Shown: positions 1 through 64,000 of the stretch, piece after piece | Position numbering within the stretch: position 1 is the stretch's first letter | Layout: each line of letters starts with the position of its first letter | NCBI GenBank assembly: GCA_963820525.1 | Contig: CAWGAA010000003.1 | Location: 480,001 to 544,000, forward strand | Length of the DNA: 64,000 nt | Origin: an uncultured Spirochaetota bacterium | Lineage (GTDB): Bacteria > Spirochaetota > Spirochaetia > SZUA-6 > Fen-1364 | Direction of reading: 5' to 3' | The notes under the pieces: model-generated | What the model was told of the DNA's origin: nothing | Database searches by the model: none | Seen by the model: the letters and a program-made list of their open reading frames with translations, nothing else | Made by a program: the position numbers and the translations under genes

Positions 1-81
1 GCTGAACGCGAAGATGACGAATATCGCCGTGTTCAGGATCACCAGGGGCCACAGTCCGAAGGAGGGGGGATTGTCATTCAT
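1..81 (-). CDS. Isoprenylcysteine carboxyl methyltransferase (ICMT/PEMT) family membrane protein, N-terminal 27 codons only (runs off window start)
   Basis: Not in ORF track. ATG at 81 overlaps the TGA of the upstream gene (ATGA) and reads MNDNPPSFGLWPLVILNTAIFVIFAFS, resembling the 'YGLWxLVIxNSAxFIxFAFSF' start of ICMT-family genes that usually follow DUF2933 genes. Confidence 0.7.
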   Translation of the reverse strand, partial: MNDNPPSFGLWPLVILNTAIFVIFAFS

Positions 82-437
82 GAAACGCCTCCCGGTGGGA
101 CATCCCCGCCGCCGCGCCCCGAGTCATCTGCTCTATCCCGAAGGCGTCCCATATTGTCCTCAGCCAATTTATCGCTCCTGCTCCGGTGGTCGCGACGCCG
201 GATTCCTCCGAACCACAAGTACATGAGGATGGCCAGAAGCACCGCAGCGGCGAGAAGAAAGTACGGCAGCGCTCCAAAGAGGTGCGCTCGGTGCTCGGTT
301 ACGAGATAGAATGCAGCGATGACGAGGAACGCGGCCAGTGCTCCGCTGATTCGTGACTGGAAATTGCGACGGGAGCGCGGCACTTCCCCGTCGTGGTCCG
401 CTGCCTGTCTTTCATCCGGATCCGATCTGCCTGTCAA
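78..437 (-). CDS. DUF2933-like small membrane protein
   Basis: AAFYLVTEHRAHLFGALPYFLL signature; TTG start with AAGGAG RBS. Confidence 0.7.
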   Translation of the reverse strand: MTGRSDPDERQAADHDGEVPRSRRNFQSRISGALAAFLVIAAFYLVTEHRAHLFGALPYFLLAAAVLLAILMYLWFGGIRRRDHRSRSDKLAEDNMGRLRDRADDSGRGGGDVPPGGVS

Positions 438-440
438 GGG

Positions 441-740
441 TTACTCCTTCGGCCGGTCGCGGCGTGAGCTTCCACCAGCGCCAATGTTGTAGATTGCCGC
501 GATCGCGGCACCGATCAACCACCCAAGGATGAATACCTCCGCTGCACCCATGAGCGCTTCCCACCAGGGAACGTTCATGCGGATGAGGGGCGAGACATCC
601 AATCCGTGCAGGAGGCTATTGAGGAACAGGACGATCCCCTCACGACCCAGGACGGCCATCACGAGGGCGCAGCCCAGATACACGATCACCGCGGTCACAC
701 CGACCGCGAGGCCCAGTTTCTTCGGCTTAATGGTGCCCAT
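441..740 (-). CDS. DUF5676-like two-TM membrane protein
   Basis: VYLGC...FLNSLLHGLD...FILGWLIGAAIAAIYN; start moved to ATG 740 (AAAGGAGG RBS). Confidence 0.7.
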   Translation of the reverse strand: MGTIKPKKLGLAVGVTAVIVYLGCALVMAVLGREGIVLFLNSLLHGLDVSPLIRMNVPWWEALMGAAEVFILGWLIGAAIAAIYNIGAGGSSRRDRPKE

Positions 741-954
741 GGTGTGCCTCCTTTGAATCTCCGCCATTCTCATGACCCTCGTGGTCCTCGCCTTCTCCTC
801 GATGTCTGCCCATCATGAACAGGTGCAGCACGAACATCCCCACGAGCCCCGCCAGGAGCGGCCATGAGCCCTTGATCCCGATGAGGGGAAGAACGAAGAC
901 GAGGATCAGCGGCGCGACGCATCCGATGACCATCCAGAACATGTGTCTGTTCAT
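727..954 (-). CDS. 75-aa two-TM protein with His-rich C-tail, putative metal binding
   Basis: MNRHMFWMVIGC...MFVLHLFMMGRH...HEGH...AHHGHH; GGAGGAG RBS before ATG 954. Confidence 0.7.
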   Translation of the reverse strand: MNRHMFWMVIGCVAPLILVFVLPLIGIKGSWPLLAGLVGMFVLHLFMMGRHRGEGEDHEGHENGGDSKEAHHGHH

Positions 955-1082
955 ATATTCTCCTCCAGTACGGCGACTCCCTTGTAGAGTGCAGCGCCGA
1001 GCAGAAGCGTCCAGGAGAAACCGACGGAGATCTTGTCCGTCGTTTGCACGAAGCTCCCGCCCTTGCCCACGTCCCTGTTCAT
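951..1082 (-). CDS. 43-aa single-TM ORF, first in operon (real small protein or remnant)
   Basis: GGGGAAGGA RBS before ATG 1082; its stop overlaps the next ATG (ATGA). Confidence 0.4.
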   Translation of the reverse strand: MNRDVGKGGSFVQTTDKISVGFSWTLLLGAALYKGVAVLEENI

Positions 1083-1127
1083 CGCGATCCTTCCCCAGCG
1101 CTTCACGGGGAAACGCCAGGATATACC

Positions 1128-1184
1128 ACCCCACCGGGGTAGGGTGCATGGAAAGAATGTAGTTCCCACTTCGGGAATGGTCAA
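1128..1184 (-). promoter_or_regulatory. Sigma70-type promoter plus CsoR/RcnR-like operator
   Basis: Minus strand TTGACC (1184-1179), N17, TACATT (1161-1156), then ACCCTACCCCGGTGGGGT 10 nt downstream. Confidence 0.65.
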
Positions 1185-1374
1185 CTCCTTTCCGCATAAA
1201 AGGGAGACGGAAAGAGGTTATACCTGACCTGAAAAAGATGAAGCACGATATGAAAAGTAAAGGATATATTCAGGTGAGCGCTTCGGTTTCCAAAGTCGGG
1301 AAACCGGTAGTTATTGCGGACTGGTGAACGAGCGACCGTTTCGCACGGCGCGCATAGGGATCGAGGGTACCCCC

Positions 1375-2625
1375 ATGGGGAAAGGTAAGGTGTCGAGTTC
1401 GTCTTCGGGAAGTTTGCCCATCCTCTTCGTCTGTCTATTCGTGGTGATGATTGGGTTCGGCATCACCATGCCCGTCGTTCCTTTTTTCACAGAACGCCTG
1501 GCACAATCCGCAGGAACTTCAGCGAAAAACATACCACTGCACGTCGGCCTCCTCACGGGGGTCTATGCTCTCATGCAGTTCCTCCTGGCACCGCTCTGGG
1601 GACGGCTCTCCGATCGATTGGGGCGAAAACGGATGCTTCTCATCGGCATCGCCGGTTCCGCCGCCGCCCAGATCCTATTCGGCATTTCCACCTCGCTTTG
1701 GCTGCTGTACGCGGCACGCGCGCTCGGCGGGACGCTCTCGGCCGCGACACTACCGGCGGCATCGGCTCAGGTGGCCGATGTGACGGAAGTCAACAGGAGA
1801 GCGCGGGGAATGGCATGGTTACGAACCGCGATGGGGCTCGGCAGCATCGCCGGTCTCGTTCTCGGAGCGCTGGCCATGAAAAAAGACCTTCACCTCAGCT
1901 GGCGTCGCGGTCATTTTCTGGTCGACAGCTTCTCGACCCCCTTTTTTCTGGCGGCGGTGCTGATGCTCCTCGCGCTGGGAATTACGGTTCTGTTCCTCGC
2001 GGATTCGACACCTCGGCCTCCGGCGCTCGACGACAGGCGCGGAGGGTTGGCTCGTAGTCGGATGGCAGACGGTGCGCTCCGCTTCGCCCTCGGGCTGGAG
2101 GCCGGCGGGCAATTTGGCCTAGCCGTCTTCGAAGGTACTTTCGCGCTCTATGCCCAGAAGCGTTTATCTTACGGGCCCGCTCAGGTGAGCCTCGTTTTCA
2201 TGGTGTGCGGACTGGTCATGTCAGCTTTTCAATACATCGCCGTGCGTTTTCTCTCGCAGGTGTTGCGCCCTCTTCACCAGATCGCTGCAGGGTTCTTCCT
2301 GATGGGGGCTGGACTGCTGGCGCTTCAGCTCATGAAGACGACGCCCCAGGTATTGCTTGCCGTCGGCGTCATCGCATTGGGAATGGCTATTGTGTCGCCG
2401 ACGCTTTCAGCGTTGATATCGAAGCTGGCGGGAAACCGGCAAGGGGAGAGTTTTGGCATGCAGAGCTCAGCAGAAAGCGCAGGGCAAGTCATCGGCCCGT
2501 TGATCGGGGGTATCCTCTTCTCCTGGTATGCGCAGCTTCCCTACATGGTAGCCGGTTTTTCCCTCATCGGCATTGGCGCACTGACGGCATACAAGCGCTC
2601 GTCGGCGGATAGGAAAAAATCCTGA
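1375..2625 (+). CDS. MFS transporter, DHA1/TetA-like drug:H+ antiporter
   Basis: Motif A GRLSDRLGRKR; about 12 hydrophobic segments; start likely ATG 1375. Confidence 0.9.
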   Translation: MGKGKVSSSSSGSLPILFVCLFVVMIGFGITMPVVPFFTERLAQSAGTSAKNIPLHVGLLTGVYALMQFLLAPLWGRLSDRLGRKRMLLIGIAGSAAAQILFGISTSLWLLYAARALGGTLSAATLPAASAQVADVTEVNRRARGMAWLRTAMGLGSIAGLVLGALAMKKDLHLSWRRGHFLVDSFSTPFFLAAVLMLLALGITVLFLADSTPRPPALDDRRGGLARSRMADGALRFALGLEAGGQFGLAVFEGTFALYAQKRLSYGPAQVSLVFMVCGLVMSAFQYIAVRFLSQVLRPLHQIAAGFFLMGAGLLALQLMKTTPQVLLAVGVIALGMAIVSPTLSALISKLAGNRQGESFGMQSSAESAGQVIGPLIGGILFSWYAQLPYMVAGFSLIGIGALTAYKRSSADRKKS

Positions 2626-2805
2626 GCGCTTTCAGCGCAGACGCCGGGCGTTGTTCTTGATCGGGGCCGCTCTTCAGGCGTGCGGCACTCCTATGCGGCA
2701 GTCCGATGCCAATCCGACCACTGAAAACGTAGAGCTGGAGGGCACACGGCCGGAAGCCGCGTGTCGAAACCCTCCTCTCAATCCAGTCAATACGGTGGGA
2801 GATAC

Positions 2806-2868
2806 TTGACGAATTGGTGCACTGGGGATACATTGTATCTGATACCCCACCGGGGTGGGGTATCAGAT
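2806..2868 (+). promoter_or_regulatory. Sigma70-type promoter plus 32-bp palindromic CsoR/RcnR-like operator
   Basis: TTGACG (2806-2811), N17, TACATT (2829-2834), followed by ATCTGATACCCCACC-GG-GGTGGGGTATCAGAT (2837-2868, perfect 15-bp arms). Confidence 0.75.
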
Positions 2869-2891
2869 CATTTCACCGAGGGGCACTACCG

Positions 2892-3347
2892 ATGATGGGT
2901 CCCGCTTTTGTTCCTGCCCTGCGCTTCCGCTGGCTCACTCCCGTGTTCGACCCGTTCATGGCAATCGCTCTTCCCGACCTGCGGATCAAACGCGATCTGG
3001 CCGAAGCCCTGCAGCCGGCTGACTCGCGCAGCATCCTCGACTTGCCCCTCCTGGAAATTAAGAGAGTACTGAGACCGGGCGGCACGTTTTACACCGCCGA
3101 CTTCGATCGAGCGAGAAACCCCATTCTCCGGCTGGTTTTCAAGGCTGTGCGACTTCTGGACGGCCGAAGGAACACACGAACGAACGCGAAAGGCCTTCTT
3201 CCGAAACTGATGGAAGAGGCGGGATTCACGAGCGTTGGAGAGGCTGCCCGCTACGCAACGATGCTTGGCGAGGTTTCGACCTTCGAGGCGAAAAAGGCGC
3301 TCCCAATCGATCGATCGGGACACCTCGACACAAAGGAGGATAGGTGA
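2892..3347 (+). pseudogene. Class I SAM methyltransferase (UbiE-like) with in-frame internal deletion
   Basis: VPALRFRWLTPVFD N-terminus and EIKRVLRPGG/ADF motifs present, but ILDL joins directly to PLLEIKRVL, so the GxGxG SAM loop and following strands are missing. Confidence 0.7.
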
Positions 3348-3438
3348 TTCGGTCCTATTATTCGGCTCCCCTCGTCTTGACTGGTGTACGATGAAAATGA
3401 GGTGATGTCCGCAGCTATTGCGGGAATCGGTTTTTCAA

Positions 3439-4455
3439 ATGGAACAGGTATTTCAGCGCGATCAACGGTTCGACGTCTACGACATCCTGGTGGTGGGGGC
3501 AGGCCCCGCGGGCCTTACCGCTGCCATATTCGCGCACAACAAGGGGATGAGAGTCATCGTCGTTGAGGGGCTAGAAGCAGGGGGTCAGATGCGCGCGCTC
3601 TACCCCTACAAGCCTGTATACAACTACCCCGGGAACTCCAAAGTCCGGGCAGGTGAGCTCGTGGACAAGATTATCGCGCAGGTTCGAGAGAACGACATAC
3701 AGATACTGGAAAGAGCCCCGGTGCGGAACATCATCCGGCGCGAAGACGGTGACTTCTCCGTCGTCCTGGATGACACGGAGATCATTTCACGAACCATCAT
3801 CCTCGCCTGCGGTATGGGTCTCTTCGATCCTCGCCGTCTGGGGGCTTCCGGGGAGGAACTCCTGAGAGACAGTTCGGTTTTCTACACTCTGAACGATCTT
3901 CCCCAGTGGCAGGGCAAGCGGATCGCCGTCATCGGTGGAGGCAACAGCGCTGTGGATAATGCGCTCTTTCTCCTTGAGCAAGGGGCACATGTGGCGGTCA
4001 TCCATAAGCTGGTGGATTTTCAAGCCGAGGCTGGCAACGTGGCGAAGCTGCGTGAGCGATGCTCGATGGTGTTTCTTGGATGGAATGTCACGGAGTTCTC
4101 CGGAAGAGGGCCAGGAGATTGCAGCGTCGACGTCGTTATCGAACACTCTATTACAAGGGAGAGACAGATCATCCCTGTCCATCGGGTCCTGATCAACATC
4201 GGTATTCGACCAAGCAGTGAGCTGATCGAAAGGCTTTCGTGCTCCCGCGAGAACCAGATGGTGCGTGTCGATACTGAAATGCAGACATCTATTCATGGAA
4301 TCTTCGCATGCGGGGACACGGTGTCTTATCCCGGTAAGACCAGACTCATCGTCACCGCGCTCGGAGAAGCTGCGACGGCTGTAAACAGCGTGGAGCGGTA
4401 TCTCAAGGCGGAATCGAAATCAAGGGTGATTGAACATGAAAAAACGGGAATATGA
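3439..4455 (+). CDS. TrxR-fold NAD(P)/FAD oxidoreductase, ferredoxin-NADP reductase (YumC-like) type
   Basis: GAGPAG, GGQMRALYPxKxVYNYPG, GGGNSAVD, TSIHGIFACGD; no CxxC. Confidence 0.8.
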   Translation: MEQVFQRDQRFDVYDILVVGAGPAGLTAAIFAHNKGMRVIVVEGLEAGGQMRALYPYKPVYNYPGNSKVRAGELVDKIIAQVRENDIQILERAPVRNIIRREDGDFSVVLDDTEIISRTIILACGMGLFDPRRLGASGEELLRDSSVFYTLNDLPQWQGKRIAVIGGGNSAVDNALFLLEQGAHVAVIHKLVDFQAEAGNVAKLRERCSMVFLGWNVTEFSGRGPGDCSVDVVIEHSITRERQIIPVHRVLINIGIRPSSELIERLSCSRENQMVRVDTEMQTSIHGIFACGDTVSYPGKTRLIVTALGEAATAVNSVERYLKAESKSRVIEHEKTGI

Positions 4456-5155
4456 TCTCATGAAGGCGATCTTTGTCTTTTTCCCTCCGCGGCAGCTCGG
4501 CGCAAGAATCGCGCGCAAGTTTTCCGAAATGGGATATGGCATCTTTCTCTTCCTCCTTCAAGATGAGGATGAGAACTTTTTCTCACACCTGAGGGTGCCG
4601 AACAGACAGAACATCATTCCGATCAAAGTGTTCACGCCTCTCGCCCGCTTCTGGGAAGGTGTTGATCCCGCACTGAAAAACGCGATCCTTCACGCTCGAG
4701 CCGTCATTAATTTCATAGGTGCGGATTTTTCCAAGTTGAAGGTAACCGGTCACGGCGAAGATTGGAACATCGATGTCTCAGATCCCACGCAGGTCAGGTT
4801 TTCGTTCCTGGAGATTTTTTTGAGCAATGCCGAAATAAAGGAGCGGTCCCTCTGGTTCAACCTGGGAACGGGCAGGCATGTGAAGAATTCGACCGGAGAG
4901 ATCTTCTGCAACACAAAATACGGAATGACAGGATTCGCGAAGGCTTTCGAGCTTACGCCCCGGCTGAGGAATCTCGAGATCATCAGCGTCTGCCTCACCT
5001 ACCTCAGCAGGGATAGGACCGGATCCGGCTCTTCTCATTGCACGCATTGCATTACCGAGGAACTTGTGGACGGGGGAAAACGCTTAACGAGCGAGCGGGA
5101 AATCCCCGATTTCCTGCTGAACCGGATCGAGGAATTGTGGATGAAAAAGTCGTAG
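4436..5155 (+). CDS. Atypical SDR/Rossmann-fold protein with C-terminal CxxC
   Basis: FCNTKYGMTGFAKAF aligns to SDR YxxxK with Y to F; degenerate nucleotide loop; HCTHC near C-terminus. Confidence 0.55.
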   Translation: MKKREYDLMKAIFVFFPPRQLGARIARKFSEMGYGIFLFLLQDEDENFFSHLRVPNRQNIIPIKVFTPLARFWEGVDPALKNAILHARAVINFIGADFSKLKVTGHGEDWNIDVSDPTQVRFSFLEIFLSNAEIKERSLWFNLGTGRHVKNSTGEIFCNTKYGMTGFAKAFELTPRLRNLEIISVCLTYLSRDRTGSGSSHCTHCITEELVDGGKRLTSEREIPDFLLNRIEELWMKKS

Positions 5156-5246
5156 TACTCGCGCGGAGTCGAGCAATCCCATTCATCAAGTTTGCACCTC
5201 CATCACGGGGAACCCCCGGCATTTTTTACGACGTTTCGCCTCAAAA

Positions 5247-5999
5247 CTACGGCTTTTCCCCCGTCTCTATCCCCAGTTCAGCCTTGATCCGCTGCCAGAA
5301 GGTACCCTCGTCGATTTCGCCTTTAATAAAGAAGGAGATGAGCTGGCGCATGCGGGGAGAGAACATCTCCCAGTACTTCTTGTGCCAGTCCTGGATCTCG
5401 TCGTTCAGCCGTATCTGCTCGGAGATGCTCATGGTGTGGGTGCTATAGGAAATGAACTGCGTGATCATGGTGGCAAGGGCCGCCGTGGGGAGACGCGCGC
5501 TGCGACCGGCCGCGGGCGGACGCCTTTCCTGCCCGCCGCCCGGCGCCGGGGCTGGCCCCTCCGGCTTCGCCTGGCCGGGGGCGGATCCCGGAGCTTGGGA
5601 GCCTGTGCCGGACATCGGCGCCAGACCGCCCGCTCGCTCTGCGGCACCCCGGGGGGATTCCTCGCCTGCCGCGGGCGTGGACTCTTCGGTCTCCCCCGGC
5701 ATAAGGCTTTCAAGAAGCTTCTGCACCTGGGTATCGGTAAGCTCGGGCGCGTCCTTCCTGATGATCTCGGTGACGAAGCCCCGCACCGTTTGCCTGATCT
5801 GGTCCAGCGAGAACCCGACCTGCTTCTTGATCTTCGCCGCGGTCAGCCTGGCCATCCGAGCGGGGTTGATGCCGGCCGCCCCTTTCGCCTCACCGCCCTC
5901 CACCCGCCTCTTCAGGGCAGCCTGGATCACCTCCAGATCGTTCTCGGTGGCCTGGTTGAGGATGAAATCCACGACATCGTAGAGAAAATCGCCCTTCAT
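5247..5999 (-). CDS. Hypothetical protein with Pro/Ala/Gly-rich internal linker
   Basis: 250-aa ORF, coding-like composition, two helical regions separated by a low-complexity linker. Confidence 0.7.
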   Translation of the reverse strand: MKGDFLYDVVDFILNQATENDLEVIQAALKRRVEGGEAKGAAGINPARMARLTAAKIKKQVGFSLDQIRQTVRGFVTEIIRKDAPELTDTQVQKLLESLMPGETEESTPAAGEESPRGAAERAGGLAPMSGTGSQAPGSAPGQAKPEGPAPAPGGGQERRPPAAGRSARLPTAALATMITQFISYSTHTMSISEQIRLNDEIQDWHKKYWEMFSPRMRQLISFFIKGEIDEGTFWQRIKAELGIETGEKP

Positions 6000-6017
6000 A
6001 TCCGCAGACGGACCCCG

Positions 6018-6779
6018 TCAACCCTCGCGTCTTACCGGGTTGGATAGAACGCCAATGCCCTCGATCTCGACTTCCACCGTGTCTCCCTCGTGAAGCTCGG
6101 CGGGATCGCCCGAGGTGCCCGTGAAGATGAGGTCTCCCGGCTCAAGGGTTACGGAAGCCGAGATCCATTCGATGAGCTCGGGAATGCCGAAAATGAGGTC
6201 ACGCGTCGTGCACCTCTGGACTTCCCGGCCATTGATGCGCGCCCTTACATCGGCGTTCGCGCCGTCGAAGTCCGTGACGATAGCCGGTCCCAAGGGCGCG
6301 AAAGTGTCGGAGGACTTGGCGCGCCACCAGTTGAGGTCATGCTTCTGCCACTCGCGCGCGCTCACGTCATTGCCGCAGGTGCAGCCGAATACATAGGAAA
6401 GGGCATCTGCCCGGGGCACATTCCTGCAGCGCCTGCCCATCACCACCACGAGCTCCGCCTCCTCGTCGATACGCCCCGCAGCTCCAGAGCGCGGAAGCAC
6501 GATCGGGTCACCCGGGCCGATTACCGAGCTCGGCACTTTAAGGAAAATCAGCGGCTCGTAGGGCGGGGGCTTCACCCCGAGATGGTCGCGAAAGTTGTAG
6601 GCAAGGGCGAAAATCTTGGACGGCAGGCACGGAGCCAGGAGCTTCACGGCGGAGAGAGGGAAGCTCCTCCCCGTTCGACGTGCGGCCTGGAATGGCGCCT
6701 CGGAGATCTCCCGGACCGTTTCGCCTTCCACTATTCCGTAGGCTTCATGGGTGTCTGCCTGGAAGCGGATGTACCTCAA
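6018..6779 (-). CDS. Fumarylacetoacetate hydrolase family protein
   Basis: PLIFLK, DEEAELVVV, GNDVSARE, KSSDTFAPLGP, LEPGDLIFTGT; probable TTG start at 6779. Confidence 0.9.
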   Translation of the reverse strand: MRYIRFQADTHEAYGIVEGETVREISEAPFQAARRTGRSFPLSAVKLLAPCLPSKIFALAYNFRDHLGVKPPPYEPLIFLKVPSSVIGPGDPIVLPRSGAAGRIDEEAELVVVMGRRCRNVPRADALSYVFGCTCGNDVSAREWQKHDLNWWRAKSSDTFAPLGPAIVTDFDGANADVRARINGREVQRCTTRDLIFGIPELIEWISASVTLEPGDLIFTGTSGDPAELHEGDTVEVEIEGIGVLSNPVRREG

Positions 6780-6827
6780 TGCCGTTGCCCCTTGGGGTGA
6801 AGTATACGGCACGCGGGCACGGATAAG

Positions 6828-7106
6828 CTATGGGCTGGGGGCGTTGGTAAGAATCCCCCCGATGGCCTGGGCGTTCATGACCACCGCGACAATCGACACG
6901 ATGCCCGCTATCCACAGGAGCACCGCAAAGATCTTGATGCAGACCGAAAACACCTTGATCATCCCATAGGAGCTGCCGTGAGAAGGGCCCCTGCGCGTGT
7001 TGACGGCGATCTCCCGAACGGCCAGGGGCACTTCGGAGGATGCCCAGACAAGAAGCCCGACGAGGCCGAATATGAGGAACAGGGACTGAGAGACCAGGAA
7101 TTCCAT
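6828..7106 (-). CDS. Small two-TM hypothetical protein
   Basis: GGAGG RBS, 92 aa, two hydrophobic segments. Confidence 0.65.
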   Translation of the reverse strand: MEFLVSQSLFLIFGLVGLLVWASSEVPLAVREIAVNTRRGPSHGSSYGMIKVFSVCIKIFAVLLWIAGIVSIVAVVMNAQAIGGILTNAPSP

Positions 7107-7278
7107 GCCTACACCTCCGCTATCCTGTTTCAGGCGGCAGGCTCCGCGCGACGCGCCGCTCCCGATATTCTTCTAGTCTAGCGCCAATCTCCGCCGTGTC
7201 AAGGTTCGATGGTTTTTTTTCGAGGGATGCGGCGCTGCTTTTCACTGTGCATCCGTTCGTGCTACATTGGAGACAGAC

Positions 7279-7416
7279 ATGATTTATCTCATCTACAAAG
7301 ACGGAGAAATCCTCGTCGAAACGGACGATATCGAGTTCGTCAAGGACTACGTGAAGACAGACCCCGAGTGTTCGGTTCGCGACGCACGCACGGGAAAAAA
7401 GATCCCCCTCGAGTAG
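7279..7416 (+). CDS. 45-aa small protein (below ORF-track cutoff)
   Basis: GGAG RBS, then MIYLIYKDGEILVETDDIEFVKDYVKTDPECSVRDARTGKKIPLE*; mostly G/C third positions; fills the gap between two minus-strand genes. Confidence 0.7.
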   Translation: MIYLIYKDGEILVETDDIEFVKDYVKTDPECSVRDARTGKKIPLE

Positions 7417-7434
7417 GACCGCCATTCGAGGCTG

Positions 7435-8142
7435 CTACCCTGCCTTGTGCTCCACCCGACCGTCTCCCCGGCCAATGAGAAGCTCCGGTTTCTTCTTGGT
7501 GAAAAGGCCGTCTTCCAGGACTCCTGGAATAAGCTTCAGCTCCTCTTCAAGCGCGCGCGGGTCGAACTCTGCATGGAACGCGGCATCGAGGAGGAGATTC
7601 CCGAGATCGGTAACCACGGGCCCCGCCTTCTTCACAGCCGTTCGAAGCAGGACTTCGGCGCCCATTGCTTTCAGGGCGCGAGTAACGGTGGCCAGCGCGG
7701 CGGGGACGACCTCGACGGGAATGGGGAAGCGATGGCAAAGTCTCGGGCTGAGCTTCGTCTCGTCGGCGACCACAAGAAAACGCCGGGAGGCATAGGCGAC
7801 GATCTTCTCCAGCAGGAGCGCGCCTCCGCCGCCCTTGATGAGGTTGTAGCTGGGATCGATCTCATCCGCGCCGTCAATGGTGAGATCCAGCCCGTCCGAC
7901 ATGGCGGCATCGTTGAGCGTGAGCACGGGAAGCCCAAGCGACCGCGCCTCCATCTCGGATTGGAGACTCGTAGTGACGACCCTGATGCCGTTGAGCTCCC
8001 CTCGCCGGTAACGTTCCGCCACTCGTCGAATAGTCCAGACGGCAGTCGATCCAGTACCCAGGCCAAGCTTCATGCCGTCAACGACAAACCTGTCGGCGGC
8101 CTCGAAACCCACTCGCCTCTTCTTCGCCTCACTGTCGTGCAT
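7435..8142 (-). CDS. rpiA: Ribose-5-phosphate isomerase A
   Basis: GLGTGSTA, DGADEID, IKGGGGALLLEKIVA. Confidence 0.95.
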   Translation of the reverse strand: MHDSEAKKRRVGFEAADRFVVDGMKLGLGTGSTAVWTIRRVAERYRRGELNGIRVVTTSLQSEMEARSLGLPVLTLNDAAMSDGLDLTIDGADEIDPSYNLIKGGGGALLLEKIVAYASRRFLVVADETKLSPRLCHRFPIPVEVVPAALATVTRALKAMGAEVLLRTAVKKAGPVVTDLGNLLLDAAFHAEFDPRALEEELKLIPGVLEDGLFTKKKPELLIGRGDGRVEHKAG

Positions 8143-8205
8143 TTCTCACCTTCGTATCCAAGAAGGAATGGAATCTGTATACTATGAAAAGAAGGAGCCC
8201 GTACA

Positions 8206-9327
8206 GTGGATTCCATCCTCTCGCGGATCTCCTTCCTGGAGTTTCTCGAGCAGATCCCGGACGGCCTGTTCATCACCGACGCCGAGCGGCGCATCGTATA
8301 CTGGAACGGGGCGGCCCGGGAGCTGGCCGGCTTCTCCCGGGAAGAGATGATCGGCAAGCATTGCTTCGACGCCGACACCCTCAACTTCCGCACGCTTCTG
8401 GATCATGAGCTCTGCGGTGAGGAGAGCTGCCCCGTGTTCGAATCCGTGCTCACCAACCGCTCCCCCTTTCTTCCTTCAATCGTCATGATGAATACCAGGA
8501 GCGGAAAGCTTACACCAATATCCCTTTCCGTCGGACCGCTCACCGACGCCTCCGGCGAGGTGATCGGAAGCATCGGCCTGTTCCGCGGCATGCGAGAGGA
8601 GTACCAGCAGCGGAGGCTCGCGCTGGAAATCCAGAAAAGGACAATCACCGGCGGCGCATTTGCCCGGGGCGGCGTTCGAGTGCAGACTCTCTATTCTCCC
8701 GTGGAGGAGATCGGCGGCGACTACATCGAGGCGTTTTTCCTGGATGACGGCTCCCTGGTGGCCACGGTGGCCGACGCCACGGGGCATGGGATGTCCGCAT
8801 CCCTGTTCACGATGATCTACAAGACGCTCCTGCATTCATCCCTCGGCAATCACCTGTCCCCCAGGGAAGTGCTCACCGAGGTAAACCAGGGTTTTCTCAA
8901 GCTTGCGGGGATCGAGGGATACTACCTGTGCGCGTGCATCGTCCGCTTCGATCCGAAGACGGGGAAGGGCACCTACTCGTCCGCCGGCCACCCGGAAGGG
9001 CTCATCTTCGAAAAGGACGGGGAAGGCTATTCCCTGCGGCGGAAGCTGCACATCGTGTCTTTCATGCTCGGAATCGAGGAGGACACGCGCTTCGAGGAGC
9101 TGGAGTTCTCTCTCCAGAGCAGCGAGTTCCTCCTTCTCGCCTCGGACGGCCTCTTCGAGTCGGAATGCATCAACGGAATGGCGTTCGGCGTGCCGGGGGT
9201 CCAGCGCTTCTTCGCCCGGCATCAGGGTGAGCGCCCGCTGGAGGAGCTGCTTGCCGCGGTGCGGAACGAAAGCAAGTTCGTGCGGCTGCTCGATGACGTA
9301 AGCATGCTCGCCGTCTGGCGGGAATGA
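8206..9327 (+). CDS. PAS domain + PP2C/SpoIIE (RsbU-like) phosphatase
   Basis: PAS (IVYWNGAARELAGFSREEMIGK); IGGDY, VADATGHG, SAGHP, SDGLFE, DDVSML. Confidence 0.9.
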   Translation: MDSILSRISFLEFLEQIPDGLFITDAERRIVYWNGAARELAGFSREEMIGKHCFDADTLNFRTLLDHELCGEESCPVFESVLTNRSPFLPSIVMMNTRSGKLTPISLSVGPLTDASGEVIGSIGLFRGMREEYQQRRLALEIQKRTITGGAFARGGVRVQTLYSPVEEIGGDYIEAFFLDDGSLVATVADATGHGMSASLFTMIYKTLLHSSLGNHLSPREVLTEVNQGFLKLAGIEGYYLCACIVRFDPKTGKGTYSSAGHPEGLIFEKDGEGYSLRRKLHIVSFMLGIEEDTRFEELEFSLQSSEFLLLASDGLFESECINGMAFGVPGVQRFFARHQGERPLEELLAAVRNESKFVRLLDDVSMLAVWRE

Positions 9328-9361
9328 CAGGGGATAAACCGAGCGGGAGGAAATCAAGCTC

Positions 9362-9982
9362 ATGCCGATAATGAGAAAAGTGAAACTCCTCGCCCCGGTG
9401 ATTCTCGCCCTTTCCATCCTCCCCGCCTTCGGCCTGCAGGAAGGCTTCGCCTCGTGGTACGGGGGGAAGTTCAACGGCCGCCTCACGTCGAGCGGCGAGG
9501 TCTTCGATACCAACGAAAAGACCGCGGCGCACCGCACCCTTCCCTTCGGCGCCATCGTCAAGGTCGTGAACCTGGATAACGGCAAATTCACCATCGTGAA
9601 AATCAATGACCGGGGGCCGTTCGTCGATGGAAGGATCATCGACCTTTCCCGGGCCGCCGCCCAGGAGATTGGAATGGTGGCCCAGGGGGTTGCCCGCGTA
9701 AGCCTCGAGGTGCTCGACTACGCGGCCAGCAAGGACACCTTTGCCGTCCAGGTGGGGGCCTACAACCTGGAGTGGAACGCAGAGAAAGCGGGCAAGCGTC
9801 TCGAGGACGCGGGATTCATGGTTTTCCTCGATAAGAATCCTCTGGGGATCACCCGGGTGGTGGTGCGGGGACTGGATGATAAGAACCTTGCGATGGCAAA
9901 GCAGAAGCTCGTATCTCTCGGGTTCAAGAATCTCGTCGTACGAAGGGAGAAACCCGAGGCGAGAGAAGCATCCGCGGAATGA
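9362..9982 (+). CDS. rlpA: RlpA-family lytic transglycosylase with SPOR domain
   Basis: ASWYG, TAAHRTLPFG, INDRGPF, RIIDLSRAAA; C-terminal VQVGAY SPOR motif. Confidence 0.9.
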   Translation: MPIMRKVKLLAPVILALSILPAFGLQEGFASWYGGKFNGRLTSSGEVFDTNEKTAAHRTLPFGAIVKVVNLDNGKFTIVKINDRGPFVDGRIIDLSRAAAQEIGMVAQGVARVSLEVLDYAASKDTFAVQVGAYNLEWNAEKAGKRLEDAGFMVFLDKNPLGITRVVVRGLDDKNLAMAKQKLVSLGFKNLVVRREKPEAREASAE

Positions 9983-10025
9983 CCGGCTCGCGTGATCCTG
10001 CAGCGGCCGCTCACCGGGTGAGTTG

Positions 10026-10766
10026 TCAGGAGATCCGGATGTCGGTGTGGGTCTTGGTGAGGAGCCTCCCGTAGAATACCCTGAAGATGTTGTTCAGGGC
10101 GTAGATGTACCCCGTTCGAACAACACCTTCCTTGAGCAAGCGCCTCGCCGAAGAAAACATTGAAAGCCGCAATGTGAAGGTGACCCTGCCCACGCGGGTG
10201 AGACGGGTGGCGACGTCCGCGTCCTCCCCGTAGAACTCGATAGCGGTGTTGTAGCCGCCGATCCGGTCGAAAGCTTTCCTTCGAACGGCGAAGTTGCCGC
10301 CCTGCACCATGGCTCCGGACTTGAAAATGTACTGGCTGATGAGATTCGAAACGACTCCGAAACAATAGTAGAACAGAACGACGATCCTTTTGACTTGGGG
10401 CAGATCGTAGTACATGAACGGGCCGCTCAGGCAGGCCAGCCGCCGGTCCCTATCGAAAGAGCGGATGACCTTCCCCGCCCAGCCCGGAGGAACGCGCGTA
10501 TCCGCGTCCAGATTGGCGATGATCTCGCCCTTCGACTCGAGGTAGCCCCTGTGGCGGGCGGCGGAAAGTCCCCTGCACGGCTCGCGGACCACTCTGACCC
10601 CCGCGAATCCCGCCGCTATGCACCCGGTGCGGTCCGTGCTGCCGTTGTCCACGACGACGATCTCCGCGTCGAGGTGAAATCTATGGATCTCGCGTATCAC
10701 GGATTTGAGACAGTCGCCGATGCAGCTTTCCTCGTTCAACGCGGGGATCACGAAACTCAATTTCAT
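10026..10766 (-). CDS. Glycosyltransferase family 2
   Basis: VIPALNEE, VVDNGSTD, LDADT, GEDADV. Confidence 0.9.
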   Translation of the reverse strand: MKLSFVIPALNEESCIGDCLKSVIREIHRFHLDAEIVVVDNGSTDRTGCIAAGFAGVRVVREPCRGLSAARHRGYLESKGEIIANLDADTRVPPGWAGKVIRSFDRDRRLACLSGPFMYYDLPQVKRIVVLFYYCFGVVSNLISQYIFKSGAMVQGGNFAVRRKAFDRIGGYNTAIEFYGEDADVATRLTRVGRVTFTLRLSMFSSARRLLKEGVVRTGYIYALNNIFRVFYGRLLTKTHTDIRIS

Positions 10767-10808
10767 ATCGCGGGTGAGTATAAGTAAGGGGCCCGCATTT
10801 GTAAACCG

Positions 10809-10837
10809 TTGACACGTGCCATGGGCGCGGATAGAAT
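10809..10837 (+). promoter_or_regulatory. Near-consensus sigma70 promoter of the tRNA
   Basis: TTGACA (10809-10814), N17, TAGAAT (10832-10837). Confidence 0.8.
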
Positions 10838-10854
10838 CTCCGTCCGGTACGATT

Positions 10855-10928
10855 GCCCCAGTAGCTCAGCTGGATAGAGCGACGGTTTCCTAAACCGTAG
10901 GTCGGATGTTCGAGTCATCTCTGGGGCA
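10855..10928 (+). tRNA. tRNA-Arg(CCT)
   Basis: Acceptor GCCCCAG/CTGGGGC+A, D-arm GCTC/GAGC, anticodon stem ACGGT/ACCGT with loop TTCCTAA, T-loop TTCGAGT; CCA not encoded. Confidence 0.95.
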
Positions 10929-10956
10929 GCCCCTCCATCGAAAAGGACACACGTTC

Positions 10957-13311
10957 GTGAACAGGTTCATTGTCCGACTCGTCGAGATCTCTCAACGTCA
11001 TGCCCGCCTCGTCATGGCGGCAGCGGCTCTCGTCACCCTCGTTCTCGGCTTCTTCGCCCTGCGCATCCGCGCAAACCCCGACATCGCGAATCTCATCCCC
11101 CAGGACGCGCGGGTGACACGGCTTCTCCAGAAGTACGGAGCGCAGAGCTCCAACACCGACTTCCTCATCATCATCGCGGAAGCGCCGGATATCTTCTCCC
11201 TGCCAAAGCTCACGGCCCTGGACAGGGCATATCGCGCGATTGAGACAATCCCGACGGTTTCCGCGGGGGTCACGCCGTTCAGCTTCATCACCTTCGCAAA
11301 GAGCGGAACCCGCCTCGCCTTCGCCGCCTTGTCCGGCGGCCAGGCCGCACCTGCCACGGAGGAAGCGCTGGAAACCTTCAAGCGGAAGATCGCATCGGAT
11401 CCCCTGGCGCGAAACCTTGTGATTTCAGCCGACGGAACATCCCTGTGCGCCATCTTTCCCGTGAAGATCCAGGACGACTACGGCGAAGTGCTCGCCTCCG
11501 TGGAGCGAATCATCGACCCCGTGAAGCCCGGGATGGACATTCGTATTGCCGGCGCGCTGCCCTACAACCGGGCCGTGCTCACCCACCTCTCCACGGACCT
11601 GCCCATCTTTCTCGCCGTGTCGCTGGCCATCATCCTCATCTCCTATTACCTGAGCTTCCGCACGCTGCGCTCCTTGATCCTTCCCGTGCTCGTGGTCGTT
11701 CTTGGCACCGTGTGGACGATCGGTGCGATGCAGATTCTGGGGTTCAAGATCACCGTCATCCAGATCATGACGCCGCCCCTGGTGCTCATCCTTGGAAGCG
11801 CCTACAGCATCCACGTGCTCAACCAGTACTACAGGGAGTCACGCACCAGCGGGACGGACAAGCATTGGATCGTCGATTCGGTGGGACACATCAACACGAC
11901 CATCTTCCTGGCCTCATCCACCACCGTGTTCGGCTTCGCGAGCCTCCTTACCGCCTCTCTTCGCCAGCTGCGGGAGTTCGGCATCGCCACCAGCATCGGG
12001 ATCGCGTTTTGCGCCATTCTTGCCCTCTTCTTCCTCCCCGCCGCCCTCTCGCTTCTCTCTCCTCCCACGGCGGTCCAAAGGAACCGGGTCCTGGAGGGTT
12101 TCATCACGCGGCACATGGGGCGCCTGGCGGACACCATCATGAGAATGCGGTTCCTCGTCCTCGGGGCGGCCCTTGCCATCCTGGTGGCATTCGTCTTCAG
12201 CCTCGGCGGCGTGCGCTACGAGACCGATTTCACCCGCTACTTCCGCTCCACGGAGAAGGCGGTAGAAGACAACCGGCGCCTCGTCGAGAAGTTCGGCGGC
12301 TTCGTGACGTTGAACTACAGCCTTGCCGCGCCGCAGGGGGCGGCCGGCTACTTCCTGGATCCGGCGGTGCTTCGAGAGATTTCCCGCTTCGAAGACCGTC
12401 TGGCCGCCGACGCCGACATTCCCTATGTTTCCTCCTTCTCGACGTACGTGAAGGCAATGAACGCGGCGATGACGGGAAACGCGGAGGTGCCTGAGACCCG
12501 GCCGCTCATCCTCCTTCTCTCCCGCTATTTCGGCGCCCTGGCGGGAACGCCGATGGGGAAAAACGTCACCGGCGTGTTTCTGAACAAGGATTTCTCCCGC
12601 TACACTGTCGTGGTGCGGGTATTCGACAGCAAGAACAACAACATCGCCTTCGAATCCCAGATCCGAAAGATCATCGGCCGCATCCAGAGCACGGCGCGGG
12701 AGACCTTGCCCGCCGGGCTTACGGGCGAGTTCTGGGGCCCGACCATCTCCATCCTCTACCTCTCCGACGTGCTCACCTGGAACCAGATCTCCTCGATCCT
12801 CTCTTCGGCGGTCCTGGTGTTCCTCATCTCGGCACTGGTATTCCGCTCCGCCAAGCTCGGCCTCCTGGTGCTCGCTCCCCTCGCCAGCGGCATCATGCTC
12901 ACCTTCATCGTCATGGCCGTCTTCTCCATCCCGCTGGACGTGGTCACCATCACCTTCGCCTCGATCGCGATCGGAATCGGAGTGGACAACGCCATCCACC
13001 TCGCAATCCAATACCGCAGGCAGAGAAAGATCTACCCGCTGGACGCGGAGAAAACCATCGAGCACACGCTGAAGATCGGCGGCCGGCCCATGCTTCTCAC
13101 GACGCTGTCCATCGTCGCGGCGCTGCTGGTGTTCGTGTTCTCCAGCTTCAGGCCCGTGCTCTACTTCGGCATCCTCATCTCGGTATCGCTTTTCATGACG
13201 ACCGCCGGGGCGCTCGTTCTCCTCCCCGTGCTTCTGTACTTCGACGCGAGGCGGCAGGTTCGAAAGGCACGGCTTGCGGAGAAGCCGGAAGCGAAAAGCG
13301 CGGTCGGCTGA
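10957..13311 (+). CDS. MMPL/RND-family transporter
   Basis: Two-fold repeat of TM plus periplasmic domain plus 5 TM; GIGVDNAIH; start moved to GTG 10957 (AAAGGA RBS) because the track start lies inside the tRNA. Confidence 0.9.
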   Translation: MNRFIVRLVEISQRHARLVMAAAALVTLVLGFFALRIRANPDIANLIPQDARVTRLLQKYGAQSSNTDFLIIIAEAPDIFSLPKLTALDRAYRAIETIPTVSAGVTPFSFITFAKSGTRLAFAALSGGQAAPATEEALETFKRKIASDPLARNLVISADGTSLCAIFPVKIQDDYGEVLASVERIIDPVKPGMDIRIAGALPYNRAVLTHLSTDLPIFLAVSLAIILISYYLSFRTLRSLILPVLVVVLGTVWTIGAMQILGFKITVIQIMTPPLVLILGSAYSIHVLNQYYRESRTSGTDKHWIVDSVGHINTTIFLASSTTVFGFASLLTASLRQLREFGIATSIGIAFCAILALFFLPAALSLLSPPTAVQRNRVLEGFITRHMGRLADTIMRMRFLVLGAALAILVAFVFSLGGVRYETDFTRYFRSTEKAVEDNRRLVEKFGGFVTLNYSLAAPQGAAGYFLDPAVLREISRFEDRLAADADIPYVSSFSTYVKAMNAAMTGNAEVPETRPLILLLSRYFGALAGTPMGKNVTGVFLNKDFSRYTVVVRVFDSKNNNIAFESQIRKIIGRIQSTARETLPAGLTGEFWGPTISILYLSDVLTWNQISSILSSAVLVFLISALVFRSAKLGLLVLAPLASGIMLTFIVMAVFSIPLDVVTITFASIAIGIGVDNAIHLAIQYRRQRKIYPLDAEKTIEHTLKIGGRPMLLTTLSIVAALLVFVFSSFRPVLYFGILISVSLFMTTAGALVLLPVLLYFDARRQVRKARLAEKPEAKSAVG

Positions 13312-13391
13312 TCCGGCTGGATTGGATGACGGCCCCCTACCCTGGGCAAAAAAGCACCCCCGTGAAGGCCCCGCGAGGTCGAGAGAAACCC

Positions 13392-14126
13392 TTACTTGTA
13401 GGCGAGCGAGTAGTCCAACGGCTTGTCCAGGATCAGCACGCGAAGAAGCGGCACCTTGAAGATCACCGAGTCTCCGGAAACCGTTCCTCCGGACTGGGAA
13501 ACGATCTCGCCTTCCGGCTTTACGGTGAGCACCACGTTGGACTTCAGGAGCTGGGCGGGACCGTCGGAGCCGAGGGAAAACTCGATCATCTTGAGATATT
13601 CCGCCGCGCTCACCGGTTGGCCGGCCTGGGGCCCCATGCCGGCAAAGAGCGGATCCGACAGCACGGGAAAGAGCGCCGCGAGCCTGCCGTAGTTCTGCTT
13701 GTCCAGATGCACTTTCATGGTCTTCACGCCGGCCGCTTCTGAAAACACAACCACGCCCGTTGTCTTGAAGCTGTTATCCGTGAATACATCCTCGATCGAG
13801 GTGTAGGAGAGATTCACCTCGAGGGTATTCTTTGTGGGAGTGGCCATCTGGGTGACAGTGACGCCGGGCCTGTCTTCGAAGGTCTTTCTGATTTCCTTGA
13901 GGTCGAAGACCTGGTCCTCTTTGACCATTTCAGTCTTTCCCGCCACCTCCTCAAGGTTGAGGAAATATTCTCGAAGAGCCTTGGAGAGCTCGATCTTGAG
14001 GCTCGCCGAGCCGGATCCGTCGCTCTTGATCGTCATGGACTGGCTAATCGAACATGAGATCGCGGCAGAGGCCAATCCAAAGGCCGCCAGAGCCCTCCAG
14101 AGGTGCAGCAATCGCCTGAAAAACAT
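13392..14126 (-). CDS. Putative lipoprotein
   Basis: Signal ending AAISC followed by TIKSDGSG. Confidence 0.7.
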   Translation of the reverse strand: MFFRRLLHLWRALAAFGLASAAISCSISQSMTIKSDGSGSASLKIELSKALREYFLNLEEVAGKTEMVKEDQVFDLKEIRKTFEDRPGVTVTQMATPTKNTLEVNLSYTSIEDVFTDNSFKTTGVVVFSEAAGVKTMKVHLDKQNYGRLAALFPVLSDPLFAGMGPQAGQPVSAAEYLKMIEFSLGSDGPAQLLKSNVVLTVKPEGEIVSQSGGTVSGDSVIFKVPLLRVLILDKPLDYSLAYK

Positions 14127-14197
14127 GCGGAAACGGTAAACGGATTCACCCGCAGCGTCAAGCTGAACGTGTTGGGGCGCCGCCTTGCCCGCCCGAC

Positions 14198-16030
14198 ATG
14201 AAACCGATAGTATCCGTTTCGATGCTCACCATCCGCCTGGAGCCTTCGGGAGAAGTCATCACGGCACGGCGAGGCGCCCGCCTTCGCGAAGTGCTTCAAA
14301 GCGCAGAAGTTCTCCTGGACTACCCCTGCGGCGGCAAGGGAAGCTGCAGGCAGTGCCGCGTCCTCGTGAGCCCACCGCCCGAATCCGGCAAAGGAAAGCT
14401 CGCGGAGAGCGAGATCGGCATCGGAATGAGGCTGGCATGCCAGATCACGCTGGAAACCGATTGCACCGTCACCATCCCCGAAGCCCGCCTCTCGCGAAAG
14501 CTCTGGAAACGGGGAGGACGGGATGAGGACGTGCGGATTCCCGAAGGCGCATCCTCCATCAGGCGCCTGGAGCTGGAGCTTCCCGAGCCCACGTTGGAAG
14601 ACCAGAGGGCGGACTGGGAGCGGCTTTCCCGTGAGCTGAAATCGAAGGGGGTGCGGACCGGCAGCCCGGATACCGGTACGCTGGAGCACCTTTCACGAAC
14701 CCTGCGAAGGTCAGGATGGGCGATCGAGACGCTGAGCGAGGAAGAGGATTTCCTCTGGGCCCGAGAGCGCGGGGGGGAGCGGGCCCTCGGCTTTGCCGTG
14801 GACCTGGGCACGACCACCGTCGACATGGCGCTCGTCGATCTTGAAAGCGGCAGGCTCCTGGGGCGCTCGGTCCTTCTCAACCGCCAGGCGTCTTTCGGGG
14901 CGGATGTCATCTCCAGGGCGGAGAGCTTCGCCGCGGACGGCGAGGCGGTTCGAAAAGCCGCGCTGGACACACTAGCGGAAGGCGCCGCCTTGATATTCGA
15001 AGAAACCGGCTCAAAGCCTGCCCAGATATTGAAAACCGTTGTCGTGGGCAACCCGATCATGATCCACATCTTCCATGGCCTGGACCCACGTCCGCTCACC
15101 TTCTCTCCTTACATCCCCGCGATCTCCGCCGCCGTCCGCCGTCTCCCGCGGGATTTCCCCTTCCCGTTCCAATGCCATGGCTCCGTGGAGAGCCTACCCA
15201 TCGTCTCCGCCTACATCGGGGCGGACACCGTGGGCATGATCGCCTCCCTTGGCCTGGATCGGGAGAAAACCACATCGCTCGCCATCGACATAGGGACAAA
15301 CGGTGAGATCGTGCTCGCGCGGGACGGCCGCATCCTCGCCACCTCCACGGCCGCGGGCCCCGCCTTCGAAGGCGCCCAGATCTCCTGCGGCATGCGGGCG
15401 CTGGAAGGCGCCATCTACGGCGTGTCGATTGTTGAGGACGGCACCCTGGTCTCCCTGGTGGTGGGCGGCGGCAGCCCCGAAGGGATATGCGGTACGGGGC
15501 TCGTGAGCGCCGTTGCCCAGATGCTGGACTGCGGAGTACTCGACTCGAGCGGGAGGCTTTCGGATCCTAAAGAAGTCACTCTCCCGCCGCTCTCGCGGCG
15601 CCTCTGCATCCGAGACGGCGAGAAGGCCTTTGTCTTGGATGACGAGGGACGGGTGTTCATCACCCAGACCGACGTCAGAAAGCTCCAGCTCGCAAAGGGC
15701 GCCATCCGGGCGGGAATCGAAACGCTCCTGGAGATCTCCGGGCTTGCCATCGAACAGATTGACGCGGTGCGGCTTGCGGGGAAGTTCGGCGCGGGTCTCG
15801 ACGCCACGGCTGCGATGCGGATCGGCCTGATCCCGCCGGTGGACCCCCGGAAGGTTGAGGCGGTAGGAAATGCGGCTCTTCGCGGCGCGGTCCTCTGCCT
15901 CCTCTCCCGGGAGCACGCCCGAAGGGCATGGAGCATCGCCGAGCGCACCGAGCTCATCGAGCTGGGGGCACGGCGGGACTTCCCGGCCCGATTCGCCGAT
16001 GCAATGATGTTCCCGGCTCAGGGGGAGTGA
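14198..16030 (+). CDS. 2Fe-2S + ASKHA ATPase, RACo/DUF4445-type corrinoid reductive activator
   Basis: CGGKGSCRQC...RLAC ferredoxin; VDLGTTT, GADVISR, DIGTNGE, AAGPAFEG, GICGTG, QLAKGAI. Confidence 0.9.
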   Translation: MKPIVSVSMLTIRLEPSGEVITARRGARLREVLQSAEVLLDYPCGGKGSCRQCRVLVSPPPESGKGKLAESEIGIGMRLACQITLETDCTVTIPEARLSRKLWKRGGRDEDVRIPEGASSIRRLELELPEPTLEDQRADWERLSRELKSKGVRTGSPDTGTLEHLSRTLRRSGWAIETLSEEEDFLWARERGGERALGFAVDLGTTTVDMALVDLESGRLLGRSVLLNRQASFGADVISRAESFAADGEAVRKAALDTLAEGAALIFEETGSKPAQILKTVVVGNPIMIHIFHGLDPRPLTFSPYIPAISAAVRRLPRDFPFPFQCHGSVESLPIVSAYIGADTVGMIASLGLDREKTTSLAIDIGTNGEIVLARDGRILATSTAAGPAFEGAQISCGMRALEGAIYGVSIVEDGTLVSLVVGGGSPEGICGTGLVSAVAQMLDCGVLDSSGRLSDPKEVTLPPLSRRLCIRDGEKAFVLDDEGRVFITQTDVRKLQLAKGAIRAGIETLLEISGLAIEQIDAVRLAGKFGAGLDATAAMRIGLIPPVDPRKVEAVGNAALRGAVLCLLSREHARRAWSIAERTELIELGARRDFPARFADAMMFPAQGE

Positions 16031-16084
16031 GCCTTCGCGCCGCGCCCGCTCGACGTGGGGCCGCGGCCCGGCTCTCCCTGTGGG

Positions 16085-16765
16085 CTACCCCCGGGCGCGC
16101 TGGGTTCCGATCTTTCCCTGAAAAAGCCCGCCCTTGGGCTGGCATGTGAACCAGCGGCCGGAGATCTTCCTCCCCTTCTCCTCCATGGTCTTCTCTATGA
16201 AGAGGGCGAACTCTTCGGGAGTCACTCCAAAGGATTGGAAGGCGTTCATCGTGAGGCCGCTGTCCACGTACGCGTCGATCAGTGAAGTGGCAAAGCCCTT
16301 GAAGCCCTCCCGGATGGCCCGCTCGAGAGCCGGTACGTAGCCGTCCTGGGGGCGAGTCGAGAAGCTCACCAAAGCGAGCAGGCCGCGCTGGGCCTGGAGA
16401 AAATGAGACAACAGCTCGCGCACGAGGAAGACCGTGGGCTTGAGGAAGTAGTCGAATGCCTTCTCGATCTCCGAGGAGGGGAGCTCGTGCACCGGCACCG
16501 CCGATGCGCGCGGAACGTCCAGAACGAGCGCCTCGTCAATGGAAGGGAAGGTGTTGAGCGCGGTAACGATAATGTTCCGCGCCGAAACGGGAGACCTTCG
16601 ATTCCAGGGGATCACGAGGTCCGCCTTTGCCGCCGGGGACCCCGGAATATCGCGGCTCTCCGGCGACGAGGTCGTCGCCACCCGCCACCCCTTGAACGAG
16701 AAGAGGCGTATCAGCTCGCATCCCAGCGCCGTGTCTCCATCCGTAATAAGGAGGGTCCGCTCCAT
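16085..16765 (-). CDS. Degenerate SDR-like Rossmann protein
   Basis: LLITDGDTALG start and KISGRWF end resemble SDRs; no YxxxK. Confidence 0.55.
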   Translation of the reverse strand: MERTLLITDGDTALGCELIRLFSFKGWRVATTSSPESRDIPGSPAAKADLVIPWNRRSPVSARNIIVTALNTFPSIDEALVLDVPRASAVPVHELPSSEIEKAFDYFLKPTVFLVRELLSHFLQAQRGLLALVSFSTRPQDGYVPALERAIREGFKGFATSLIDAYVDSGLTMNAFQSFGVTPEEFALFIEKTMEEKGRKISGRWFTCQPKGGLFQGKIGTQRARG

Positions 16766-16830
16766 ACGCAGGCGATACTATCCCGCGGGACACCGGCGGT
16801 CAACTCAAAGCGGAGCATCGTGCGACAAAA

Positions 16831-16889
16831 GCCGGCGGCGGGCAGCCGCGCCCGAGGACTGACCTGATGGCCGGCGGCGGGCAGCCGCG
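16831..16889. repeat. Two copies of a 20-bp direct repeat, 39-bp period
   Basis: GCCGGCGGCGGGCAGCCGCG at 16831-16850 and 16870-16889, each followed by a similar GAGGA(C/T)TG. Confidence 0.85.
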
Positions 16890-16934
16890 GTCTGAGGATT
16901 GCCCCGCGCACCCATTCGCTGATAGATTCATTCC

Positions 16935-18566
16935 GTGAAGATCGGCCTGGCCCAGATCAATCCGACCATTGGAGACTTCTCCGGAAACGGCGAGAAAGTC
17001 CTGAGATTCGCCAAAAAAGCGCGCGATGCCGGCTGCGCCCTGGTCGTGTTCCCCGAGCTGTGCCTCTGCGGCTATCCCCCCATGGACCTGCTGGAGCACG
17101 ACGCGTTCGTCGAGGAGAACCTCAAGGCCTTGCGGAGGGTGCAGCAGGAGGCGCCGGCCGGCATCGGGATCGTGGTGGGCTACGTGGACAGGAACCGCTC
17201 GCGCTCGGGCAAGGCGCTCCTCAACGCAGCTTCCCTCATTGCCGACGGGGAGATCCTCCATACCCAGGCCAAGACGCTCCTTCCCGCCTACGACGTGTTC
17301 GATGAGGCCCGATGGTTCGAGCCCGCGCAGGAGCGGAGAGCCGTCCCCTTCGAAGGCGAGCGGATCGGCATTGCCATCTGCGAGGATCTCTGGTGGGAGT
17401 CGGAGCCGGCCCCGGGGCTGCGCTACCCCGTGGATCCCGTGGCGGACCTCCTCGACTCCGGGGCCACGCTGATCGTATCTCCCTCGGCCTCCCCCTTTCA
17501 CGCCGAGAAGATGAAGGTGCGCCTGTCGCTTCTCTCGCGGATCGGCAAGAGCTCGGGAGTCCCCGCCGTGTACGTGAACACGGTTGGAGCCAACGACAGC
17601 CTCATATTCGACGGCCGCTCCATGGCCACGTCCGCGGACGGCAAGCTCGTGTATCTGGGCGCTGGATTCGAGGAGGACCTCGGAATCTTCGATACCTGCC
17701 AACCCGCCTCCGAGCTTTCACTCCCCGACGACACCTACGGGGAGATCGAGCGCGCCCTTGTGCTGGGAATCCGCGACTACGCGGCCAAGTGCGGCTTTTC
17801 CCGCGCTCACCTGGGGCTCTCCGGCGGTATAGATTCCGCCCTTGTCGCCGTCCTTGCCGTGGAGGCCTTGGGGCCGCAGAAGGTCGATCTCTTCGGGCTT
17901 CCCTCACGCTACTCTTCCGAGGGAAGCGTGGCGGACGCCAGGCAGCTTGCGGGAAACCTCGGACTGGAGCTGAAGCTCCTTTCCATCGAGGGGATCTTCG
18001 GCTCGTTCCTCGAGACCCTGGCCCCGGTTTTCCACGGAAAACCGCCCGACGTGACCGAGGAAAACATCCAGGCCCGCATCCGCGGAGTCCTGCTCATGGC
18101 GTACTCCAATAAGTTCAGCTCTCTCCTTCTGACAACGGGGAACAAGTCCGAGCTCGCCACGGGATATGCAACCCTCTACGGCGACATGTGCGGAGGCCTC
18201 GCCGTGATAGGGGACCTCCTGAAGACTCAGGTCTACGGTCTGGCGCGCTCGGTCAATGCCCGAAGGCCGCTCATCCCCGAGGCGATCCTCACCAAGGCCC
18301 CCTCGGCCGAGCTCCGCCCGAATCAGAAGGATCAGGACTCGCTTCCGCCGTACGAGACGCTGGACCGGATACTGGAGCTCTTCCTGCTGGAGAATAGAAG
18401 CGCGGAGGAAATAGGCCGTGAGGGCCTGGACGCCGAGCTGGCGCGCTCCGTGATCCGCATGGTGGAAAAAGCGGAATACAAACGGCGGCAGGCTCCGCCG
18501 GTTCTCAAGATCTCCCCGAAGGCTTTCGGGACCGGCCGGCGGATCCCGATCGCGAGGAAGCTTTAG
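16935..18566 (+). CDS. nadE: Glutamine-dependent NAD+ synthetase
   Basis: Nitrilase domain (FPEL, K, ICED) plus LSGGIDS, ENIQARIRG, TGNKSE, GYATLYGD, PSAELRPNQKD. Confidence 0.95.
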   Translation: MKIGLAQINPTIGDFSGNGEKVLRFAKKARDAGCALVVFPELCLCGYPPMDLLEHDAFVEENLKALRRVQQEAPAGIGIVVGYVDRNRSRSGKALLNAASLIADGEILHTQAKTLLPAYDVFDEARWFEPAQERRAVPFEGERIGIAICEDLWWESEPAPGLRYPVDPVADLLDSGATLIVSPSASPFHAEKMKVRLSLLSRIGKSSGVPAVYVNTVGANDSLIFDGRSMATSADGKLVYLGAGFEEDLGIFDTCQPASELSLPDDTYGEIERALVLGIRDYAAKCGFSRAHLGLSGGIDSALVAVLAVEALGPQKVDLFGLPSRYSSEGSVADARQLAGNLGLELKLLSIEGIFGSFLETLAPVFHGKPPDVTEENIQARIRGVLLMAYSNKFSSLLLTTGNKSELATGYATLYGDMCGGLAVIGDLLKTQVYGLARSVNARRPLIPEAILTKAPSAELRPNQKDQDSLPPYETLDRILELFLLENRSAEEIGREGLDAELARSVIRMVEKAEYKRRQAPPVLKISPKAFGTGRRIPIARKL

Positions 18567-20511
18567 GCGCCCTCTTCCCGCGCGGCTTTGTCTCCCTTCG
18601 GCCGGCAAGCCGCCGCTGGGCTCCGCCGGCCTTGCCGAAGCGCGGAAACTCCTCCAGCAGCCGCAGGGCGAAATCAGCCTCCCGAATCAGCCTTCGGGAG
18701 TCAACGGGGCCGACAACCCCCTCCTGCCACAGGGATGGCTTACCGCACGAAACCCACCGGATGTGCTGGAGGAACGCGGCGCCAAGGGGAGCGCCCCGAC
18801 TGAAACCCATGACCAGGCGTGCCAGCTCGAGGCTCGTCTCCCGTTGATCGGGGTGCCGGCATATCTCACCAAGGGACAAGAGCACATACGCCGCCTCGGC
18901 TCCGGCAAAGAGCAGCCGCTGGCGGTTGAACGAATCGGCGATCCCACCCAACGTGTCGACACTCCGATTCCCGGCCGGCCGGTTCAGGTGCACCCACGGA
19001 GCCAGAACGGAGAGATAGAGCGCCGCATCGACATCTTCCCTTCCAAGCCGGTCTATCTCCACTGCCATCCTCCCGCAGAGGAGCGCGGCACGGGAGTCAG
19101 CATCCCTCTCTTCGCGCCAGCGCGGTGGGCGATCGGGGCCCAAGGGGATCGAAAGAAAATCCGCCGCCAGAGCATCGAGCGCCCTCTTGTACTTGTCACG
19201 CCGCGTCGCCTCGAAGAGACGATGCAGGGGAAAGAGAATCTCGAGCCCCGAAAATCCCGACTCCGCGGGCAGCCGGTCTCCGGGAACATGCAGGGCTCCG
19301 GGCTTGAAAATCTTTTCCTTTTCGTCCAGGAAGAACTCGACGAACCTCACCGCCGCCAGCCGGTACTTTTCAGCCGGCATGCCTCTGGAAGCGAGCGCCT
19401 CTGAAAGGCGCAAAAGCCCATCCGCGATCGCCGAGGATTCCGCGATCGGGACACGGGGAGCCTCATCCGATTTTCGCGCCCGGCGGGCCGCTGGGGACAG
19501 GCAGCCCTTGGCCCCCTTCCACTCCCCCTCCTCGATCGAATACGTCTCAAAAAAAAGCCCCATCGGGTGCTGACCCCTGAGGCAGAAATCAGCCAGACGA
19601 AGTGCCGTCTCTGTCAGCTCGACATCGGAGGGAAAGAGCCGGATCAGGAGCAGCGCAAGGGAGATCCCGGCGGAAGCTGAAAGGCACGGGCTTGAGGGCG
19701 TCTCCCGAAGCCCCATGACGCCGCCGCTTTGATAGAGGTGGGTCCGAAGACAGGCGGCAAGCGCCGCCTTCCATTCCTCCAGATCGATTACCCCTTCGCG
19801 ATCCCCACTCCCGATGCCGAGCCTGGCGCAGGCCGCGCGGATGCCGCGAAGAACGATCTGCTCGCGCTCGGCAAAAACCACGTACAGCATCCGCTTCTTT
19901 TCCAGGCTTCCCGCCGAGGTTATCTCGGATTGCGCGGCATTGCGCGCATGCTCCCGCCTTTGTCCGGCTGCCGCCGGCCCAGCGAGAGCCGACTCCATGG
20001 GCGGTATCCTCACTTCCACCACAAGCGTGTCACCATCCTCACCCCTGCTGCGCCGCGCGCCGATGCTGGCAGAATCGCTTTCGTCCCCGGGCAGGCCGCT
20101 GAAAAGGAGGATGCCGCACGCCCCCGTGAAGAGGGCGAGCGCGGAAGGCAGTGACATCCTGTCGCCCGGCATGGCGCACGGCTCGGATGGCAAATCGGAA
20201 AGCAGCGCCGAACCGGGAAAGAGGCATGATTGCCGGTCATCCGAGACCGGGAAATCAGCCTCGAAGGAGAGCCGGAAGGCGCCGGGAGTCATGATGGACC
20301 AGCTGCGCTCGATCGTGAGCCCGAGTGGATCTTCCGATATCCGGTCGATGATGGTCGCAAAGAGAAAGAACGCCCGCGCCTCATCCCCGTCGAGCACAAT
20401 GCTCTCCGGCTCCCTTTCATGGCCGTTCCAGAAGATATGATACGAAAGCAGGAGGGTTCCCCCGTGAGACGCGATTTCAATCGTGCGGGAGCTTCGTTGC
20501 GTGATCTTCAA
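18505..20511 (-). CDS. Large hypothetical protein (beta-rich N-half, helical C-half)
   Basis: 668-aa ORF with no motif I recognise; 3' end overlaps nadE by 62 bp. Confidence 0.6.
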   Translation of the reverse strand: MKITQRSSRTIEIASHGGTLLLSYHIFWNGHEREPESIVLDGDEARAFFLFATIIDRISEDPLGLTIERSWSIMTPGAFRLSFEADFPVSDDRQSCLFPGSALLSDLPSEPCAMPGDRMSLPSALALFTGACGILLFSGLPGDESDSASIGARRSRGEDGDTLVVEVRIPPMESALAGPAAAGQRREHARNAAQSEITSAGSLEKKRMLYVVFAEREQIVLRGIRAACARLGIGSGDREGVIDLEEWKAALAACLRTHLYQSGGVMGLRETPSSPCLSASAGISLALLLIRLFPSDVELTETALRLADFCLRGQHPMGLFFETYSIEEGEWKGAKGCLSPAARRARKSDEAPRVPIAESSAIADGLLRLSEALASRGMPAEKYRLAAVRFVEFFLDEKEKIFKPGALHVPGDRLPAESGFSGLEILFPLHRLFEATRRDKYKRALDALAADFLSIPLGPDRPPRWREERDADSRAALLCGRMAVEIDRLGREDVDAALYLSVLAPWVHLNRPAGNRSVDTLGGIADSFNRQRLLFAGAEAAYVLLSLGEICRHPDQRETSLELARLVMGFSRGAPLGAAFLQHIRWVSCGKPSLWQEGVVGPVDSRRLIREADFALRLLEEFPRFGKAGGAQRRLAGRRETKPRGKRAPKASSRSGSAGRSRKPSGRS

Positions 20512-20656
20512 GGCCGTGTACCGTCGGCGCCATCATAGTCGAGAGGGCCGACGTTAGCAATCGCGCGCGCCTGAGATCTCGCGGCGGCTCTTCGCTCTCC
20601 GGTGACGCCGAGCACCCACCGTGGGGTTGAATGGGCACACCCAATGGAGCACATCA

Positions 20657-21236
20657 TTGAGACACCATCGAATCATCCTTGCCGCAGCTGTACTTTTGGC
20701 AATCTCCATCTCAGAGTCGTGGGCGGCGGTCGCCGAGGAGGGCCGGGCTGAAGCGCTCTCGCCGGTAAAGTCGATTTTCTCCTTTGACGCCGGGTACATC
20801 TCCGACGGAGGATCCGCCAACGGCACCGCTGCCGCCTTCAGAACCGCGACCTTCTTCGGAGGCTCCGATTTCTATTGGGGATTCGCTTCGATGTTCGGAT
20901 CTTTCATCACGACCGGCCAGGCGATCTTCGAATCGGGAGCCGTCTTCGGATACTTCGCCTGCAAGCGTGAGCCTCTTTGTCACGGGCGGCCGCGTTGACA
21001 CGACGACGATGCTCTTCCGGGGGGACGCCCCCGCAGTCCAGCCTTCTCTCGGAATCAGCTTCCCCCAGTCCAGCGATATCGGAGTCCGGCTGAGCTTCGC
21101 CCCGGTGATACGCCCGTACGACCTTCAATCGGGGAAATGGGATTTCTCGCGCAGTTATCTCGTTTTTTCACTCTCCCTCGAATCGAGAAGCTATTCCAAG
21201 GTATCACCCCGCCGCTGGGCTGAGAGAAACAATTGA
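20657..21236 (+). pseudogene. Secreted or outer-membrane beta-strand protein split across two frames
   Basis: Signal peptide and amphipathic strands in ORF 20621-20998 continue in the frame of 20784-21236 after about 20960. Confidence 0.45.
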
Positions 21237-21261
21237 GGCGTCACAGGCGACAGGCGCCCTT

Positions 21262-22158
21262 TCAGCCCGAGGATTCATGCAGGAGGTACCTGCCCTCGAT
21301 ACGCACCGTGGCGGCGCCGCCGAAATAGATTCGCGGGATGCCCTCCTCCTGCAGACAGCGAAGGCGCACCCTATTGGGGTTCTGCCGCGAGGGACCCTGC
21401 TCCAGGCACAGGGGACCATTCCAAAGACCCTGCCTGAGAAGATAATAGCCGAAGGCCGCATTGCCGGATCCGGTGGCCGGATCTTCCAGGTACCCGAACG
21501 CAGGAGCGAAGACCCGAGCCCGCCAGGCGCAGTCCGCCCGCGCGGTTTCCTTCGAGCTCACGTGGATGATATCGATTCCGTTGGCAAGAGAGAAACTTCG
21601 AAGCTCTTCCTGTCGGGGCGAAAGCGCCAGGCATGTCTCCAGGCCTTTCACGGGGACGATGAGAGTGCGGAGCCCTCCATCGATCAGAGCGCACGGCAAG
21701 GTATCTTCACGATCCTTTCTCTCCAATCCCAGGCTCGCGCGGATCGCATCTTCCCCGACGGGAAGCTCCAGATACCGGGCCGCGGGGGCCTGGATATAGA
21801 CGGCGTCCTCCGCTTCGATGAAGTTCAATGCCTTCAAGGCGCCGGCACGAACGAAAAAAGTGAGCGCTTCCCGCTTTCCCAGCTCGGGGTCCTGCTTCAG
21901 CAGATCGTAGAGGATGGCGACGCTCGCGTGGCCGCAGAAAGCCACTTCCCGCTCCGAAGAGAAGTAACGGATGCGCCACGAATCCCCCTCTCGGACCGTG
22001 AATCCTACCTCGCTGACAAAGCCTTTCAGCTCCGAGGCGATGCGCTGCATCTCCGCCTCGGCGAGCTCCGCACCCGTCATGTCGATGTAGCCGGCAGGGT
22101 TGCCGGCCGCCTCGCCCTGGGCGAATGCGTCGAGCTTCTTGAACGGCAAAGACTTCAT
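21262..22158 (-). CDS. PhzF-family (DAP-epimerase fold) protein
   Basis: DAF...GNPA, SE, EVAFCGHA, EDPATGSGN. Confidence 0.92.
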   Translation of the reverse strand: MKSLPFKKLDAFAQGEAAGNPAGYIDMTGAELAEAEMQRIASELKGFVSEVGFTVREGDSWRIRYFSSEREVAFCGHASVAILYDLLKQDPELGKREALTFFVRAGALKALNFIEAEDAVYIQAPAARYLELPVGEDAIRASLGLERKDREDTLPCALIDGGLRTLIVPVKGLETCLALSPRQEELRSFSLANGIDIIHVSSKETARADCAWRARVFAPAFGYLEDPATGSGNAAFGYYLLRQGLWNGPLCLEQGPSRQNPNRVRLRCLQEEGIPRIYFGGAATVRIEGRYLLHESSG

Positions 22159-22237
22159 ATCGTAGTCTCCATCTTCCCGTGGGAGCGTGATTGTATTAAA
22201 ACAATCTCACGAAGGCAAGGAGAAAGGAGCCCGCGCA

Positions 22238-23641
22238 ATGGGGCAGATCAAGGATATCGGCGAGCTTCTTCGTGCTCAGGCCCGGGATGATTCCCTCTTC
22301 GAGCAGGCAAAGGAATGCGCGCTCAGCTACATGCGATCGATCGGAGATCGGCCGGTCTATCCCACGGAGGAAGCCCTCAAGGGGCTTTCATCCCTGGAGG
22401 GGGAACTGCCGCAAGATCCGACAGACGCCGGACAGATCCTCGAGATATTGCATCGGACGGGATCTCCCGCCACCGTGGCTCAGACCGGCGGCAGGTATTT
22501 CGGGTTTGTAAACGGCGGAATCATTGCCGCCGCACTCGCCGCCAAGTGGCTCGCCGATGCCTGGGACCAGAACGCGGCCCTGTACGTCATCTCGCCGGCC
22601 GTCTCGGTCCTGGAGAGCGTGTGCGAAGGGTGGCTGACGGATCTCCTCGGCCTGCCGCCGGGCACGGCCGCGGGATTTGTCAGCGGAACTTCCACGGCGA
22701 CGCTCTGCGGTCTTGCGGCGGGCAGGGACGAGCTTTTGAGGCGGCGGGGGTGGGACGCTGGCGCGCGGGGCCTCTTCGGCGCTCCCGAAATCCAGGTTGT
22801 CATTGGAGCCCAGGCCCATTCGACGGTGTACAAGGCCCTCTCGCTATTGGGGCTGGGCAGGGAGCGGATCACGGTGGTCCCGGCGGACGGCCAGGGCAGG
22901 ATCATGCCGGACGGAATGCCGAAGCTGGACGATCGGACGCTGCTCGTCCTTCAGGCAGGCAATGTCAATTCGGGCGCCTTTGACCCATTCGCCAAGATAT
23001 GTCAAAGCGCCCGCACGTCGGGGACCTGGGTGCACGTGGACGGCGCCTTCGGCCTGTGGGCCGCCGCATCTGAAAAACGCAGGCACCTCACGGAGGGCAT
23101 GCACCTGGCCGATTCATGGTCCGCGGACGCGCACAAGACCCTGAACGCGCCGTACGACAACGGAATCGTGTTCTGCAGGGACCGGGAAACGATTACCCGG
23201 GCCATGCACATGAGCGGCTCCTACATCGCATACAGCGAGAATCGGGACGGGATGCGCTATACTCCCGACATGTCGCGGCGGGGGCGGGCCGTGGAGCTGT
23301 GGGCCACGCTCATGGCGCTTGGCCGCGGGGGCGTGGCGGCGCTCGTGGATGAGCTGTGCGACAAGGCCGCGCTTTTCGCCGAAGGGCTCCGGAGGGAAGG
23401 CTTCACCATCCGCAACGAGGTCTGCTTCAACCAGGTGCTCGTATCCTGCGATTCGCCGCGGATCACCAGCGCAACCCTGGCCAACATCCAGGGCTCCGGT
23501 GTATGCTGGTGCGGCGGGGCCGTATGGGAGGGTGAGCCTGTCATCAGGATCAGCGTCTGCTCCTACGTGACCAGCCGACAAGACATCGAGCGTTCCATCA
23601 AGGCCTTCGTGAAGGCCCGGGAGAAGGCCCGCGCCGGCTGA
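22238..23641 (+). CDS. Group II PLP-dependent amino acid decarboxylase
   Basis: RYFGFVNGG, HVDGAFG, SWSADAHKTLN; start ATG 22238 (AAAGGAG RBS). Confidence 0.9.
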   Translation: MGQIKDIGELLRAQARDDSLFEQAKECALSYMRSIGDRPVYPTEEALKGLSSLEGELPQDPTDAGQILEILHRTGSPATVAQTGGRYFGFVNGGIIAAALAAKWLADAWDQNAALYVISPAVSVLESVCEGWLTDLLGLPPGTAAGFVSGTSTATLCGLAAGRDELLRRRGWDAGARGLFGAPEIQVVIGAQAHSTVYKALSLLGLGRERITVVPADGQGRIMPDGMPKLDDRTLLVLQAGNVNSGAFDPFAKICQSARTSGTWVHVDGAFGLWAAASEKRRHLTEGMHLADSWSADAHKTLNAPYDNGIVFCRDRETITRAMHMSGSYIAYSENRDGMRYTPDMSRRGRAVELWATLMALGRGGVAALVDELCDKAALFAEGLRREGFTIRNEVCFNQVLVSCDSPRITSATLANIQGSGVCWCGGAVWEGEPVIRISVCSYVTSRQDIERSIKAFVKAREKARAG

Positions 23642-23683
23642 TCGCTCAAGTGAGTTCACGGGAAGCGTCGGTCCTCATTCGAG

Positions 23684-24010
23684 GTGACGTCGGCTCCGCC
23701 CGCCGGGGTTACAATCAACTCCCTCTTCAATCAGGAGGCGGGCCGCCAGACTCTCTGGGGACCGTTCGCCGGGCTGGGTGCCACCGCCGCATGGGAAGGC
23801 TGGAACGGCGGCGCCTCTGTGTCCGTCCTTACGGGAGGCCCCGCGGCGGAGGCGGGCTGCCGGCTCGTGTTCGGTGACCATGGATTGTTCCTGGAGCCCT
23901 ACCTCGGATGGATGGCGTTCTTCGGAGCCCGGATGGAGAGCGGCACATCGCTCGCCTTCTCCTTCGCCAACGGCATGTTCGGCGGCCTTTCCCTCGGATA
24001 CAGATTCTAA
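23684..24010 (+). pseudogene. C-terminal fragment of an outer-membrane beta-barrel protein
   Basis: Amphipathic strands ending GLSLGYRF; no signal peptide. Confidence 0.45.
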
Positions 24011-24025
24011 AGCCGAAGCGGCCGC

Positions 24026-24395
24026 TTACGGGCTGATCTCGAAGTCCGTGCCGCGGGGCGCATTCTCAGCCGCGCCGAGCCGGCGATCCACGCAGAAGAC
24101 GGGTATCCCGGATCGCCTGATCGATGAGCCGGCCCTGGACGTCACGGTCGTCGTCATGGCCCGCTACCCGGGCGTCGTAGCCCAGCCGCTGTGCCTCGGC
24201 CTTCGCGCTTTGCGCCATGGCGGAATAAAACGGGTTATCCAGCGAAACGGCGATAATGGCCATGAGCTTCCTGCCGGCCCCTGCCTGCTCGTTTTGGCCG
24301 TTGGCCGAAAGCCGGAAAGCTGCAAAAAAAAATACCGCCATTGCTAATAGGAGAATCCGGCGGCGCGGGCCGGGTGTCACGCGTTTTCCGGCCAT
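24026..24395 (-). pseudogene. Remnant of a ribose/erythritol-type sugar ABC binding protein
   Basis: Signal plus ANGQNE, then LDNPFY...LGY...HDDD..Q..LIDQAI; a frameshift leads to GIPVFCVDR and then an unrelated tail ENAPRGTDFEISP*. Confidence 0.7.
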
Positions 24396-24859
24396 GCCCC
24401 CAGCATCCTCCTCACCTCGACGAGCTGGCCGAGGTGATAGGAGTTGTGATCGATGACGAGCAGCGCCTCGCGCAGGAGGTTCTGGCCGTCGCCGTGCGGG
24501 AAGGGGGCGAACATGTCGTTCCTGGAGTCCTGGACCAGGCCGATCATCGCTTTCAGGTCCGCTCTGAACTTGGCGAGCGTTTCCCCCCACAGGGCGGCCG
24601 ATTTGGGCCTGGCCTCGGCAGGCCAATACTCCGCCGGCCATGCCGGGGATTTGTGCGATGGGTCCCTGCTGAACTCCAGGATGTCCCACTGCGCTATCCA
24701 CAAATGGTAGACGATCTGCCAGGCCGTGTGAGGCAGATTCTCGATCCGCTTCCCGATGAGCTCGACGGGAAACCCGCTTACCACGTTGTCGAAGCTGATG
24801 TGCGCTCCATGACCCTTCATATGTTTAATGAGCTGCTCGCGAAGAATTGCATCGCTCAT
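24377..24859 (-). CDS. DinB-family protein
   Basis: GAH, TAWQIVYHLWIAQWDILEF, LREALLVIDHNSYHLGQ; start ATG 24859. Confidence 0.88.
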   Translation of the reverse strand: MSDAILREQLIKHMKGHGAHISFDNVVSGFPVELIGKRIENLPHTAWQIVYHLWIAQWDILEFSRDPSHKSPAWPAEYWPAEARPKSAALWGETLAKFRADLKAMIGLVQDSRNDMFAPFPHGDGQNLLREALLVIDHNSYHLGQLVEVRRMLGAWPENA

Positions 24860-24909
24860 AGAAAGAATGTACTGCCGGAAAGCCTCCGGCGTGGAAATCG
24901 ACCCCCTGG

Positions 24910-25051
24910 CCTCTTCCTCTCCCTGCACGCGGCCGTGAAGTTCGTTCTCCTGTTCGCCATCGGAACGAGCGTGACCTTTCTCATCGGCGAGCTGGTGATG
25001 AAACGGATACCGCTCACCCGGCGCGTTTTCTACGATGTCAAAGGAAAAGGG
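24910..25051 (+). pseudogene. C-terminal scrap of an acyltransferase-3-like membrane protein (approximate limits)
   Basis: LHAAVKFVLLFAIGTSVTFLIGELVMKRIPLTRRVF, with no start or upstream body. Confidence 0.45.
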
Positions 25052-25091
25052 GTGAGCTCCATAGCTGCGGCTGACGCGGCGCCGCCCGCAA

Positions 25092-26414
25092 TCACCGGCG
25101 CAGCGGCCTTTCGTTCGCGGCAAGCTGGGAAAGCTTCTGGGCCGAACGGATCACGTCGAGCCTTCCGCTCTCCCGCAGCAGCGCCTCGGGCGCCTGCGTA
25201 TGGGAGTTGTAGTTGAACGGCGACATGCTTGCGCAGTACGCGCCGCACCCGCCCACAACCAGAAGGTCGCCCACCTGGGGCCTGGCCATGAGACGGGGCA
25301 CGATACGCCCTTCAGCGTCGAGGCTCTGGGAATCCCCGCTCTCGCAGCAGCGGCCCACCACAATCCGAAGGTGCCCCTCGGGGTCCAGCCCGCCCAGGTC
25401 GAACTCGGATGACAGAAGCTCGCCGCCTCGGGAAACCACGAAGAACGGATGCCGCGAGCCGTACAAAAGCGGCCGTGTGTTGGTCTCCATGCCGCCGTCG
25501 CAGACCAGAAACTCGAAGCCATCCGGCCCCGTGCGCTTGATGTCGATCACGCTCGTGACCAGGTATCCCGCGTTGGCCGTCACGAAGGTTCCCGGCTCCA
25601 CCTCCATGACGAGCTTCCTGCCCGTGCGGCCATGGAACTCCGCGATCCTGTCCCGTGCGTATTCCCCCAGCGCTTTCACATCTGCCTGCGTCTCGTCGGG
25701 CATCCGGGCTACCCGAAGGCCGCCGCCGAAGCTCACCCGCACGGCATCCGGGAAGGAGCGCTCTACGAAGCCAAGCTCCCTGTCCACGTTCTCCCGCCAC
25801 TTGGCCGGGTCCCCGCCGGAGCCGATGTGCACGTGCACGCAGTCGATCTTCACGCCCTTCTCCCGCGCAAGGGCGAGCGCCGCCTCAAGGTCGGAGAGGT
25901 GAACGCCGAAACAGGAGTACTTGTCCCCCGTGTTTCGCGTGGACGACTCTCCCGAGCCGACGCCGGGGTGCACGCGCAGGGAAAGGCCGATCCGCTTGGC
26001 CGCCGCGAAATCGGCCGCGAGCATGAGCTGGCGAAGCGAGCAGACGTTGTACTTCATTCCCTGGAGCATCAGGCGCTCAAGCTCCGCCCGATCGCCTCCC
26101 CGGGGCACCTCCTGGGTCGTGAGCATGATCTTTGCGGACGCAATACCTGCGGCGCGGGCGCGGCGCGCCTCGCTGAGGGAGCTTGCGTCGATGCCGAAGC
26201 CCTCCGAGGCGACGATCTGCAGGATGGCTTTGGACGAGTTGGCCTTCATTGCGAAGCGCGGCTCCACGCCGAAGGCGGCCGGCATCGAAGCAACCTCGCG
26301 GCAGCGCTCGCGGATGGCGCGCTCATCGTAGAGGTAAAGCGGGGTGCCCAGGGCGCGCGCCGCCCGCGCCGCATCGGCGGACGTCACGTACCCCTTTGCC
26401 AAGGCTTTCGGCAT
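25092..26414 (-). CDS. lysA: Diaminopimelate decarboxylase
   Basis: TPLYLYDE, FAMKANS, HVHIGSG, FGGG, EPGT, CESGD, GAYC, NYNS; start ATG 26414. Confidence 0.92.
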   Translation of the reverse strand: MPKALAKGYVTSADAARAARALGTPLYLYDERAIRERCREVASMPAAFGVEPRFAMKANSSKAILQIVASEGFGIDASSLSEARRARAAGIASAKIMLTTQEVPRGGDRAELERLMLQGMKYNVCSLRQLMLAADFAAAKRIGLSLRVHPGVGSGESSTRNTGDKYSCFGVHLSDLEAALALAREKGVKIDCVHVHIGSGGDPAKWRENVDRELGFVERSFPDAVRVSFGGGLRVARMPDETQADVKALGEYARDRIAEFHGRTGRKLVMEVEPGTFVTANAGYLVTSVIDIKRTGPDGFEFLVCDGGMETNTRPLLYGSRHPFFVVSRGGELLSSEFDLGGLDPEGHLRIVVGRCCESGDSQSLDAEGRIVPRLMARPQVGDLLVVGGCGAYCASMSPFNYNSHTQAPEALLRESGRLDVIRSAQKLSQLAANERPLRR

Positions 26415-26425
26415 GCGGCTGCCTC

Positions 26426-27412
26426 CTACATGTACTTCTCGCGAAGCTCCTCGCGGCTTCTGGGGCTCAGGTACGCGGCCGGGATGTCGAGGATTGTGAA
26501 CGCGCCGGCCTTTCGCTCCTTCTTCAGCCTGAAAGCGGCCCGCGCGTGGGCGAGCAGGATATTGCCCGTAGCCTCGGGGTTGCTTCCCCACTCGCAGCGG
26601 TATTCGGTCAGGGCCTTGTTGCCGCCGCCGGTCTTTCCCGTTGCCAGAACGAAGCCGGCGTGCGGGTAGGCGGCGTGATCCCGCTTCATCTCCTCCGCGG
26701 AGATGAAGACCACCTCCGTGTCGTAATCCGCATAGTAGTTGGGCATCCGCTTGATCTCATCCGAGATCCGCGTCTTGTCGGCCCCATCCTCCGCGACGAC
26801 GTAGACGAGCCGCGTGTGCTTCTCGCGGACCGAAAGCACGGGGCTCTGGCCGGAGCGCACCCGCTCCAGGGCAGCCGGGATCGGGATCGTATACTGCCGG
26901 GCGTCTTTCACGCCGGGTACGTGGCGCGCCGCATCGGAGTGGCCCTGGCTCACTCCCCTGCCCCAAAAGGTGTAGTGGGAAGCGGCCGGGATGAAAGCAT
27001 CCGCGAGGACCCGCTCCAGGGAGAATATGCCCGGGTCCCAACCGGTGGAGATCACGCACACATTCCCAGCCCGGCGGCCGATATCATCCATCTTCTTGAA
27101 GTAGGCGGGGATATCGTGGTGGGTATCGAAGCTGTCAACCGTGGAGAAAAACCGGGCATAGAAAGGGCCCTGCTCCGGCAGGTCCACGGCGGACCCGCCG
27201 CACAGGACGGCAACGTCGGCCTTGAGCTTCCCCTTCCAGGCCTTCTCCTCGGCCGCAAAAACCTCGGCCTCCTGCGCCTCCCTCTTCACCCTCGCGGGAT
27301 CGCGGGAGATGATCCCGGCCAGAACCGTGTCCGGGTTGTTCTTGATGGACCACAGAACGCCGCGCCCCACGTTGCCGAACCCGACGATAGCCACCCTGAT
27401 TCTCTCCGCCAT
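26426..27412 (-). CDS. ddh: meso-Diaminopimelate dehydrogenase
   Basis: GFGNVG, LCGGSAVDL, DSFDTH, GWDPG, TFWGRGVSQGHSDA; start ATG 27412. Confidence 0.93.
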   Translation of the reverse strand: MAERIRVAIVGFGNVGRGVLWSIKNNPDTVLAGIISRDPARVKREAQEAEVFAAEEKAWKGKLKADVAVLCGGSAVDLPEQGPFYARFFSTVDSFDTHHDIPAYFKKMDDIGRRAGNVCVISTGWDPGIFSLERVLADAFIPAASHYTFWGRGVSQGHSDAARHVPGVKDARQYTIPIPAALERVRSGQSPVLSVREKHTRLVYVVAEDGADKTRISDEIKRMPNYYADYDTEVVFISAEEMKRDHAAYPHAGFVLATGKTGGGNKALTEYRCEWGSNPEATGNILLAHARAAFRLKKERKAGAFTILDIPAAYLSPRSREELREKYM

Positions 27413-27554
27413 GAGATTGCCCCTTTCAAAAATGAAGTGGTCACATGGTAGGCGCATGGCGCCCGGCAGTGTCAAGATACCCCGGGCCGCACGGTAGCGG
27501 GCTTCCGCGAAAAATGGTATGAAGAACCACACCCCTTCCTTCGAGGAGAGCCAC

Positions 27555-30767
<3,213 letters not shown>

Positions 30768-30783
30768 GACAAGGAGGGGGATA

Positions 30784-31749
30784 ATGGAGATCGAGGAGAT
30801 CACGATCGGGAAGCTCAATGCGGGGCATTTCATCGAAGAGAAGGTGCGGGAGATCGCCCAGACCGTCGGAGAAGGATACGCCGTCAACGCTCTGTCCGGC
30901 GGCGTTGACTCTTCCGTTGTGACCATGTTGGGCCACCGGGCCCTGGGAAAGCGATTGAAGACCTACTTCATCCAGAACGGGATCATGCGTGAAGGGGAGC
31001 CCGAAAGCATCGTCCGCGTTTTCAAGGGGCTTGGCGTCGAGGTCGAGGTTGTGGACGCCAGCCGGAAGTTCTTTGCCGCCTTCAAGGGCGTCACCGATCC
31101 GGAAGAGAAGCGGGAAGCGGTGACCCAGACCTTCTACAAGACCGTGTTCGGGCCGCTGGTGAAGAAGAGCAGGGCACGGTTCCTCCTGCAGGGCACGAAT
31201 TACACCGACGTGGAGGAAACGGTGGCCGGTGTGAAGCGCCAGCACAACATCCTGGCCCAGCTGGGCATCGACACGAAGAAGGAGTTCGGCTACGCGGTTC
31301 TGGAACCGATCGTCCAGCTCAGAAAAACCGGCGTCCGAAGAGTAGCCCGGGCGCTGGGCCTGCCGCGGGAGATTTCCGAGCGGCCTCCGTTCCCTGGGCC
31401 GGCACTTGCCGCGCGCGTGATCGGCGAGGTGACGCCGGAGCGTGTTTCCGTTGTTCGGGCGGCAACACAGATCGTGGAGGAGGAGCTTCGTGGAAGCCGC
31501 GCCTTCCAATACCTCGCCATCCTCCACCAGGACCTGGTGACGGGCGTTCGGGACGGCAAGCGCAGCTTCGGCATGCAGATCGAGGTGCGCTGCTGGAATT
31601 CGACGGACGCGGTGATCGCAGCCCCCACGCGCCTTCCTTTCCGAGTTCTGGAGCGCCTGGCCGAAAGAATCGTCTCGGAGGTGAATGGCGTGGTGAGCGT
31701 CACCTACAACGTCACCCGAAAGCCGCCCTCGACGATCGAGGCGGTGTAG
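30784..31749 (+). CDS. guaA: GMP synthase ATP-pyrophosphatase subunit, no glutaminase domain
   Basis: ALSGGVDSSV, DPEEKR, RPPFPGPALAARVIG, KPPSTIE; only 321 aa. Confidence 0.8.
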   Translation: MEIEEITIGKLNAGHFIEEKVREIAQTVGEGYAVNALSGGVDSSVVTMLGHRALGKRLKTYFIQNGIMREGEPESIVRVFKGLGVEVEVVDASRKFFAAFKGVTDPEEKREAVTQTFYKTVFGPLVKKSRARFLLQGTNYTDVEETVAGVKRQHNILAQLGIDTKKEFGYAVLEPIVQLRKTGVRRVARALGLPREISERPPFPGPALAARVIGEVTPERVSVVRAATQIVEEELRGSRAFQYLAILHQDLVTGVRDGKRSFGMQIEVRCWNSTDAVIAAPTRLPFRVLERLAERIVSEVNGVVSVTYNVTRKPPSTIEAV

Positions 31750-31777
31750 GAGGCTGCGCTGGGGGGGCGCTCCCCGG

Positions 31778-32182
31778 TTACGGCAGGATGTTCTCCAATC
31801 CCGCGTAGATTATGACGGCCGGTATCGCGAGTCCGATGACGGCATGGGTGCCGGTATAATAAATCGCCTCGTTATGCCTGCCATTGGCGAGCGCGTCGGT
31901 TTCCAGGAATCCCAGGACGATCTGGGCGGCCATGAGCGAGACATGCGTAAAAAAGGCGTAACGGTGGATATCGCTCTTCTTCAGCTTCCCCGGAGTCGAT
32001 GAGGTCATCATGGAGAGGCCGGTAAGGGCATCTCCGATGTAAAGCGTTTCACCCGCGGCGACAAGGCCGACATGCCACCACCGCAAGTCCTGATGGCTGT
32101 TCCAGATCGTAGACATCTGGTTGAAGTCTCCCTCGCTTGCTAGGCCGCCTTCGGTGCCGTTGGGGTGGATGACGTTCTTCAT
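31778..32182 (-). CDS. Small membrane protein with His residues in TM helices (possibly N-truncated)
   Basis: WWHVG, IHRYAFFTHVSL, THAVIG; GGAG before ATG 32182. Confidence 0.5.
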   Translation of the reverse strand: MKNVIHPNGTEGGLASEGDFNQMSTIWNSHQDLRWWHVGLVAAGETLYIGDALTGLSMMTSSTPGKLKKSDIHRYAFFTHVSLMAAQIVLGFLETDALANGRHNEAIYYTGTHAVIGLAIPAVIIYAGLENILP

Positions 32183-32253
32183 GTCTTGACTCCCGTGAAA
32201 AAGATATTCCATCTTTATCAATGGTGAAGCGCAACAATCCCAGGCGGCAGCCG

Positions 32254-33258
32254 ATGCTGAAGGCATTCCTCATCGCCATCGTCCCCCTTTCTTTTTTCCT
32301 TGGCTGTGCCAGCCTCGTCCCCGTCGAGACAACCATGCCCAGCGAAATCGACATGACCGGATTGCGAACGATCGCGGTGCTTCCATTCACATATCCCGCC
32401 CTGGATCACGGCAGTGCGGCCATGGAGACCAGCCTCCAGTATGCCGCTGACCTTGCTTTGGACCGCCCAACTGACCGCCACCGCGAGCAGCAGGCTGTTG
32501 CCCGCTACGCGACGAATCATTTCATCGGGCTGCTTGAGAACACGGGCCATTTCACGATCGTCGACCTCCAAACCATACTCCAGGCGGCGGCCAAAACTGA
32601 AAATGCCGGCCTGAGCCCGCAGGAACTGGGCCGGGCGCTTGGCGTCGATGCTCTTATCACCGGCAGCATCACGCATATAACCGCAAAGGAACATGAAGAA
32701 TCGATTGCCCAAAATGACAAGTACGGCAACACTTCCTACTCTTCAATATTCTGGAAAAGAGCCGAGATCCAGGTCGACTATAGCGTTCTGGATATCAAGA
32801 CAAATCGACGTGTCGGGACACGGAGCTTCAAAGGCGATCAGACTCTCAGCGCGGACAGAGTTCCGCTTTTTCCTTCGGACCAGAAGATGATTCAGGAGAT
32901 ACTGGACCGGATCCTCTCCCCGGTTCCCCGTCAGCTTGCTCCCTTCACGGTGACTGAAAACCGCGCCCTTCTCGCCGACGCCACAAATGACCCGGAAATG
33001 AAAAAGCTGATCCGGCTCGTCGACAAGAAAATGTATTCCGAGGCGCTTGAGGGGTATTTGAAGATCTGGAGCTCGACCCACAACGTCGCAGCGGGCTACA
33101 ACGCGGCTATTCTGCGTGAAGCGAGCGGCGACATTGACGGCGCTGTCAGTCTCATGAGCGAAGTCGCCGCCTCGACTCACAACCAGAAAGCGCTCAAAGA
33201 AGCAGACAGGCTGAAGAATACGAAGAGCGAAAGGGAAGCCGCCGCGGCCGAGATGTAA
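32254..33258 (+). CDS. Lipoprotein, CsgG/TolB-N-like domain plus TPR-like C-terminus
   Basis: Lipobox FLGC; IAVLPF, LGVDALITGSI; AAGYNAAILREASGD. Confidence 0.7.
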   Translation: MLKAFLIAIVPLSFFLGCASLVPVETTMPSEIDMTGLRTIAVLPFTYPALDHGSAAMETSLQYAADLALDRPTDRHREQQAVARYATNHFIGLLENTGHFTIVDLQTILQAAAKTENAGLSPQELGRALGVDALITGSITHITAKEHEESIAQNDKYGNTSYSSIFWKRAEIQVDYSVLDIKTNRRVGTRSFKGDQTLSADRVPLFPSDQKMIQEILDRILSPVPRQLAPFTVTENRALLADATNDPEMKKLIRLVDKKMYSEALEGYLKIWSSTHNVAAGYNAAILREASGDIDGAVSLMSEVAASTHNQKALKEADRLKNTKSEREAAAAEM

Positions 33259-33295
33259 GCTCGCGGGCCGGCGCCGAGGCGCGCTGCAGTAAAGC

Positions 33296-36200
33296 TCACG
33301 GCGTCGAAGGATTGCCCATGCGCACGACGATCCCGTGCTTGACCAGGCCGCGGTCGAGGGGGATCACGCCGTCTCGAGCCCGCCGGCCGTCGATTTCCAC
33401 CCAGGACACACCCCGCTCTACGCCTTCCGGGTTCTCGACCTGGATATCGTAGATCGCCTCACCGTGACGATAGCGCACATGGAAACCATTCCACCAGCCG
33501 GGGATGACAGGCTCCACGCGCATTCCGTTTCCGCGCACTTTCAAGCCCAGGATCTCTTCGACCCATGCCCGATACATCAATGCCGCCGAGCCCGTATACC
33601 AGGACCAGCCTCCAAGGCCGATCCGTCCGGCCAACCGGCACACATCCGCCGCCACCGCGTAGGGTTCCACCGTATAGCGCCGGACCGCCTGCTCGTCGCG
33701 CGCGAGCTCGATCGGGTTGAGCATTCGAAGGATTTTCGCCGCGCGGGTGCCATCCCCTCGACGCGCCATGGCCATGGCGAGCCACAGGGCAGCGTGAGTG
33801 TACTGGCCTCCATTCTCCCGCACCCCCGGGGGATAGGCCTGGATGTAGCCGGGCGCAGGCGCCGACCGGTCGAAAGGCGGCGCGAAAAGCAGCACCAATC
33901 CTTCGTCATCGCGAACGAGCTCCTTCCACGCGGATTCCAGAGCATGCTCCGCGCGGAGCCTTTCGGCGGCGCCCGAAAGCCACGCCCATGATTGCGGCAA
34001 GGAATCGATCCGCGCCTCGGTATTCCTCGAAGAGCCGAGAGGGGATCCGTCATCGAAGATCCCTCGAAGATACCATTCGCCGTCCCAGGCTGCCTGCTCG
34101 ATGCGCTGAATCAGCGCCCTCTTGTCCCGTTGGTAGGTCCGGCTTATATCGATTCGACCCAGCACCTCAGACAACTCGGACATCCCTTGAAGGACATCCA
34201 CCAGGAACCACGCCAACCAGACGCTCTCCCCCTTGCCTCCGCTGCCCACGAGGTTCATCCCATCGTTCCAGTCCCCCGCCCCCATCAGCGGCAGCCCATG
34301 GGGCCCGATCGTCAGCCCACGCGTGACGGCGCGCCGGCAGTGCTCGAACAGCGTGGAGCGTTCGAGGGCAACCTCCGGCGTGAAGAATAGTTCGTGCTGA
34401 TCCTCCCTGAGCTCGGGGCCGTCGAGGAAGGGCACTTCGGCACGCAGGATGTCTCCATCTCCCGTGATCCGCACGTAGTGAGCCACGACATAGGGCAGCC
34501 ACAAGAGGTCGTCCGAAATGCGCGTGCGGATGCCCGAGCCGCCCGGAGGGTGCCACCAGTGCTGGACGTCGCCTTCCCTGAACTGTCGGCTCGCCGCGAG
34601 CAGGATGTGCTCGCGCGCGAGATCGGCAGACGCATACACGAGCGCCAAGACATCCTGGAGCTGATCGCGGAAGCCGAAGGCGCCGCCGGACTGGTAGAAG
34701 GCGGTACGCCCCCAGATCCGGCAGCTCAGGTCCTGGTACAAAAGCCATCGGTTGATCAGGAAGTCCGCCGCGAGCTCGGGGGTGTGCACCTCGATGGTCC
34801 CCAAAAGCGCATCCCACCACGATTTTGTCCTCGCCAATGCGGCCTCGATCTTCGGGCGTTCCCGGAAGGCGAGAACCATCCCGCGGGCCCCCTCCAGCGA
34901 CTCGGCCTGACCCACCATGCTCGTGATCTCGGCCCCTGCACCGGGGGCGATTTCAAGCTTCACCTGAAGCGCCGCGCACGGGTCCAGTCCCGCCCCCGTC
35001 CTTCGGGAAAGCGCCGCCCGCTCCATCGCGACCGGGGCATCCAGCGTGCGGTTGCGTCCGAGAAAGAACGTGCGGTCGCCGCTGTAGGACTGGGCAGGCG
35101 GGTCGATGGCCGCGAAGGCGACCCGATTCGCATATTCGGGGTGGTAGCGATTGAAGGCCATCAGCGCCCCGATGTCGTCATCCCAGGCGGTCACGACGTG
35201 CATCTGTGAGGTCTCGGGGTGCTCGCCGAGCACCCATTCAACGTAATAAGTCACCGAGAGGGTGCGGGGCCGCCCGGAGTCGTTTTTCAACCGCAGCCTC
35301 TGCAGCTTGATCGGCCGTCCTCCTCTCTCATCCATTGGAACAAAGACGGTCAGCTCCTGATCGATCCCGTTGCTGTTGTGCTCGAAGACCGTGTACCCGG
35401 CTCCATGCCTCGCCCGATATGCGGTCTGCTCGCGAATCGGCGACGGGGTCGGGGTCCAAAAAAGACCCGTCTCCTCGTCCCGTATGTACAGCACCTCGGA
35501 GGCCGGGTCCATGACGGGGTCATTCGACCAGGGCGTCAGGCGATTGCGTTGGCTGTTGCCATACCATGTAAAGCCGGAGCCCGTTTCGCTCACCAGGGTC
35601 CCGAAGGTCGGGTTGGCGATGACGTTCACCCAGGGTGCCGGGGTGTGAGTGCCCGAGCCGAGATATATCGCGTATTCGCGGCCGTCCGGAGTAAAACCAC
35701 CCAGGCCGTTGAAATAGGGCAGCTCCAAAAAGGGCAGCGGAGATGAAGGCTCCTCGGGAGCGCGTTTCCTGGCGATGGGTTCCTGTTGGTCGGGAACTTC
35801 AGCGGGCACGCCCAACTGCTGGGGCAGCGGGCCACGGGCCGCTACAAGCACCACGCTCGCGGCAGCCATGAGGAGCGTCAGGTCTTCCGCGGGGATTTGC
35901 TCCGCGCTGCGCAGGAAGATCCCGCCCGGTCGATCCCTGCCCGTATACGTCGAGTGGGCCTGGATCAGGCCCTCGAGCCGTTCGTTGAGCGGCCGCTCAT
36001 AGGTACGTGTCTCCTCGTTGAGGATCACCAGGTCCGCCATCAACCCGTGCATTCTCCAATAGGCATGCCCCTGAAGCATCTGCCGAACCAGGCTGATGTC
36101 CCGCGCCTCGCTGATGGTGACCAGGGCGATCGGCAGGTCCCCCGAGATCCCATAGGGCCAGAGACCGGCCTGGCCCTTGCCATTTTCCTTGATGCGCTCG

Positions 36201-39200
36201 GCGGCTGACCGCAGGAGCGGATTCGGATACAGCAGGGCGCCGGCGAGCTGCTGGAAACGGCGAGCCTCGTCCGGCTGGATGCGCAGCACGCGCAGCTCAA
36301 ACTGGGCGGCTGCCCAGGCGAAATCCAGGGCACGATCGATGGAGTGGGGATTGCCGTACTTGTCCATCAGCCCCAGGACCTGCTCCCGCGTTTCGCCGGC
36401 GGCAAGGACAAGGGAAACCTCCACGCGCTGGCCGGGACTCAAGTTCAGGCGCCTCCGCAGGCTGAGGATGGGATCCAGGACGTTCCCCTGTGTGTTGCCC
36501 ATCTCCCGCATGCCTCCCACGGGATTGGCGAGGGTCCGTCCCCGGCCGATGAACCGGCGGCGGTCCGTCTCGAATTGCAGGGCCTCCTCCCCGCCGTTTT
36601 CGAGCGTCAGGCGATGCGCGACATAGATGGGCGGAGCGTCTTCCCCTCGAGGCCGCCGGAATGCCAGAAGCGCCTGCTTGAGAGGCACCGCCTCGGTTTG
36701 GATGAAAAGCTTGTTGAATGCCGGATGCTGCCGGTCGGCAGCATGCGGCGTCATCGCCAGCTCGATATAGCTTGTGAGATCGAGGCGGCGGGTGCGAACG
36801 GAGCGATTGATCAGAGTGACCCGCCGGATTTCCAGGTCATCTTCGGGGGAGACGACGAGCTCCGTTCGGGTTTGAATCCCGCTATCGGTGCGCCGGTACA
36901 CGGCCCGATCGAGAGCGAAGCTGGCTGAATATCCCTCAACCTCTCCGCCGCAGGGCTGATAGGCTGTGGACCACAATCCATCGGTGTCGACGTCATGGAT
37001 GTAGCAGAAGGTTCCCCATGAATCCCGAGTCCGGTCCGATCTCCAGCGCGTTATCTCGTGATTGCCCCACTGGCTGTATCCCCCGCCGGCGTTCGTAACC
37101 ATCACGCCGTAGCGGCCGTTGCTGAGAAGCTGCGTTTTCGGCGTGTCGGTATGCGGAGTGTCGAACGTGCTCACCGAGGGTGCGACCCCTCCGACGCTTT
37201 CCGTCGTGAGCGCGCGCTCACGCGTCGAGATGTGATACAAGGGAGGCTGGACCGGGACGCGTTCATGGAGCAAAGGCTCAACGGCCCGCACACGCGCGTC
37301 GGCGTGGAACCGGCGCCTGACTGGGCCGTCATGGAGGAAATTGGAGAGCGACAGGAGACTCATCCCTTGGTGATGCGCCATGTAGGCCTGGACGACCACT
37401 CCCCGCTCGCCCTTCCGCGCTGTTTGGCGGCTGAAATCAATCGCCTCGTAGTATCCGTAATCGCCGAGCAGACCCAAGCGGACCAGCCGTTTCAGGTTCC
37501 GCACGGTCTTGAGCGGTGCAATGGTGACCGCCAGCAGGGTGGCATAGGGCGCGACAACCACCTTTTCCTCCAGACCGCGTTTCAAAGCCAGCTCGGGAAC
37601 GCCAAAAGCCCTGTACTGGTAGGTCTTTGTGAGGTCCAGATCTCCAAAAGCCGACTCCGATATTCCCCACGGCACTCGATGCCGGTGACCGTAGGCCATC
37701 TGGATATCCAGGGCTTCCCGCGCCGCCTTATCGAGAAGCGTGTTCCCGCGAGAGCGTTGGAAAATCAGCGGCATCAGATACTCGAACATCGTCCCGGTCC
37801 AGCTGAGAAGAACCCGGCGCCGGCCCACAGCCGAGTACGGGCGGCTCATTGAGAACCAGTGATCGAAGGGGACATCCCCCCTGGCGATGGCGATGAAGCT
37901 TCCCAGCCGCGCCTCTGCGGCCAGGAGGTCGTAGTAGGCACCATCCAGGCGGTCTTCGGAAACGTTGAAACCGATGCAGAAAAGCCGCCGCTCGGGATCA
38001 TACAGGAAGCGCATGTTGATCGCGTCGGATAACGCACGGCAGTCCCGAATGAGACGTTCGGCCGCGCCGAGGATTTCACCGGCCAGCCAGCGCGACTTGG
38101 AGAACTCCTCCAGCAGACGGTCAAGCCACGCGAGGAGAGGAGCGGCGGCCGCGGGAGCCGCCTCCCGGATCCCCTGAAGCACCGCAATGCAGCCGATGCG
38201 CCCGTTTGCCAGGTCTGCGAGCGAAGGCGCCCGGGAGAGATCCCGGCGGATGGCGTCCACGGCCGCTGGACCGAGCGGCGCGACCTCCTCTTCCGTTTTC
38301 TCGGCGAGGATTTCCATCCAGGCGAGATAGCGATCCGCTATATTCAGCCAGGCCGATACCTGCCCTTCCACCTGTCGGGACCAATAGACGGCTTCAGCTT
38401 CACCGTGGGGGGATTTTTGCGCTGCATCGGCGATGCTCTTCACCGTCTGCGCAGACCGCCGCAACAGGCGGAGGCAATCCGTGAGGCGGGCCGGCGGGGC
38501 CTCCCATGTGCTCGCGAGGGCAATTCCTTTCCGGCCCTCGACCTTGTGAAGGATTTCCGCGGTATCCCGCAGACCTGAAAAAGCGCGCCCATCGAGGACC
38601 GGCCCCTGGAGCAGCTCCTCCAGCCCATGTTCCAGGACCCACAGGGCCCCCAGCAGGTTTCCGCTGTCAACGGCGGAGACGTAGCGCGGCTCCAGGGGGG
38701 TCAGGGATCGAACATCGTACCAATTCAGCAGATGGCCCTGGAAGCGTTCCAACCTGCCGATCGTCTCCATGCTCCGTATCAGCTTCTCGACAAGCTGATC
38801 CGCCGTGATATAGCCGAAATCGGACGCGGCCAAGGCGCTCACCATCCACAGCCCGATGTTGGTTGGACTGGTGCGCATTGCCAGCTGGTTCTGCGGAGAG
38901 ACCTGGTAGTTATCGGGGGGCAGCCAGGAGGTCTCGGCGCCGACAAAATCCGCGAAGTACCGCCAGGTTCGGCGCGCAACCTGCCTGAGGAAGCGAACAG
39001 CCGTTTCGGGCAACCGGACGCGACGCTGCCTGGCCCGCGGCTTCAGGTTCAGGAGCCGACCGACCAGAGGAGAGAGGAACCACAGAGAAAGCCATGGGAC
39101 GGCGAACGCCAGGCTGGATGGCATCCAGCGCATCACCGCCCATGCCATAATCACGCTGAAGACGCTCACCAGTCCCATCGACACGCCATAAATGGGAAAC

Positions 39201-42200
39201 CGGTCAGGGGCAGCCCCGGTCAGCACCTGAGCCGAAGTCCACTGGAGCATTCTCCGATGGGAGACGTAGCGGCGATAAACGGCCAGAAGAATTGCATCCA
39301 GGGCCAGCGCGGTCTGGTGCGGAAGCAATGCGGCGTCCACGACCGCCCGAAGCACGTCGTGCGCGACCTTCCAGATCGAGAAGCCCGAGAGCCCCCGGCG
39401 AGTCGTCACCATGGTGAAACGCTGCACCATGGGCTGGAAAAGGAGCTGCACGGTGACCACAAGCGTCGAGATCCAGCCGATTTGGGGGGACGTCAGCCAG
39501 GAAGCCAGGAGCAAGCCCAGACTGGCCGCGGGCACCAGGCTGCGGCGCAAGTTGTCGAGAATCTTCCAGCGGTTGAACCGGGAAAGCGGATTCGGCTCAG
39601 GCCGTCCCCCCCGTCCGGGAACCCGCGACGATATCCACTGCGCGATTTGCCAATCGCCCCGAATCCAACGATGCTGCCGTTTTGTATACCCCAGGTAGTT
39701 GCGGGGAAACTCGTCATAGAGCTCGATATCGCTGGCCAGGCCCACGCGCACGTGGGCTCCTTCTATCAGATCGTGGCTCAGCAGGCGCCCGTCAGGGAAC
39801 CTTCCGGAAAGCACGCGACTGAAAGCGCGCACATCGTAGATGCCCTTGCCGTAATACGAGCCTTCTCCGGTCAGGTCCTGCTGGACGTCCGAGACGGCCC
39901 TGGTGTACGGATCGATTCCAACGGCGTCCGCGAAGAGCCGGCTGAAGAAGGAGGCGCTCGTGCTCGGCAGCGAAGGGCTCACGCGCGGTTGGATGACGGC
40001 GTAGGTGCCGGCGAGAACTCTTCCCGCGGCGTCGAAGCGCGGCCGGTTGAGAGGGTGCGCCAGGGTCTCGATCAGGCGGCGGGCGGCGCCAAGCGGCAGC
40101 TGGGTGTCGCTGTCGAGCGTGATGACGAATCTCACATTGGACAGATCATCCTGATTGCCGACGTATACCAGACGCCCTGCTCCTTCGGGCCGCGTTCCCT
40201 CGATCAGCCGGTTCAGCTCTTCGAGCTTTCCGCGTTTGCGCTCCCAACCGATGAACTTCCGCTCCGATTCGCTCCAGGTGCGATCGCGATGAAAGAGCAG
40301 GAAGCGCTCTCCTCCATGGCGACGGTTGAGGGCTTCGAGGCTTTCGATCGCGGCGCCGAGCAGTTGCGCGTCATCCTCACGATGCGCCCGATCCGCGTCC
40401 GTGTAGTCCGTGAAGAGGCTGAAGAGCAGATTGCTTTCCTTGTTGGCCAGGTAGCGGACCTCCAGCTTCTCGGCCTCTTCCCGGATCGTCTCGACGTCAC
40501 TCAGCAGAACGGGCACGACGATCAGCGTTCGGAATGCATCGGGTATTCCGAAGGCTTTGAAATCCATTTTGGCAAGGGGGCGGGGCGGCAGGAGCCGTGT
40601 CGCGAGATAGTTCAAGACCTCGATCGCGAGTTGACTGGCGGGAATCAGCAGCAGGAGCGCTATCAAGAGCCGAATCCCGGGCGCGAGTCCCCCAAGACCA
40701 AGCACTACGATCGGGACGACGAAGACGGCGGAAAAGAAACCGAGCGCCGTAAAGTACACAAGGGAATGATGGCGGTAGACCCAATGGAGGAGTCTGAAAT
40801 GGAGCCGCTCGCGGCAGTGCAGACTCTCGGCCAGCTCGCGCCTGCCCTCGTCGATCAGAAAACTTCCGACGTGGGTTCGCCGCTCATCCTCCGTCGGTCC
40901 GGCATGAGCGCGCGCTGCCAGCGCGATGGCCCCTTCTGCCACCTTGTCCTCCGCCCGACCGGAGCGGCGCGCAAGCTCTTCTACCGCCCGGCGATAGCGA
41001 TCGCGCGTGCCGAAATCCATTGAAGAATACACGCCGGACGGATCCGTTCGAAGCAGCAGTTCCACATGGCTCTGATTCTCGAAAATCTGCCTCCAATCCA
41101 GCAGCGCCAACTGGCGCAGGCTGGTGACGGCATGAGAGACGGAGATCTGATCCTTGGTTCTGCGGTTTTGCTCGCGCATGTTGAGCTCGCTCAGGGATTG
41201 GCGGAACGTGCGCTCCAGCCAGCTCTGGACCAGCACCAGCACGGCTTCTTCGTCGTAGAGATGATCGACCAGTTGGGTCACGAAATGGGGACTCGGACCC
41301 GGTTGGGCAAGGACAAGCTCGGACAGGATCAAGAAGAGATGGCTGGAGCCTCGCCGATTGGCCGAAATCAGCCGGTTCGCCCAGAAGTCGGCCATCTCCC
41401 GCTCGCGCAGCTCGGTCAAGGCGCCGACGGCGACATTCTGGATTTTCTCGATCAACGCAATGCGCAGCATCTGAGGGACAGCCCAAAGCTCGCCAATCGT
41501 CAGCGGGCTGACGGATTGGTACGCGCCGATGAAGGCCTGGATGTTTTCCCGATCCAGGCGAAACTCAACGTCGGAGACAAGCTCCCACGCCAAATCGTAG
41601 ATGCGCGGAAGCCCCCCAAAAGCTCCGCTGGAGAGTACCGGCATTTGGCGGTAATAGTGCCGAGGCAGGTTCGCTATCGCGTCGCGGGCGTTGCTCTCGA
41701 CAACGTACTCGTTGTCGAGGATCCACTCCGCCGTTGGAGGTGCTCCCTGTTCCAGACGGCTCGCCTCGGAGAGGTCCTCGCACGCGCGATGGATCCATTG
41801 ACGGGCCTCTTCGAGCCGGAGAAGAAGCGGCGCGCTCCGCTTGGGCTCCTGGTCGATACGGTGCTCGAAGGCCAGGCGCTGGGCATTCTCCCGGAGCAGC
41901 GCCTGCGTGGGGGGCACCACGGGACCCCGCGCGGCTCGCGGTAAACCCTCGTGCTTCGGATGAAGGGCGAAGACCGGCGGAGGGATGGGGCCGCTTTCTC
42001 GAAGCGCCGCCACGGCGAAATGCAGCCTCCCGACCGGCGCCTGTAGGATCACGACGGCCTCATTGGGCATCAGCCGGCGGGCGTGATCCTCAAGCAGCTC
42101 TTGCGCGACACCGTATTTCGATCGCCGTATCCACACGCACCCGACACAGATCCCGACCAATCCGCCTGCCAGGCCAGGGATCATGGGAGAAAGGCTCCCG

Positions 42201-42439
42201 ATCAGCGTCGGCCATTGCAGGGGGACGGATATGATGCCGGCGAGAACCCCGAGCAGAGCTCCGCCCATGAGAGCCCCGACAGCGCGGCGCATGGGAAAGC
42301 GGTCCCGGGTGAATACGCCCCCGCCGGCGGTCTTTCGCAGCAGGGCGACGCGGCGGAAGCCGCGCCTTCGCAGTACCGTGAGCGCGCTTCGGGCCTCCTC
42401 CTCATTCGCGTAGTAGCCGGCAAGAATGCCTACCGCCAT
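33296..42439 (-). CDS. ndvB: Cyclic beta-1,2-glucan synthase (Cgs/NdvB/ChvB type: GT84 + glucoamylase-like + GH94)
   Basis: EWILDN, GWERKRGKLEE, ITLDSDT, LSHDLIEG, RWIRGDWQ, GTMFEYLMP, QSGGAFGFRDQLQD, GDWNDGMN, RENGGQYTH. Confidence 0.92.
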   Translation of the reverse strand: MAVGILAGYYANEEEARSALTVLRRRGFRRVALLRKTAGGGVFTRDRFPMRRAVGALMGGALLGVLAGIISVPLQWPTLIGSLSPMIPGLAGGLVGICVGCVWIRRSKYGVAQELLEDHARRLMPNEAVVILQAPVGRLHFAVAALRESGPIPPPVFALHPKHEGLPRAARGPVVPPTQALLRENAQRLAFEHRIDQEPKRSAPLLLRLEEARQWIHRACEDLSEASRLEQGAPPTAEWILDNEYVVESNARDAIANLPRHYYRQMPVLSSGAFGGLPRIYDLAWELVSDVEFRLDRENIQAFIGAYQSVSPLTIGELWAVPQMLRIALIEKIQNVAVGALTELREREMADFWANRLISANRRGSSHLFLILSELVLAQPGPSPHFVTQLVDHLYDEEAVLVLVQSWLERTFRQSLSELNMREQNRRTKDQISVSHAVTSLRQLALLDWRQIFENQSHVELLLRTDPSGVYSSMDFGTRDRYRRAVEELARRSGRAEDKVAEGAIALAARAHAGPTEDERRTHVGSFLIDEGRRELAESLHCRERLHFRLLHWVYRHHSLVYFTALGFFSAVFVVPIVVLGLGGLAPGIRLLIALLLLIPASQLAIEVLNYLATRLLPPRPLAKMDFKAFGIPDAFRTLIVVPVLLSDVETIREEAEKLEVRYLANKESNLLFSLFTDYTDADRAHREDDAQLLGAAIESLEALNRRHGGERFLLFHRDRTWSESERKFIGWERKRGKLEELNRLIEGTRPEGAGRLVYVGNQDDLSNVRFVITLDSDTQLPLGAARRLIETLAHPLNRPRFDAAGRVLAGTYAVIQPRVSPSLPSTSASFFSRLFADAVGIDPYTRAVSDVQQDLTGEGSYYGKGIYDVRAFSRVLSGRFPDGRLLSHDLIEGAHVRVGLASDIELYDEFPRNYLGYTKRQHRWIRGDWQIAQWISSRVPGRGGRPEPNPLSRFNRWKILDNLRRSLVPAASLGLLLASWLTSPQIGWISTLVVTVQLLFQPMVQRFTMVTTRRGLSGFSIWKVAHDVLRAVVDAALLPHQTALALDAILLAVYRRYVSHRRMLQWTSAQVLTGAAPDRFPIYGVSMGLVSVFSVIMAWAVMRWMPSSLAFAVPWLSLWFLSPLVGRLLNLKPRARQRRVRLPETAVRFLRQVARRTWRYFADFVGAETSWLPPDNYQVSPQNQLAMRTSPTNIGLWMVSALAASDFGYITADQLVEKLIRSMETIGRLERFQGHLLNWYDVRSLTPLEPRYVSAVDSGNLLGALWVLEHGLEELLQGPVLDGRAFSGLRDTAEILHKVEGRKGIALASTWEAPPARLTDCLRLLRRSAQTVKSIADAAQKSPHGEAEAVYWSRQVEGQVSAWLNIADRYLAWMEILAEKTEEEVAPLGPAAVDAIRRDLSRAPSLADLANGRIGCIAVLQGIREAAPAAAAPLLAWLDRLLEEFSKSRWLAGEILGAAERLIRDCRALSDAINMRFLYDPERRLFCIGFNVSEDRLDGAYYDLLAAEARLGSFIAIARGDVPFDHWFSMSRPYSAVGRRRVLLSWTGTMFEYLMPLIFQRSRGNTLLDKAAREALDIQMAYGHRHRVPWGISESAFGDLDLTKTYQYRAFGVPELALKRGLEEKVVVAPYATLLAVTIAPLKTVRNLKRLVRLGLLGDYGYYEAIDFSRQTARKGERGVVVQAYMAHHQGMSLLSLSNFLHDGPVRRRFHADARVRAVEPLLHERVPVQPPLYHISTRERALTTESVGGVAPSVSTFDTPHTDTPKTQLLSNGRYGVMVTNAGGGYSQWGNHEITRWRSDRTRDSWGTFCYIHDVDTDGLWSTAYQPCGGEVEGYSASFALDRAVYRRTDSGIQTRTELVVSPEDDLEIRRVTLINRSVRTRRLDLTSYIELAMTPHAADRQHPAFNKLFIQTEAVPLKQALLAFRRPRGEDAPPIYVAHRLTLENGGEEALQFETDRRRFIGRGRTLANPVGGMREMGNTQGNVLDPILSLRRRLNLSPGQRVEVSLVLAAGETREQVLGLMDKYGNPHSIDRALDFAWAAAQFELRVLRIQPDEARRFQQLAGALLYPNPLLRSAAERIKENGKGQAGLWPYGISGDLPIALVTISEARDISLVRQMLQGHAYWRMHGLMADLVILNEETRTYERPLNERLEGLIQAHSTYTGRDRPGGIFLRSAEQIPAEDLTLLMAAASVVLVAARGPLPQQLGVPAEVPDQQEPIARKRAPEEPSSPLPFLELPYFNGLGGFTPDGREYAIYLGSGTHTPAPWVNVIANPTFGTLVSETGSGFTWYGNSQRNRLTPWSNDPVMDPASEVLYIRDEETGLFWTPTPSPIREQTAYRARHGAGYTVFEHNSNGIDQELTVFVPMDERGGRPIKLQRLRLKNDSGRPRTLSVTYYVEWVLGEHPETSQMHVVTAWDDDIGALMAFNRYHPEYANRVAFAAIDPPAQSYSGDRTFFLGRNRTLDAPVAMERAALSRRTGAGLDPCAALQVKLEIAPGAGAEITSMVGQAESLEGARGMVLAFRERPKIEAALARTKSWWDALLGTIEVHTPELAADFLINRWLLYQDLSCRIWGRTAFYQSGGAFGFRDQLQDVLALVYASADLAREHILLAASRQFREGDVQHWWHPPGGSGIRTRISDDLLWLPYVVAHYVRITGDGDILRAEVPFLDGPELREDQHELFFTPEVALERSTLFEHCRRAVTRGLTIGPHGLPLMGAGDWNDGMNLVGSGGKGESVWLAWFLVDVLQGMSELSEVLGRIDISRTYQRDKRALIQRIEQAAWDGEWYLRGIFDDGSPLGSSRNTEARIDSLPQSWAWLSGAAERLRAEHALESAWKELVRDDEGLVLLFAPPFDRSAPAPGYIQAYPPGVRENGGQYTHAALWLAMAMARRGDGTRAAKILRMLNPIELARDEQAVRRYTVEPYAVAADVCRLAGRIGLGGWSWYTGSAALMYRAWVEEILGLKVRGNGMRVEPVIPGWWNGFHVRYRHGEAIYDIQVENPEGVERGVSWVEIDGRRARDGVIPLDRGLVKHGIVVRMGNPSTP

Positions 42440-42599
42440 ACGACGAGGACCGCCGCGAAGGACGCACGAGAGCTCAGCACGTTGTTCTCTCCTTTCGCGA
42501 AGGTTCGATTGTACGCGAATAGCTCATCAACGGATATGGCGTGCTCCCTTTCGGCGCGGAACCGATTCCCTCCCGCACGCTGAGAGCCGCAGGAACGGC

Positions 42600-43106
42600 T
42601 CAGGTGAGTTTCAATTCCACTTTCTGGCCGAATGGAAGCGCGCACAGTCGCGCCAAGGCGTCGGAGAACTCGGGCAGAATGAAGCTATTCGCCATGCGTG
42701 AGGAGCTGCCGATATTGCCGCAGCATGCGGAGGCGGAACCATGCACAAGCTTGCCGTCGTTGCCGAGCTCTTTATCGAAGGCGGTGACGAAATCCGAGCG
42801 TATTCCCGCAGAATCCACGGAGTACGGCGCCGTTCCAAAGGTGACGACGATGAGACCGGATACCATGCAGTCGGTGATGCCTCCGAATCTATTCGCCAGG
42901 TCGGAGGTCTGCCCCATGCGTGCCGATATCTGTCCGGGTGTCTCTCCGCGCACCATTGCGAGCACGTATCCAATATCGGCGTTGCGTAATCGGGAGAGAT
43001 CGGTTACCGATTTGTTATCTGAAATCAGATCATCGATCTGGGGCAGCGATAGAAAGCGGGAGAATATGCGTCGTATCCTGCGGCGATCCAGGAAATTCCG
43101 AATCAT
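42600..43106 (-). CDS. Stand-alone degenerate class III nucleotidyl cyclase-like protein
   Basis: GGITD...VTFG, HG..A.CGNIGS..R and ARL match the cyclase fold, but the metal Asp residues are missing; strong GGAGG RBS. Confidence 0.6.
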   Translation of the reverse strand: MIRNFLDRRRIRRIFSRFLSLPQIDDLISDNKSVTDLSRLRNADIGYVLAMVRGETPGQISARMGQTSDLANRFGGITDCMVSGLIVVTFGTAPYSVDSAGIRSDFVTAFDKELGNDGKLVHGSASACCGNIGSSSRMANSFILPEFSDALARLCALPFGQKVELKLT

Positions 43107-43218
43107 TCCTTACCTCCCGGGGACACGCGCGAAAGGGCGCTTCGCCGCCCCGAGTGAAAAGCCCGACTTTCTCTGGAATTTCCTGCGGCGACAAGGCTCT
43201 GCCGCCCAAACCCGGCTC

Positions 43219-43485
43219 CTATTGATTGGCTTTTATGATTCTTTCGAGTTTGTCATGCAGATCGCTATACCCCTTATGGAGATTGGCATCTTCTGTGCTC
43301 TTGACTTCTCCTTCGAGGCTTTCCAGGAGCGTATTCATTTTTTCCAGGGGCAATTTCACAAGAAAGGCATTGCCATACATCACCGTAACATTCAGTTTTC
43401 GTTCCAACTCTTTATCAAGAGCTTGTATGTTCAGGATCAGCTCTCTTTCGCTTCGCGTCAACTCGATCGGGATGAGCTTTTCCAT
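43219..43485 (-). CDS. 88-aa hypothetical protein
   Basis: AT-richer ORF with AAGG RBS, co-oriented between mgsA and the cyclase-like gene. Confidence 0.6.
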   Translation of the reverse strand: MEKLIPIELTRSERELILNIQALDKELERKLNVTVMYGNAFLVKLPLEKMNTLLESLEGEVKSTEDANLHKGYSDLHDKLERIIKANQ

Positions 43486-43533
43486 ACCTTAGATAATATC
43501 CGTTTCTGCGAAATCCATCAAGCGGGGCTTTCC

Positions 43534-44016
43534 TCAAGCGTTTCCTGGCTCTTCGCCTCTGGCAATCCTGCGAGCGCGGTATTCCTGGTAATCGGGAACA
43601 AGACGATCATATTCTCCATCCATGAGGGGAGAGGAGATCATGAAATCGGCGGAAGCCCTGTTGCAGGCAATCGGAATATTCCACACCACCGCCATTCGCA
43701 GGAGTGCCTTGACATCGGGATCGTGGGGCTGCGGCTCGAGCGGATCCCAAAAAAAGATCAGAAAATCGATCTCGTCATCGACGATCCTGGCGCCGATTTG
43801 CTGATCGCCTCCCAAGGGTCCGCTTTGAAGCTTCGTGATTTTAAAGCCCAGTTCGCGTTCCAGAATCACTCCCGTGGTGCCTGTCGCATACACCTTGTGA
43901 TGTGCCAGGAGATCGCGGTTGAATTTGGCCCATTCGACGAGGTCCGCTTTTTTATTGTCGTGGGCTACCAGTGCGATTTTTTTGTCATGCTCCATGGCGA
44001 TTTTATTGTAATTCAT
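43534..44016 (-). CDS. mgsA: Methylglyoxal synthase
   Basis: [39 protein letters not shown]; start ATG 44016. Confidence 0.96.
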
Positions 44017-44237
44017 ATGATGCCTTTCAGTCCTTTTTCCGGTGTGGCGAAACGATTCCTCTCCGGGTGATCGCACGGCCCTCCCCAAAAGGCGATGATC
44101 CGCGACAGAGTCTGAGAGGCTGCGCGCGCCGAGGTGAAGTTTAGTGCAGAGGCGGCCCCCCGACAAGGGCGAAGCCCGCTCATCACGCCGCGGATCGGCA
44201 CAACGAGCGCCCTTTTTGCCGCGATCCGGCGATGCCC

Positions 44238-44266
44238 TTGACACGTCGATGAAAATAGGCTACTTT
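44238..44266 (+). promoter_or_regulatory. Sigma70-type promoter of the recombinase operon
   Basis: TTGACA (44238-44243), N17, TACTTT (44261-44266), followed by an AT-rich tract. Confidence 0.6.
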
Positions 44267-44307
44267 AATGTTAATTAATGGATTATAGAATCGACGGGGA
44301 GAAGATC

Positions 44308-45273
44308 ATGGAGAAGAAGATAGAGATCGCGGAGGCGAGGCGAAAGCTTAACCCGGCCCTTGTCTATGCGTCCCGATTGACCAAGACGGGGAAGCCCGCG
44401 GTCGAAAACATGCTGCGGATCGCGGCCAGGTGGATCGCGGAAGCCGAGGGTCTTCCGACATCGGCCATCGAGGCCGGTCTCTGGCAGCGGATGACGCTCG
44501 AGCACATGAAGGCGATCCGGGCAAGGGCACTCGAGACGGGCTACTCTCCGGCGTCCGTCAACCTCATGCTCTCGGCCATCCGGGGTACCGTGCGGGCCGC
44601 ATGGCGCATGGGGCTGATGAGGGCGGAGGAGCTCATACGCATAACAGAGGTGCCGAACGTCAAGGCCAAGAGCCAGCCATCGGGAAGGAAGATCACCGCG
44701 CGCGAGCTGTCCGCACTCATAGAGAGAATCGACACGGTCACTGCATCGGGAAAACGCGACGCGGCGGTGATCAGCCTGGCCTATTGCGCGGGGATGAGGC
44801 GGCGAGAGATCGCTTCGCTCGGCATGGAGAATATCCGCGAAACGGCAAAAGCGATCGAGGTCCGCGTACCGTCGCGGAGCGGGAAAAAGGCCCGAACATC
44901 GTATCTCGACAATGGCGGGGCCGATGCGCTGTGGGATTACCTGGAGTCACGGGGGAGGAATCCGGGAGCGCTCTTCGTAACGTCACGGAAGAGCGGAGCG
45001 CTCCTTGACGAGGCACTCGGGGAACACGCCGTCTATGAAGTCATCAAACGATGCGGAGAGCGGGCCGGCGTTGAGCTCACGCCGCATGACTTTCGAAGGA
45101 CCTTCGTCTCCCATCTCCTCGACCAGGGAGCGGATCTCACGGTGGTGGCGGGAATGGCCGGACACAGCAGCGTACAGACGACGGCACGCTATGACAGCCG
45201 GGGTGAGGGAGTGAAGAAGGCGGCGGCGAGGCTTCCGCAATTGCCCTATCGCAGGAAGCGGAGGAGCTCGTGA
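44308..45273 (+). CDS. Tyrosine recombinase, catalytic residues intact
   Basis: SPASVN core-binding region; GMRRREI (R), GKK (K), HDFRR (HxxR), GHSSVQTTARY (H, Y). Confidence 0.92.
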   Translation: MEKKIEIAEARRKLNPALVYASRLTKTGKPAVENMLRIAARWIAEAEGLPTSAIEAGLWQRMTLEHMKAIRARALETGYSPASVNLMLSAIRGTVRAAWRMGLMRAEELIRITEVPNVKAKSQPSGRKITARELSALIERIDTVTASGKRDAAVISLAYCAGMRRREIASLGMENIRETAKAIEVRVPSRSGKKARTSYLDNGGADALWDYLESRGRNPGALFVTSRKSGALLDEALGEHAVYEVIKRCGERAGVELTPHDFRRTFVSHLLDQGADLTVVAGMAGHSSVQTTARYDSRGEGVKKAAARLPQLPYRRKRRSS

Positions 45274-45515
45274 GGGCCGCGGAGAGCAGTCTGAAAGCGC
45301 ACACGCCGTGCATGGGCACTCATGTTTTCGACTGGGGGGAAAAATCGCTGGAGAAGGGGCCGCCCGAGGGGCTGAACTGCGCGTGCGGGATGTTCGAGTT
45401 CCACTACACGACCTGTGAATGCGGGTGCGGCCGGAGAATCATGTCGTTGCGTTTCAACAAGAGAGGATCCCGACATCCTCTGCCGCTCGAAGTCGAAGCC
45501 GCGGTCCTGAGATAG
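45270..45515 (+). CDS. 81-aa Cys/His-rich putative zinc-binding protein
   Basis: GTG overlaps the recombinase stop (GTGA); CxxxH, CAC, CECGC. Confidence 0.55.
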   Translation: MRAAESSLKAHTPCMGTHVFDWGEKSLEKGPPEGLNCACGMFEFHYTTCECGCGRRIMSLRFNKRGSRHPLPLEVEAAVLR

Positions 45516-45530
45516 GAAGGGAGCAGATGC

Positions 45531-46454
45531 ATGGGTGAAATATCGAAACGATCCGGTAGGCCTCGGCCAGGCAGCTCGAGCCCCGTCCTGGTTTATCTGG
45601 CGGGCCTAGAGGAGAATGGCCGGCCTCTGATGCGGCGGGCTCTCAATGGCGTTGCGCGGCGTCTTGGTTATAGAAGCGCGCGAGCTGCCCCATGGACCGA
45701 GCTGCGGGCCGAGCATGTCGCGGCGCTGCGGACGTGGCTCTCTGATTCTTTCAAACCGGCGAGGGTAAACCGCTGCCTGTCGGCGATCAAGGGAACCATG
45801 AAGATAGCCTGGCAGCTCGGGCAGATCGATGGAGGGAGGCTTGTTGAAATTCTCAAGCTGAAAGCGGTGAGGAGAGGTTCTCATCCATACGGGAGATCCC
45901 TATCCGCTCATGAGATTCATGCCCTCATGGAGGCCTGCGCCGACGGGACATTCACGGGCAAGCGGGACCTGGCAGTCATCACTCTGGCGTACTGCGGAGG
46001 TCTCAGGAGGGCGGAGATGGCCGCGCTGAACGTCGACGATGTGAAAGCCGAGGCGGAGGCCTTCGTGATTCGGGTTCTCAGCAGAGGGCAACGAGAGTTT
46101 CTGGTTTCCATCGACGACGGCGGTGCCGAAGCCATTCGAGACTTCCTGACCGGGCGCGGGGAAGCGCCTGGCCCTCTGTTTTGCAGGGACAGGGAGAGCA
46201 AACCGTGTGAGCGCCTCACGGCCGATGGGCTTTTTGCGGTGCTCAGGGAGCGGGCACAGGCGGCAGGAGTAGAGGGCATGAGCCCCCACGACATGCGGCG
46301 CACGTTCGTCTCTGACAAGCTCGCAGCCAGCGTCGATGTTCTCACCGTTTCGGCCCTCACGGGACGCGGCGATCCGAATCATGGCGGCGGCGCCCCACGG
46401 AAGGCCGTAAAGAATCCGTCTCTTCCACTGGGGGCATGCCACGCCGCGCCATGA
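45531..46454 (+). CDS. Tyrosine recombinase paralog lacking the catalytic Tyr (dead or regulatory, or pseudogene)
   Basis: GLRRAE and HDMRR kept; GH changed to GR; 7-aa TTARYDS segment absent; GGGAG RBS; no stop or frameshift. Confidence 0.8.
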   Translation: MGEISKRSGRPRPGSSSPVLVYLAGLEENGRPLMRRALNGVARRLGYRSARAAPWTELRAEHVAALRTWLSDSFKPARVNRCLSAIKGTMKIAWQLGQIDGGRLVEILKLKAVRRGSHPYGRSLSAHEIHALMEACADGTFTGKRDLAVITLAYCGGLRRAEMAALNVDDVKAEAEAFVIRVLSRGQREFLVSIDDGGAEAIRDFLTGRGEAPGPLFCRDRESKPCERLTADGLFAVLRERAQAAGVEGMSPHDMRRTFVSDKLAASVDVLTVSALTGRGDPNHGGGAPRKAVKNPSLPLGACHAAP

Positions 46455-46478
46455 GCTTGCCGGCCAGGGCAAAGGAGC

Positions 46479-46778
46479 ATGCTGAAAATGGATGCGATCG
46501 AATTGGGCAAAAAAAGAGCGGAAGAGTTCATAACGGAGCAAATGCGGAGCCTCGACCGTGACAGTGGACTGTACTCTCTTCTTTGGTGGACGCCGGATCC
46601 GCTCGACCCGGATCGTGAAAGTACGCATGCGCAGATGACAGTGCCTCTGCGATTATACAAGGGAAACAGCTGGAGACTTGTCAAGTTTTTCAAATCGGAT
46701 CTTGACGACTGCGCTAAATCTCCGGAATTGCTTCAGAAATACGAAGAAGAAATAAGACAAGCTCTCATGGATCTCTAG
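46479..46778 (+). CDS. 99-aa hypothetical protein
   Basis: AAAGGAG RBS, AT-richer, 24 nt after the second recombinase. Confidence 0.65.
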   Translation: MLKMDAIELGKKRAEEFITEQMRSLDRDSGLYSLLWWTPDPLDPDRESTHAQMTVPLRLYKGNSWRLVKFFKSDLDDCAKSPELLQKYEEEIRQALMDL

Positions 46779-46794
46779 AAACGCTCACCGCCCC

Positions 46795-49700
46795 CTAGCG
46801 ATGCGAGAGCGGTATTTGAGCGAAGGCTTCGGGAGGCGCGGTCCCCAGGGAATCGGCAGCCACCGGCTGGAAGCGGGAAAGGATCTGGGCCTGGGATGGC
46901 TCGCCGCTCCAGGCCAGATCTACTATCCGCGTGGCGTTAGATCCCGGAAGCGCTCCACCCAACCGCCACTGTTCGGCGGCCTGCTTCACGTCACGAACCC
47001 TTCGAACCCCCGGGGACGGAAAGCCATCCTGACTCAACACCATGGCCGCGTAGCCCCACTGCGCGGGGGTGCCGCGTCCGGCGAAGAGTTTCTTCGGCAG
47101 GCTGATGACGACAATCCCCTTGGGAGCGTCCACCGTGGCTTTCGCCGGGCTTCCCGGCGCTTCCGAGGGCTTTCCCGATGCGTCCACCACGAACAGCTTC
47201 TGACTCCAGCCCTCCACCCAGACCGCGTAGTCCCAACCGTTCCCCTGCTCGAGGGCGGCATTGCGGCCTTCCAGGAGCATTCGCGACCCCGTGGCCTTGC
47301 CGGGGTCCGTATCGATGTAGATATCGAATGTCTGAATCGAGAGCCCGATCGCGGAGCCCCAGGGATTGTCGATGGGGGTCCGCATCGTGAAGGAGAAAAC
47401 AAGGTCGCGCTCCGTCTCGGCCGCCGTGAAACTCAGGATATCGAAGACGCCGGGCTTGAAGACGGGATCGAGGGGATACGTGTACGTGCCGGGACCGTTG
47501 TCGTCTCCCTGCGGATCCTCGACGGTCAAAAAAGGCTCGGCCTGGGCGGCAAGGGGCAGCACCACCCTCAGAGGACCGGACTCCGGCAGAAGCTGGGCAT
47601 CCCTTGTCCCCACGGAATAGGCGGCACGCGCGCGGACGGCGGAGCCCGGGGGAACCTCGCCTAAAAGATCGAGCGGCACCGCGCATTCCACGATCTTTCC
47701 GTCCACGGCCACGCTCTTCAGGTCCTTCAACCGCGCCCACTCCTGGTAGCGGCCCCGGCCGAATACGGAAAGCTGCCAGCTCCCCCCGGCTCCTGAAATC
47801 TCGATATACGCGGTGCTTCCGAAGCCAAGGACGGAAGAGTTCACCGTGAAAGGGCTCGAAGGCGCGCCGGGATCCCATTGCAGATAGACGCGCACCGCGC
47901 GCCCGGGAGCCGGGCTCAATGGCTCTTTCGCGTCGAGGCGGACGTACAGAAAGCTTCCATCGATTCCGAGATAAAGCGTCTGCAGAGCGTCGCCGCCGCG
48001 CGCCATCGCTCCACCGCGAAGCTCATAACGGGCCGCCTTGTCCCATTCGCCCACGGAAGCCTCCCCGTCTATGACGGGAGTGACGGCGGAATCGAGCGGC
48101 TTGGCCGCGGGGGCAGGCGAAAGCGGAATAATGGGCGCGCGGAGGAAATCCGGCGGCGCCCGCCCCAGAGCGGTGTAGACATTCGCCAAAAGCCACCTGA
48201 AAGAATCGTCGAAGTACGAATCGTTTCCCGAATCCTGGTCGTCACCGAACCACCAGAACCAGTCCGAGCCTTCGGCAAGGTACATGAAGTCGAGCGCGCG
48301 CTGGAGGCTTTTGGGGTCTGCTTTTTTTCTCTTGTACAGGTCGTATTCCGCCAGGTCCTTGCGCACCCGAGCCAGGTAGTTCCACGCCGTATTCTCCTCC
48401 GGCTCACCGATCCAGGTGGAGTAGTCCGGCGAAAACCATGCCCCCCACCAGAGGCTGTCCAGTCGTCGCTGCTCTGGGTACATCAAGAGATACTCGGAAA
48501 CCGTGATCGTGCGGACCGTCTCGCTTTCGGCCAGCCTGCGATACAAAGCGTCGAGGAACTCCTTGCCGTCGTTATCGTAGTTCTCCCAGGCGTTCTCTCC
48601 GTCCAGGATAATGCTCACAAGATGCGGCCCCTCTTTGCCGCCTGCGGAAAGCCTGGCACGGATATTCTCGAGCCTTCTCATGAAGTCGGCGGCCGCCTCT
48701 TCTCCCGGCGTGCCTGAGTATTCGAAGGCGATCAGGTCCGACAGCCTCTGGTCCCGGAATACCATGGCCACCGATGAGCCGTCACGGGAGTGAACGACGT
48801 ACGGACGGTAGAGGGCATCCGCCTCGTTCACGGTATCTGAAGCATCCCGGGTGAAGTCCCCGATGCCCAGCGATCTGGCGAGCACCTGCTCGCCGGAGGC
48901 CATCCAGTGGAAACCGGCATCGGCGACCATCTTCACGATCTCAGGGGCAACGGCGCCCTCAGCCGGCCAGAGGCCTGACGGCTTTCGTGAAAACCTGGCC
49001 TGGTACTCCGTGACGCTCCTGGCAAGCTGCCCCACCGCGTCGTTGGCGAATGAGTACCAATCCGGGAGGGCCGTGGTCGGGTCTCCCTTGGCTGCGAGTG
49101 AAGTGCTGTACAGAAGCGGCAGGATGGGATGCGCGTAGGGGGTGGTGATGACCTCGATCTGCCCCCTGTCCTGGAGCCTCTTGTGGATGGACACGATCTT
49201 CCTGATTACCTTCAACCCCTCAGCGAAGACGATGGCCTTGTCCGCCTCGGCGAAGCCCCTCCCCTTCTCCACCAGCGCGGCGAGGGGCTGTGCGGCCAGA
49301 GCATCGGGATCGAACCAGGCCAGGTTGAACCATACCTGGAGGTCGCGAATATCCTCGGTGGAAAACGAGGCGCGGGCGGCATCGATGGATCCCGCGGCCC
49401 CCGCCTTTGCCAGAAGCTCCGCATAGCGGGGGAAGCGCGAGATGACGTGGGCATGGTTGGCGTCGAAGAACCGCTCGAGGATGAACCGCTTCTCCACGGG
49501 CGTAAGGCGGTCCGCACGCTTTTCAGCCAGCTCCTGGTAGCGATCCTTGGCGCCCGAGGCGAAGTCATCGAGCTGGCGCAGCAGCACGGGGGTCAGGTTG
49601 ATGGTGGCGTGCACGGCTGGATAGCGCTCCAGCGTGGCCGCCATGTCGTAGTAGTCCTTGGTGGCGTGCACGCGCACCCACGGCCTGCTGTAGACGCCGC

Positions 49701-49857
49701 TCGGATCCCGGCTGTAGTAGGGCTGGTGCTGGTGCCAGATCAGGTTGACGTAGAGGATGTCGCCGGTCCTGGCTGCCTCACGATCGTCCGCGATGAGCGA
49801 GGCCGCGGCAAAACAAAACGCCAGAGCGAGAAACGCCCGAAAGGGGGCGGAGCGCAC
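46795..49857 (-). CDS. Secreted GH57 amylopullulanase with C-terminal glucodextranase/DOMON-like domain
   Basis: WHQHQPYY, PWVRVH, GLWPAEG, ILDGENAWENY, AEGSDWFWW; DPQGDDNGPGTYTYP, NPWG; signal peptide. Confidence 0.92.
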   Translation of the reverse strand: MRSAPFRAFLALAFCFAAASLIADDREAARTGDILYVNLIWHQHQPYYSRDPSGVYSRPWVRVHATKDYYDMAATLERYPAVHATINLTPVLLRQLDDFASGAKDRYQELAEKRADRLTPVEKRFILERFFDANHAHVISRFPRYAELLAKAGAAGSIDAARASFSTEDIRDLQVWFNLAWFDPDALAAQPLAALVEKGRGFAEADKAIVFAEGLKVIRKIVSIHKRLQDRGQIEVITTPYAHPILPLLYSTSLAAKGDPTTALPDWYSFANDAVGQLARSVTEYQARFSRKPSGLWPAEGAVAPEIVKMVADAGFHWMASGEQVLARSLGIGDFTRDASDTVNEADALYRPYVVHSRDGSSVAMVFRDQRLSDLIAFEYSGTPGEEAAADFMRRLENIRARLSAGGKEGPHLVSIILDGENAWENYDNDGKEFLDALYRRLAESETVRTITVSEYLLMYPEQRRLDSLWWGAWFSPDYSTWIGEPEENTAWNYLARVRKDLAEYDLYKRKKADPKSLQRALDFMYLAEGSDWFWWFGDDQDSGNDSYFDDSFRWLLANVYTALGRAPPDFLRAPIIPLSPAPAAKPLDSAVTPVIDGEASVGEWDKAARYELRGGAMARGGDALQTLYLGIDGSFLYVRLDAKEPLSPAPGRAVRVYLQWDPGAPSSPFTVNSSVLGFGSTAYIEISGAGGSWQLSVFGRGRYQEWARLKDLKSVAVDGKIVECAVPLDLLGEVPPGSAVRARAAYSVGTRDAQLLPESGPLRVVLPLAAQAEPFLTVEDPQGDDNGPGTYTYPLDPVFKPGVFDILSFTAAETERDLVFSFTMRTPIDNPWGSAIGLSIQTFDIYIDTDPGKATGSRMLLEGRNAALEQGNGWDYAVWVEGWSQKLFVVDASGKPSEAPGSPAKATVDAPKGIVVISLPKKLFAGRGTPAQWGYAAMVLSQDGFPSPGVRRVRDVKQAAEQWRLGGALPGSNATRIVDLAWSGEPSQAQILSRFQPVAADSLGTAPPEAFAQIPLSHR

Positions 49858-49861
49858 GACT

Positions 49862-50734
49862 CTACTCCTTGACGGATCCGAGGGTAAGCCCCGAGATCAG
49901 CCACTTGGAAGAGTAGAAGAACAGGGCCATGACAGGGATGGAGATCATGATGGCCGCGGCCGAGAACTCCGCCCACTGCGTTTGAAACTGGCCCTGCATT
50001 TGTCGAAGCCCCAGCGTCCAGGTGAGCATCTCCTTTTTCTGGAGCATGATCCTGGCCAGCAGGAACTCGTTCCATGCGCTGGTGAAATTGAAGAGGAAGG
50101 CGATGGCGAGCGAAGGAGCGGAGAGCGGAAGGATGATTCTGTAGAAGGAGCCCATCCGGGAAGCGCCGTCTATCATGGCGGACTGCTCCAGCTCTATGGG
50201 GATGGTGTCGTAGTACCCCTTGAGGATCCAGATGCTGAAGGGGATGGAGCTCACGCTGTACGCGATCACCAGCCCCCGCCACGTGTTGATCAGCCCGAAG
50301 CGGGCGGCCAGGATGTAGAGGGGAATCATGAGCATGGGCGCGGGGATCATCTGGGTGGCAAGGAGCGCGAGCAACCCCATGTTTCGTCCCGGGAAATTCC
50401 ACCGCGAGAAGCCATACGCCGAGGTTGAGGCGACGATCACCCCGATGGCGGAAGTGGTGATGGTGATGAAGAAGCTGTTCCAGATCCACAAAAGAAAATC
50501 CTTGTCCCGGACCACGGTGATGTAGCTCTGGAAGTTCGCTCCCTGGGGCACGAACGAAAGGTCCGTGGACAGGACCCTGTTGCCGGGGCGGATGGAAACG
50601 CTGAAGACGCGCAGCGCGGGATAGATCGATATGATGCAGGCGAAGATGAGCACGATATGGATCACCAGCCGCTTGGCGGGGCTGTCCCCCACGGAGCGGT
50701 GGAAGAATCTGTAGATGAACCTTTTCTTGCTCAT
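49862..50734 (-). CDS. malG: Maltodextrin ABC permease, MalG type
   Basis: KGYYDTIPIELEQSAMIDGAS EAA motif, WNEF, GLTLGSVKE. Confidence 0.88.
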   Translation of the reverse strand: MSKKRFIYRFFHRSVGDSPAKRLVIHIVLIFACIISIYPALRVFSVSIRPGNRVLSTDLSFVPQGANFQSYITVVRDKDFLLWIWNSFFITITTSAIGVIVASTSAYGFSRWNFPGRNMGLLALLATQMIPAPMLMIPLYILAARFGLINTWRGLVIAYSVSSIPFSIWILKGYYDTIPIELEQSAMIDGASRMGSFYRIILPLSAPSLAIAFLFNFTSAWNEFLLARIMLQKKEMLTWTLGLRQMQGQFQTQWAEFSAAAIMISIPVMALFFYSSKWLISGLTLGSVKE

Positions 50735-51798
50735 GCCTTCTCTCCCACGGTAAGCGTCTCCTTGGCCTTGCGCGAGGCGAGAGCGCTCGGGCTGAAAGAG
50801 ACGACGCGCATGTACGCGATCGTGATGCCCAGGAGAATGAGAAATATCACCAGGGCGAACATGGCGGAGAATCCATAGCGGTTGAAGTCGAACGCTGCCC
50901 GGAAGAGGGCCGTCACCAGGATGTCCGAGGTTTCAAGGTTGTTCTCATTGATGAAGTAGGGCACGTTGAAATTGTTGAAGGTCCAGATCACGCCCAGCAC
51001 CACAGCCGGGGTGAGGATGGGCTGGATGAGGGGCAGGGTGATGGAACGCAGCTTCCTCATTCCGCTGGCCCCGTCCATGTCGGCCGCCTCGAAGTAGCTC
51101 CTGCTCAGGCTCTGAAGGCCTCCGAGCAGGATCACCGCCATGAAGGGAATGCCCAGCCAGATGTTCGTGATGTTCATGGCGACGAAGTTCCAGAATGGGT
51201 TGGATTTCCACTGGATGGCTTGAAGGCCGAGACGCGTCAACATGACATTCGGGAAACCATATTCGAAGTTGAACTCCCCGCGCCATGCCAGGGAAGCCAC
51301 GACCTGCGGCAGGGCCCACGGCACAACGAGAAGCGTCCTGTAAAGCCCCCGGAGCTTCATGGGACGGTTGAGCAATATGGCCAGGAAGAGCCCCAACCCG
51401 ACGTGGAAGCTGACCTGGATGGCAGTCCATAGGGCGGTGCGAAGGAACACCGGGAAGAAGAACTGCTGCTTGAGCACCGGCGCGGTGAAAACGCTTTTCA
51501 GATTTTCCCACCCGTTGGCCAGAGTGTAGGCGGGGTTTCTGAACCTGAGGAGGTTCATGTTGCTGAACGAGAGTCCAACCTCGAAAGCGATGGGGTACAC
51601 GTTGAGCAGGATCAGGCCGATGACGCCGGGAGCGATGAGCATGAACGGTATGGCGTAGCGGTAGTGGAGGACCTTCTTCAGCACGATGAAGAGGAGAACC
51701 TCGATGACGACCACCGCCGCCGCGATGGCGGCCAGGATGCCGCCCACCTGCCCGAGGCTGGCCAGCATGACCGCCGGAGTGAGGGACTTCATGGGCAT
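50731..51798 (-). CDS. malF: Maltodextrin ABC permease, MalF type
   Basis: WLGIPFM, FEAADMDGAS, FNNFN, SDILVT. Confidence 0.88.
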   Translation of the reverse strand: MPMKSLTPAVMLASLGQVGGILAAIAAAVVVIEVLLFIVLKKVLHYRYAIPFMLIAPGVIGLILLNVYPIAFEVGLSFSNMNLLRFRNPAYTLANGWENLKSVFTAPVLKQQFFFPVFLRTALWTAIQVSFHVGLGLFLAILLNRPMKLRGLYRTLLVVPWALPQVVASLAWRGEFNFEYGFPNVMLTRLGLQAIQWKSNPFWNFVAMNITNIWLGIPFMAVILLGGLQSLSRSYFEAADMDGASGMRKLRSITLPLIQPILTPAVVLGVIWTFNNFNVPYFINENNLETSDILVTALFRAAFDFNRYGFSAMFALVIFLILLGITIAYMRVVSFSPSALASRKAKETLTVGEKA

Positions 51799-51877
51799 GA
51801 CCTCCCTGCAATGAAAGGATGGGCTTCGGGAGAGTATACCACGAAGCCCATCACATGCGTCAGAATCGAGCGAGCCG

Positions 51878-53089
51878 CTACTTCAGGGTCTTGATGCAGG
51901 CTACGGCCGCGGCCTGCATGGCCTTGGCCGCGTCGGCCGCGCTCTTGGTGCCGGAGAACACAGCGTTCATCTCCGGCTTCATCGCGTCCCAGTTGCAGCG
52001 CATCTCGATGACCGAGGGCATGGGCGTGCCCAGGGCCATCTGCTCCGCGGAGCCCTTGAGGATCGGGTCGTTCTTGACCAACGGGTCGCTCAGCGCCGCG
52101 CGAAGGGCCGGCAGGCGGGTCAGCGTCTGGACCATGTCGATCTGGTTCTCGTAGTCGGTGTAGAACGAGATGAAGGCGATGTCCGCCTTCAAAGTGTCGC
52201 CGCTCACCGACTTGGGGATCATGAAGTACTTGCCGCTCGTGTAGGGGGCGGGCCACATCTTCGTGGCGCTCACCTGGGGAAGGGGCGCGACGCCCAGCTT
52301 GTCTCCCAAGAGCTTCCTATAGTCTCCCAGCGACCAGTCTCCGTTCACCAGCATGGCGGCCTTGCCCTCCTTGAAGAGGGTGTCGGCCGTGGCGTAGTCC
52401 GCCTCCTTGGGGGTGATTGCGTACTTGGCCTTCAGGTCGTAGAGGAATTGAAGCGCGCCAACCATCGCCTTTGTGTTCAGCGTGGGGGTCCTTCCGTCCT
52501 TGGCGAACACCTGTCCGCCGAATCCGCCGAGCCATGGCACCAGCCAGAACGGCTCGGTCTGGTTCCACACAATAGCGTAGTTGCCGTTCTTGGAGAGGGC
52601 CGGGCCCATTTTGATCAGCGCGTCGGTGTTCGCGGGGGGAGTCTTCACCAGGTCCTTGTTGTAGAGCAGCATGAGGTGGTTGCCGCTGGAGACGGGCACG
52701 CCCCATGTTTTGCCGCCGATGACCACGGAAGGAACGTACAGCTTGAGGTTGACGAGGGAGTCGACGGGCTGGATGACGTCCGCGACGCTGAACGGACCCG
52801 CGTGGTCGTTGACGGTAAGGAGAAGGTCGGGCGCCTGGCCCGCGAGGCTGGCGGCGAGGAAGTCCTGCCTGAGCGCCTCGGTCTCCTTGTTGAGAACGTC
52901 GAAGGTCACGTTCGGGTACTGGGCCGTGAAGGCGTCCGCGAGCTTCTTCACGAACTGAAACGCCCCTTCGGACTCGCCTTCCTGGGTCCAGAGCGCGATC
53001 TTCACATCTCCCGTCGGCACGACGGGGGCCGCGCCGAGCGCGCCCGCCGCGAGCGCGAAGGCCAAAAGAACACAAACCCATTTCTTCAT
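51878..53089 (-). CDS. malE: Malto/cyclodextrin-binding protein
   Basis: Signal peptide; PDL, LYNKDLV, FKEGKAAMLVNGDW, PMPSVIEMRCNW. Confidence 0.85.
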   Translation of the reverse strand: MKKWVCVLLAFALAAGALGAAPVVPTGDVKIALWTQEGESEGAFQFVKKLADAFTAQYPNVTFDVLNKETEALRQDFLAASLAGQAPDLLLTVNDHAGPFSVADVIQPVDSLVNLKLYVPSVVIGGKTWGVPVSSGNHLMLLYNKDLVKTPPANTDALIKMGPALSKNGNYAIVWNQTEPFWLVPWLGGFGGQVFAKDGRTPTLNTKAMVGALQFLYDLKAKYAITPKEADYATADTLFKEGKAAMLVNGDWSLGDYRKLLGDKLGVAPLPQVSATKMWPAPYTSGKYFMIPKSVSGDTLKADIAFISFYTDYENQIDMVQTLTRLPALRAALSDPLVKNDPILKGSAEQMALGTPMPSVIEMRCNWDAMKPEMNAVFSGTKSAADAAKAMQAAAVACIKTLK

Positions 53090-53345
53090 TCGACACCTCC
53101 CTTACCGCCGCCGGGGCAGCCGCACACCCGGGGACGACCGCGCGGCCTCGATGAGCTTCCCTGTCCCATACCCTCCCCTTGGACGGCGGGAGGCGGGAAG
53201 CGAAGCCGATGCGGGCCGCTATGAAACGACGTGTGAGCCCGGCATACCGCCGGTTGAGTTCGTAAAGTTAGGGAAGCCTCGGGAAGGAGCGCTCGAGCGG
53301 CGCCCGCGGGAATGTCTTCGGGAGGCTTGCATTTTCCGTCCGAAG

Positions 53346-53402
53346 AATGTAACATTATGCAACCAGTTGTGCAAATAATACCAGAACGGCGGGAGTTGTC
53401 AA
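53346..53402 (-). promoter_or_regulatory. malE operon promoter with candidate LacI-type operator
   Basis: Minus strand TTGACA (53402-53397), N16, TGG-TATTAT (-10 at 53380-53375); TGCAACCAGTTGTG (53358-53371) overlaps the expected start; AATGTAACATT dyad at 53346-53356. Confidence 0.6.
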
Positions 53403-53424
53403 GCTGAATTTCGGGGAGGGGGGG

Positions 53425-54452
53425 ATGAGCCGCAAGAAGCGGGTGACCATCTACGACATCGCGCGGCGCGCCGGAGTCACGACCGCCACGGTTTCCCGGG
53501 TCATCAACGGAAAGCCCAGGATCTCCTCCCAGACGCGGGAGCGGGTCATGGCCATCATAAAGGAAGAACGCTATTTCCCCTCCGCGGCCGCTTCCGCGCT
53601 CAGGAGAAAATCATCCAAGGAGATCGGCATCCTCTCCCCTTTCTTCATCGGGGACTTCTTCCTGAAGATCTTCGAGAGCCTCCACAGACGGATGAAGGGC
53701 TACGACCTGATCCTCTACAATGCCCAGACCGCCGCGCATCGCCACGAGGTAATCCAGAGGATCGCCGCGGAGGAAAAGCTCTGCGGCCTGCTGGTGGTGA
53801 GCACGCCGATCCTGCTGGAGGAGGAGATCATCATCTCGGCGATGCGCATCCCCGTCGTCCTGGTGGAAGCCCGCCATCCCCTGTACAGCTCGGTGGACTA
53901 CGATCACCAGATCGGAGCCTTCAAGGCCGTGAGCCACCTCGTGGAGCTCGGCCACAGGCACATCGCCATGATCGGCGGAAAGCCCGAGCCGAGGCTGTAC
54001 TGGCCCATCGGAAAGGAGCGCCTCAAAGGCTATCACATGGCGCTGAAGGTGGCGGGAATCCGGGAGCGGCAGGACTATATCCTGCACGGGGAGTGGACCA
54101 GCGCGGACGCCCACGACGGCGCCATGCGGCTGCTCAAGCGAAAGGACCGCCCCACGGCAATATTCGCGACCTCGGATGTGCAGGCGGCGGGAGTCCTCAC
54201 GGCTGCGCGGGAGCTGGGCATCAGAGTGCCCGAGGAGCTTTCCGTGGTTGGATACGACAACATGCCTTTCAGCGAATACCTTTCGCTCACCACGATGTGG
54301 CAGCAGCACGACGCGCTGGCGCGCAATGCCGTGAACCTCCTGCTGGAGGAGCTGGAGACCGGGGTGCGCACCGGCGAGCGCATTGTGCTTCAGCCCGAGC
54401 TCATCGTGCGCTCGTCGACCATGCCGCCGAAGCCGCGGTCGGTGAAGCGCTC

Positions 54453-54456
<4 letters not shown>
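53425..54456 (+). CDS. LacI-family regulator
   Basis: TIYDIARRAGVTTATVSRVIN HTH; PTAIFA, VPEELSVVGYD. Confidence 0.95.
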
Positions 54457-56009
<1,553 letters not shown>

Positions 56010-56199
56010 CACGGCCCGGGGAGCGGACCCAAGGCCGCGCTCACGGCCGCGGCTAGAAACTCTCGCCGCCCAAGAGCCGGGCCGCCGCCCGGCTGCGGTT
56101 GAGGCTCGCGCTGTCCAAATGCCGGGCCCGCCGGGCCGCGCAGTCTTGCGCGCAAGCTTGAATCCAGAATATCCTGTGTCAATGAAGGGTACCCTGAAC

Positions 56200-56829
56200 A
56201 TGGTTGACTACCTGCTTCATTTCTACAGAATCGGCGCCGATCCCTTCCGCAGCCTGTCGTCTCTGTCAGATGAGAATGCGATAGAACGGATGAGAGAGCT
56301 CTATATCGAGGGATCGATCTTCTGGGAAAGATTCAAGGATCCCCATGATTACCTTCAGTTCCGCAAGGGCATCGAGAGCTGGATGTACCGGGAGTTCAAG
56401 GCAAAGGGGGGCGACCCGAAAGAAACCTATCCCATCTACCTTGTCCTGGGAAGGCCGAAGTGGACGGTGCAGGCTGTGGATTCCGTGACGCTCGCCACAA
56501 CCAACGAGGTCCAGGTTCCGCTTTCCATCTTCACGGAACGCGACATAAGCTTCACCTATCCCGATAGCATGGTGAGCACGTTCCTGGCCAATGACAAACC
56601 TGCCGAGTATTACCTGCCCGACTATCATGGCAAGATTTTCACGCTTTCCGAGATACGCTCCATTGTCGAGCGCAACGGACTTCCCGGTGAGGGCTGGGAC
56701 GCGAACCTCCCAAGCAGGCTCGCCAACTACATCGAAGCGCAGGTGTGGAATCACAAGCTTCTCCGGGATTATTTCCAGCTCACGAAGCCGGCTCAACCGC
56801 CGGCGCCTCAATCCATGGATGCATCATGA
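56200..56829 (+). CDS. Hypothetical protein, possible ADP-ribosyltransferase-like fold
   Basis: HFY..PFRSLS, PIYLVLG, SFTYPDSM, YIEAQVW; stop overlaps the next ATG. Confidence 0.6.
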   Translation: MVDYLLHFYRIGADPFRSLSSLSDENAIERMRELYIEGSIFWERFKDPHDYLQFRKGIESWMYREFKAKGGDPKETYPIYLVLGRPKWTVQAVDSVTLATTNEVQVPLSIFTERDISFTYPDSMVSTFLANDKPAEYYLPDYHGKIFTLSEIRSIVERNGLPGEGWDANLPSRLANYIEAQVWNHKLLRDYFQLTKPAQPPAPQSMDAS

Positions 56830-57776
56830 CAATAACGAGCCCTACTCTCGACGACGTCCGCCAGGCCGCCCGGCGAATCCGCCCTCACGCTCATCGCACC
56901 CCCGTTCTCACCTGCGCCAGCCTCGACGCCCAGGTGGGCGCGCGCCTGTTCCTGAAATGCGAGAACCTCCAGAAAGTGGGAGCGTTCAAATTCCGCGGCG
57001 CCTGCAATGCCGTCTTCGCGCTTTCGGATGACGAGGCGGCGCGCGGCGTCTCGACCCACTCCTCCGGCAATCATGCCCAGGCGCTCGCGCTGGCGGCGCG
57101 GCTCCGGGGCATCCCGGCCTACATCGTCATGCCAGACAACGCTCCCGTTGTGAAGAAAGCGGCGGTCGCCGGCTACGGCGGACGGATCACCTTTTGCGCG
57201 CCCACCCTCGAAGCCCGGGAAAGCACGCTTGTCCGGGTGGTGGCCGAGACCGGCGCCGCGGTAGTCCATCCCTACAACAACTTTTTTGTCATCGCGGGGC
57301 AGGGCACGGCCGCGCTCGAGCTCCTGGAGGATGTGCCGGACCTGGATATCGTCATGGCGCCCGTGGGCGGCGGCGGGCTTTTGAGCGGGACCGCGATCGC
57401 GGTCACCGAAATGAATCCCCGCATCCGCGTCGTTGCGGCAGAGCCCGAGCAGGCGGACGACGCCTGCCGCTCCCTGCAAGCGGGACGCATCATTGCGTCG
57501 GTGAATCCCCGCACTGTCGCGGACGGGCTTTTGACGTCGCTTGGCGACCTTACGTTCCCCATCATCCAGAAGCGGGTGGAGCGGATCGTAACCGCGAGCG
57601 AAGCGGCAATAGTAGCTGCAATGAAATACGTCTGGGAGAGGGCGAAAATTGTCATCGAGCCGTCCGCGGCCGTGCCCATCGGCGCGCTGATGGAGCGGAG
57701 GATTGACGCAGCCGGCCTGCGGGTGGGCGTCATCCTGTCCGGCGGCAACGTGGATCTGAACAGGCTGCCGTGGTGA
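56826..57776 (+). CDS. Serine/threonine dehydratase or serine racemase-like PLP enzyme, no regulatory domain
   Basis: KCENLQKVGAFKFRGA, SSGNHAQ, GQGT, VGGGGLLSG, SGGNVD. Confidence 0.9.
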   Translation: MTITSPTLDDVRQAARRIRPHAHRTPVLTCASLDAQVGARLFLKCENLQKVGAFKFRGACNAVFALSDDEAARGVSTHSSGNHAQALALAARLRGIPAYIVMPDNAPVVKKAAVAGYGGRITFCAPTLEARESTLVRVVAETGAAVVHPYNNFFVIAGQGTAALELLEDVPDLDIVMAPVGGGGLLSGTAIAVTEMNPRIRVVAAEPEQADDACRSLQAGRIIASVNPRTVADGLLTSLGDLTFPIIQKRVERIVTASEAAIVAAMKYVWERAKIVIEPSAAVPIGALMERRIDAAGLRVGVILSGGNVDLNRLPW

Positions 57777-59107
57777 AGCAGAAGATCCTTTTCCGCTGCA
57801 AGTCCTGCGGGCACCAGGAATCCAAGTGGCTGGGCCGCTGCCCGTCCTGCGGCGCGTGGAACAGCTTCACGGAGACGGCCGCGGAGGCCTCGCCGGCGCC
57901 CCGGGATGGGAAGCTTCCCATCCCGCTTCCCGCCATCGAGAACAGGGACGGAATGCGCATGGACTCCGGGATCGCGGAGCTCAACCGGGTCCTGGGCGGG
58001 GGCGTGATGCGGGGTTCCTCCGTGCTCGTGGGGGGAGAGCCGGGCATCGGGAAGTCCACCCTCATGCTTCAGGCCGCGGCGCGGCTCGTTTCACCGGGAA
58101 GGGTGGTTTACGTGTCGGGCGAGGAGTCTCCGGGACAGCTTCGCATGAGGGCGGACCGCGTCGGGGCGGTCTCCCCGCGCATCGAAGTGCTGGCGGAAAC
58201 CGAGCTCACGGCCGTGATGCAGGCCCTGGAGCAGGCCAAGCCTGTCCTGGTCATCGTGGATTCCATCCAGACCCTCTACAGCCGCGAGGTGAACGCGCTT
58301 CCCGGCACCGTCAACCAGATCAAGACGTGCACCCAGGAGATGGTGGACTGGGCAAAGGACCGGGGAGCGGCGCTCTTCCTCGTGGCTCACGTCACCAAGG
58401 AAGGCATAATCGCGGGTCCCAAGCTCGTGGAGCATCTCGTTGACACCGTGGTATCCTTCGAGCAGGCAAGCGCCGAGGTGCGGACGCTCCAGGCAGTGAA
58501 GAACCGCTTCGGAAGCGTGGATGAGATCGGCTTTTTCAGCATGACGGAGACGGGCCTTGCGGAGATCGAGGACTCGGCGAGCCTTTTTCTCAGCCACCGC
58601 TCGGGGGACCAGCCCGCCGGCGTGGCCGTGGCGCCCGTATTCGAAGGCTCCCGCGTGCTTCTGGTCGAGATCCAGAGCCTCGTGGTCCCGGCCAAGAGCG
58701 GGATTTCACGGATCTACTCCGATAGGATCGACTCCGGCCGTGTGGCGCGCGTGGCCGCCGTGCTGGAAAAGCACCTCGGAGTCAGGCTCTCGGATCTCGA
58801 TATCTACGTGAACGTCGCGGGCGGCATCCGCATCGGCGAAGTGGGCGTGGAGCTGCCCATTGCCCTGGCCCTGTATTCGGCCCATACGGGAAGGCCGCTC
58901 CCCGCGGGCATGGCGGTGGTGGGAGAGGTGAGCCTGGCCGGGGAAGTGAGGCCCGTCAGCGGCCTGGAGAAACGCCTGCGGGCGGCCGAGGAGATGGGAT
59001 TCTCGATAGTGATGGGTCCCGCGCCGCGCGGCCGGGAGCGTTCGCCGGGCAAGGGGCTTCGGGAGGTTTCCGAGATCAAGGGCGCCGTCGCATCGGCGTT
59101 CGGATAG
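57773..59107 (+). CDS. radA: DNA repair protein RadA/Sms
   Basis: CxxC...WLGRCPSC zinc finger, GEPGIGKST, KNRFG, Lon-like C-terminus. Confidence 0.96.
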   Translation: MKQKILFRCKSCGHQESKWLGRCPSCGAWNSFTETAAEASPAPRDGKLPIPLPAIENRDGMRMDSGIAELNRVLGGGVMRGSSVLVGGEPGIGKSTLMLQAAARLVSPGRVVYVSGEESPGQLRMRADRVGAVSPRIEVLAETELTAVMQALEQAKPVLVIVDSIQTLYSREVNALPGTVNQIKTCTQEMVDWAKDRGAALFLVAHVTKEGIIAGPKLVEHLVDTVVSFEQASAEVRTLQAVKNRFGSVDEIGFFSMTETGLAEIEDSASLFLSHRSGDQPAGVAVAPVFEGSRVLLVEIQSLVVPAKSGISRIYSDRIDSGRVARVAAVLEKHLGVRLSDLDIYVNVAGGIRIGEVGVELPIALALYSAHTGRPLPAGMAVVGEVSLAGEVRPVSGLEKRLRAAEEMGFSIVMGPAPRGRERSPGKGLREVSEIKGAVASAFG

Positions 59108-59190
59108 GGCGGCCTGTGCCTTGGGGCCGCCCGGCCTGGGGCGCCGGAAGCGGCCTGCCCTCTCGGCGCGACCCCGGCCGCCGGCTCCAC

Positions 59191-60888
59191 CTATATCTTT
59201 TTCACCAGCCCATCCAGTTGCTCGATGATCGTATCGTTGTTCTGGACCACGGAATTGAACGAACTGGAAAGCGTGTTGATGTTGCCGCATTGGGCAACCT
59301 GGTCCTGCGTCAGTCCCGAGACGTTGTCGGCCTGCTTCTTCAGTTGATTGACGGAAGCGACCAGCCCCGTGCTTCCCTCAGACTGCCTGATCGACGCATC
59401 CTTCACCTGCCCCGTTATGTTCTCCAGGCTGGAAAGGCTCTTGATGATCTCGTTGACGGTCCGAAGCTCCTCCTCCATGGCGTTCTGGATCGTGGAGTTG
59501 ATCCCCTTGGTCTGGTCAGCATCGCTTAAGATGCTCTGGAGCTTTTCGTTGGCCTGCTGGGCAAGCGCCGTGATGTTCTGGATCCGGGTGAGGATGTCCT
59601 TGAGGATGTCCCCGATCTGCTTCGCATTGGAGCCGGAAGTCTCGGCGAGGCGGCGGATCTCGTCCGCCACGACGGCAAAGCCCCTCCCCGCTTCACCGGC
59701 ATGGGCCGCTTCTATGGCGGCGTTCATGGAAAGCAGGTTCGTCGTGGCGGCGATCCCCGTGATCAGGCCGACGATCTCCTCGATCTGCCTGCTGGACTTC
59801 TCCGTCTCGATGATTGCATTGTAAACCTCGCTCACGGCTCCTCCGCCGTCCTTGGCGGCGCTGAAGAGATTCTGGGCAACGGCGCTCGCCTTCTGGGAGG
59901 TGTCGGTGATCGTTCGGATCGAGCTCTCCATCTCCGCGATCGCCGCCGCCGTCTCTCCCACCAGGAAAGACTGCTCCTTGATGTTGCCGGTGACCGCCTC
60001 GATGGAGCGGATCATGTCCGTCACGGTCTTGGAGGTCGCCTCGATGATGCCGTACTCGGCGCTGGTTTCGTCCCCGATCTTCCGGGATGAGCCGACCATC
60101 TCCCCGATCCGCTCGGAGAACTCCTTGTAGGTCTTGGAGAGCGCCTTGCCCGATGAAAGGAGGTTTTCTGACACCTGCTTCACGTTGTCGACGAACACCT
60201 CCTTGAGCCTCTCCCTCTCGATGGAGGTTTCTATCTGGTCCTTCACCGTCCTGTTGAACCGCCGCGCGAGGGAGGAGAGCAGGATTGCGGTGAGCAGGAA
60301 TGCCACGGGCTTGATGATCTCGTCGTCCCAGTCCAGGCGGACAATTTGCGAAAATGCGTTGGTGAAGAACTTTCCGTCGTCCTGGAAGATCATCAGGATG
60401 CTCAGGGAACGAAAGGAAAGCGCGAGGTACGAGATGGCTGCATAGATGCCCATGAAGAGCACGGAGGAGGAGGAGTTTCGAAACGCGCACAGGGCAAGGA
60501 ACACGAAATAGAGAAAGGTGGGCGCGCCGGTGATGATGAGAGAGACACCAGGGTAGGTCGCGTTGGCGAACATGATGATGTTGAGAAGGGTGACCTCGAT
60601 GAACGGGGACAGGTATTTGATCGAGTTGAAATACCTGTCCCTCTTGAGCTGGCGGAGGATCCACAGGGTATAGATGAGGGCCGCCACCAGGCAGAGGAGC
60701 TCTATGGAGAACGTGGCGTCGCCCATCGCCTTCACAACCCCCGCCTCGGCGGCCTTTTTCAGGAATACCAGCAGGATGAAGAGGCTGAGGGGCACCATCA
60801 GGATCAGACGCGTGATCGCGATGAGCCTTTCTCCCTGCATCCGGGCACGCAGTATCGACTCTTGCGCCATCCGTGAGATTTCTTGCAT
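59191..60888 (-). CDS. Methyl-accepting chemotaxis protein with multi-TM N-terminal sensor
   Basis: TNLLSMNAAIEAAHAGEAGRGFAVVADEIRRLAE; about 6 TM segments; start ATG 60888 (AAGGAG RBS). Confidence 0.92.
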   Translation of the reverse strand: MQEISRMAQESILRARMQGERLIAITRLILMVPLSLFILLVFLKKAAEAGVVKAMGDATFSIELLCLVAALIYTLWILRQLKRDRYFNSIKYLSPFIEVTLLNIIMFANATYPGVSLIITGAPTFLYFVFLALCAFRNSSSSVLFMGIYAAISYLALSFRSLSILMIFQDDGKFFTNAFSQIVRLDWDDEIIKPVAFLLTAILLSSLARRFNRTVKDQIETSIERERLKEVFVDNVKQVSENLLSSGKALSKTYKEFSERIGEMVGSSRKIGDETSAEYGIIEATSKTVTDMIRSIEAVTGNIKEQSFLVGETAAAIAEMESSIRTITDTSQKASAVAQNLFSAAKDGGGAVSEVYNAIIETEKSSRQIEEIVGLITGIAATTNLLSMNAAIEAAHAGEAGRGFAVVADEIRRLAETSGSNAKQIGDILKDILTRIQNITALAQQANEKLQSILSDADQTKGINSTIQNAMEEELRTVNEIIKSLSSLENITGQVKDASIRQSEGSTGLVASVNQLKKQADNVSGLTQDQVAQCGNINTLSSSFNSVVQNNDTIIEQLDGLVKKI

Positions 60889-60984
60889 GTGCCGCACTCC
60901 TTCTTGACATTCAATTATAGACGGATAGCGGCATGAAAGAAAGGTTGGCGGAGGCCGTTTTTTTTACGAAGCCGATGAACCGCG

Positions 60985-61237
60985 CTACCGCCGCCGAGCG
61001 CCGGGGACGCGCTGGAAAGCCCGATTCGCCAGCAGATCCACGTACTGGGCGCGAGCTTTCTTATCCCGCAGGTCGATGCCGATGCCGCGCTTGAAAAGCC
61101 CCGGCATGATGCCGGGAAGCATGATTGCGCTCATCATCTGGATCAGCACGCAGGCGATCTCGCGCTCCGTCGTTTCCGGGAATCTGAGGCGCATTCTCCG
61201 CGCAAGGGGGGTGAGGAACGCGTTGAGCCTGCGGATG
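60985..61237 (-). pseudogene. C-terminal remnant of a helical protein, possibly a TetR-family C-domain
   Basis: Reads IRRLNAFLTPL...IDLRDKKARAQYVDLL to a stop; upstream sequence is antisense SDR; no own start. Confidence 0.4.
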
Positions 61238-61810
61238 ACCTCTCCTCGCAGGAGGAGGTCCGATCCCTGGCCCGCCGTGTCCGCCTTGGCCTGGACCATC
61301 TCGATGTCCTGGTGAACAACGCGGGAGTCTTCAGCTCCGCCTACAGGGAGAGCGCGGACGGGATCGAGCTTCAGTTCGCCGTGAACCACCTCGCCGCTTT
61401 CCTGCTTACCGGCGAGCTCCTTGCCCACCTGGAGGCCGCCCCGCGCGCCCGCGTCATCTGCGTGAGCTCGGGCTCGCATTTCACCGGCCGCATCCATTGG
61501 GAGAATGTCTGCCTCACAGGGCGCTACTTCGGCCTTGCCGCATACGATCAGTCAAAGCTGGCCGCCCTGCTCTTCAGCTACGAGCTCGCCTGCCGGTTGG
61601 GGCCGTCCAGCACGGTGAGCACCTACGCGGTGGACCCCGGGCTGGTGAAGACCGATATCGCCGCGAAGGGGGGAGGGCCCCTGGTGACATTGATCTGGCG
61701 GCTTCGGAGGCGAAAGGGAATCAGCCCCCAGGAGGCGGCGGACTCCATCGTCTTTCTCGCCTCCCGCCCCGAGGTCGAGGATGACACCGGGATGTATTGG
61801 AAGGAGCGAA
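61237..61810 (+). pseudogene. SDR (retinol-dehydrogenase-like) remnant lacking its N-terminus
   Basis: DLSSQEEVR, LDVLVNNAG, FAVNHL, VSSGSH, YDQSK, DPGLVKT; no TGxxxGIG or start; runs on antisense into the next gene. Confidence 0.75.
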
Positions 61811-61854
61811 GCGCGGCGCGCCGATTGTCGGCCCCTCTCCTGGGAGGCGCTCTC

Positions 61855-62772
61855 CTACCTGGCGAACGCCAGAAAGGGATTCCGCTGGGTGAGCCCACAG
61901 ATCGTGTCGCCGTCCAGCCCGGAGGACGCCAGCGCGGGAAGAAACTTCTCCAGCAGATACGTGTAGGGCTTCTGTTCCCCGCCCCGGGATTTGGCGGGAT
62001 CGAAATGGCCCCTGTCCTGGCTGAGAAGAAGCTGATCTCCCATGCCGGAGTCGAGCATCCGGTGAATCCGCTCGATGAAGAAACGCTCGGAGTCGGGAGC
62101 GCCGATGGCATCGTATTCGATCCATGCCCCGCGGCGCGCCGCGGCCAGGTTGGTCTCGAAGTCCTCTTCGATGTGGGCATGGATCCAGATGAACCGATCG
62201 GGGGACAGGCCGAGGGACTCGATGATCCGAAGCTCCTCCATCACGACGCCGCCCATGAGGGTGTGGCTGCCGATCACGGCGCCCGTCTCCCGAGCCGCCC
62301 GGGCCGCTGCGCGAAGGACCTTGGTCTCCGTCGGGGTGAGGCCGTTGTCTCCGGCGCTCAGCTTGATCCATCCGGCGCGTATGCCGCTCTTTTCGATTTC
62401 ATCTTCCAGCTCGCCGCGCATCCATTCGAAGAGGGCGTCCTCATCGGCGGCGTGCACCCAGGAAGGGACCCACGGCTCACGATACACTCCGGTGGGGACC
62501 ACCAGGGGAAGCTGGGACGCCTCGGACACGGCCCGCAGGATGTCGGCGCGCCTGCCGACGCCGACCGTGCTCGCCTCGGCGATGACGCCGATTCCCTGCC
62601 GCCGCGCCTGCTCCAGCATGGGAGCCATGATCTTCACCACTTCATCGGTCCGTGCTTCCGCGTGACCGCGCGTGCCCGGCGTTCTCAGATCCACGAAAAC
62701 GTGCTCGTGGGGGAGAAACGTGCAGGCTGTGCACTCATCGATGGGGCCGAGCGTTGTCATTACGTGCGCCAT
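61855..62772 (-). CDS. Phosphotriesterase-family (PTE/PHP) metallohydrolase
   Basis: TTLGPI, HEH, GWIKLS, GSHT, IHAH, LLLSQD, NP; start ATG 62772. Confidence 0.9.
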   Translation of the reverse strand: MAHVMTTLGPIDECTACTFLPHEHVFVDLRTPGTRGHAEARTDEVVKIMAPMLEQARRQGIGVIAEASTVGVGRRADILRAVSEASQLPLVVPTGVYREPWVPSWVHAADEDALFEWMRGELEDEIEKSGIRAGWIKLSAGDNGLTPTETKVLRAAARAARETGAVIGSHTLMGGVVMEELRIIESLGLSPDRFIWIHAHIEEDFETNLAAARRGAWIEYDAIGAPDSERFFIERIHRMLDSGMGDQLLLSQDRGHFDPAKSRGGEQKPYTYLLEKFLPALASSGLDGDTICGLTQRNPFLAFAR

Positions 62773-62915
62773 GGACCCTTCCTTTTTCACTGAACGAGGG
62801 TCGGGAAGCATGTGTGCCTCCTCTTCCTCAAATGTAGCGTAATTCCGTGTCTCCTTCCAACGTGGCGGCCGAACACGGCGTCACCCCGATGTCATCAACC
62901 ATCCCGTGCGGACCC

Positions 62916-63083
62916 TATCCGCTGGAGATCGAGGTGGATGGCAATGTCAGCCGGGACAACATCCCGCGCAAGATCGCGGCGGGCGCGAACGTCCATGTGG
63001 CCGGAAGCTCCTCGCTGTTCGACGGCGCGGGCCGGGCGGCGAACATCAGGCGGCTGCGGACGCTCCTTGACCGGGCGGCGTAA
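62916..63083 (+). pseudogene. C-terminal scrap of a ribulose/allulose-phosphate 3-epimerase
   Basis: IEVDGNVS..NIP...AGANV.VAGSSSLF; the rest of the gene is absent. Confidence 0.7.
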
Positions 63084-63137
63084 TGAAGGCCGCCGCCCCG
63101 CCCGCCGATGGATGCCCGTCTTAAGCGATGCGGGGCC

Positions 63138-64000
63138 CTACCCCGTCCACTTTGTTCCGCGCTTGTCCTGCCAGGGCCCCCCGTCCGTGTACAGCTCAGG
63201 ATGCAGGATCCTCAGTCGGGGATCCTCAGCCGCGTCATGCTGGAGGGCCATCCATTTCGGATAGGGGGTGCCGGGGTCGGACACTTCATTCAGCAACTTC
63301 AGGTCATCCGCGGACAGGCGCATATCCACGGCCTTGATGTCGTCTTCCAGGTGCTCGATCTTACGTGCCGCGATGATCACGCTGGAGATCGCCGGCCGGG
63401 AAAGAAGCCACGCGAGCGCCACCCCCGATGGGCTTGCCCCGTGCCGCCGGGATACCTCTTTGAGGGCGTCGATAATGCGATACCCCTTCTCCCTGTCGAA
63501 CGGCACGAAGGAGCCTGCTTCCGCGAACCGCGTTCCCCGGGGCGGCGGGTTTCCGCGGTCGTACTTTCCGGAGAGGAAACCTCCAGCCAGCGGGCTCCAG
63601 ATGAGGATTCCGATCCCGTAGTATTCTGCAAATGATTGAAACTCGTGCTCTAGATCGCGGCCTACCAGGCTGTAGTACATCTGGGCGGTCACGTACTTCT
63701 CCAGGCCCAGGCGTGCCTGCATCTCGATGGCCGCTGCGCCCTGCCACGCCAGATAGTTGCTGAAGCCGATGTAGCGCACCTTGCCCTGCCGCACCAGGTC
63801 GTCCAGGGTTCGCAGGGTCTCCTCCAGCGGCGTGCTCGTGTCCCAGGAGTGGAGCTGATAGAGGTCGATGTAATCGGTTGCGAGCCGCGTGAGGCTCGAT
63901 TCCACTCCGCGCATGATGTTCACGCGCGTGGCCCCGGCCCTGTTGAAGTTCCCGCTCATGGGAAGGCGGACCTTCGTGGCCAGGACGATCTCCTCGCGGA
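63138..64000 (-). CDS. Aldo/keto reductase, 5' end outside window
   Basis: IVLATKV, SLTRLATDYIDLYQLH, GKVRYIGFSN, WSPLAGGFLSGKY. Confidence 0.93.
   Translation of the reverse strand, partial: REEIVLATKVRLPMSGNFNRAGATRVNIMRGVESSLTRLATDYIDLYQLHSWDTSTPLEETLRTLDDLVRQGKVRYIGFSNYLAWQGAAAIEMQARLGLEKYVTAQMYYSLVGRDLEHEFQSFAEYYGIGILIWSPLAGGFLSGKYDRGNPPPRGTRFAEAGSFVPFDREKGYRIIDALKEVSRRHGASPSGVALAWLLSRPAISSVIIAARKIEHLEDDIKAVDMRLSADDLKLLNEVSDPGTPYPKWMALQHDAAEDPRLRILHPELYTDGGPWQDKRGTKWTG

Follow-up and report, generated by a model that had tools for sequence, protein, structure and literature searches.

In the 64,000-nt stretch of DNA analysed here (the window), an intact tyrosine recombinase, Int1, is encoded alongside a second member of the same family, Int2, which, judging by its sequence, is a conserved, selected and catalytically dead paralogue rather than a case of simple decay. 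On balance, Int2 appears to be an exapted DNA-binding protein that keeps the recombinase fold in a non-catalytic form and is made alongside an active recombinase, the operon in the window being a lineage-specific mosaic. A tyrosine recombinase gene is commonly taken as a sign of mobile DNA or of chromosome-dimer resolution; Int2 is a clear bacterial chromosomal case in which such a protein has been retained, its sequence conserved over hundreds of residues, after its chemistry was lost.

Organisation of the recombinase locus

The four-gene layout of the original prediction holds coordinate for coordinate, with every open reading frame on the + strand. The first gene (44278..45273) encodes Int1, a 331-aa Xer-like tyrosine recombinase with a PF00589 domain and all six catalytic residues. 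It is followed by the genes for S81 (45270..45515), a small Cys/His-rich protein of 81 aa, and Int2 (45531..46454; 307 aa), identified as a catalytically dead tyrosine-recombinase paralogue from its PF00589 match, catalytic columns, clade and dN/dS. The last gene (46479..46778) encodes S99, a 99-aa alpha-beta3-alpha protein assigned to a recombinase-linked family from its homologues, its genomic context and an AF2 model. Homologues of each of the four proteins exist elsewhere, so the ORFs are not chance occurrences. Contigs from two other studies (approximately 97.5% identical) are colinear over Int1-S81-Int2-S99-GH57, and every indel in them is in frame or intergenic. The true start of Int1 is probably ATG 44308, which has GGGGAG upstream, and that of S99 is probably ATG 46488, since a database protein 96% identical to S99 is 96 aa long.

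The expected translational coupling of S81 to Int1 is borne out by the GTG start of S81, which overlaps the Int1 TGA by 4 nt and has GGAGGAG just 5' of it; the S81 frame closes with TAG at 45513-45515. At the other end of the locus, the stop codons of S99 (46778) and of a convergent gene (46795) are 16 bp apart, as had been described; this convergent gene (46795..49857, - strand) encodes a 1020-aa GH57 protein (PF03065 and PF09985). Upstream, mgsA (43534..44016, - strand; PF02142) encodes a methylglyoxal synthase-like protein and is divergent from Int1. Beyond it lies a giant gene, cgs (33296..42439, - strand), encoding a 3047-aa cyclic glucan synthase-like protein with GH94 supersandwich, GH94 catalytic and Glycoamylase domains by Pfam. 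A sigma-70-like sequence, TTGACA-17 nt-TACTTT, can be read by eye 5' of Int1 (44238..44266, + strand). It corresponds to the single promoter claimed at the outset and is plainly visible; because a consensus promoter scan did not call the site (calling one other, against 0.6 expected), it is a candidate only. Neither PADLOC (the four proteins) nor Rfam (positions 42000-47500) returned any match.

Int1 and the catalytic losses of Int2

Int1 and Int2 are 36% identical (E 2e-57) and both belong to PF00589, scoring 89.5 and 62.9 bits, respectively, where 27.1 is the cut-off; for Int2 the alignment ends at position 155 of the 172 in the profile. Only Int1 carries the residues for catalytic competence. 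A family alignment confirms all six (R174, K204, H270, R273, H296 and Y305), in agreement with the full set read from the window. A quick IQ-TREE phylogeny places Int1 with the intact integrase of genome G015 and apart from the Int2 clade, and Int1 on its own may have arrived by mobility.

Int2 reads R, R, H, R, R and a gap in the same alignment columns. The gap confirms the predicted absence of the tyrosine, and the losses of Lys-beta and His-II come on top of it, leaving Arg-I, His-I and Arg-II. Having lost the general-acid lysine, His-II and the tyrosine nucleophile, Int2 can no longer cut DNA. A protein search with Int2 retrieved 28 clusters at 53-100% identity, followed by a sharp break to the remainder at 45% or less; its three closest database relatives (P0002-P0004) are 76-63% identical. 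These 28 clusters, from Spirochaetia MAGs, form a monophyletic group (SH-aLRT 100, quick IQ-TREE), the tree including one sequence (L030) that the catalytic-column counts leave out. Arg-I is retained in 27 of 28, and His-I and Arg-II in all 28. Lys-beta is a lysine in none (Q in 22, H in three, R in two, S in one) and His-II a histidine in one. The nucleophile column holds C in five, R in four, H in three and D in two, with S, F and N also occurring and a gap in six; it is Y in five of 28, so some members of the clade could in principle retain residual chemistry. The 16 intact relatives, by comparison, have R in 16, K in 14, H in 16, R in 16, H in 16 and Y in 16 at these positions.

The original prediction also held that Int2 is not a simple product of decay, and this is upheld: its orthologues lack the catalytic set as well, and their NG86 dN/dS is 0.14-0.28 (10 pairs), where IntX, the intact recombinase found in relatives, gives 0.09-0.19. 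Constraint is uneven along the protein. Across 45 pairs from 10 sequences, dN/dS is 0.15 in the body and 0.58 in the degenerate tail, which also contains many indels. The evolutionary pattern is unusually clear-cut, with the nucleophile column wandering among single-nucleotide neighbours of the tyrosine codon and the body held at 0.15. The reading frame has stayed open over approximately 45% protein divergence in the 28 clusters. A C-terminal (F/L)PY motif is retained in most members of the clade and in the intact family. In Cre/Xer-type enzymes, the extreme C-terminal region touches the neighbouring subunit. The AF2 model of Int2 had a mean pLDDT of 44 and was set aside, so its recombinase fold is predicted from sequence. 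A complex prediction for Int2 and S81 scored 0.00, which gives no verdict either way.

The small proteins S81 and S99

The claim that both small ORFs are real has stood up, as each encodes a member of a conserved family. S81 is a genuine lineage-specific family of 21 clusters, none of them named. Nine homologues, at 46-57% identity, share six invariant cysteines, and 14 representatives were found at E<=1e-3 among 1.84 billion proteins. S81 has no match in Pfam, NCBIfam, PHROG or PADLOC, and an ESM Atlas search was uninformative (best score 0.84). Its gene lies directly 5' of Int2 in the window and at six other loci, and is also found without Int2. S99 is likewise a genuine family, comprising 54 clusters, each labelled 'hypothetical'. 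Its gene adjoins a tyrosine-recombinase gene at all seven loci, where the usual position is after an IntX-type recombinase rather than after Int2. The AF2 model of S99 is of higher quality (pLDDT 82), and fold searches with it found no clear relative (best Foldseek E 0.095; best VIA-align Z 5.2). The suggestion that S81 and S99 are fixed parts of a module with Int1 and Int2 is thus not borne out by these distributions. Both are new small-protein families linked to the recombinase genes of wetland Spirochaetia.

Genomic context of Int2 in relatives

Int2 orthologues are present in five of the 25 genomes of the family, from which it follows that Int2 is dispensable and, unlike Xer, not a housekeeping protein. 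A family-wide genome search and contig scan added no Int2-bearing genomes to G007, G009, G015 and G019. In metagenomes, Int2 alone as query gave no relative, and an alignment-based scan recovered 15 loci. The predicted pairing of an active recombinase with a dead paralogue recurs: among loci with visible upstream DNA, an intact recombinase lies upstream of Int2 on the same strand at 12 of 15. The upstream enzyme in relatives is IntX, which is only about 22% identical to Int1, and genes for SPFH and ankyrin proteins usually stand between IntX and Int2. In G007 the IntX stop overlaps the Int2 start. The context is not uniform, since Int2 lacks an upstream recombinase in L086, has a divergent one beside it in L099 and, in L093, is cut short at its 5' end by a transposase-like gene; in G000, an IntX-like gene sits on a different contig. 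The interior of the cluster erodes in relatives, leaving ankyrin remnants or missing SPFH or S81. A 73-aa ORF between IntX and Int2 in G009 was considered as an S81 homologue and rejected, being a remnant of the ankyrin gene in another frame.

The idea of a conserved four-gene operon accordingly did not survive comparison, Int1 being specific to this lineage and relatives carrying IntX with SPFH and ankyrin genes instead. The original prediction had named three results that would weigh against it, namely tyrosine in Int2 homologues of all other genomes, an unconserved gene order, and a dN/dS near 1 for Int2. None came out in full: the loss of tyrosine and the low dN/dS hold, although gene order is not conserved and the tyrosine persists in the five sequences noted above.

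What does persist is proximity to the giant GH94 gene, the distance from Int2 being no more than 4 kb in all five genomes and on metagenome contigs L086, L088, L089, L091 and L092. The GH94 orthologues, 62-68% identical, adjoin Int2 orthologues in four of four relative genomes and on five metagenome contigs, and the proximity survives inversion, insertion and gene loss around Int2. Orthologues of the GH57 gene in G013, G014 and G031 have no adjoining recombinase gene, and mgsA orthologues in relatives occupy other contexts. The suggested empty site between mgsA/cgs and GH57 cannot be defined, because the GH57 and mgsA orthologues occur in unrelated contexts.

Recombination sites and candidate systems

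No tRNA gene occurs within positions 30000-60000 and no convincing terminal or direct repeats were found in the window, consistent with what had been noted from the sequence. A search for inverted and direct repeats in the window, at four orthologous loci and in the GH94 flanks (window and G015) gave nothing consistent, and no dif-like site was found. Inversion or excision junctions, which the original prediction proposed to look for, were not seen within 42-47 kb in Logan contigs of four runs, which cannot reveal rare variants; in run X3, approximately 41.8-43.3 kb is uncovered.

Several known systems were considered and rejected. An integrative mobile element does not fit the absence of tRNA genes and convincing direct repeats, or the synteny of the Int2 locus with the GH94 gene in five of five genomes. 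That the layout resembles neither XerC/XerD nor RIT elements, as first argued, is supported by profile scores and gene content. Against the XerC NCBIfam equivalog (cut-off 335.15), Int1 scores 101.0 and Int2 67.7; against that of XerD (cut-off 329.6), the scores are 95.9 and 65.8. These low scores, together with the missing tyrosine of Int2 and the restriction of its orthologues to a fifth of the family genomes (5/25), reject a dimer-resolution pair. RIT elements are defined by three adjacent tyrosine-recombinase genes, whereas this cluster has two PF00589 genes. An integron integrase is excluded by scores of 45.9 against 265 (TIGR02249) and 26.7 against 435 (NF011946) for Int1, and 21.6 against 265 for Int2. 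A Fim-type invertase switch is opposed by invertase-family scores of 36.2 and 30.2, where the cut-offs are 222 and 221, by the failure to find consistent inverted repeats in the window or at four orthologous loci, and by contigs of four runs in which no inversion joint appeared.

Proposed role of Int2

We propose that an ancestral Xer-like recombinase lost Lys-beta, His-II and Tyr to become a pseudo-enzyme; purifying selection has preserved the rest of the protein in a family of wetland Spirochaetia. By analogy with MrpR of phage SPbeta, Int2 is most likely a sequence-specific DNA binder acting as a regulator or architectural factor. Int2 would grip DNA with the two-domain clamp typical of recombinases, helped by the Arg-His-Arg triad that it has kept and that contacts phosphate. 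Int2 would be produced with whichever active recombinase sits upstream, IntX in the sister genus and Int1 in the window. In the window, the mobile-family integrase Int1 would have replaced IntX-SPFH-ankyrin, abutting the ancestral S81-Int2 pair, with S99 following thereafter. As its adjacency outlasts several rearrangements, the GH94 gene region is our best guess for the target of Int2. The analysis found neither a binding site or operator for Int2 nor a gene that it regulates, and turned up no conserved repeats. Int2 provides a testable model for the recruitment of recombinase folds as DNA-binding regulators or silent partners, and cautions against labelling every PF00589 match an 'integrase'.

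The same neighbourhood could, as first suggested, be read in terms of recombination. Int2 might bind one half-site within a heteromeric recombinase of live and dead subunits, forming an asymmetric synapse with active Int1 or IntX, while S81 and S99 serve as accessory or directionality factors; such a complex could exchange a single pair of strands, or Int2 could gate or block its partner. Speaking for this are the co-orientation of Int2 with an intact recombinase (12/15 loci), its translational coupling to IntX in G007, the Arg-I/His-I/Arg-II pocket kept in 27-28 of 28 sequences, the widely kept (F/L)PY motif, the invariable adjacency of S99 to a recombinase gene (7/7 loci) and the position of S81 directly 5' of Int2 in the window and six other loci. 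The partner, however, changes by lineage between enzymes that share little identity, Int2 persists in L086 without an upstream recombinase, the IntX-like gene of G000 is on a separate contig, and S81 and S99 each occur apart from Int2. Loss of Lys-beta speaks against a Flp-like shared active site, and recombination sites, inversions and excision joints were looked for and none found. We regard this heteromer as possible but unlikely. It seems quite improbable that Int2 serves specifically as the non-catalytic half of an asymmetric recombinase built from two proteins and able to swap active partners (IntX, Int1), with Zn-type S81 and recombinase-linked S99 setting direction or timing. Were that so, it would constitute a modular live/dead recombination system undescribed in bacteria and might account for the shuffled genes downstream of IntX-type genes (SPFH-ankyrin-S81, S99 or Int2).

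Two readings that start from the mobile relatives of Int2 are given very little credence. Intact family members are present in multiple copies in G021 and G015, where they border cargo genes, for instance a restriction-modification pair, and members of this kind might simply accumulate at an integration hotspot beside the GH94 gene, Int2 being an old, functionless copy conserved as a by-product. The frameshifted second integrase copy in L028, the eroding cluster interior and the patchy retention of Int2 in the family would suit such debris. They are set against a body dN/dS similar to that of intact IntX, a frame still open in all 28 clusters and a single origin of the clade; the truly decayed L028 copy looks different because it is frameshifted. 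Int2 could instead cover the attachment site of its own family and so block integration or excision beside the GH94 gene, a notion that draws on its descent from a family whose intact members act as island integrases, on the retention of DNA-contacting residues after the chemistry was gone, and on its stable position at one chromosomal landmark. We consider such immunity hardly probable, as intact Int1 right beside Int2 indicates that integration there is evidently unblocked, no att-like repeats were found, and the reading is wholly inferential.

Relation to known recombinase-fold proteins

The closest functional analogue of a non-catalytic, DNA-binding Int2 would be MrpR (YopR), the SPbeta master repressor of Bacillus subtilis, reported to be a sequence-specific DNA-binding repressor with a tyrosine-recombinase fold that has lost recombinase function (PMC10516654). 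Int2 fits the MrpR-like pattern of a recombinase fold whose catalytic residues have gone in a protein that is nonetheless conserved. MrpR is encoded by a phage and its partner is a serine recombinase, whereas Int2 is chromosomal and vertically kept beside the GH94 gene; Int2 also differs in retaining Arg-His-Arg and in its predicted co-transcription with an active tyrosine recombinase. That Arg-His-Arg retention and the constant co-orientation with a live recombinase fit a role in a recombination complex no less well than one confined to regulation.

In sequence and structure, the best relatives of Int2 lie elsewhere. An Int2-clade profile matched five PDB sequences at E<=1e-5, including XerA, XerD and a chain labelled RaiA, with MrpR absent from the matches; XerA (4a8e, E 6e-21) and XerD are the best. 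XerC and XerD are likewise two paralogues, and one partner can stay catalytically silent, but both have the full catalytic set that Int2 lacks. Adjacent, co-oriented tyrosine-recombinase paralogues are shared with RIT elements and with Tn554, in which TnpA and TnpB are catalytically complete and TnpC is a small third protein. The window differs from these in having two recombinases, one of them dead, no terminal repeats and a locus that is syntenic rather than mobile. A literature search uncovered no description of a Tyr-less recombinase clade that is encoded on bacterial chromosomes and paired with an active enzyme, which does not prove absence. Domesticated Crypton-derived genes in eukaryotes are reported to be tyrosine recombinases recruited by the host after transposition was lost (PMC3212892). 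They share no sequence kinship with Int2 and have another domain context. The nearest arrangement within the Int1/Int2 protein family itself is that of tandem island integrases in G021 (locus L028), where two co-oriented copies surround cargo. The second copy in L028 is a recent frameshifted pseudogene, whereas Int2 belongs to an old, open and selected clade.

The four-gene locus

The window encodes four co-oriented ORFs at 44278-46778, in agreement with the original prediction. Int1 (44278-45273) and Int2 (45531-46454) share 36% identity and match PF00589 with 89.5 and 62.9 bits, respectively (cut-off 27.1), the match in Int2 stopping at profile position 155 of 172. Xer-type models are the top-scoring NCBIfam models for both, far under their cut-offs (e.g. 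101 vs 335). Between them lies the gene for the small protein S81 (45270-45515), whose GTG start overlaps the Int1 stop and is preceded by GGAGGAG. A second small protein, S99 (46479-46778), is encoded after Int2; both Int2 and S99 have Shine-Dalgarno-like sequences, and the stop of the convergent GH57 gene is 16 bp from that of S99. A promoter candidate at 44238 (TTGACA-17-TACTTT) was seen by eye, though a promoter scan did not pick it up. The reported lack of a tRNA target and terminal repeats was borne out, as scans of the locus returned no tRNA or Rfam family and a repeat search nothing convincing. The Int1/Int2 pair and S99 occur once in the 5.05-Mb genome.

Between the GH94 gene and mgsA, the minus strand carries ORFs of 168 and 88 aa (42600-43485), where G+C drops to 0.49-0.56 from ~0.62 in the surroundings. 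Neither ORF matches a Pfam family or has homologues in the relatives' loci searched.

Int2 is a predicted dead enzyme under selection

The RKHRH+Y set is described as the conserved catalytic core of tyrosine recombinases (Smyshlyaev et al. 2021, PMC8138268). The alignment comprised Int1 and Int2, 27 database sequences close to Int2 and 15 more intact relatives; one mis-called row (L030) was dropped. Int1 contains the full set claimed for it (R174, K204, H270, R273, H296, Y305), while the Int2 residues at these columns are R, R, H, R and R, followed by a gap; the Tyr is missing, as predicted, and Lys-beta and His-II are lost as well. In the Int2 clade, Arg-I is kept in 27/28 sequences and His-I and Arg-II in 28/28, all three being present in 16/16 intact relatives. 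No clade member has K at Lys-beta (0/28; Q 22, H 3, R 2, S 1) vs 14/16 intact relatives, and only one of 28 has H at His-II vs 16/16. Y occupies the Tyr column in 5/28 (otherwise C 5, R 4, H 3, D 2, S, F, N, gap 6) vs 16/16. Int2 is therefore best read from its residues as a dead enzyme, with a loss wider than the Tyr alone. In many clade members the tail aligns collinearly with that of the intact family, and residues in the Tyr column are mostly one nucleotide away from a Tyr codon, the pattern expected of relaxed selection on an ancestral Tyr.

A protein search with Int2 returned 28 clusters with identities of 53-100% (E<=1e-87), none bearing a name more specific than 'integrase' or 'Spirochaetia bacterium', followed by a sharp drop to matches of at most 45%. 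A quick IQ-TREE tree joined all 28 in a single branch (SH-aLRT 100) that splits into two subclades, one containing Int2 and its closest database relatives P0002-P0004 (76-63% identity) and the other 24 sequences of sister-genus type. Int1 clusters with an intact integrase of the relative G015 (support 99), apart from Int2, and is thus no recent duplicate of it.

NG86 dN/dS for five Int2 orthologues (10 pairs) was 0.14-0.28, close to the 0.09-0.19 of IntX, a different intact recombinase upstream of Int2 in relatives. In ten sister-genus sequences (45 non-independent pairs), the Int2 body gave 0.15 vs 0.58 for the tail after 'ALSG', which also has numerous indels. Simple decay, for which dN/dS near 1 had been anticipated, is ruled out by these selection data.

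Gene neighbourhoods in relatives

Among the 25 family genomes searched, four relatives (G007, G009, G015 and G019) have Int2 orthologues (57-59% identity), each with IntX, a PF00589 gene, upstream on the same strand. Conservation of the window's gene order was not found: IntX is only ~22% identical to Int1 and usually separated from Int2 by SPFH and ankyrin genes. The fullest form is IntX-SPFH/Band7-ankyrin-S81-Int2 (loci L095 and L100). Eroded forms lack S81 (G015, G019) or retain only an ankyrin remnant (G009), and in G007, L089, L091 and L092 the IntX stop overlaps the Int2 start, coupling the two genes directly. A same-strand intact recombinase lies upstream of Int2 at 12 of the 15 loci with at least 1.2 kb visible upstream, or 9/12 by distinct lineages (L088 nearly duplicates G009; L091 and L092 nearly duplicate G007). 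The exceptions are L086, with the GH94 gene directly upstream; L099, where IntX is divergent; and L093, where a transposase-like HTH gene abuts a 5'-truncated Int2. The L093 gene (453-2657) encodes 734 aa with N-terminal HTH_23/28/32 domains, and the Int2 orthologue just past its end (2692-3567) lacks the first ~20 residues; an insertion probably disrupted Int2 in that lineage. On another contig, G000 has an IntX-like gene (68% identity) with SPFH after it.

The GH94 gene (33296-42439) encodes a protein of 3047 aa in which Glycoamylase, GH94 supersandwich and GH94 catalytic domains are recognised; it is 62-68% identical across the family, and we take it to resemble cyclic beta-1,2-glucan synthases. 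Its orthologue (62-68% identity) immediately neighbours the Int2 cluster in the same four relatives and in L086, L088, L089, L091 and L092, usually divergent from IntX and co-directional in G015. Of the 19/24 other family genomes with the GH94 gene, only those four have recombinases adjoining it; SPFH adjoins it in G005, G016 and G023.

G021 and G015 each carry multiple intact members of the Int1/Int2 family, which flank cargo. In L028 (G021:C81, 7836-12087), two co-oriented integrases, the second frameshifted near its C-terminus, bracket a DNA methylase and a BsaWI-like restriction nuclease, in what looks like a small restriction-modification island. Together with the cluster forms in relatives, these multi-copy integrases indicate that the window's gene string is a mosaic, in which the ancestral S81-Int2 pair now has a mobile-family integrase right next to it.

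Logan contigs from two other studies (~97.5% identical) are colinear over 43729-48274 and 44365-48274, with indels only in-frame or intergenic. The inversion or excision junctions sought were not seen: these contigs, in which rare variants would go unnoticed, have no joint at 42-47 kb. Repeat searches around the cluster genes and the GH94 gene yielded nothing consistent, either inverted or direct. GH57 and mgsA orthologues sit in other contexts in relatives, so no empty site is definable.

Proposed role of Int2

The original interpretation is upheld as to a selected dead paralogue and fails as to a four-gene module. The sequence data show Int2 to be a single-origin, selected and catalytically disabled recombinase homologue that has stayed next to the GH94 gene, in most cases with a live recombinase ahead of it. 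We infer that it works via DNA binding. Among precedents, MrpR of SPbeta, a repressor with a recombinase fold that is described as having lost recombinase function (PMC10516654), comes closest. Int2 falls within a known kind, the pseudo-recombinase. SroF is reportedly the subject of a preprint related to the MrpR precedent. We keep alive the idea that Int2 instead partners the active recombinase in a live/dead heteromer, as its retained Arg-His-Arg and constant active companion would allow, although the partner changes between genera, Lys-beta is lost and Int2 stands alone in L086.

The small proteins and the IntX-upstream motif

Nine fetched S81 homologues (46-57% identity) share six invariant Cys and the motif H-x-P-C-x-G-x-H-V-F-x-W ... 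C-x-C-G-M-F-E ... C-x-C-G-C. The family's 21 clusters are all unnamed, as are the 14 representatives that a search of 1.84 billion proteins yielded at E<=1e-3. At six metagenome loci, as in the window, S81 sits 2-15 nt ahead of Int2; it also terminates IntX-SPFH-(ankyrin) strings without Int2 in G021, G017 and G007:C7, and is isolated in G019, 40 kb from Int2. In the window the two genes share a reading frame, with a single TAG and 15 nt between them (45513-45530). In P0002, the nearest database relative of Int2 (76% identity), Q replaces the TAG, the frame is continuous and the N-terminus matches the S81 C-terminus, a hint that the two may be fused in that organism. The sister genus has the two genes in different frames.

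The S99 family comprises 54 clusters, all 'hypothetical'. S99 is single-copy in 6/25 family genomes, adjoining a tyrosine-recombinase gene in all six and in L100: directly 3' of a second IntX type (G002, G006, G010, G007:C12), upstream of IntX (G021, L100) or, in the window, downstream of Int2. Its AF2 model (pLDDT 82) is alpha-beta3-alpha, with no clear structural relatives in fold searches.

Three IntX modules with different contents occur in G007: IntX-Int2 adjoining the GH94 gene (C1:40845-42583), IntX-SPFH-ankyrin-S81 adjoining Hsp20/ClpP genes (C7:130613-133593) and IntX-S99 (C12:112427-113603), as if genes 3' of IntX had been shuffled between copies.

A near-identical motif, TTGAC, ~12 nt, then TATCTGTTAYATTAC, lies ~50 nt before the IntX start at 14/14 IntX-type loci examined, in both identity tiers (L026:9600-9650, L024:5990-6030, L046 at G000:C1:1155022-1155036 and 11 others). 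Its core occurs once in the entire G000 genome, and L100 has a second, inverted copy directed at the S99 gene. The motif could serve as a promoter/operator common to these genes or as a recombinase site.

Follow-up and report, generated by a model that had tools for sequence, protein, structure and literature searches.

Int2, a tyrosine recombinase homologue without its catalytic tyrosine and very probably a selected, non-cleaving protein

The Int2 locus and its genes

The window analysed here, a stretch of 64,000 nucleotides from an uncultured Spirochaetota bacterium, carries four plus-strand genes behind a presumed promoter at 44238: a tyrosine recombinase homologue (Int1), an 81-residue open reading frame, a second recombinase homologue (Int2), and an open reading frame of 96-99 residues. 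The features of the locus are as follows.

33296-42439, minus strand: giant gene of 3047 residues with GH94 and glucoamylase domains (Pfam), a recurrent neighbour that marks the Int2 locus
44238-44285, plus strand: presumed operon promoter (TTGACA at 44238-44243) and an overlapping 11-6-11 inverted repeat, from alignment of upstream regions
44278-45273, plus strand: Int1 (PF00589), from another branch of the same recombinase family; the true start may be the ATG at 44308
45270-45515, plus strand: small Cys/His-rich protein of 81 residues; overlaps the Int1 stop and is often directly upstream of Int2 in relatives
45531-46454, plus strand: Int2, 307 residues, tyrosine recombinase fold of core-binding (CB) and catalytic (CAT) domains (PF00589, E 4e-17), without His-III, the Tyr nucleophile and the C-terminal helix region
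46365-46421, plus strand: relaxed segment of Int2, from the box-II glycine to the terminal Leu-Pro, with His-III replaced by Arg and a 7-codon in-frame gap near 46379/46380 (give or take 1-3 codons)
46479-46778, plus strand: small protein of 96-99 residues, last gene of the presumed operon; homologues stand beside genes for a further recombinase, IntX, in relatives

The operon is flanked on one side by a divergent mgsA-like gene and the giant GH94 gene, which we take to be cyclic beta-1,2-glucan synthase-like, and on the other by an amylopullulanase-type GH57 gene. Neither small protein matched a Pfam or NCBIfam family, and an atlas search with the 81-residue protein gave no match scoring at least 0.9. 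This protein has a pN/pS of 0.30 (0.19-0.44, 10 copies); six cysteines and two histidines are invariant across 12 copies, which occur with and without Int2, and to judge from its sequence it is probably metal-binding. A predicted complex between it and Int2 scored 0.01 against a mark of 0.32, with the fold of the small partner itself uncertain. The sequencing runs that contain DNA of the locus come from wetland, sediment and soil, the named homologues of Int2 are from Spirochaetia, and in a single RNA run 0.05 of the sequence words were present.

The tyrosine segment in Int2 and its clade

Int2 and Int1 share 38% identity and both match PF00589. The spacing from the box-II glycine to the terminal proline is 21 in Int2; it is 28 in Int1, a value shared by 87 of 92 intact homologues. 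Seven residues are therefore missing in frame from Int2, and the missing span covers the position of the tyrosine. The first-pass annotation of this DNA had described an in-frame deletion with an open frame rather than a truncation, and the open 307-residue frame with its terminal proline at the shorter spacing bears this out. It had also reported a change of the second active-site histidine from GH to GR, which agrees with the arginine codon that we find at the His-III position (46365-46367). As for whether the 21 bp are truly absent, contigs from all four sequencing runs compared (four studies) span 46379 without the missing bases, and no insertion is listed anywhere over 44300-46457; the check rests on assembled contigs of other runs, not on raw reads. 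One of these contigs (X1) matches exactly over 46046-46456 and may derive from the source sample itself; the other three are from strains a few percent apart. The homologue P0121, from other assemblies and 96% identical to Int2, has the same gap. The gap is therefore real, and assembly error is ruled out as its cause.

The remainder of the active site is largely kept. Int2 has Arg-I (R159), Glu-I (E162), His-II (H253) and Arg-II (R256), so the earlier statement that the arginine and the HxxR motif remain holds. The catalytic lysine is another matter, since the annotation had placed its loss at GKK/GQR, which is the wrong column: at the true column, which is lysine in 90 of 90 intact homologues, Int2 has R185 (a conservative replacement) and Int1 has S201. 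Arginine occurs at this position in 3.8% of the tyrosine recombinase superfamily (PMC2943603, Table 1). Against the NCBIfam XerC and XerD models Int2 scored 66-101 bits, where the cut-offs are 330-335, and all NCBIfam Xer models were far under their cut-off.

The AlphaFold model of Int2 (118 sequences; pLDDT 87.6, with tail blocks at 53-69) has a complete two-domain fold with no helix between residues 277 and 299. Int2 thus has both the CB and the CAT domain of a tyrosine recombinase, and lacks the pairing of His or Trp at position III with Tyr by which an active one is recognized. Structurally the model comes closest to XerA (Z 18.9), Cre and XerH, and SroF and MrpR rank below them. In solved recombinases the equivalent segment consists of helix alphaM, which bears the tyrosine, and helix alphaN, which is swapped between subunits; XerA without alphaN is blocked in recombination and impaired in higher-order assembly (PMC3646895).

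A protein search with Int2 gave 447 matches, the best 120 of which were listed, and we define the Int2 clade as the best 28 clusters, which are 53-100% identical to Int2 with E values of at most 1.2e-87, the next match being at 1.3e-60 among the matches listed. These 28 clusters form a single branch (SH-aLRT 100 for all 28; 100/100 when 10 of them were analysed without the tail). The intact genes closest to the branch lie on islands in related genomes (support 91/95, not starred). We considered a recent tandem duplication of Int1 as the origin of Int2 and rejected it: the AU test gave p 0.0011 against the tree joining the two (a quick LG+G4 tree of 35 rows, tail removed), and they lie on separate branches in the more careful tree of 28 rows.

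Residues were tallied over 27 clade members and 90 intact homologues, leaving out P0020 and two near-duplicates. Among the 27 members, Arg-I is kept in 26, Glu-I in all, Lys in 23, His-II and Arg-II in all, and His-III in one. None of the 28 clade members has His-III together with Tyr, whereas 91 of 92 intact homologues do. Ahead of box II lies a helix of near-invariant, clade-specific sequence, with D232 in 27 of 27 members where 71 of 90 intact homologues have glutamine. Within Int2's own branch the lysine position reads R, R, K and E. In P0252, a clade member that looks decayed, box II is gone as well. Outside the clade, two of 148 further 50%-cluster representatives (P0280 and P0309) are likewise without His-III and Tyr.

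The tail varies far more than the body. Twelve of the 28 clusters have the full length; the tails of the other 16 are shortened to one of nine lengths, with spacings of 11 to 26, and every one of them retains the terminal [FL]P motif in frame. In the 12 full-length members the residue at the tyrosine site is S, D, D, Y, Y, C, H, F, C, N, C and Y, and the non-tyrosine residues (S, D, C, H, F and N) are all six of the one-base neighbours of a Tyr codon. Five of the 28 clusters retain Tyr at its position, without His-III. The nearest relative of Int2, P0002 (76%), is full length and has serine at the site. The simplest order of events would be a loss of constraint first and the 21-bp deletion later. 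The claim that Int2 had lost precisely the seven residues carrying the tyrosine stands, then, in so far as seven residues are missing in frame and the tyrosine position is among them. Its precision does not, as the edge of the gap moves by 1-3 codons between alignments, relatives have lost 2-17 residues of this segment, and P0002 lost its tyrosine with no deletion at all. Nor is the deletion a peculiarity of one genome, as had been put forward as a possible objection, since loss in this segment is clade-wide.

The clade occurs in five of the 25 family genomes, one copy in each, with no stop within any of the five copies. In 67 other genomes of the order, many of them incomplete, no Int2 match of comparable score was found. 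Int2 is a single chromosomal copy per genome, adjoining the GH94 gene. A phage or plasmid location for the clade was considered and rejected, as plasmid and phage records all match at less than 60% identity and a search of viral contigs gave no Int2-clade match. The parent family (PF00589, simple CB and CAT domains, a TT.RYDRR tail) is, by comparison, annotated as 'site-specific integrase' on many plasmids, with 2256 plasmid records matching Int2 below 60%. Its intact members are 40-49% identical to Int2 and share its fold, but the Int2 clade does not preserve their His-III, their Tyr or the conserved helix after it.

We estimated selection from nine loci (window excluded; 36 pairs), using a simple counting estimate of pN/pS without a tree model and 95% intervals from a column bootstrap. 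In the Int2 clade pN/pS is 0.13 (0.08-0.18) for the core-binding domain, 0.27 (0.21-0.33) for the catalytic core and 0.80 (0.61-1.07) for the tail; four disjoint pairs gave 0.10, 0.28 and 1.08. The same tail in intact controls gave 0.09 (five loci), 0.03 (four loci) and 0.29 (IntX, eight loci). Where Int2 and P0121 differ, the 20-residue tail holds three of the 12 differences (Fisher p 0.036). Eleven of 13 strain-level differences in Int2 are synonymous, among the 40 of 102 differences listed. The segment from His-III into the tail evolves neutrally, which is loss of constraint within a selected protein. With five of 28 clusters keeping Tyr, one-base neighbours filling the site, and a tail interval that includes 1, the pattern is one of relaxation and not of selection for removal of the tyrosine. 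We are thus fairly sure that Int2 is a selected, non-cleaving protein. The first-pass suggestion of a non-cleaving binder kept by selection is upheld by the purifying selection on the body.

Alternatively, Int2 might be a defunct integrase on the way to being lost, one that has escaped frame disruption by chance or through weak selection against truncated products. Its patchy occurrence (5 of 25), its loss from related modules, the decayed P0252 and the piecemeal deletion of neighbours at locus L067 (see below) would all fit such a relic. A core-binding pN/pS of 0.10-0.13 is, however, as low as in active relatives, and the absence of stops in five genome copies, together with the in-frame terminal motif in 16 of 16 shortened tails at identities that fall to about 51% within the clade, also goes against it. 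The selection analysis largely refutes this reading, which we consider improbable.

Neighbouring recombinases and candidate DNA sites

We compared neighbourhoods at 18 loci (L052-L069), some of them duplicates, seven of which end too early for an upstream recombinase to be judged. In seven distinct loci the IntX gene lies within about 3 kb upstream of Int2 on the same strand, often with SPFH, ankyrin and small Cys-rich genes between the two. No Int1-type gene was found at any of the 18 loci. At L052 there is no recombinase between the GH94 gene and Int2, which stands directly behind a conserved promoter motif. The GH94 gene adjoins Int2 in six distinct loci besides the window; a tight coupling of the two was nonetheless rejected, as GH94 is present in 20 of 25 family genomes and Int2 in five. 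Genomes carry several IntX modules, at different positions, and in all four of the further loci examined they occur without Int2. In the source genome IntX is on another contig. On a short contig from an organism further removed, an Int1 tail adjoins the small Cys-rich gene, so the arrangement in the window is not unique. At L067 (7680-8070) a remnant of the ankyrin gene, its 3' end, still stands upstream of Int2, which indicates that the genes between IntX and Int2 have been deleted piecemeal.

These neighbourhoods bear on whether Int2 is an accessory subunit or modulator of a co-transcribed intact recombinase (mostly IntX, here Int1), in the manner of the GinC and Tfp proteins discussed below. 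It could occupy or bend part of the recombination site, or poison the synapse so that the module stays put. In the window and in seven other distinct loci Int2 does have a Tyr-bearing recombinase on its own strand, no more than about 3 kb upstream, the IntX module occurs in several places and copies as a mobile or once-mobile unit would, and tandem two-domain fusions exist in another lineage (P0253 and P0316). GinC, moreover, is essential for GInt excision and integration (PMC5385486, PMC10214605). On the other hand, the partner would have to switch between two distant families (Int1 and IntX are 22-23% identical), L052 has no upstream recombinase and the source genome's IntX is elsewhere, IntX modules persist without Int2, and the helix through which subunits make contact is the decaying part of Int2. 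We found no ends of an element either: a search of 31000-48000 for terminal or flanking repeats or an invertible segment gave chance-level repeats only, and no excision-type joints were seen in the contigs of the four runs, such contigs being prone to drop rare forms. On balance an accessory role seems to us possible but rather doubtful.

Three further observations concern the recombinases themselves. P0253 and P0316 are 725-residue tandem fusions of two whole family domains with Tyr in each half, Lys or Met at His-II, and Trp at Arg-I in one half. L039 has, 2 kb from an intact parent-family gene, another such recombinase gene (11055-12011) whose frame changes just past box II. A subclade of IntX, six of 21 copies (L107, L108, L109, L110, L112 and L120), has lost Tyr, with body pN/pS of 0.14 and 0.20 and a tail pN/pS in the Tyr-less copies of 0.52 against 0.28, the intervals overlapping; on this sequence pattern it is apparently a second, parallel domestication. 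Most of the Tyr-less IntX copies stand behind a gene that, to judge from its sequence, encodes an RNA-binding protein.

Int1 itself keeps Arg-I, His-II, Arg-II, His-III and Tyr, with serine at the conserved lysine column, and on its residues is not clearly active. It has four relatives, two of them conspecific. All four retain His-III and Tyr and none has lysine at the conserved column, although three have a lysine one or two residues on; P0139 is also without Arg-I and His-II. The clade, P0138 and P0139 included, sits on a long stem with eroding catalytic residues. The long stem, the altered lysine column in all four members and the changed Arg-I and His-II of P0139 suggest that the Int1 clade may be turning non-catalytic too. 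As no other fetched Int2 locus has Int1 adjoining and the catalytic set of Int1 is incomplete, a specific Int1/Int2 heteromer is weakly supported, and a pair of active Int1 and dead Int2 is not the general arrangement.

The partly complementary losses raise a further possibility, namely that Int2 supplies the Arg-Lys-His-Arg half of a split active site, bound to one half-site, while a co-transcribed partner such as a member of the Int1 clade donates Tyr in trans. The Int2 clade keeps Arg-I, Lys, His-II and Arg-II and is without Tyr; the Int1 clade has His-III and Tyr in four of four and the conserved-column Lys in none, with P0139 lacking Arg-I and His-II; and the IntX genes beside Int2 have Gln in place of His-II. 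In Flp, His-III belongs to the activating side, and it is lost from Int2, contrary to what such a division would need. Gln at His-II is general in IntX copies with or without Int2, the lysine position in Int2's branch is inconstant, and so is the partner. Trans cleavage is documented for Flp and SSV1 Int, between identical subunits, but XerA, the closest solved relative of Int2, cleaves in cis (PMC3646895). Cre, for its part, tolerates most substitutions at His-II (PMC2943603). We regard a split active site as highly improbable; if true, it would make the pair a bacterial recombinase that is obligately heteromeric and cleaves in trans.

In intact members of the parent family an 11-6-11 inverted repeat overlies the -10 region of the gene's own promoter (L039, L041-L048 and the window). 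Arm matches in the 10 sites come to 67 of 110, against 30.5 +/- 4.5 in shuffled sequence, a significance that is overstated because the register was picked by eye. The window site has arms at 44258-44268 and 44275-44285 that match at 6 of 11 positions; a consensus promoter scan did not list the presumed promoter at 44238. Some of the left arms, as we take it, resemble the XerD arm of dif. The repeat is likely the recombination or autoregulation site of the parent family, going by its sequence and position. A matrix of family sites applied genome-wide found no set of sites, and the window's own site was outside the top 12. The best genome-wide match (score 28; G000:C3:849314, L127) is AT-rich with no recombinase gene called nearby, and may be a leftover site or chance.

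IntX promoters share another motif, of 16 bases, found in 18 of 25 genomes against two matches in total for the reversed control; it lies over the -10, and part of it is simply an extended -10 element. The motif (L138-L166, and L051 upstream of 7082) stands over the -10 of nearly every IntX gene. It also persists at orphan promoters without IntX (L139, L151, L159, L162 and L165), which include those of two genomes whose sole IntX match is Tyr-less, and it is a possible operator of a small IntX regulon. A genome-wide regulon was considered and rejected, since neither the Int1-family nor the IntX matrix gave a set of sites and the one clear copy of the IntX motif is upstream of IntX. Neither candidate motif is multi-copy in the source genome, and neither search identified a binding site for Int2. 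The upstream promoter motif differs by lineage, of the Int1 type in the window and the IntX type elsewhere, so that no one autoregulatory target can fit all Int2 loci.

Possible roles of Int2

Our preferred reading, to which we give a probability of about 0.5, is that Int2 is a domesticated DNA-binding clamp acting as a stand-alone regulator, whether a repressor or an architectural factor, as MrpR and SroF are. Int2 would be the non-cleaving descendant of a plasmid- or island-borne recombinase of the resolvase type, one that keeps the two-domain fold and, under purifying selection, the residues that bind phosphate, and in which His-III through the Tyr helix and the next helix has become a dispensable linker, drifting and shortening in frame. 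Lacking Tyr, it would form no phosphotyrosine bond, and lacking the C-terminal helix it would take no part in the helix swap that holds recombination tetramers, so that it would clamp DNA as a monomer or dimer without cutting it. None of the Cre variants with substitutions at Tyr is active, and all but one still bind DNA (PMC2943603). Candidate targets would be the core-like operator over the -10 of its own operon and the divergent GH94 promoter. We favour a repressor or architectural role because the family sits on its own promoters, the partner gene varies, and MrpR and SroF show the route; the inverted repeats over those promoters could offer a ready path from recombinase to repressor. Counting against the regulator are the patchiness of Int2 (5 of 25) and the IntX modules that persist without it. 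This reading explains least well why Int2 keeps Arg-I, His-II and Arg-II. MrpR has lost its Arg and His residues, and their presence in Int2 would suit an accessory or shared-active-site role no less than a regulator. Retention need not mean catalysis, however, as Arg173 and His289 of Cre also shape the bent, inactive complex (PMC2943603). The probability left by these readings lies with roles outside those considered.

Reuse of dead tyrosine recombinases for binding is of a known kind, as seen in MrpR/SroF, Tfp/GinC and TnsF. MrpR/SroF, the master repressor of SPbeta-like phages (PMC10516654; bioRxiv 10.1101/2025.11.27.690993), has like Int2 a full CB and CAT fold of about 320 residues and small neighbouring proteins, and it has no recombinase activity; repression is demonstrated for MrpR/SroF and is a candidate role for Int2. 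Int2 compares with the SroF-DNA structure at Z 14.2 (rmsd 5.4, 255 aligned) and with MrpR at Z 11.9, as against 18.9 with XerA; it is 11% identical to MrpR/SroF in the structural alignment and branches inside another family, pointing to an independent origin. SPbeta MrpR keeps Lys and Tyr and has lost the Arg and His residues, the reverse of Int2, and MrpR/SroF is phage-borne where Int2 is chromosomal.

GinC of the GInts and Tfp of the SE elements (PMC5385486 and PMC10214605) have a recombinase fold with an incomplete catalytic set and are, like Int2, co-transcribed with intact recombinases and a small protein. GInt and SE elements are, however, described there as fixed four-gene operons with two intact recombinases and defined ends, whereas Int2 loci have at most one Tyr-bearing recombinase, of varying kind, with no ends found; and Tfp is without the whole RHRY motif, part of which Int2 keeps. 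TnsF of the Tn6022-like Tn7 transposons (PMC10293859) is, like Int2, an inactivated tyrosine recombinase derivative, in its case put to use in DNA binding; no counterpart of its zinc fingers, its tandem core-binding domain or its cooperation with Tn7 proteins is seen for Int2. RIT elements have three adjacent overlapping recombinase genes, and Int2 loci have at most two recombinase genes. In the parts of the literature searched we found no description of the Int2 clade or of a function for its parent family, though the datasets of PMC8138268 may include the family.

What differs in the Int2 clade is that the activating residues are kept while the nucleophile end drifts, along with the parallel loss in IntX. 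A few phages and transposons are known to use dead recombinases for DNA binding. The Int2 clade shows such a conversion at an early stage: intact sister genes are available for comparison, the nucleophile end is drifting, and conservation still holds for the rest of the active site. Since databases name Int2-type proteins 'integrase' or 'XerD', such loci would be wrongly marked as active mobile elements. Int2 and IntX together offer a testable series from a recombinase on its own promoter to a regulator, and with it a way to ask what role Arg-I, His-II and Arg-II have once cleavage is gone.
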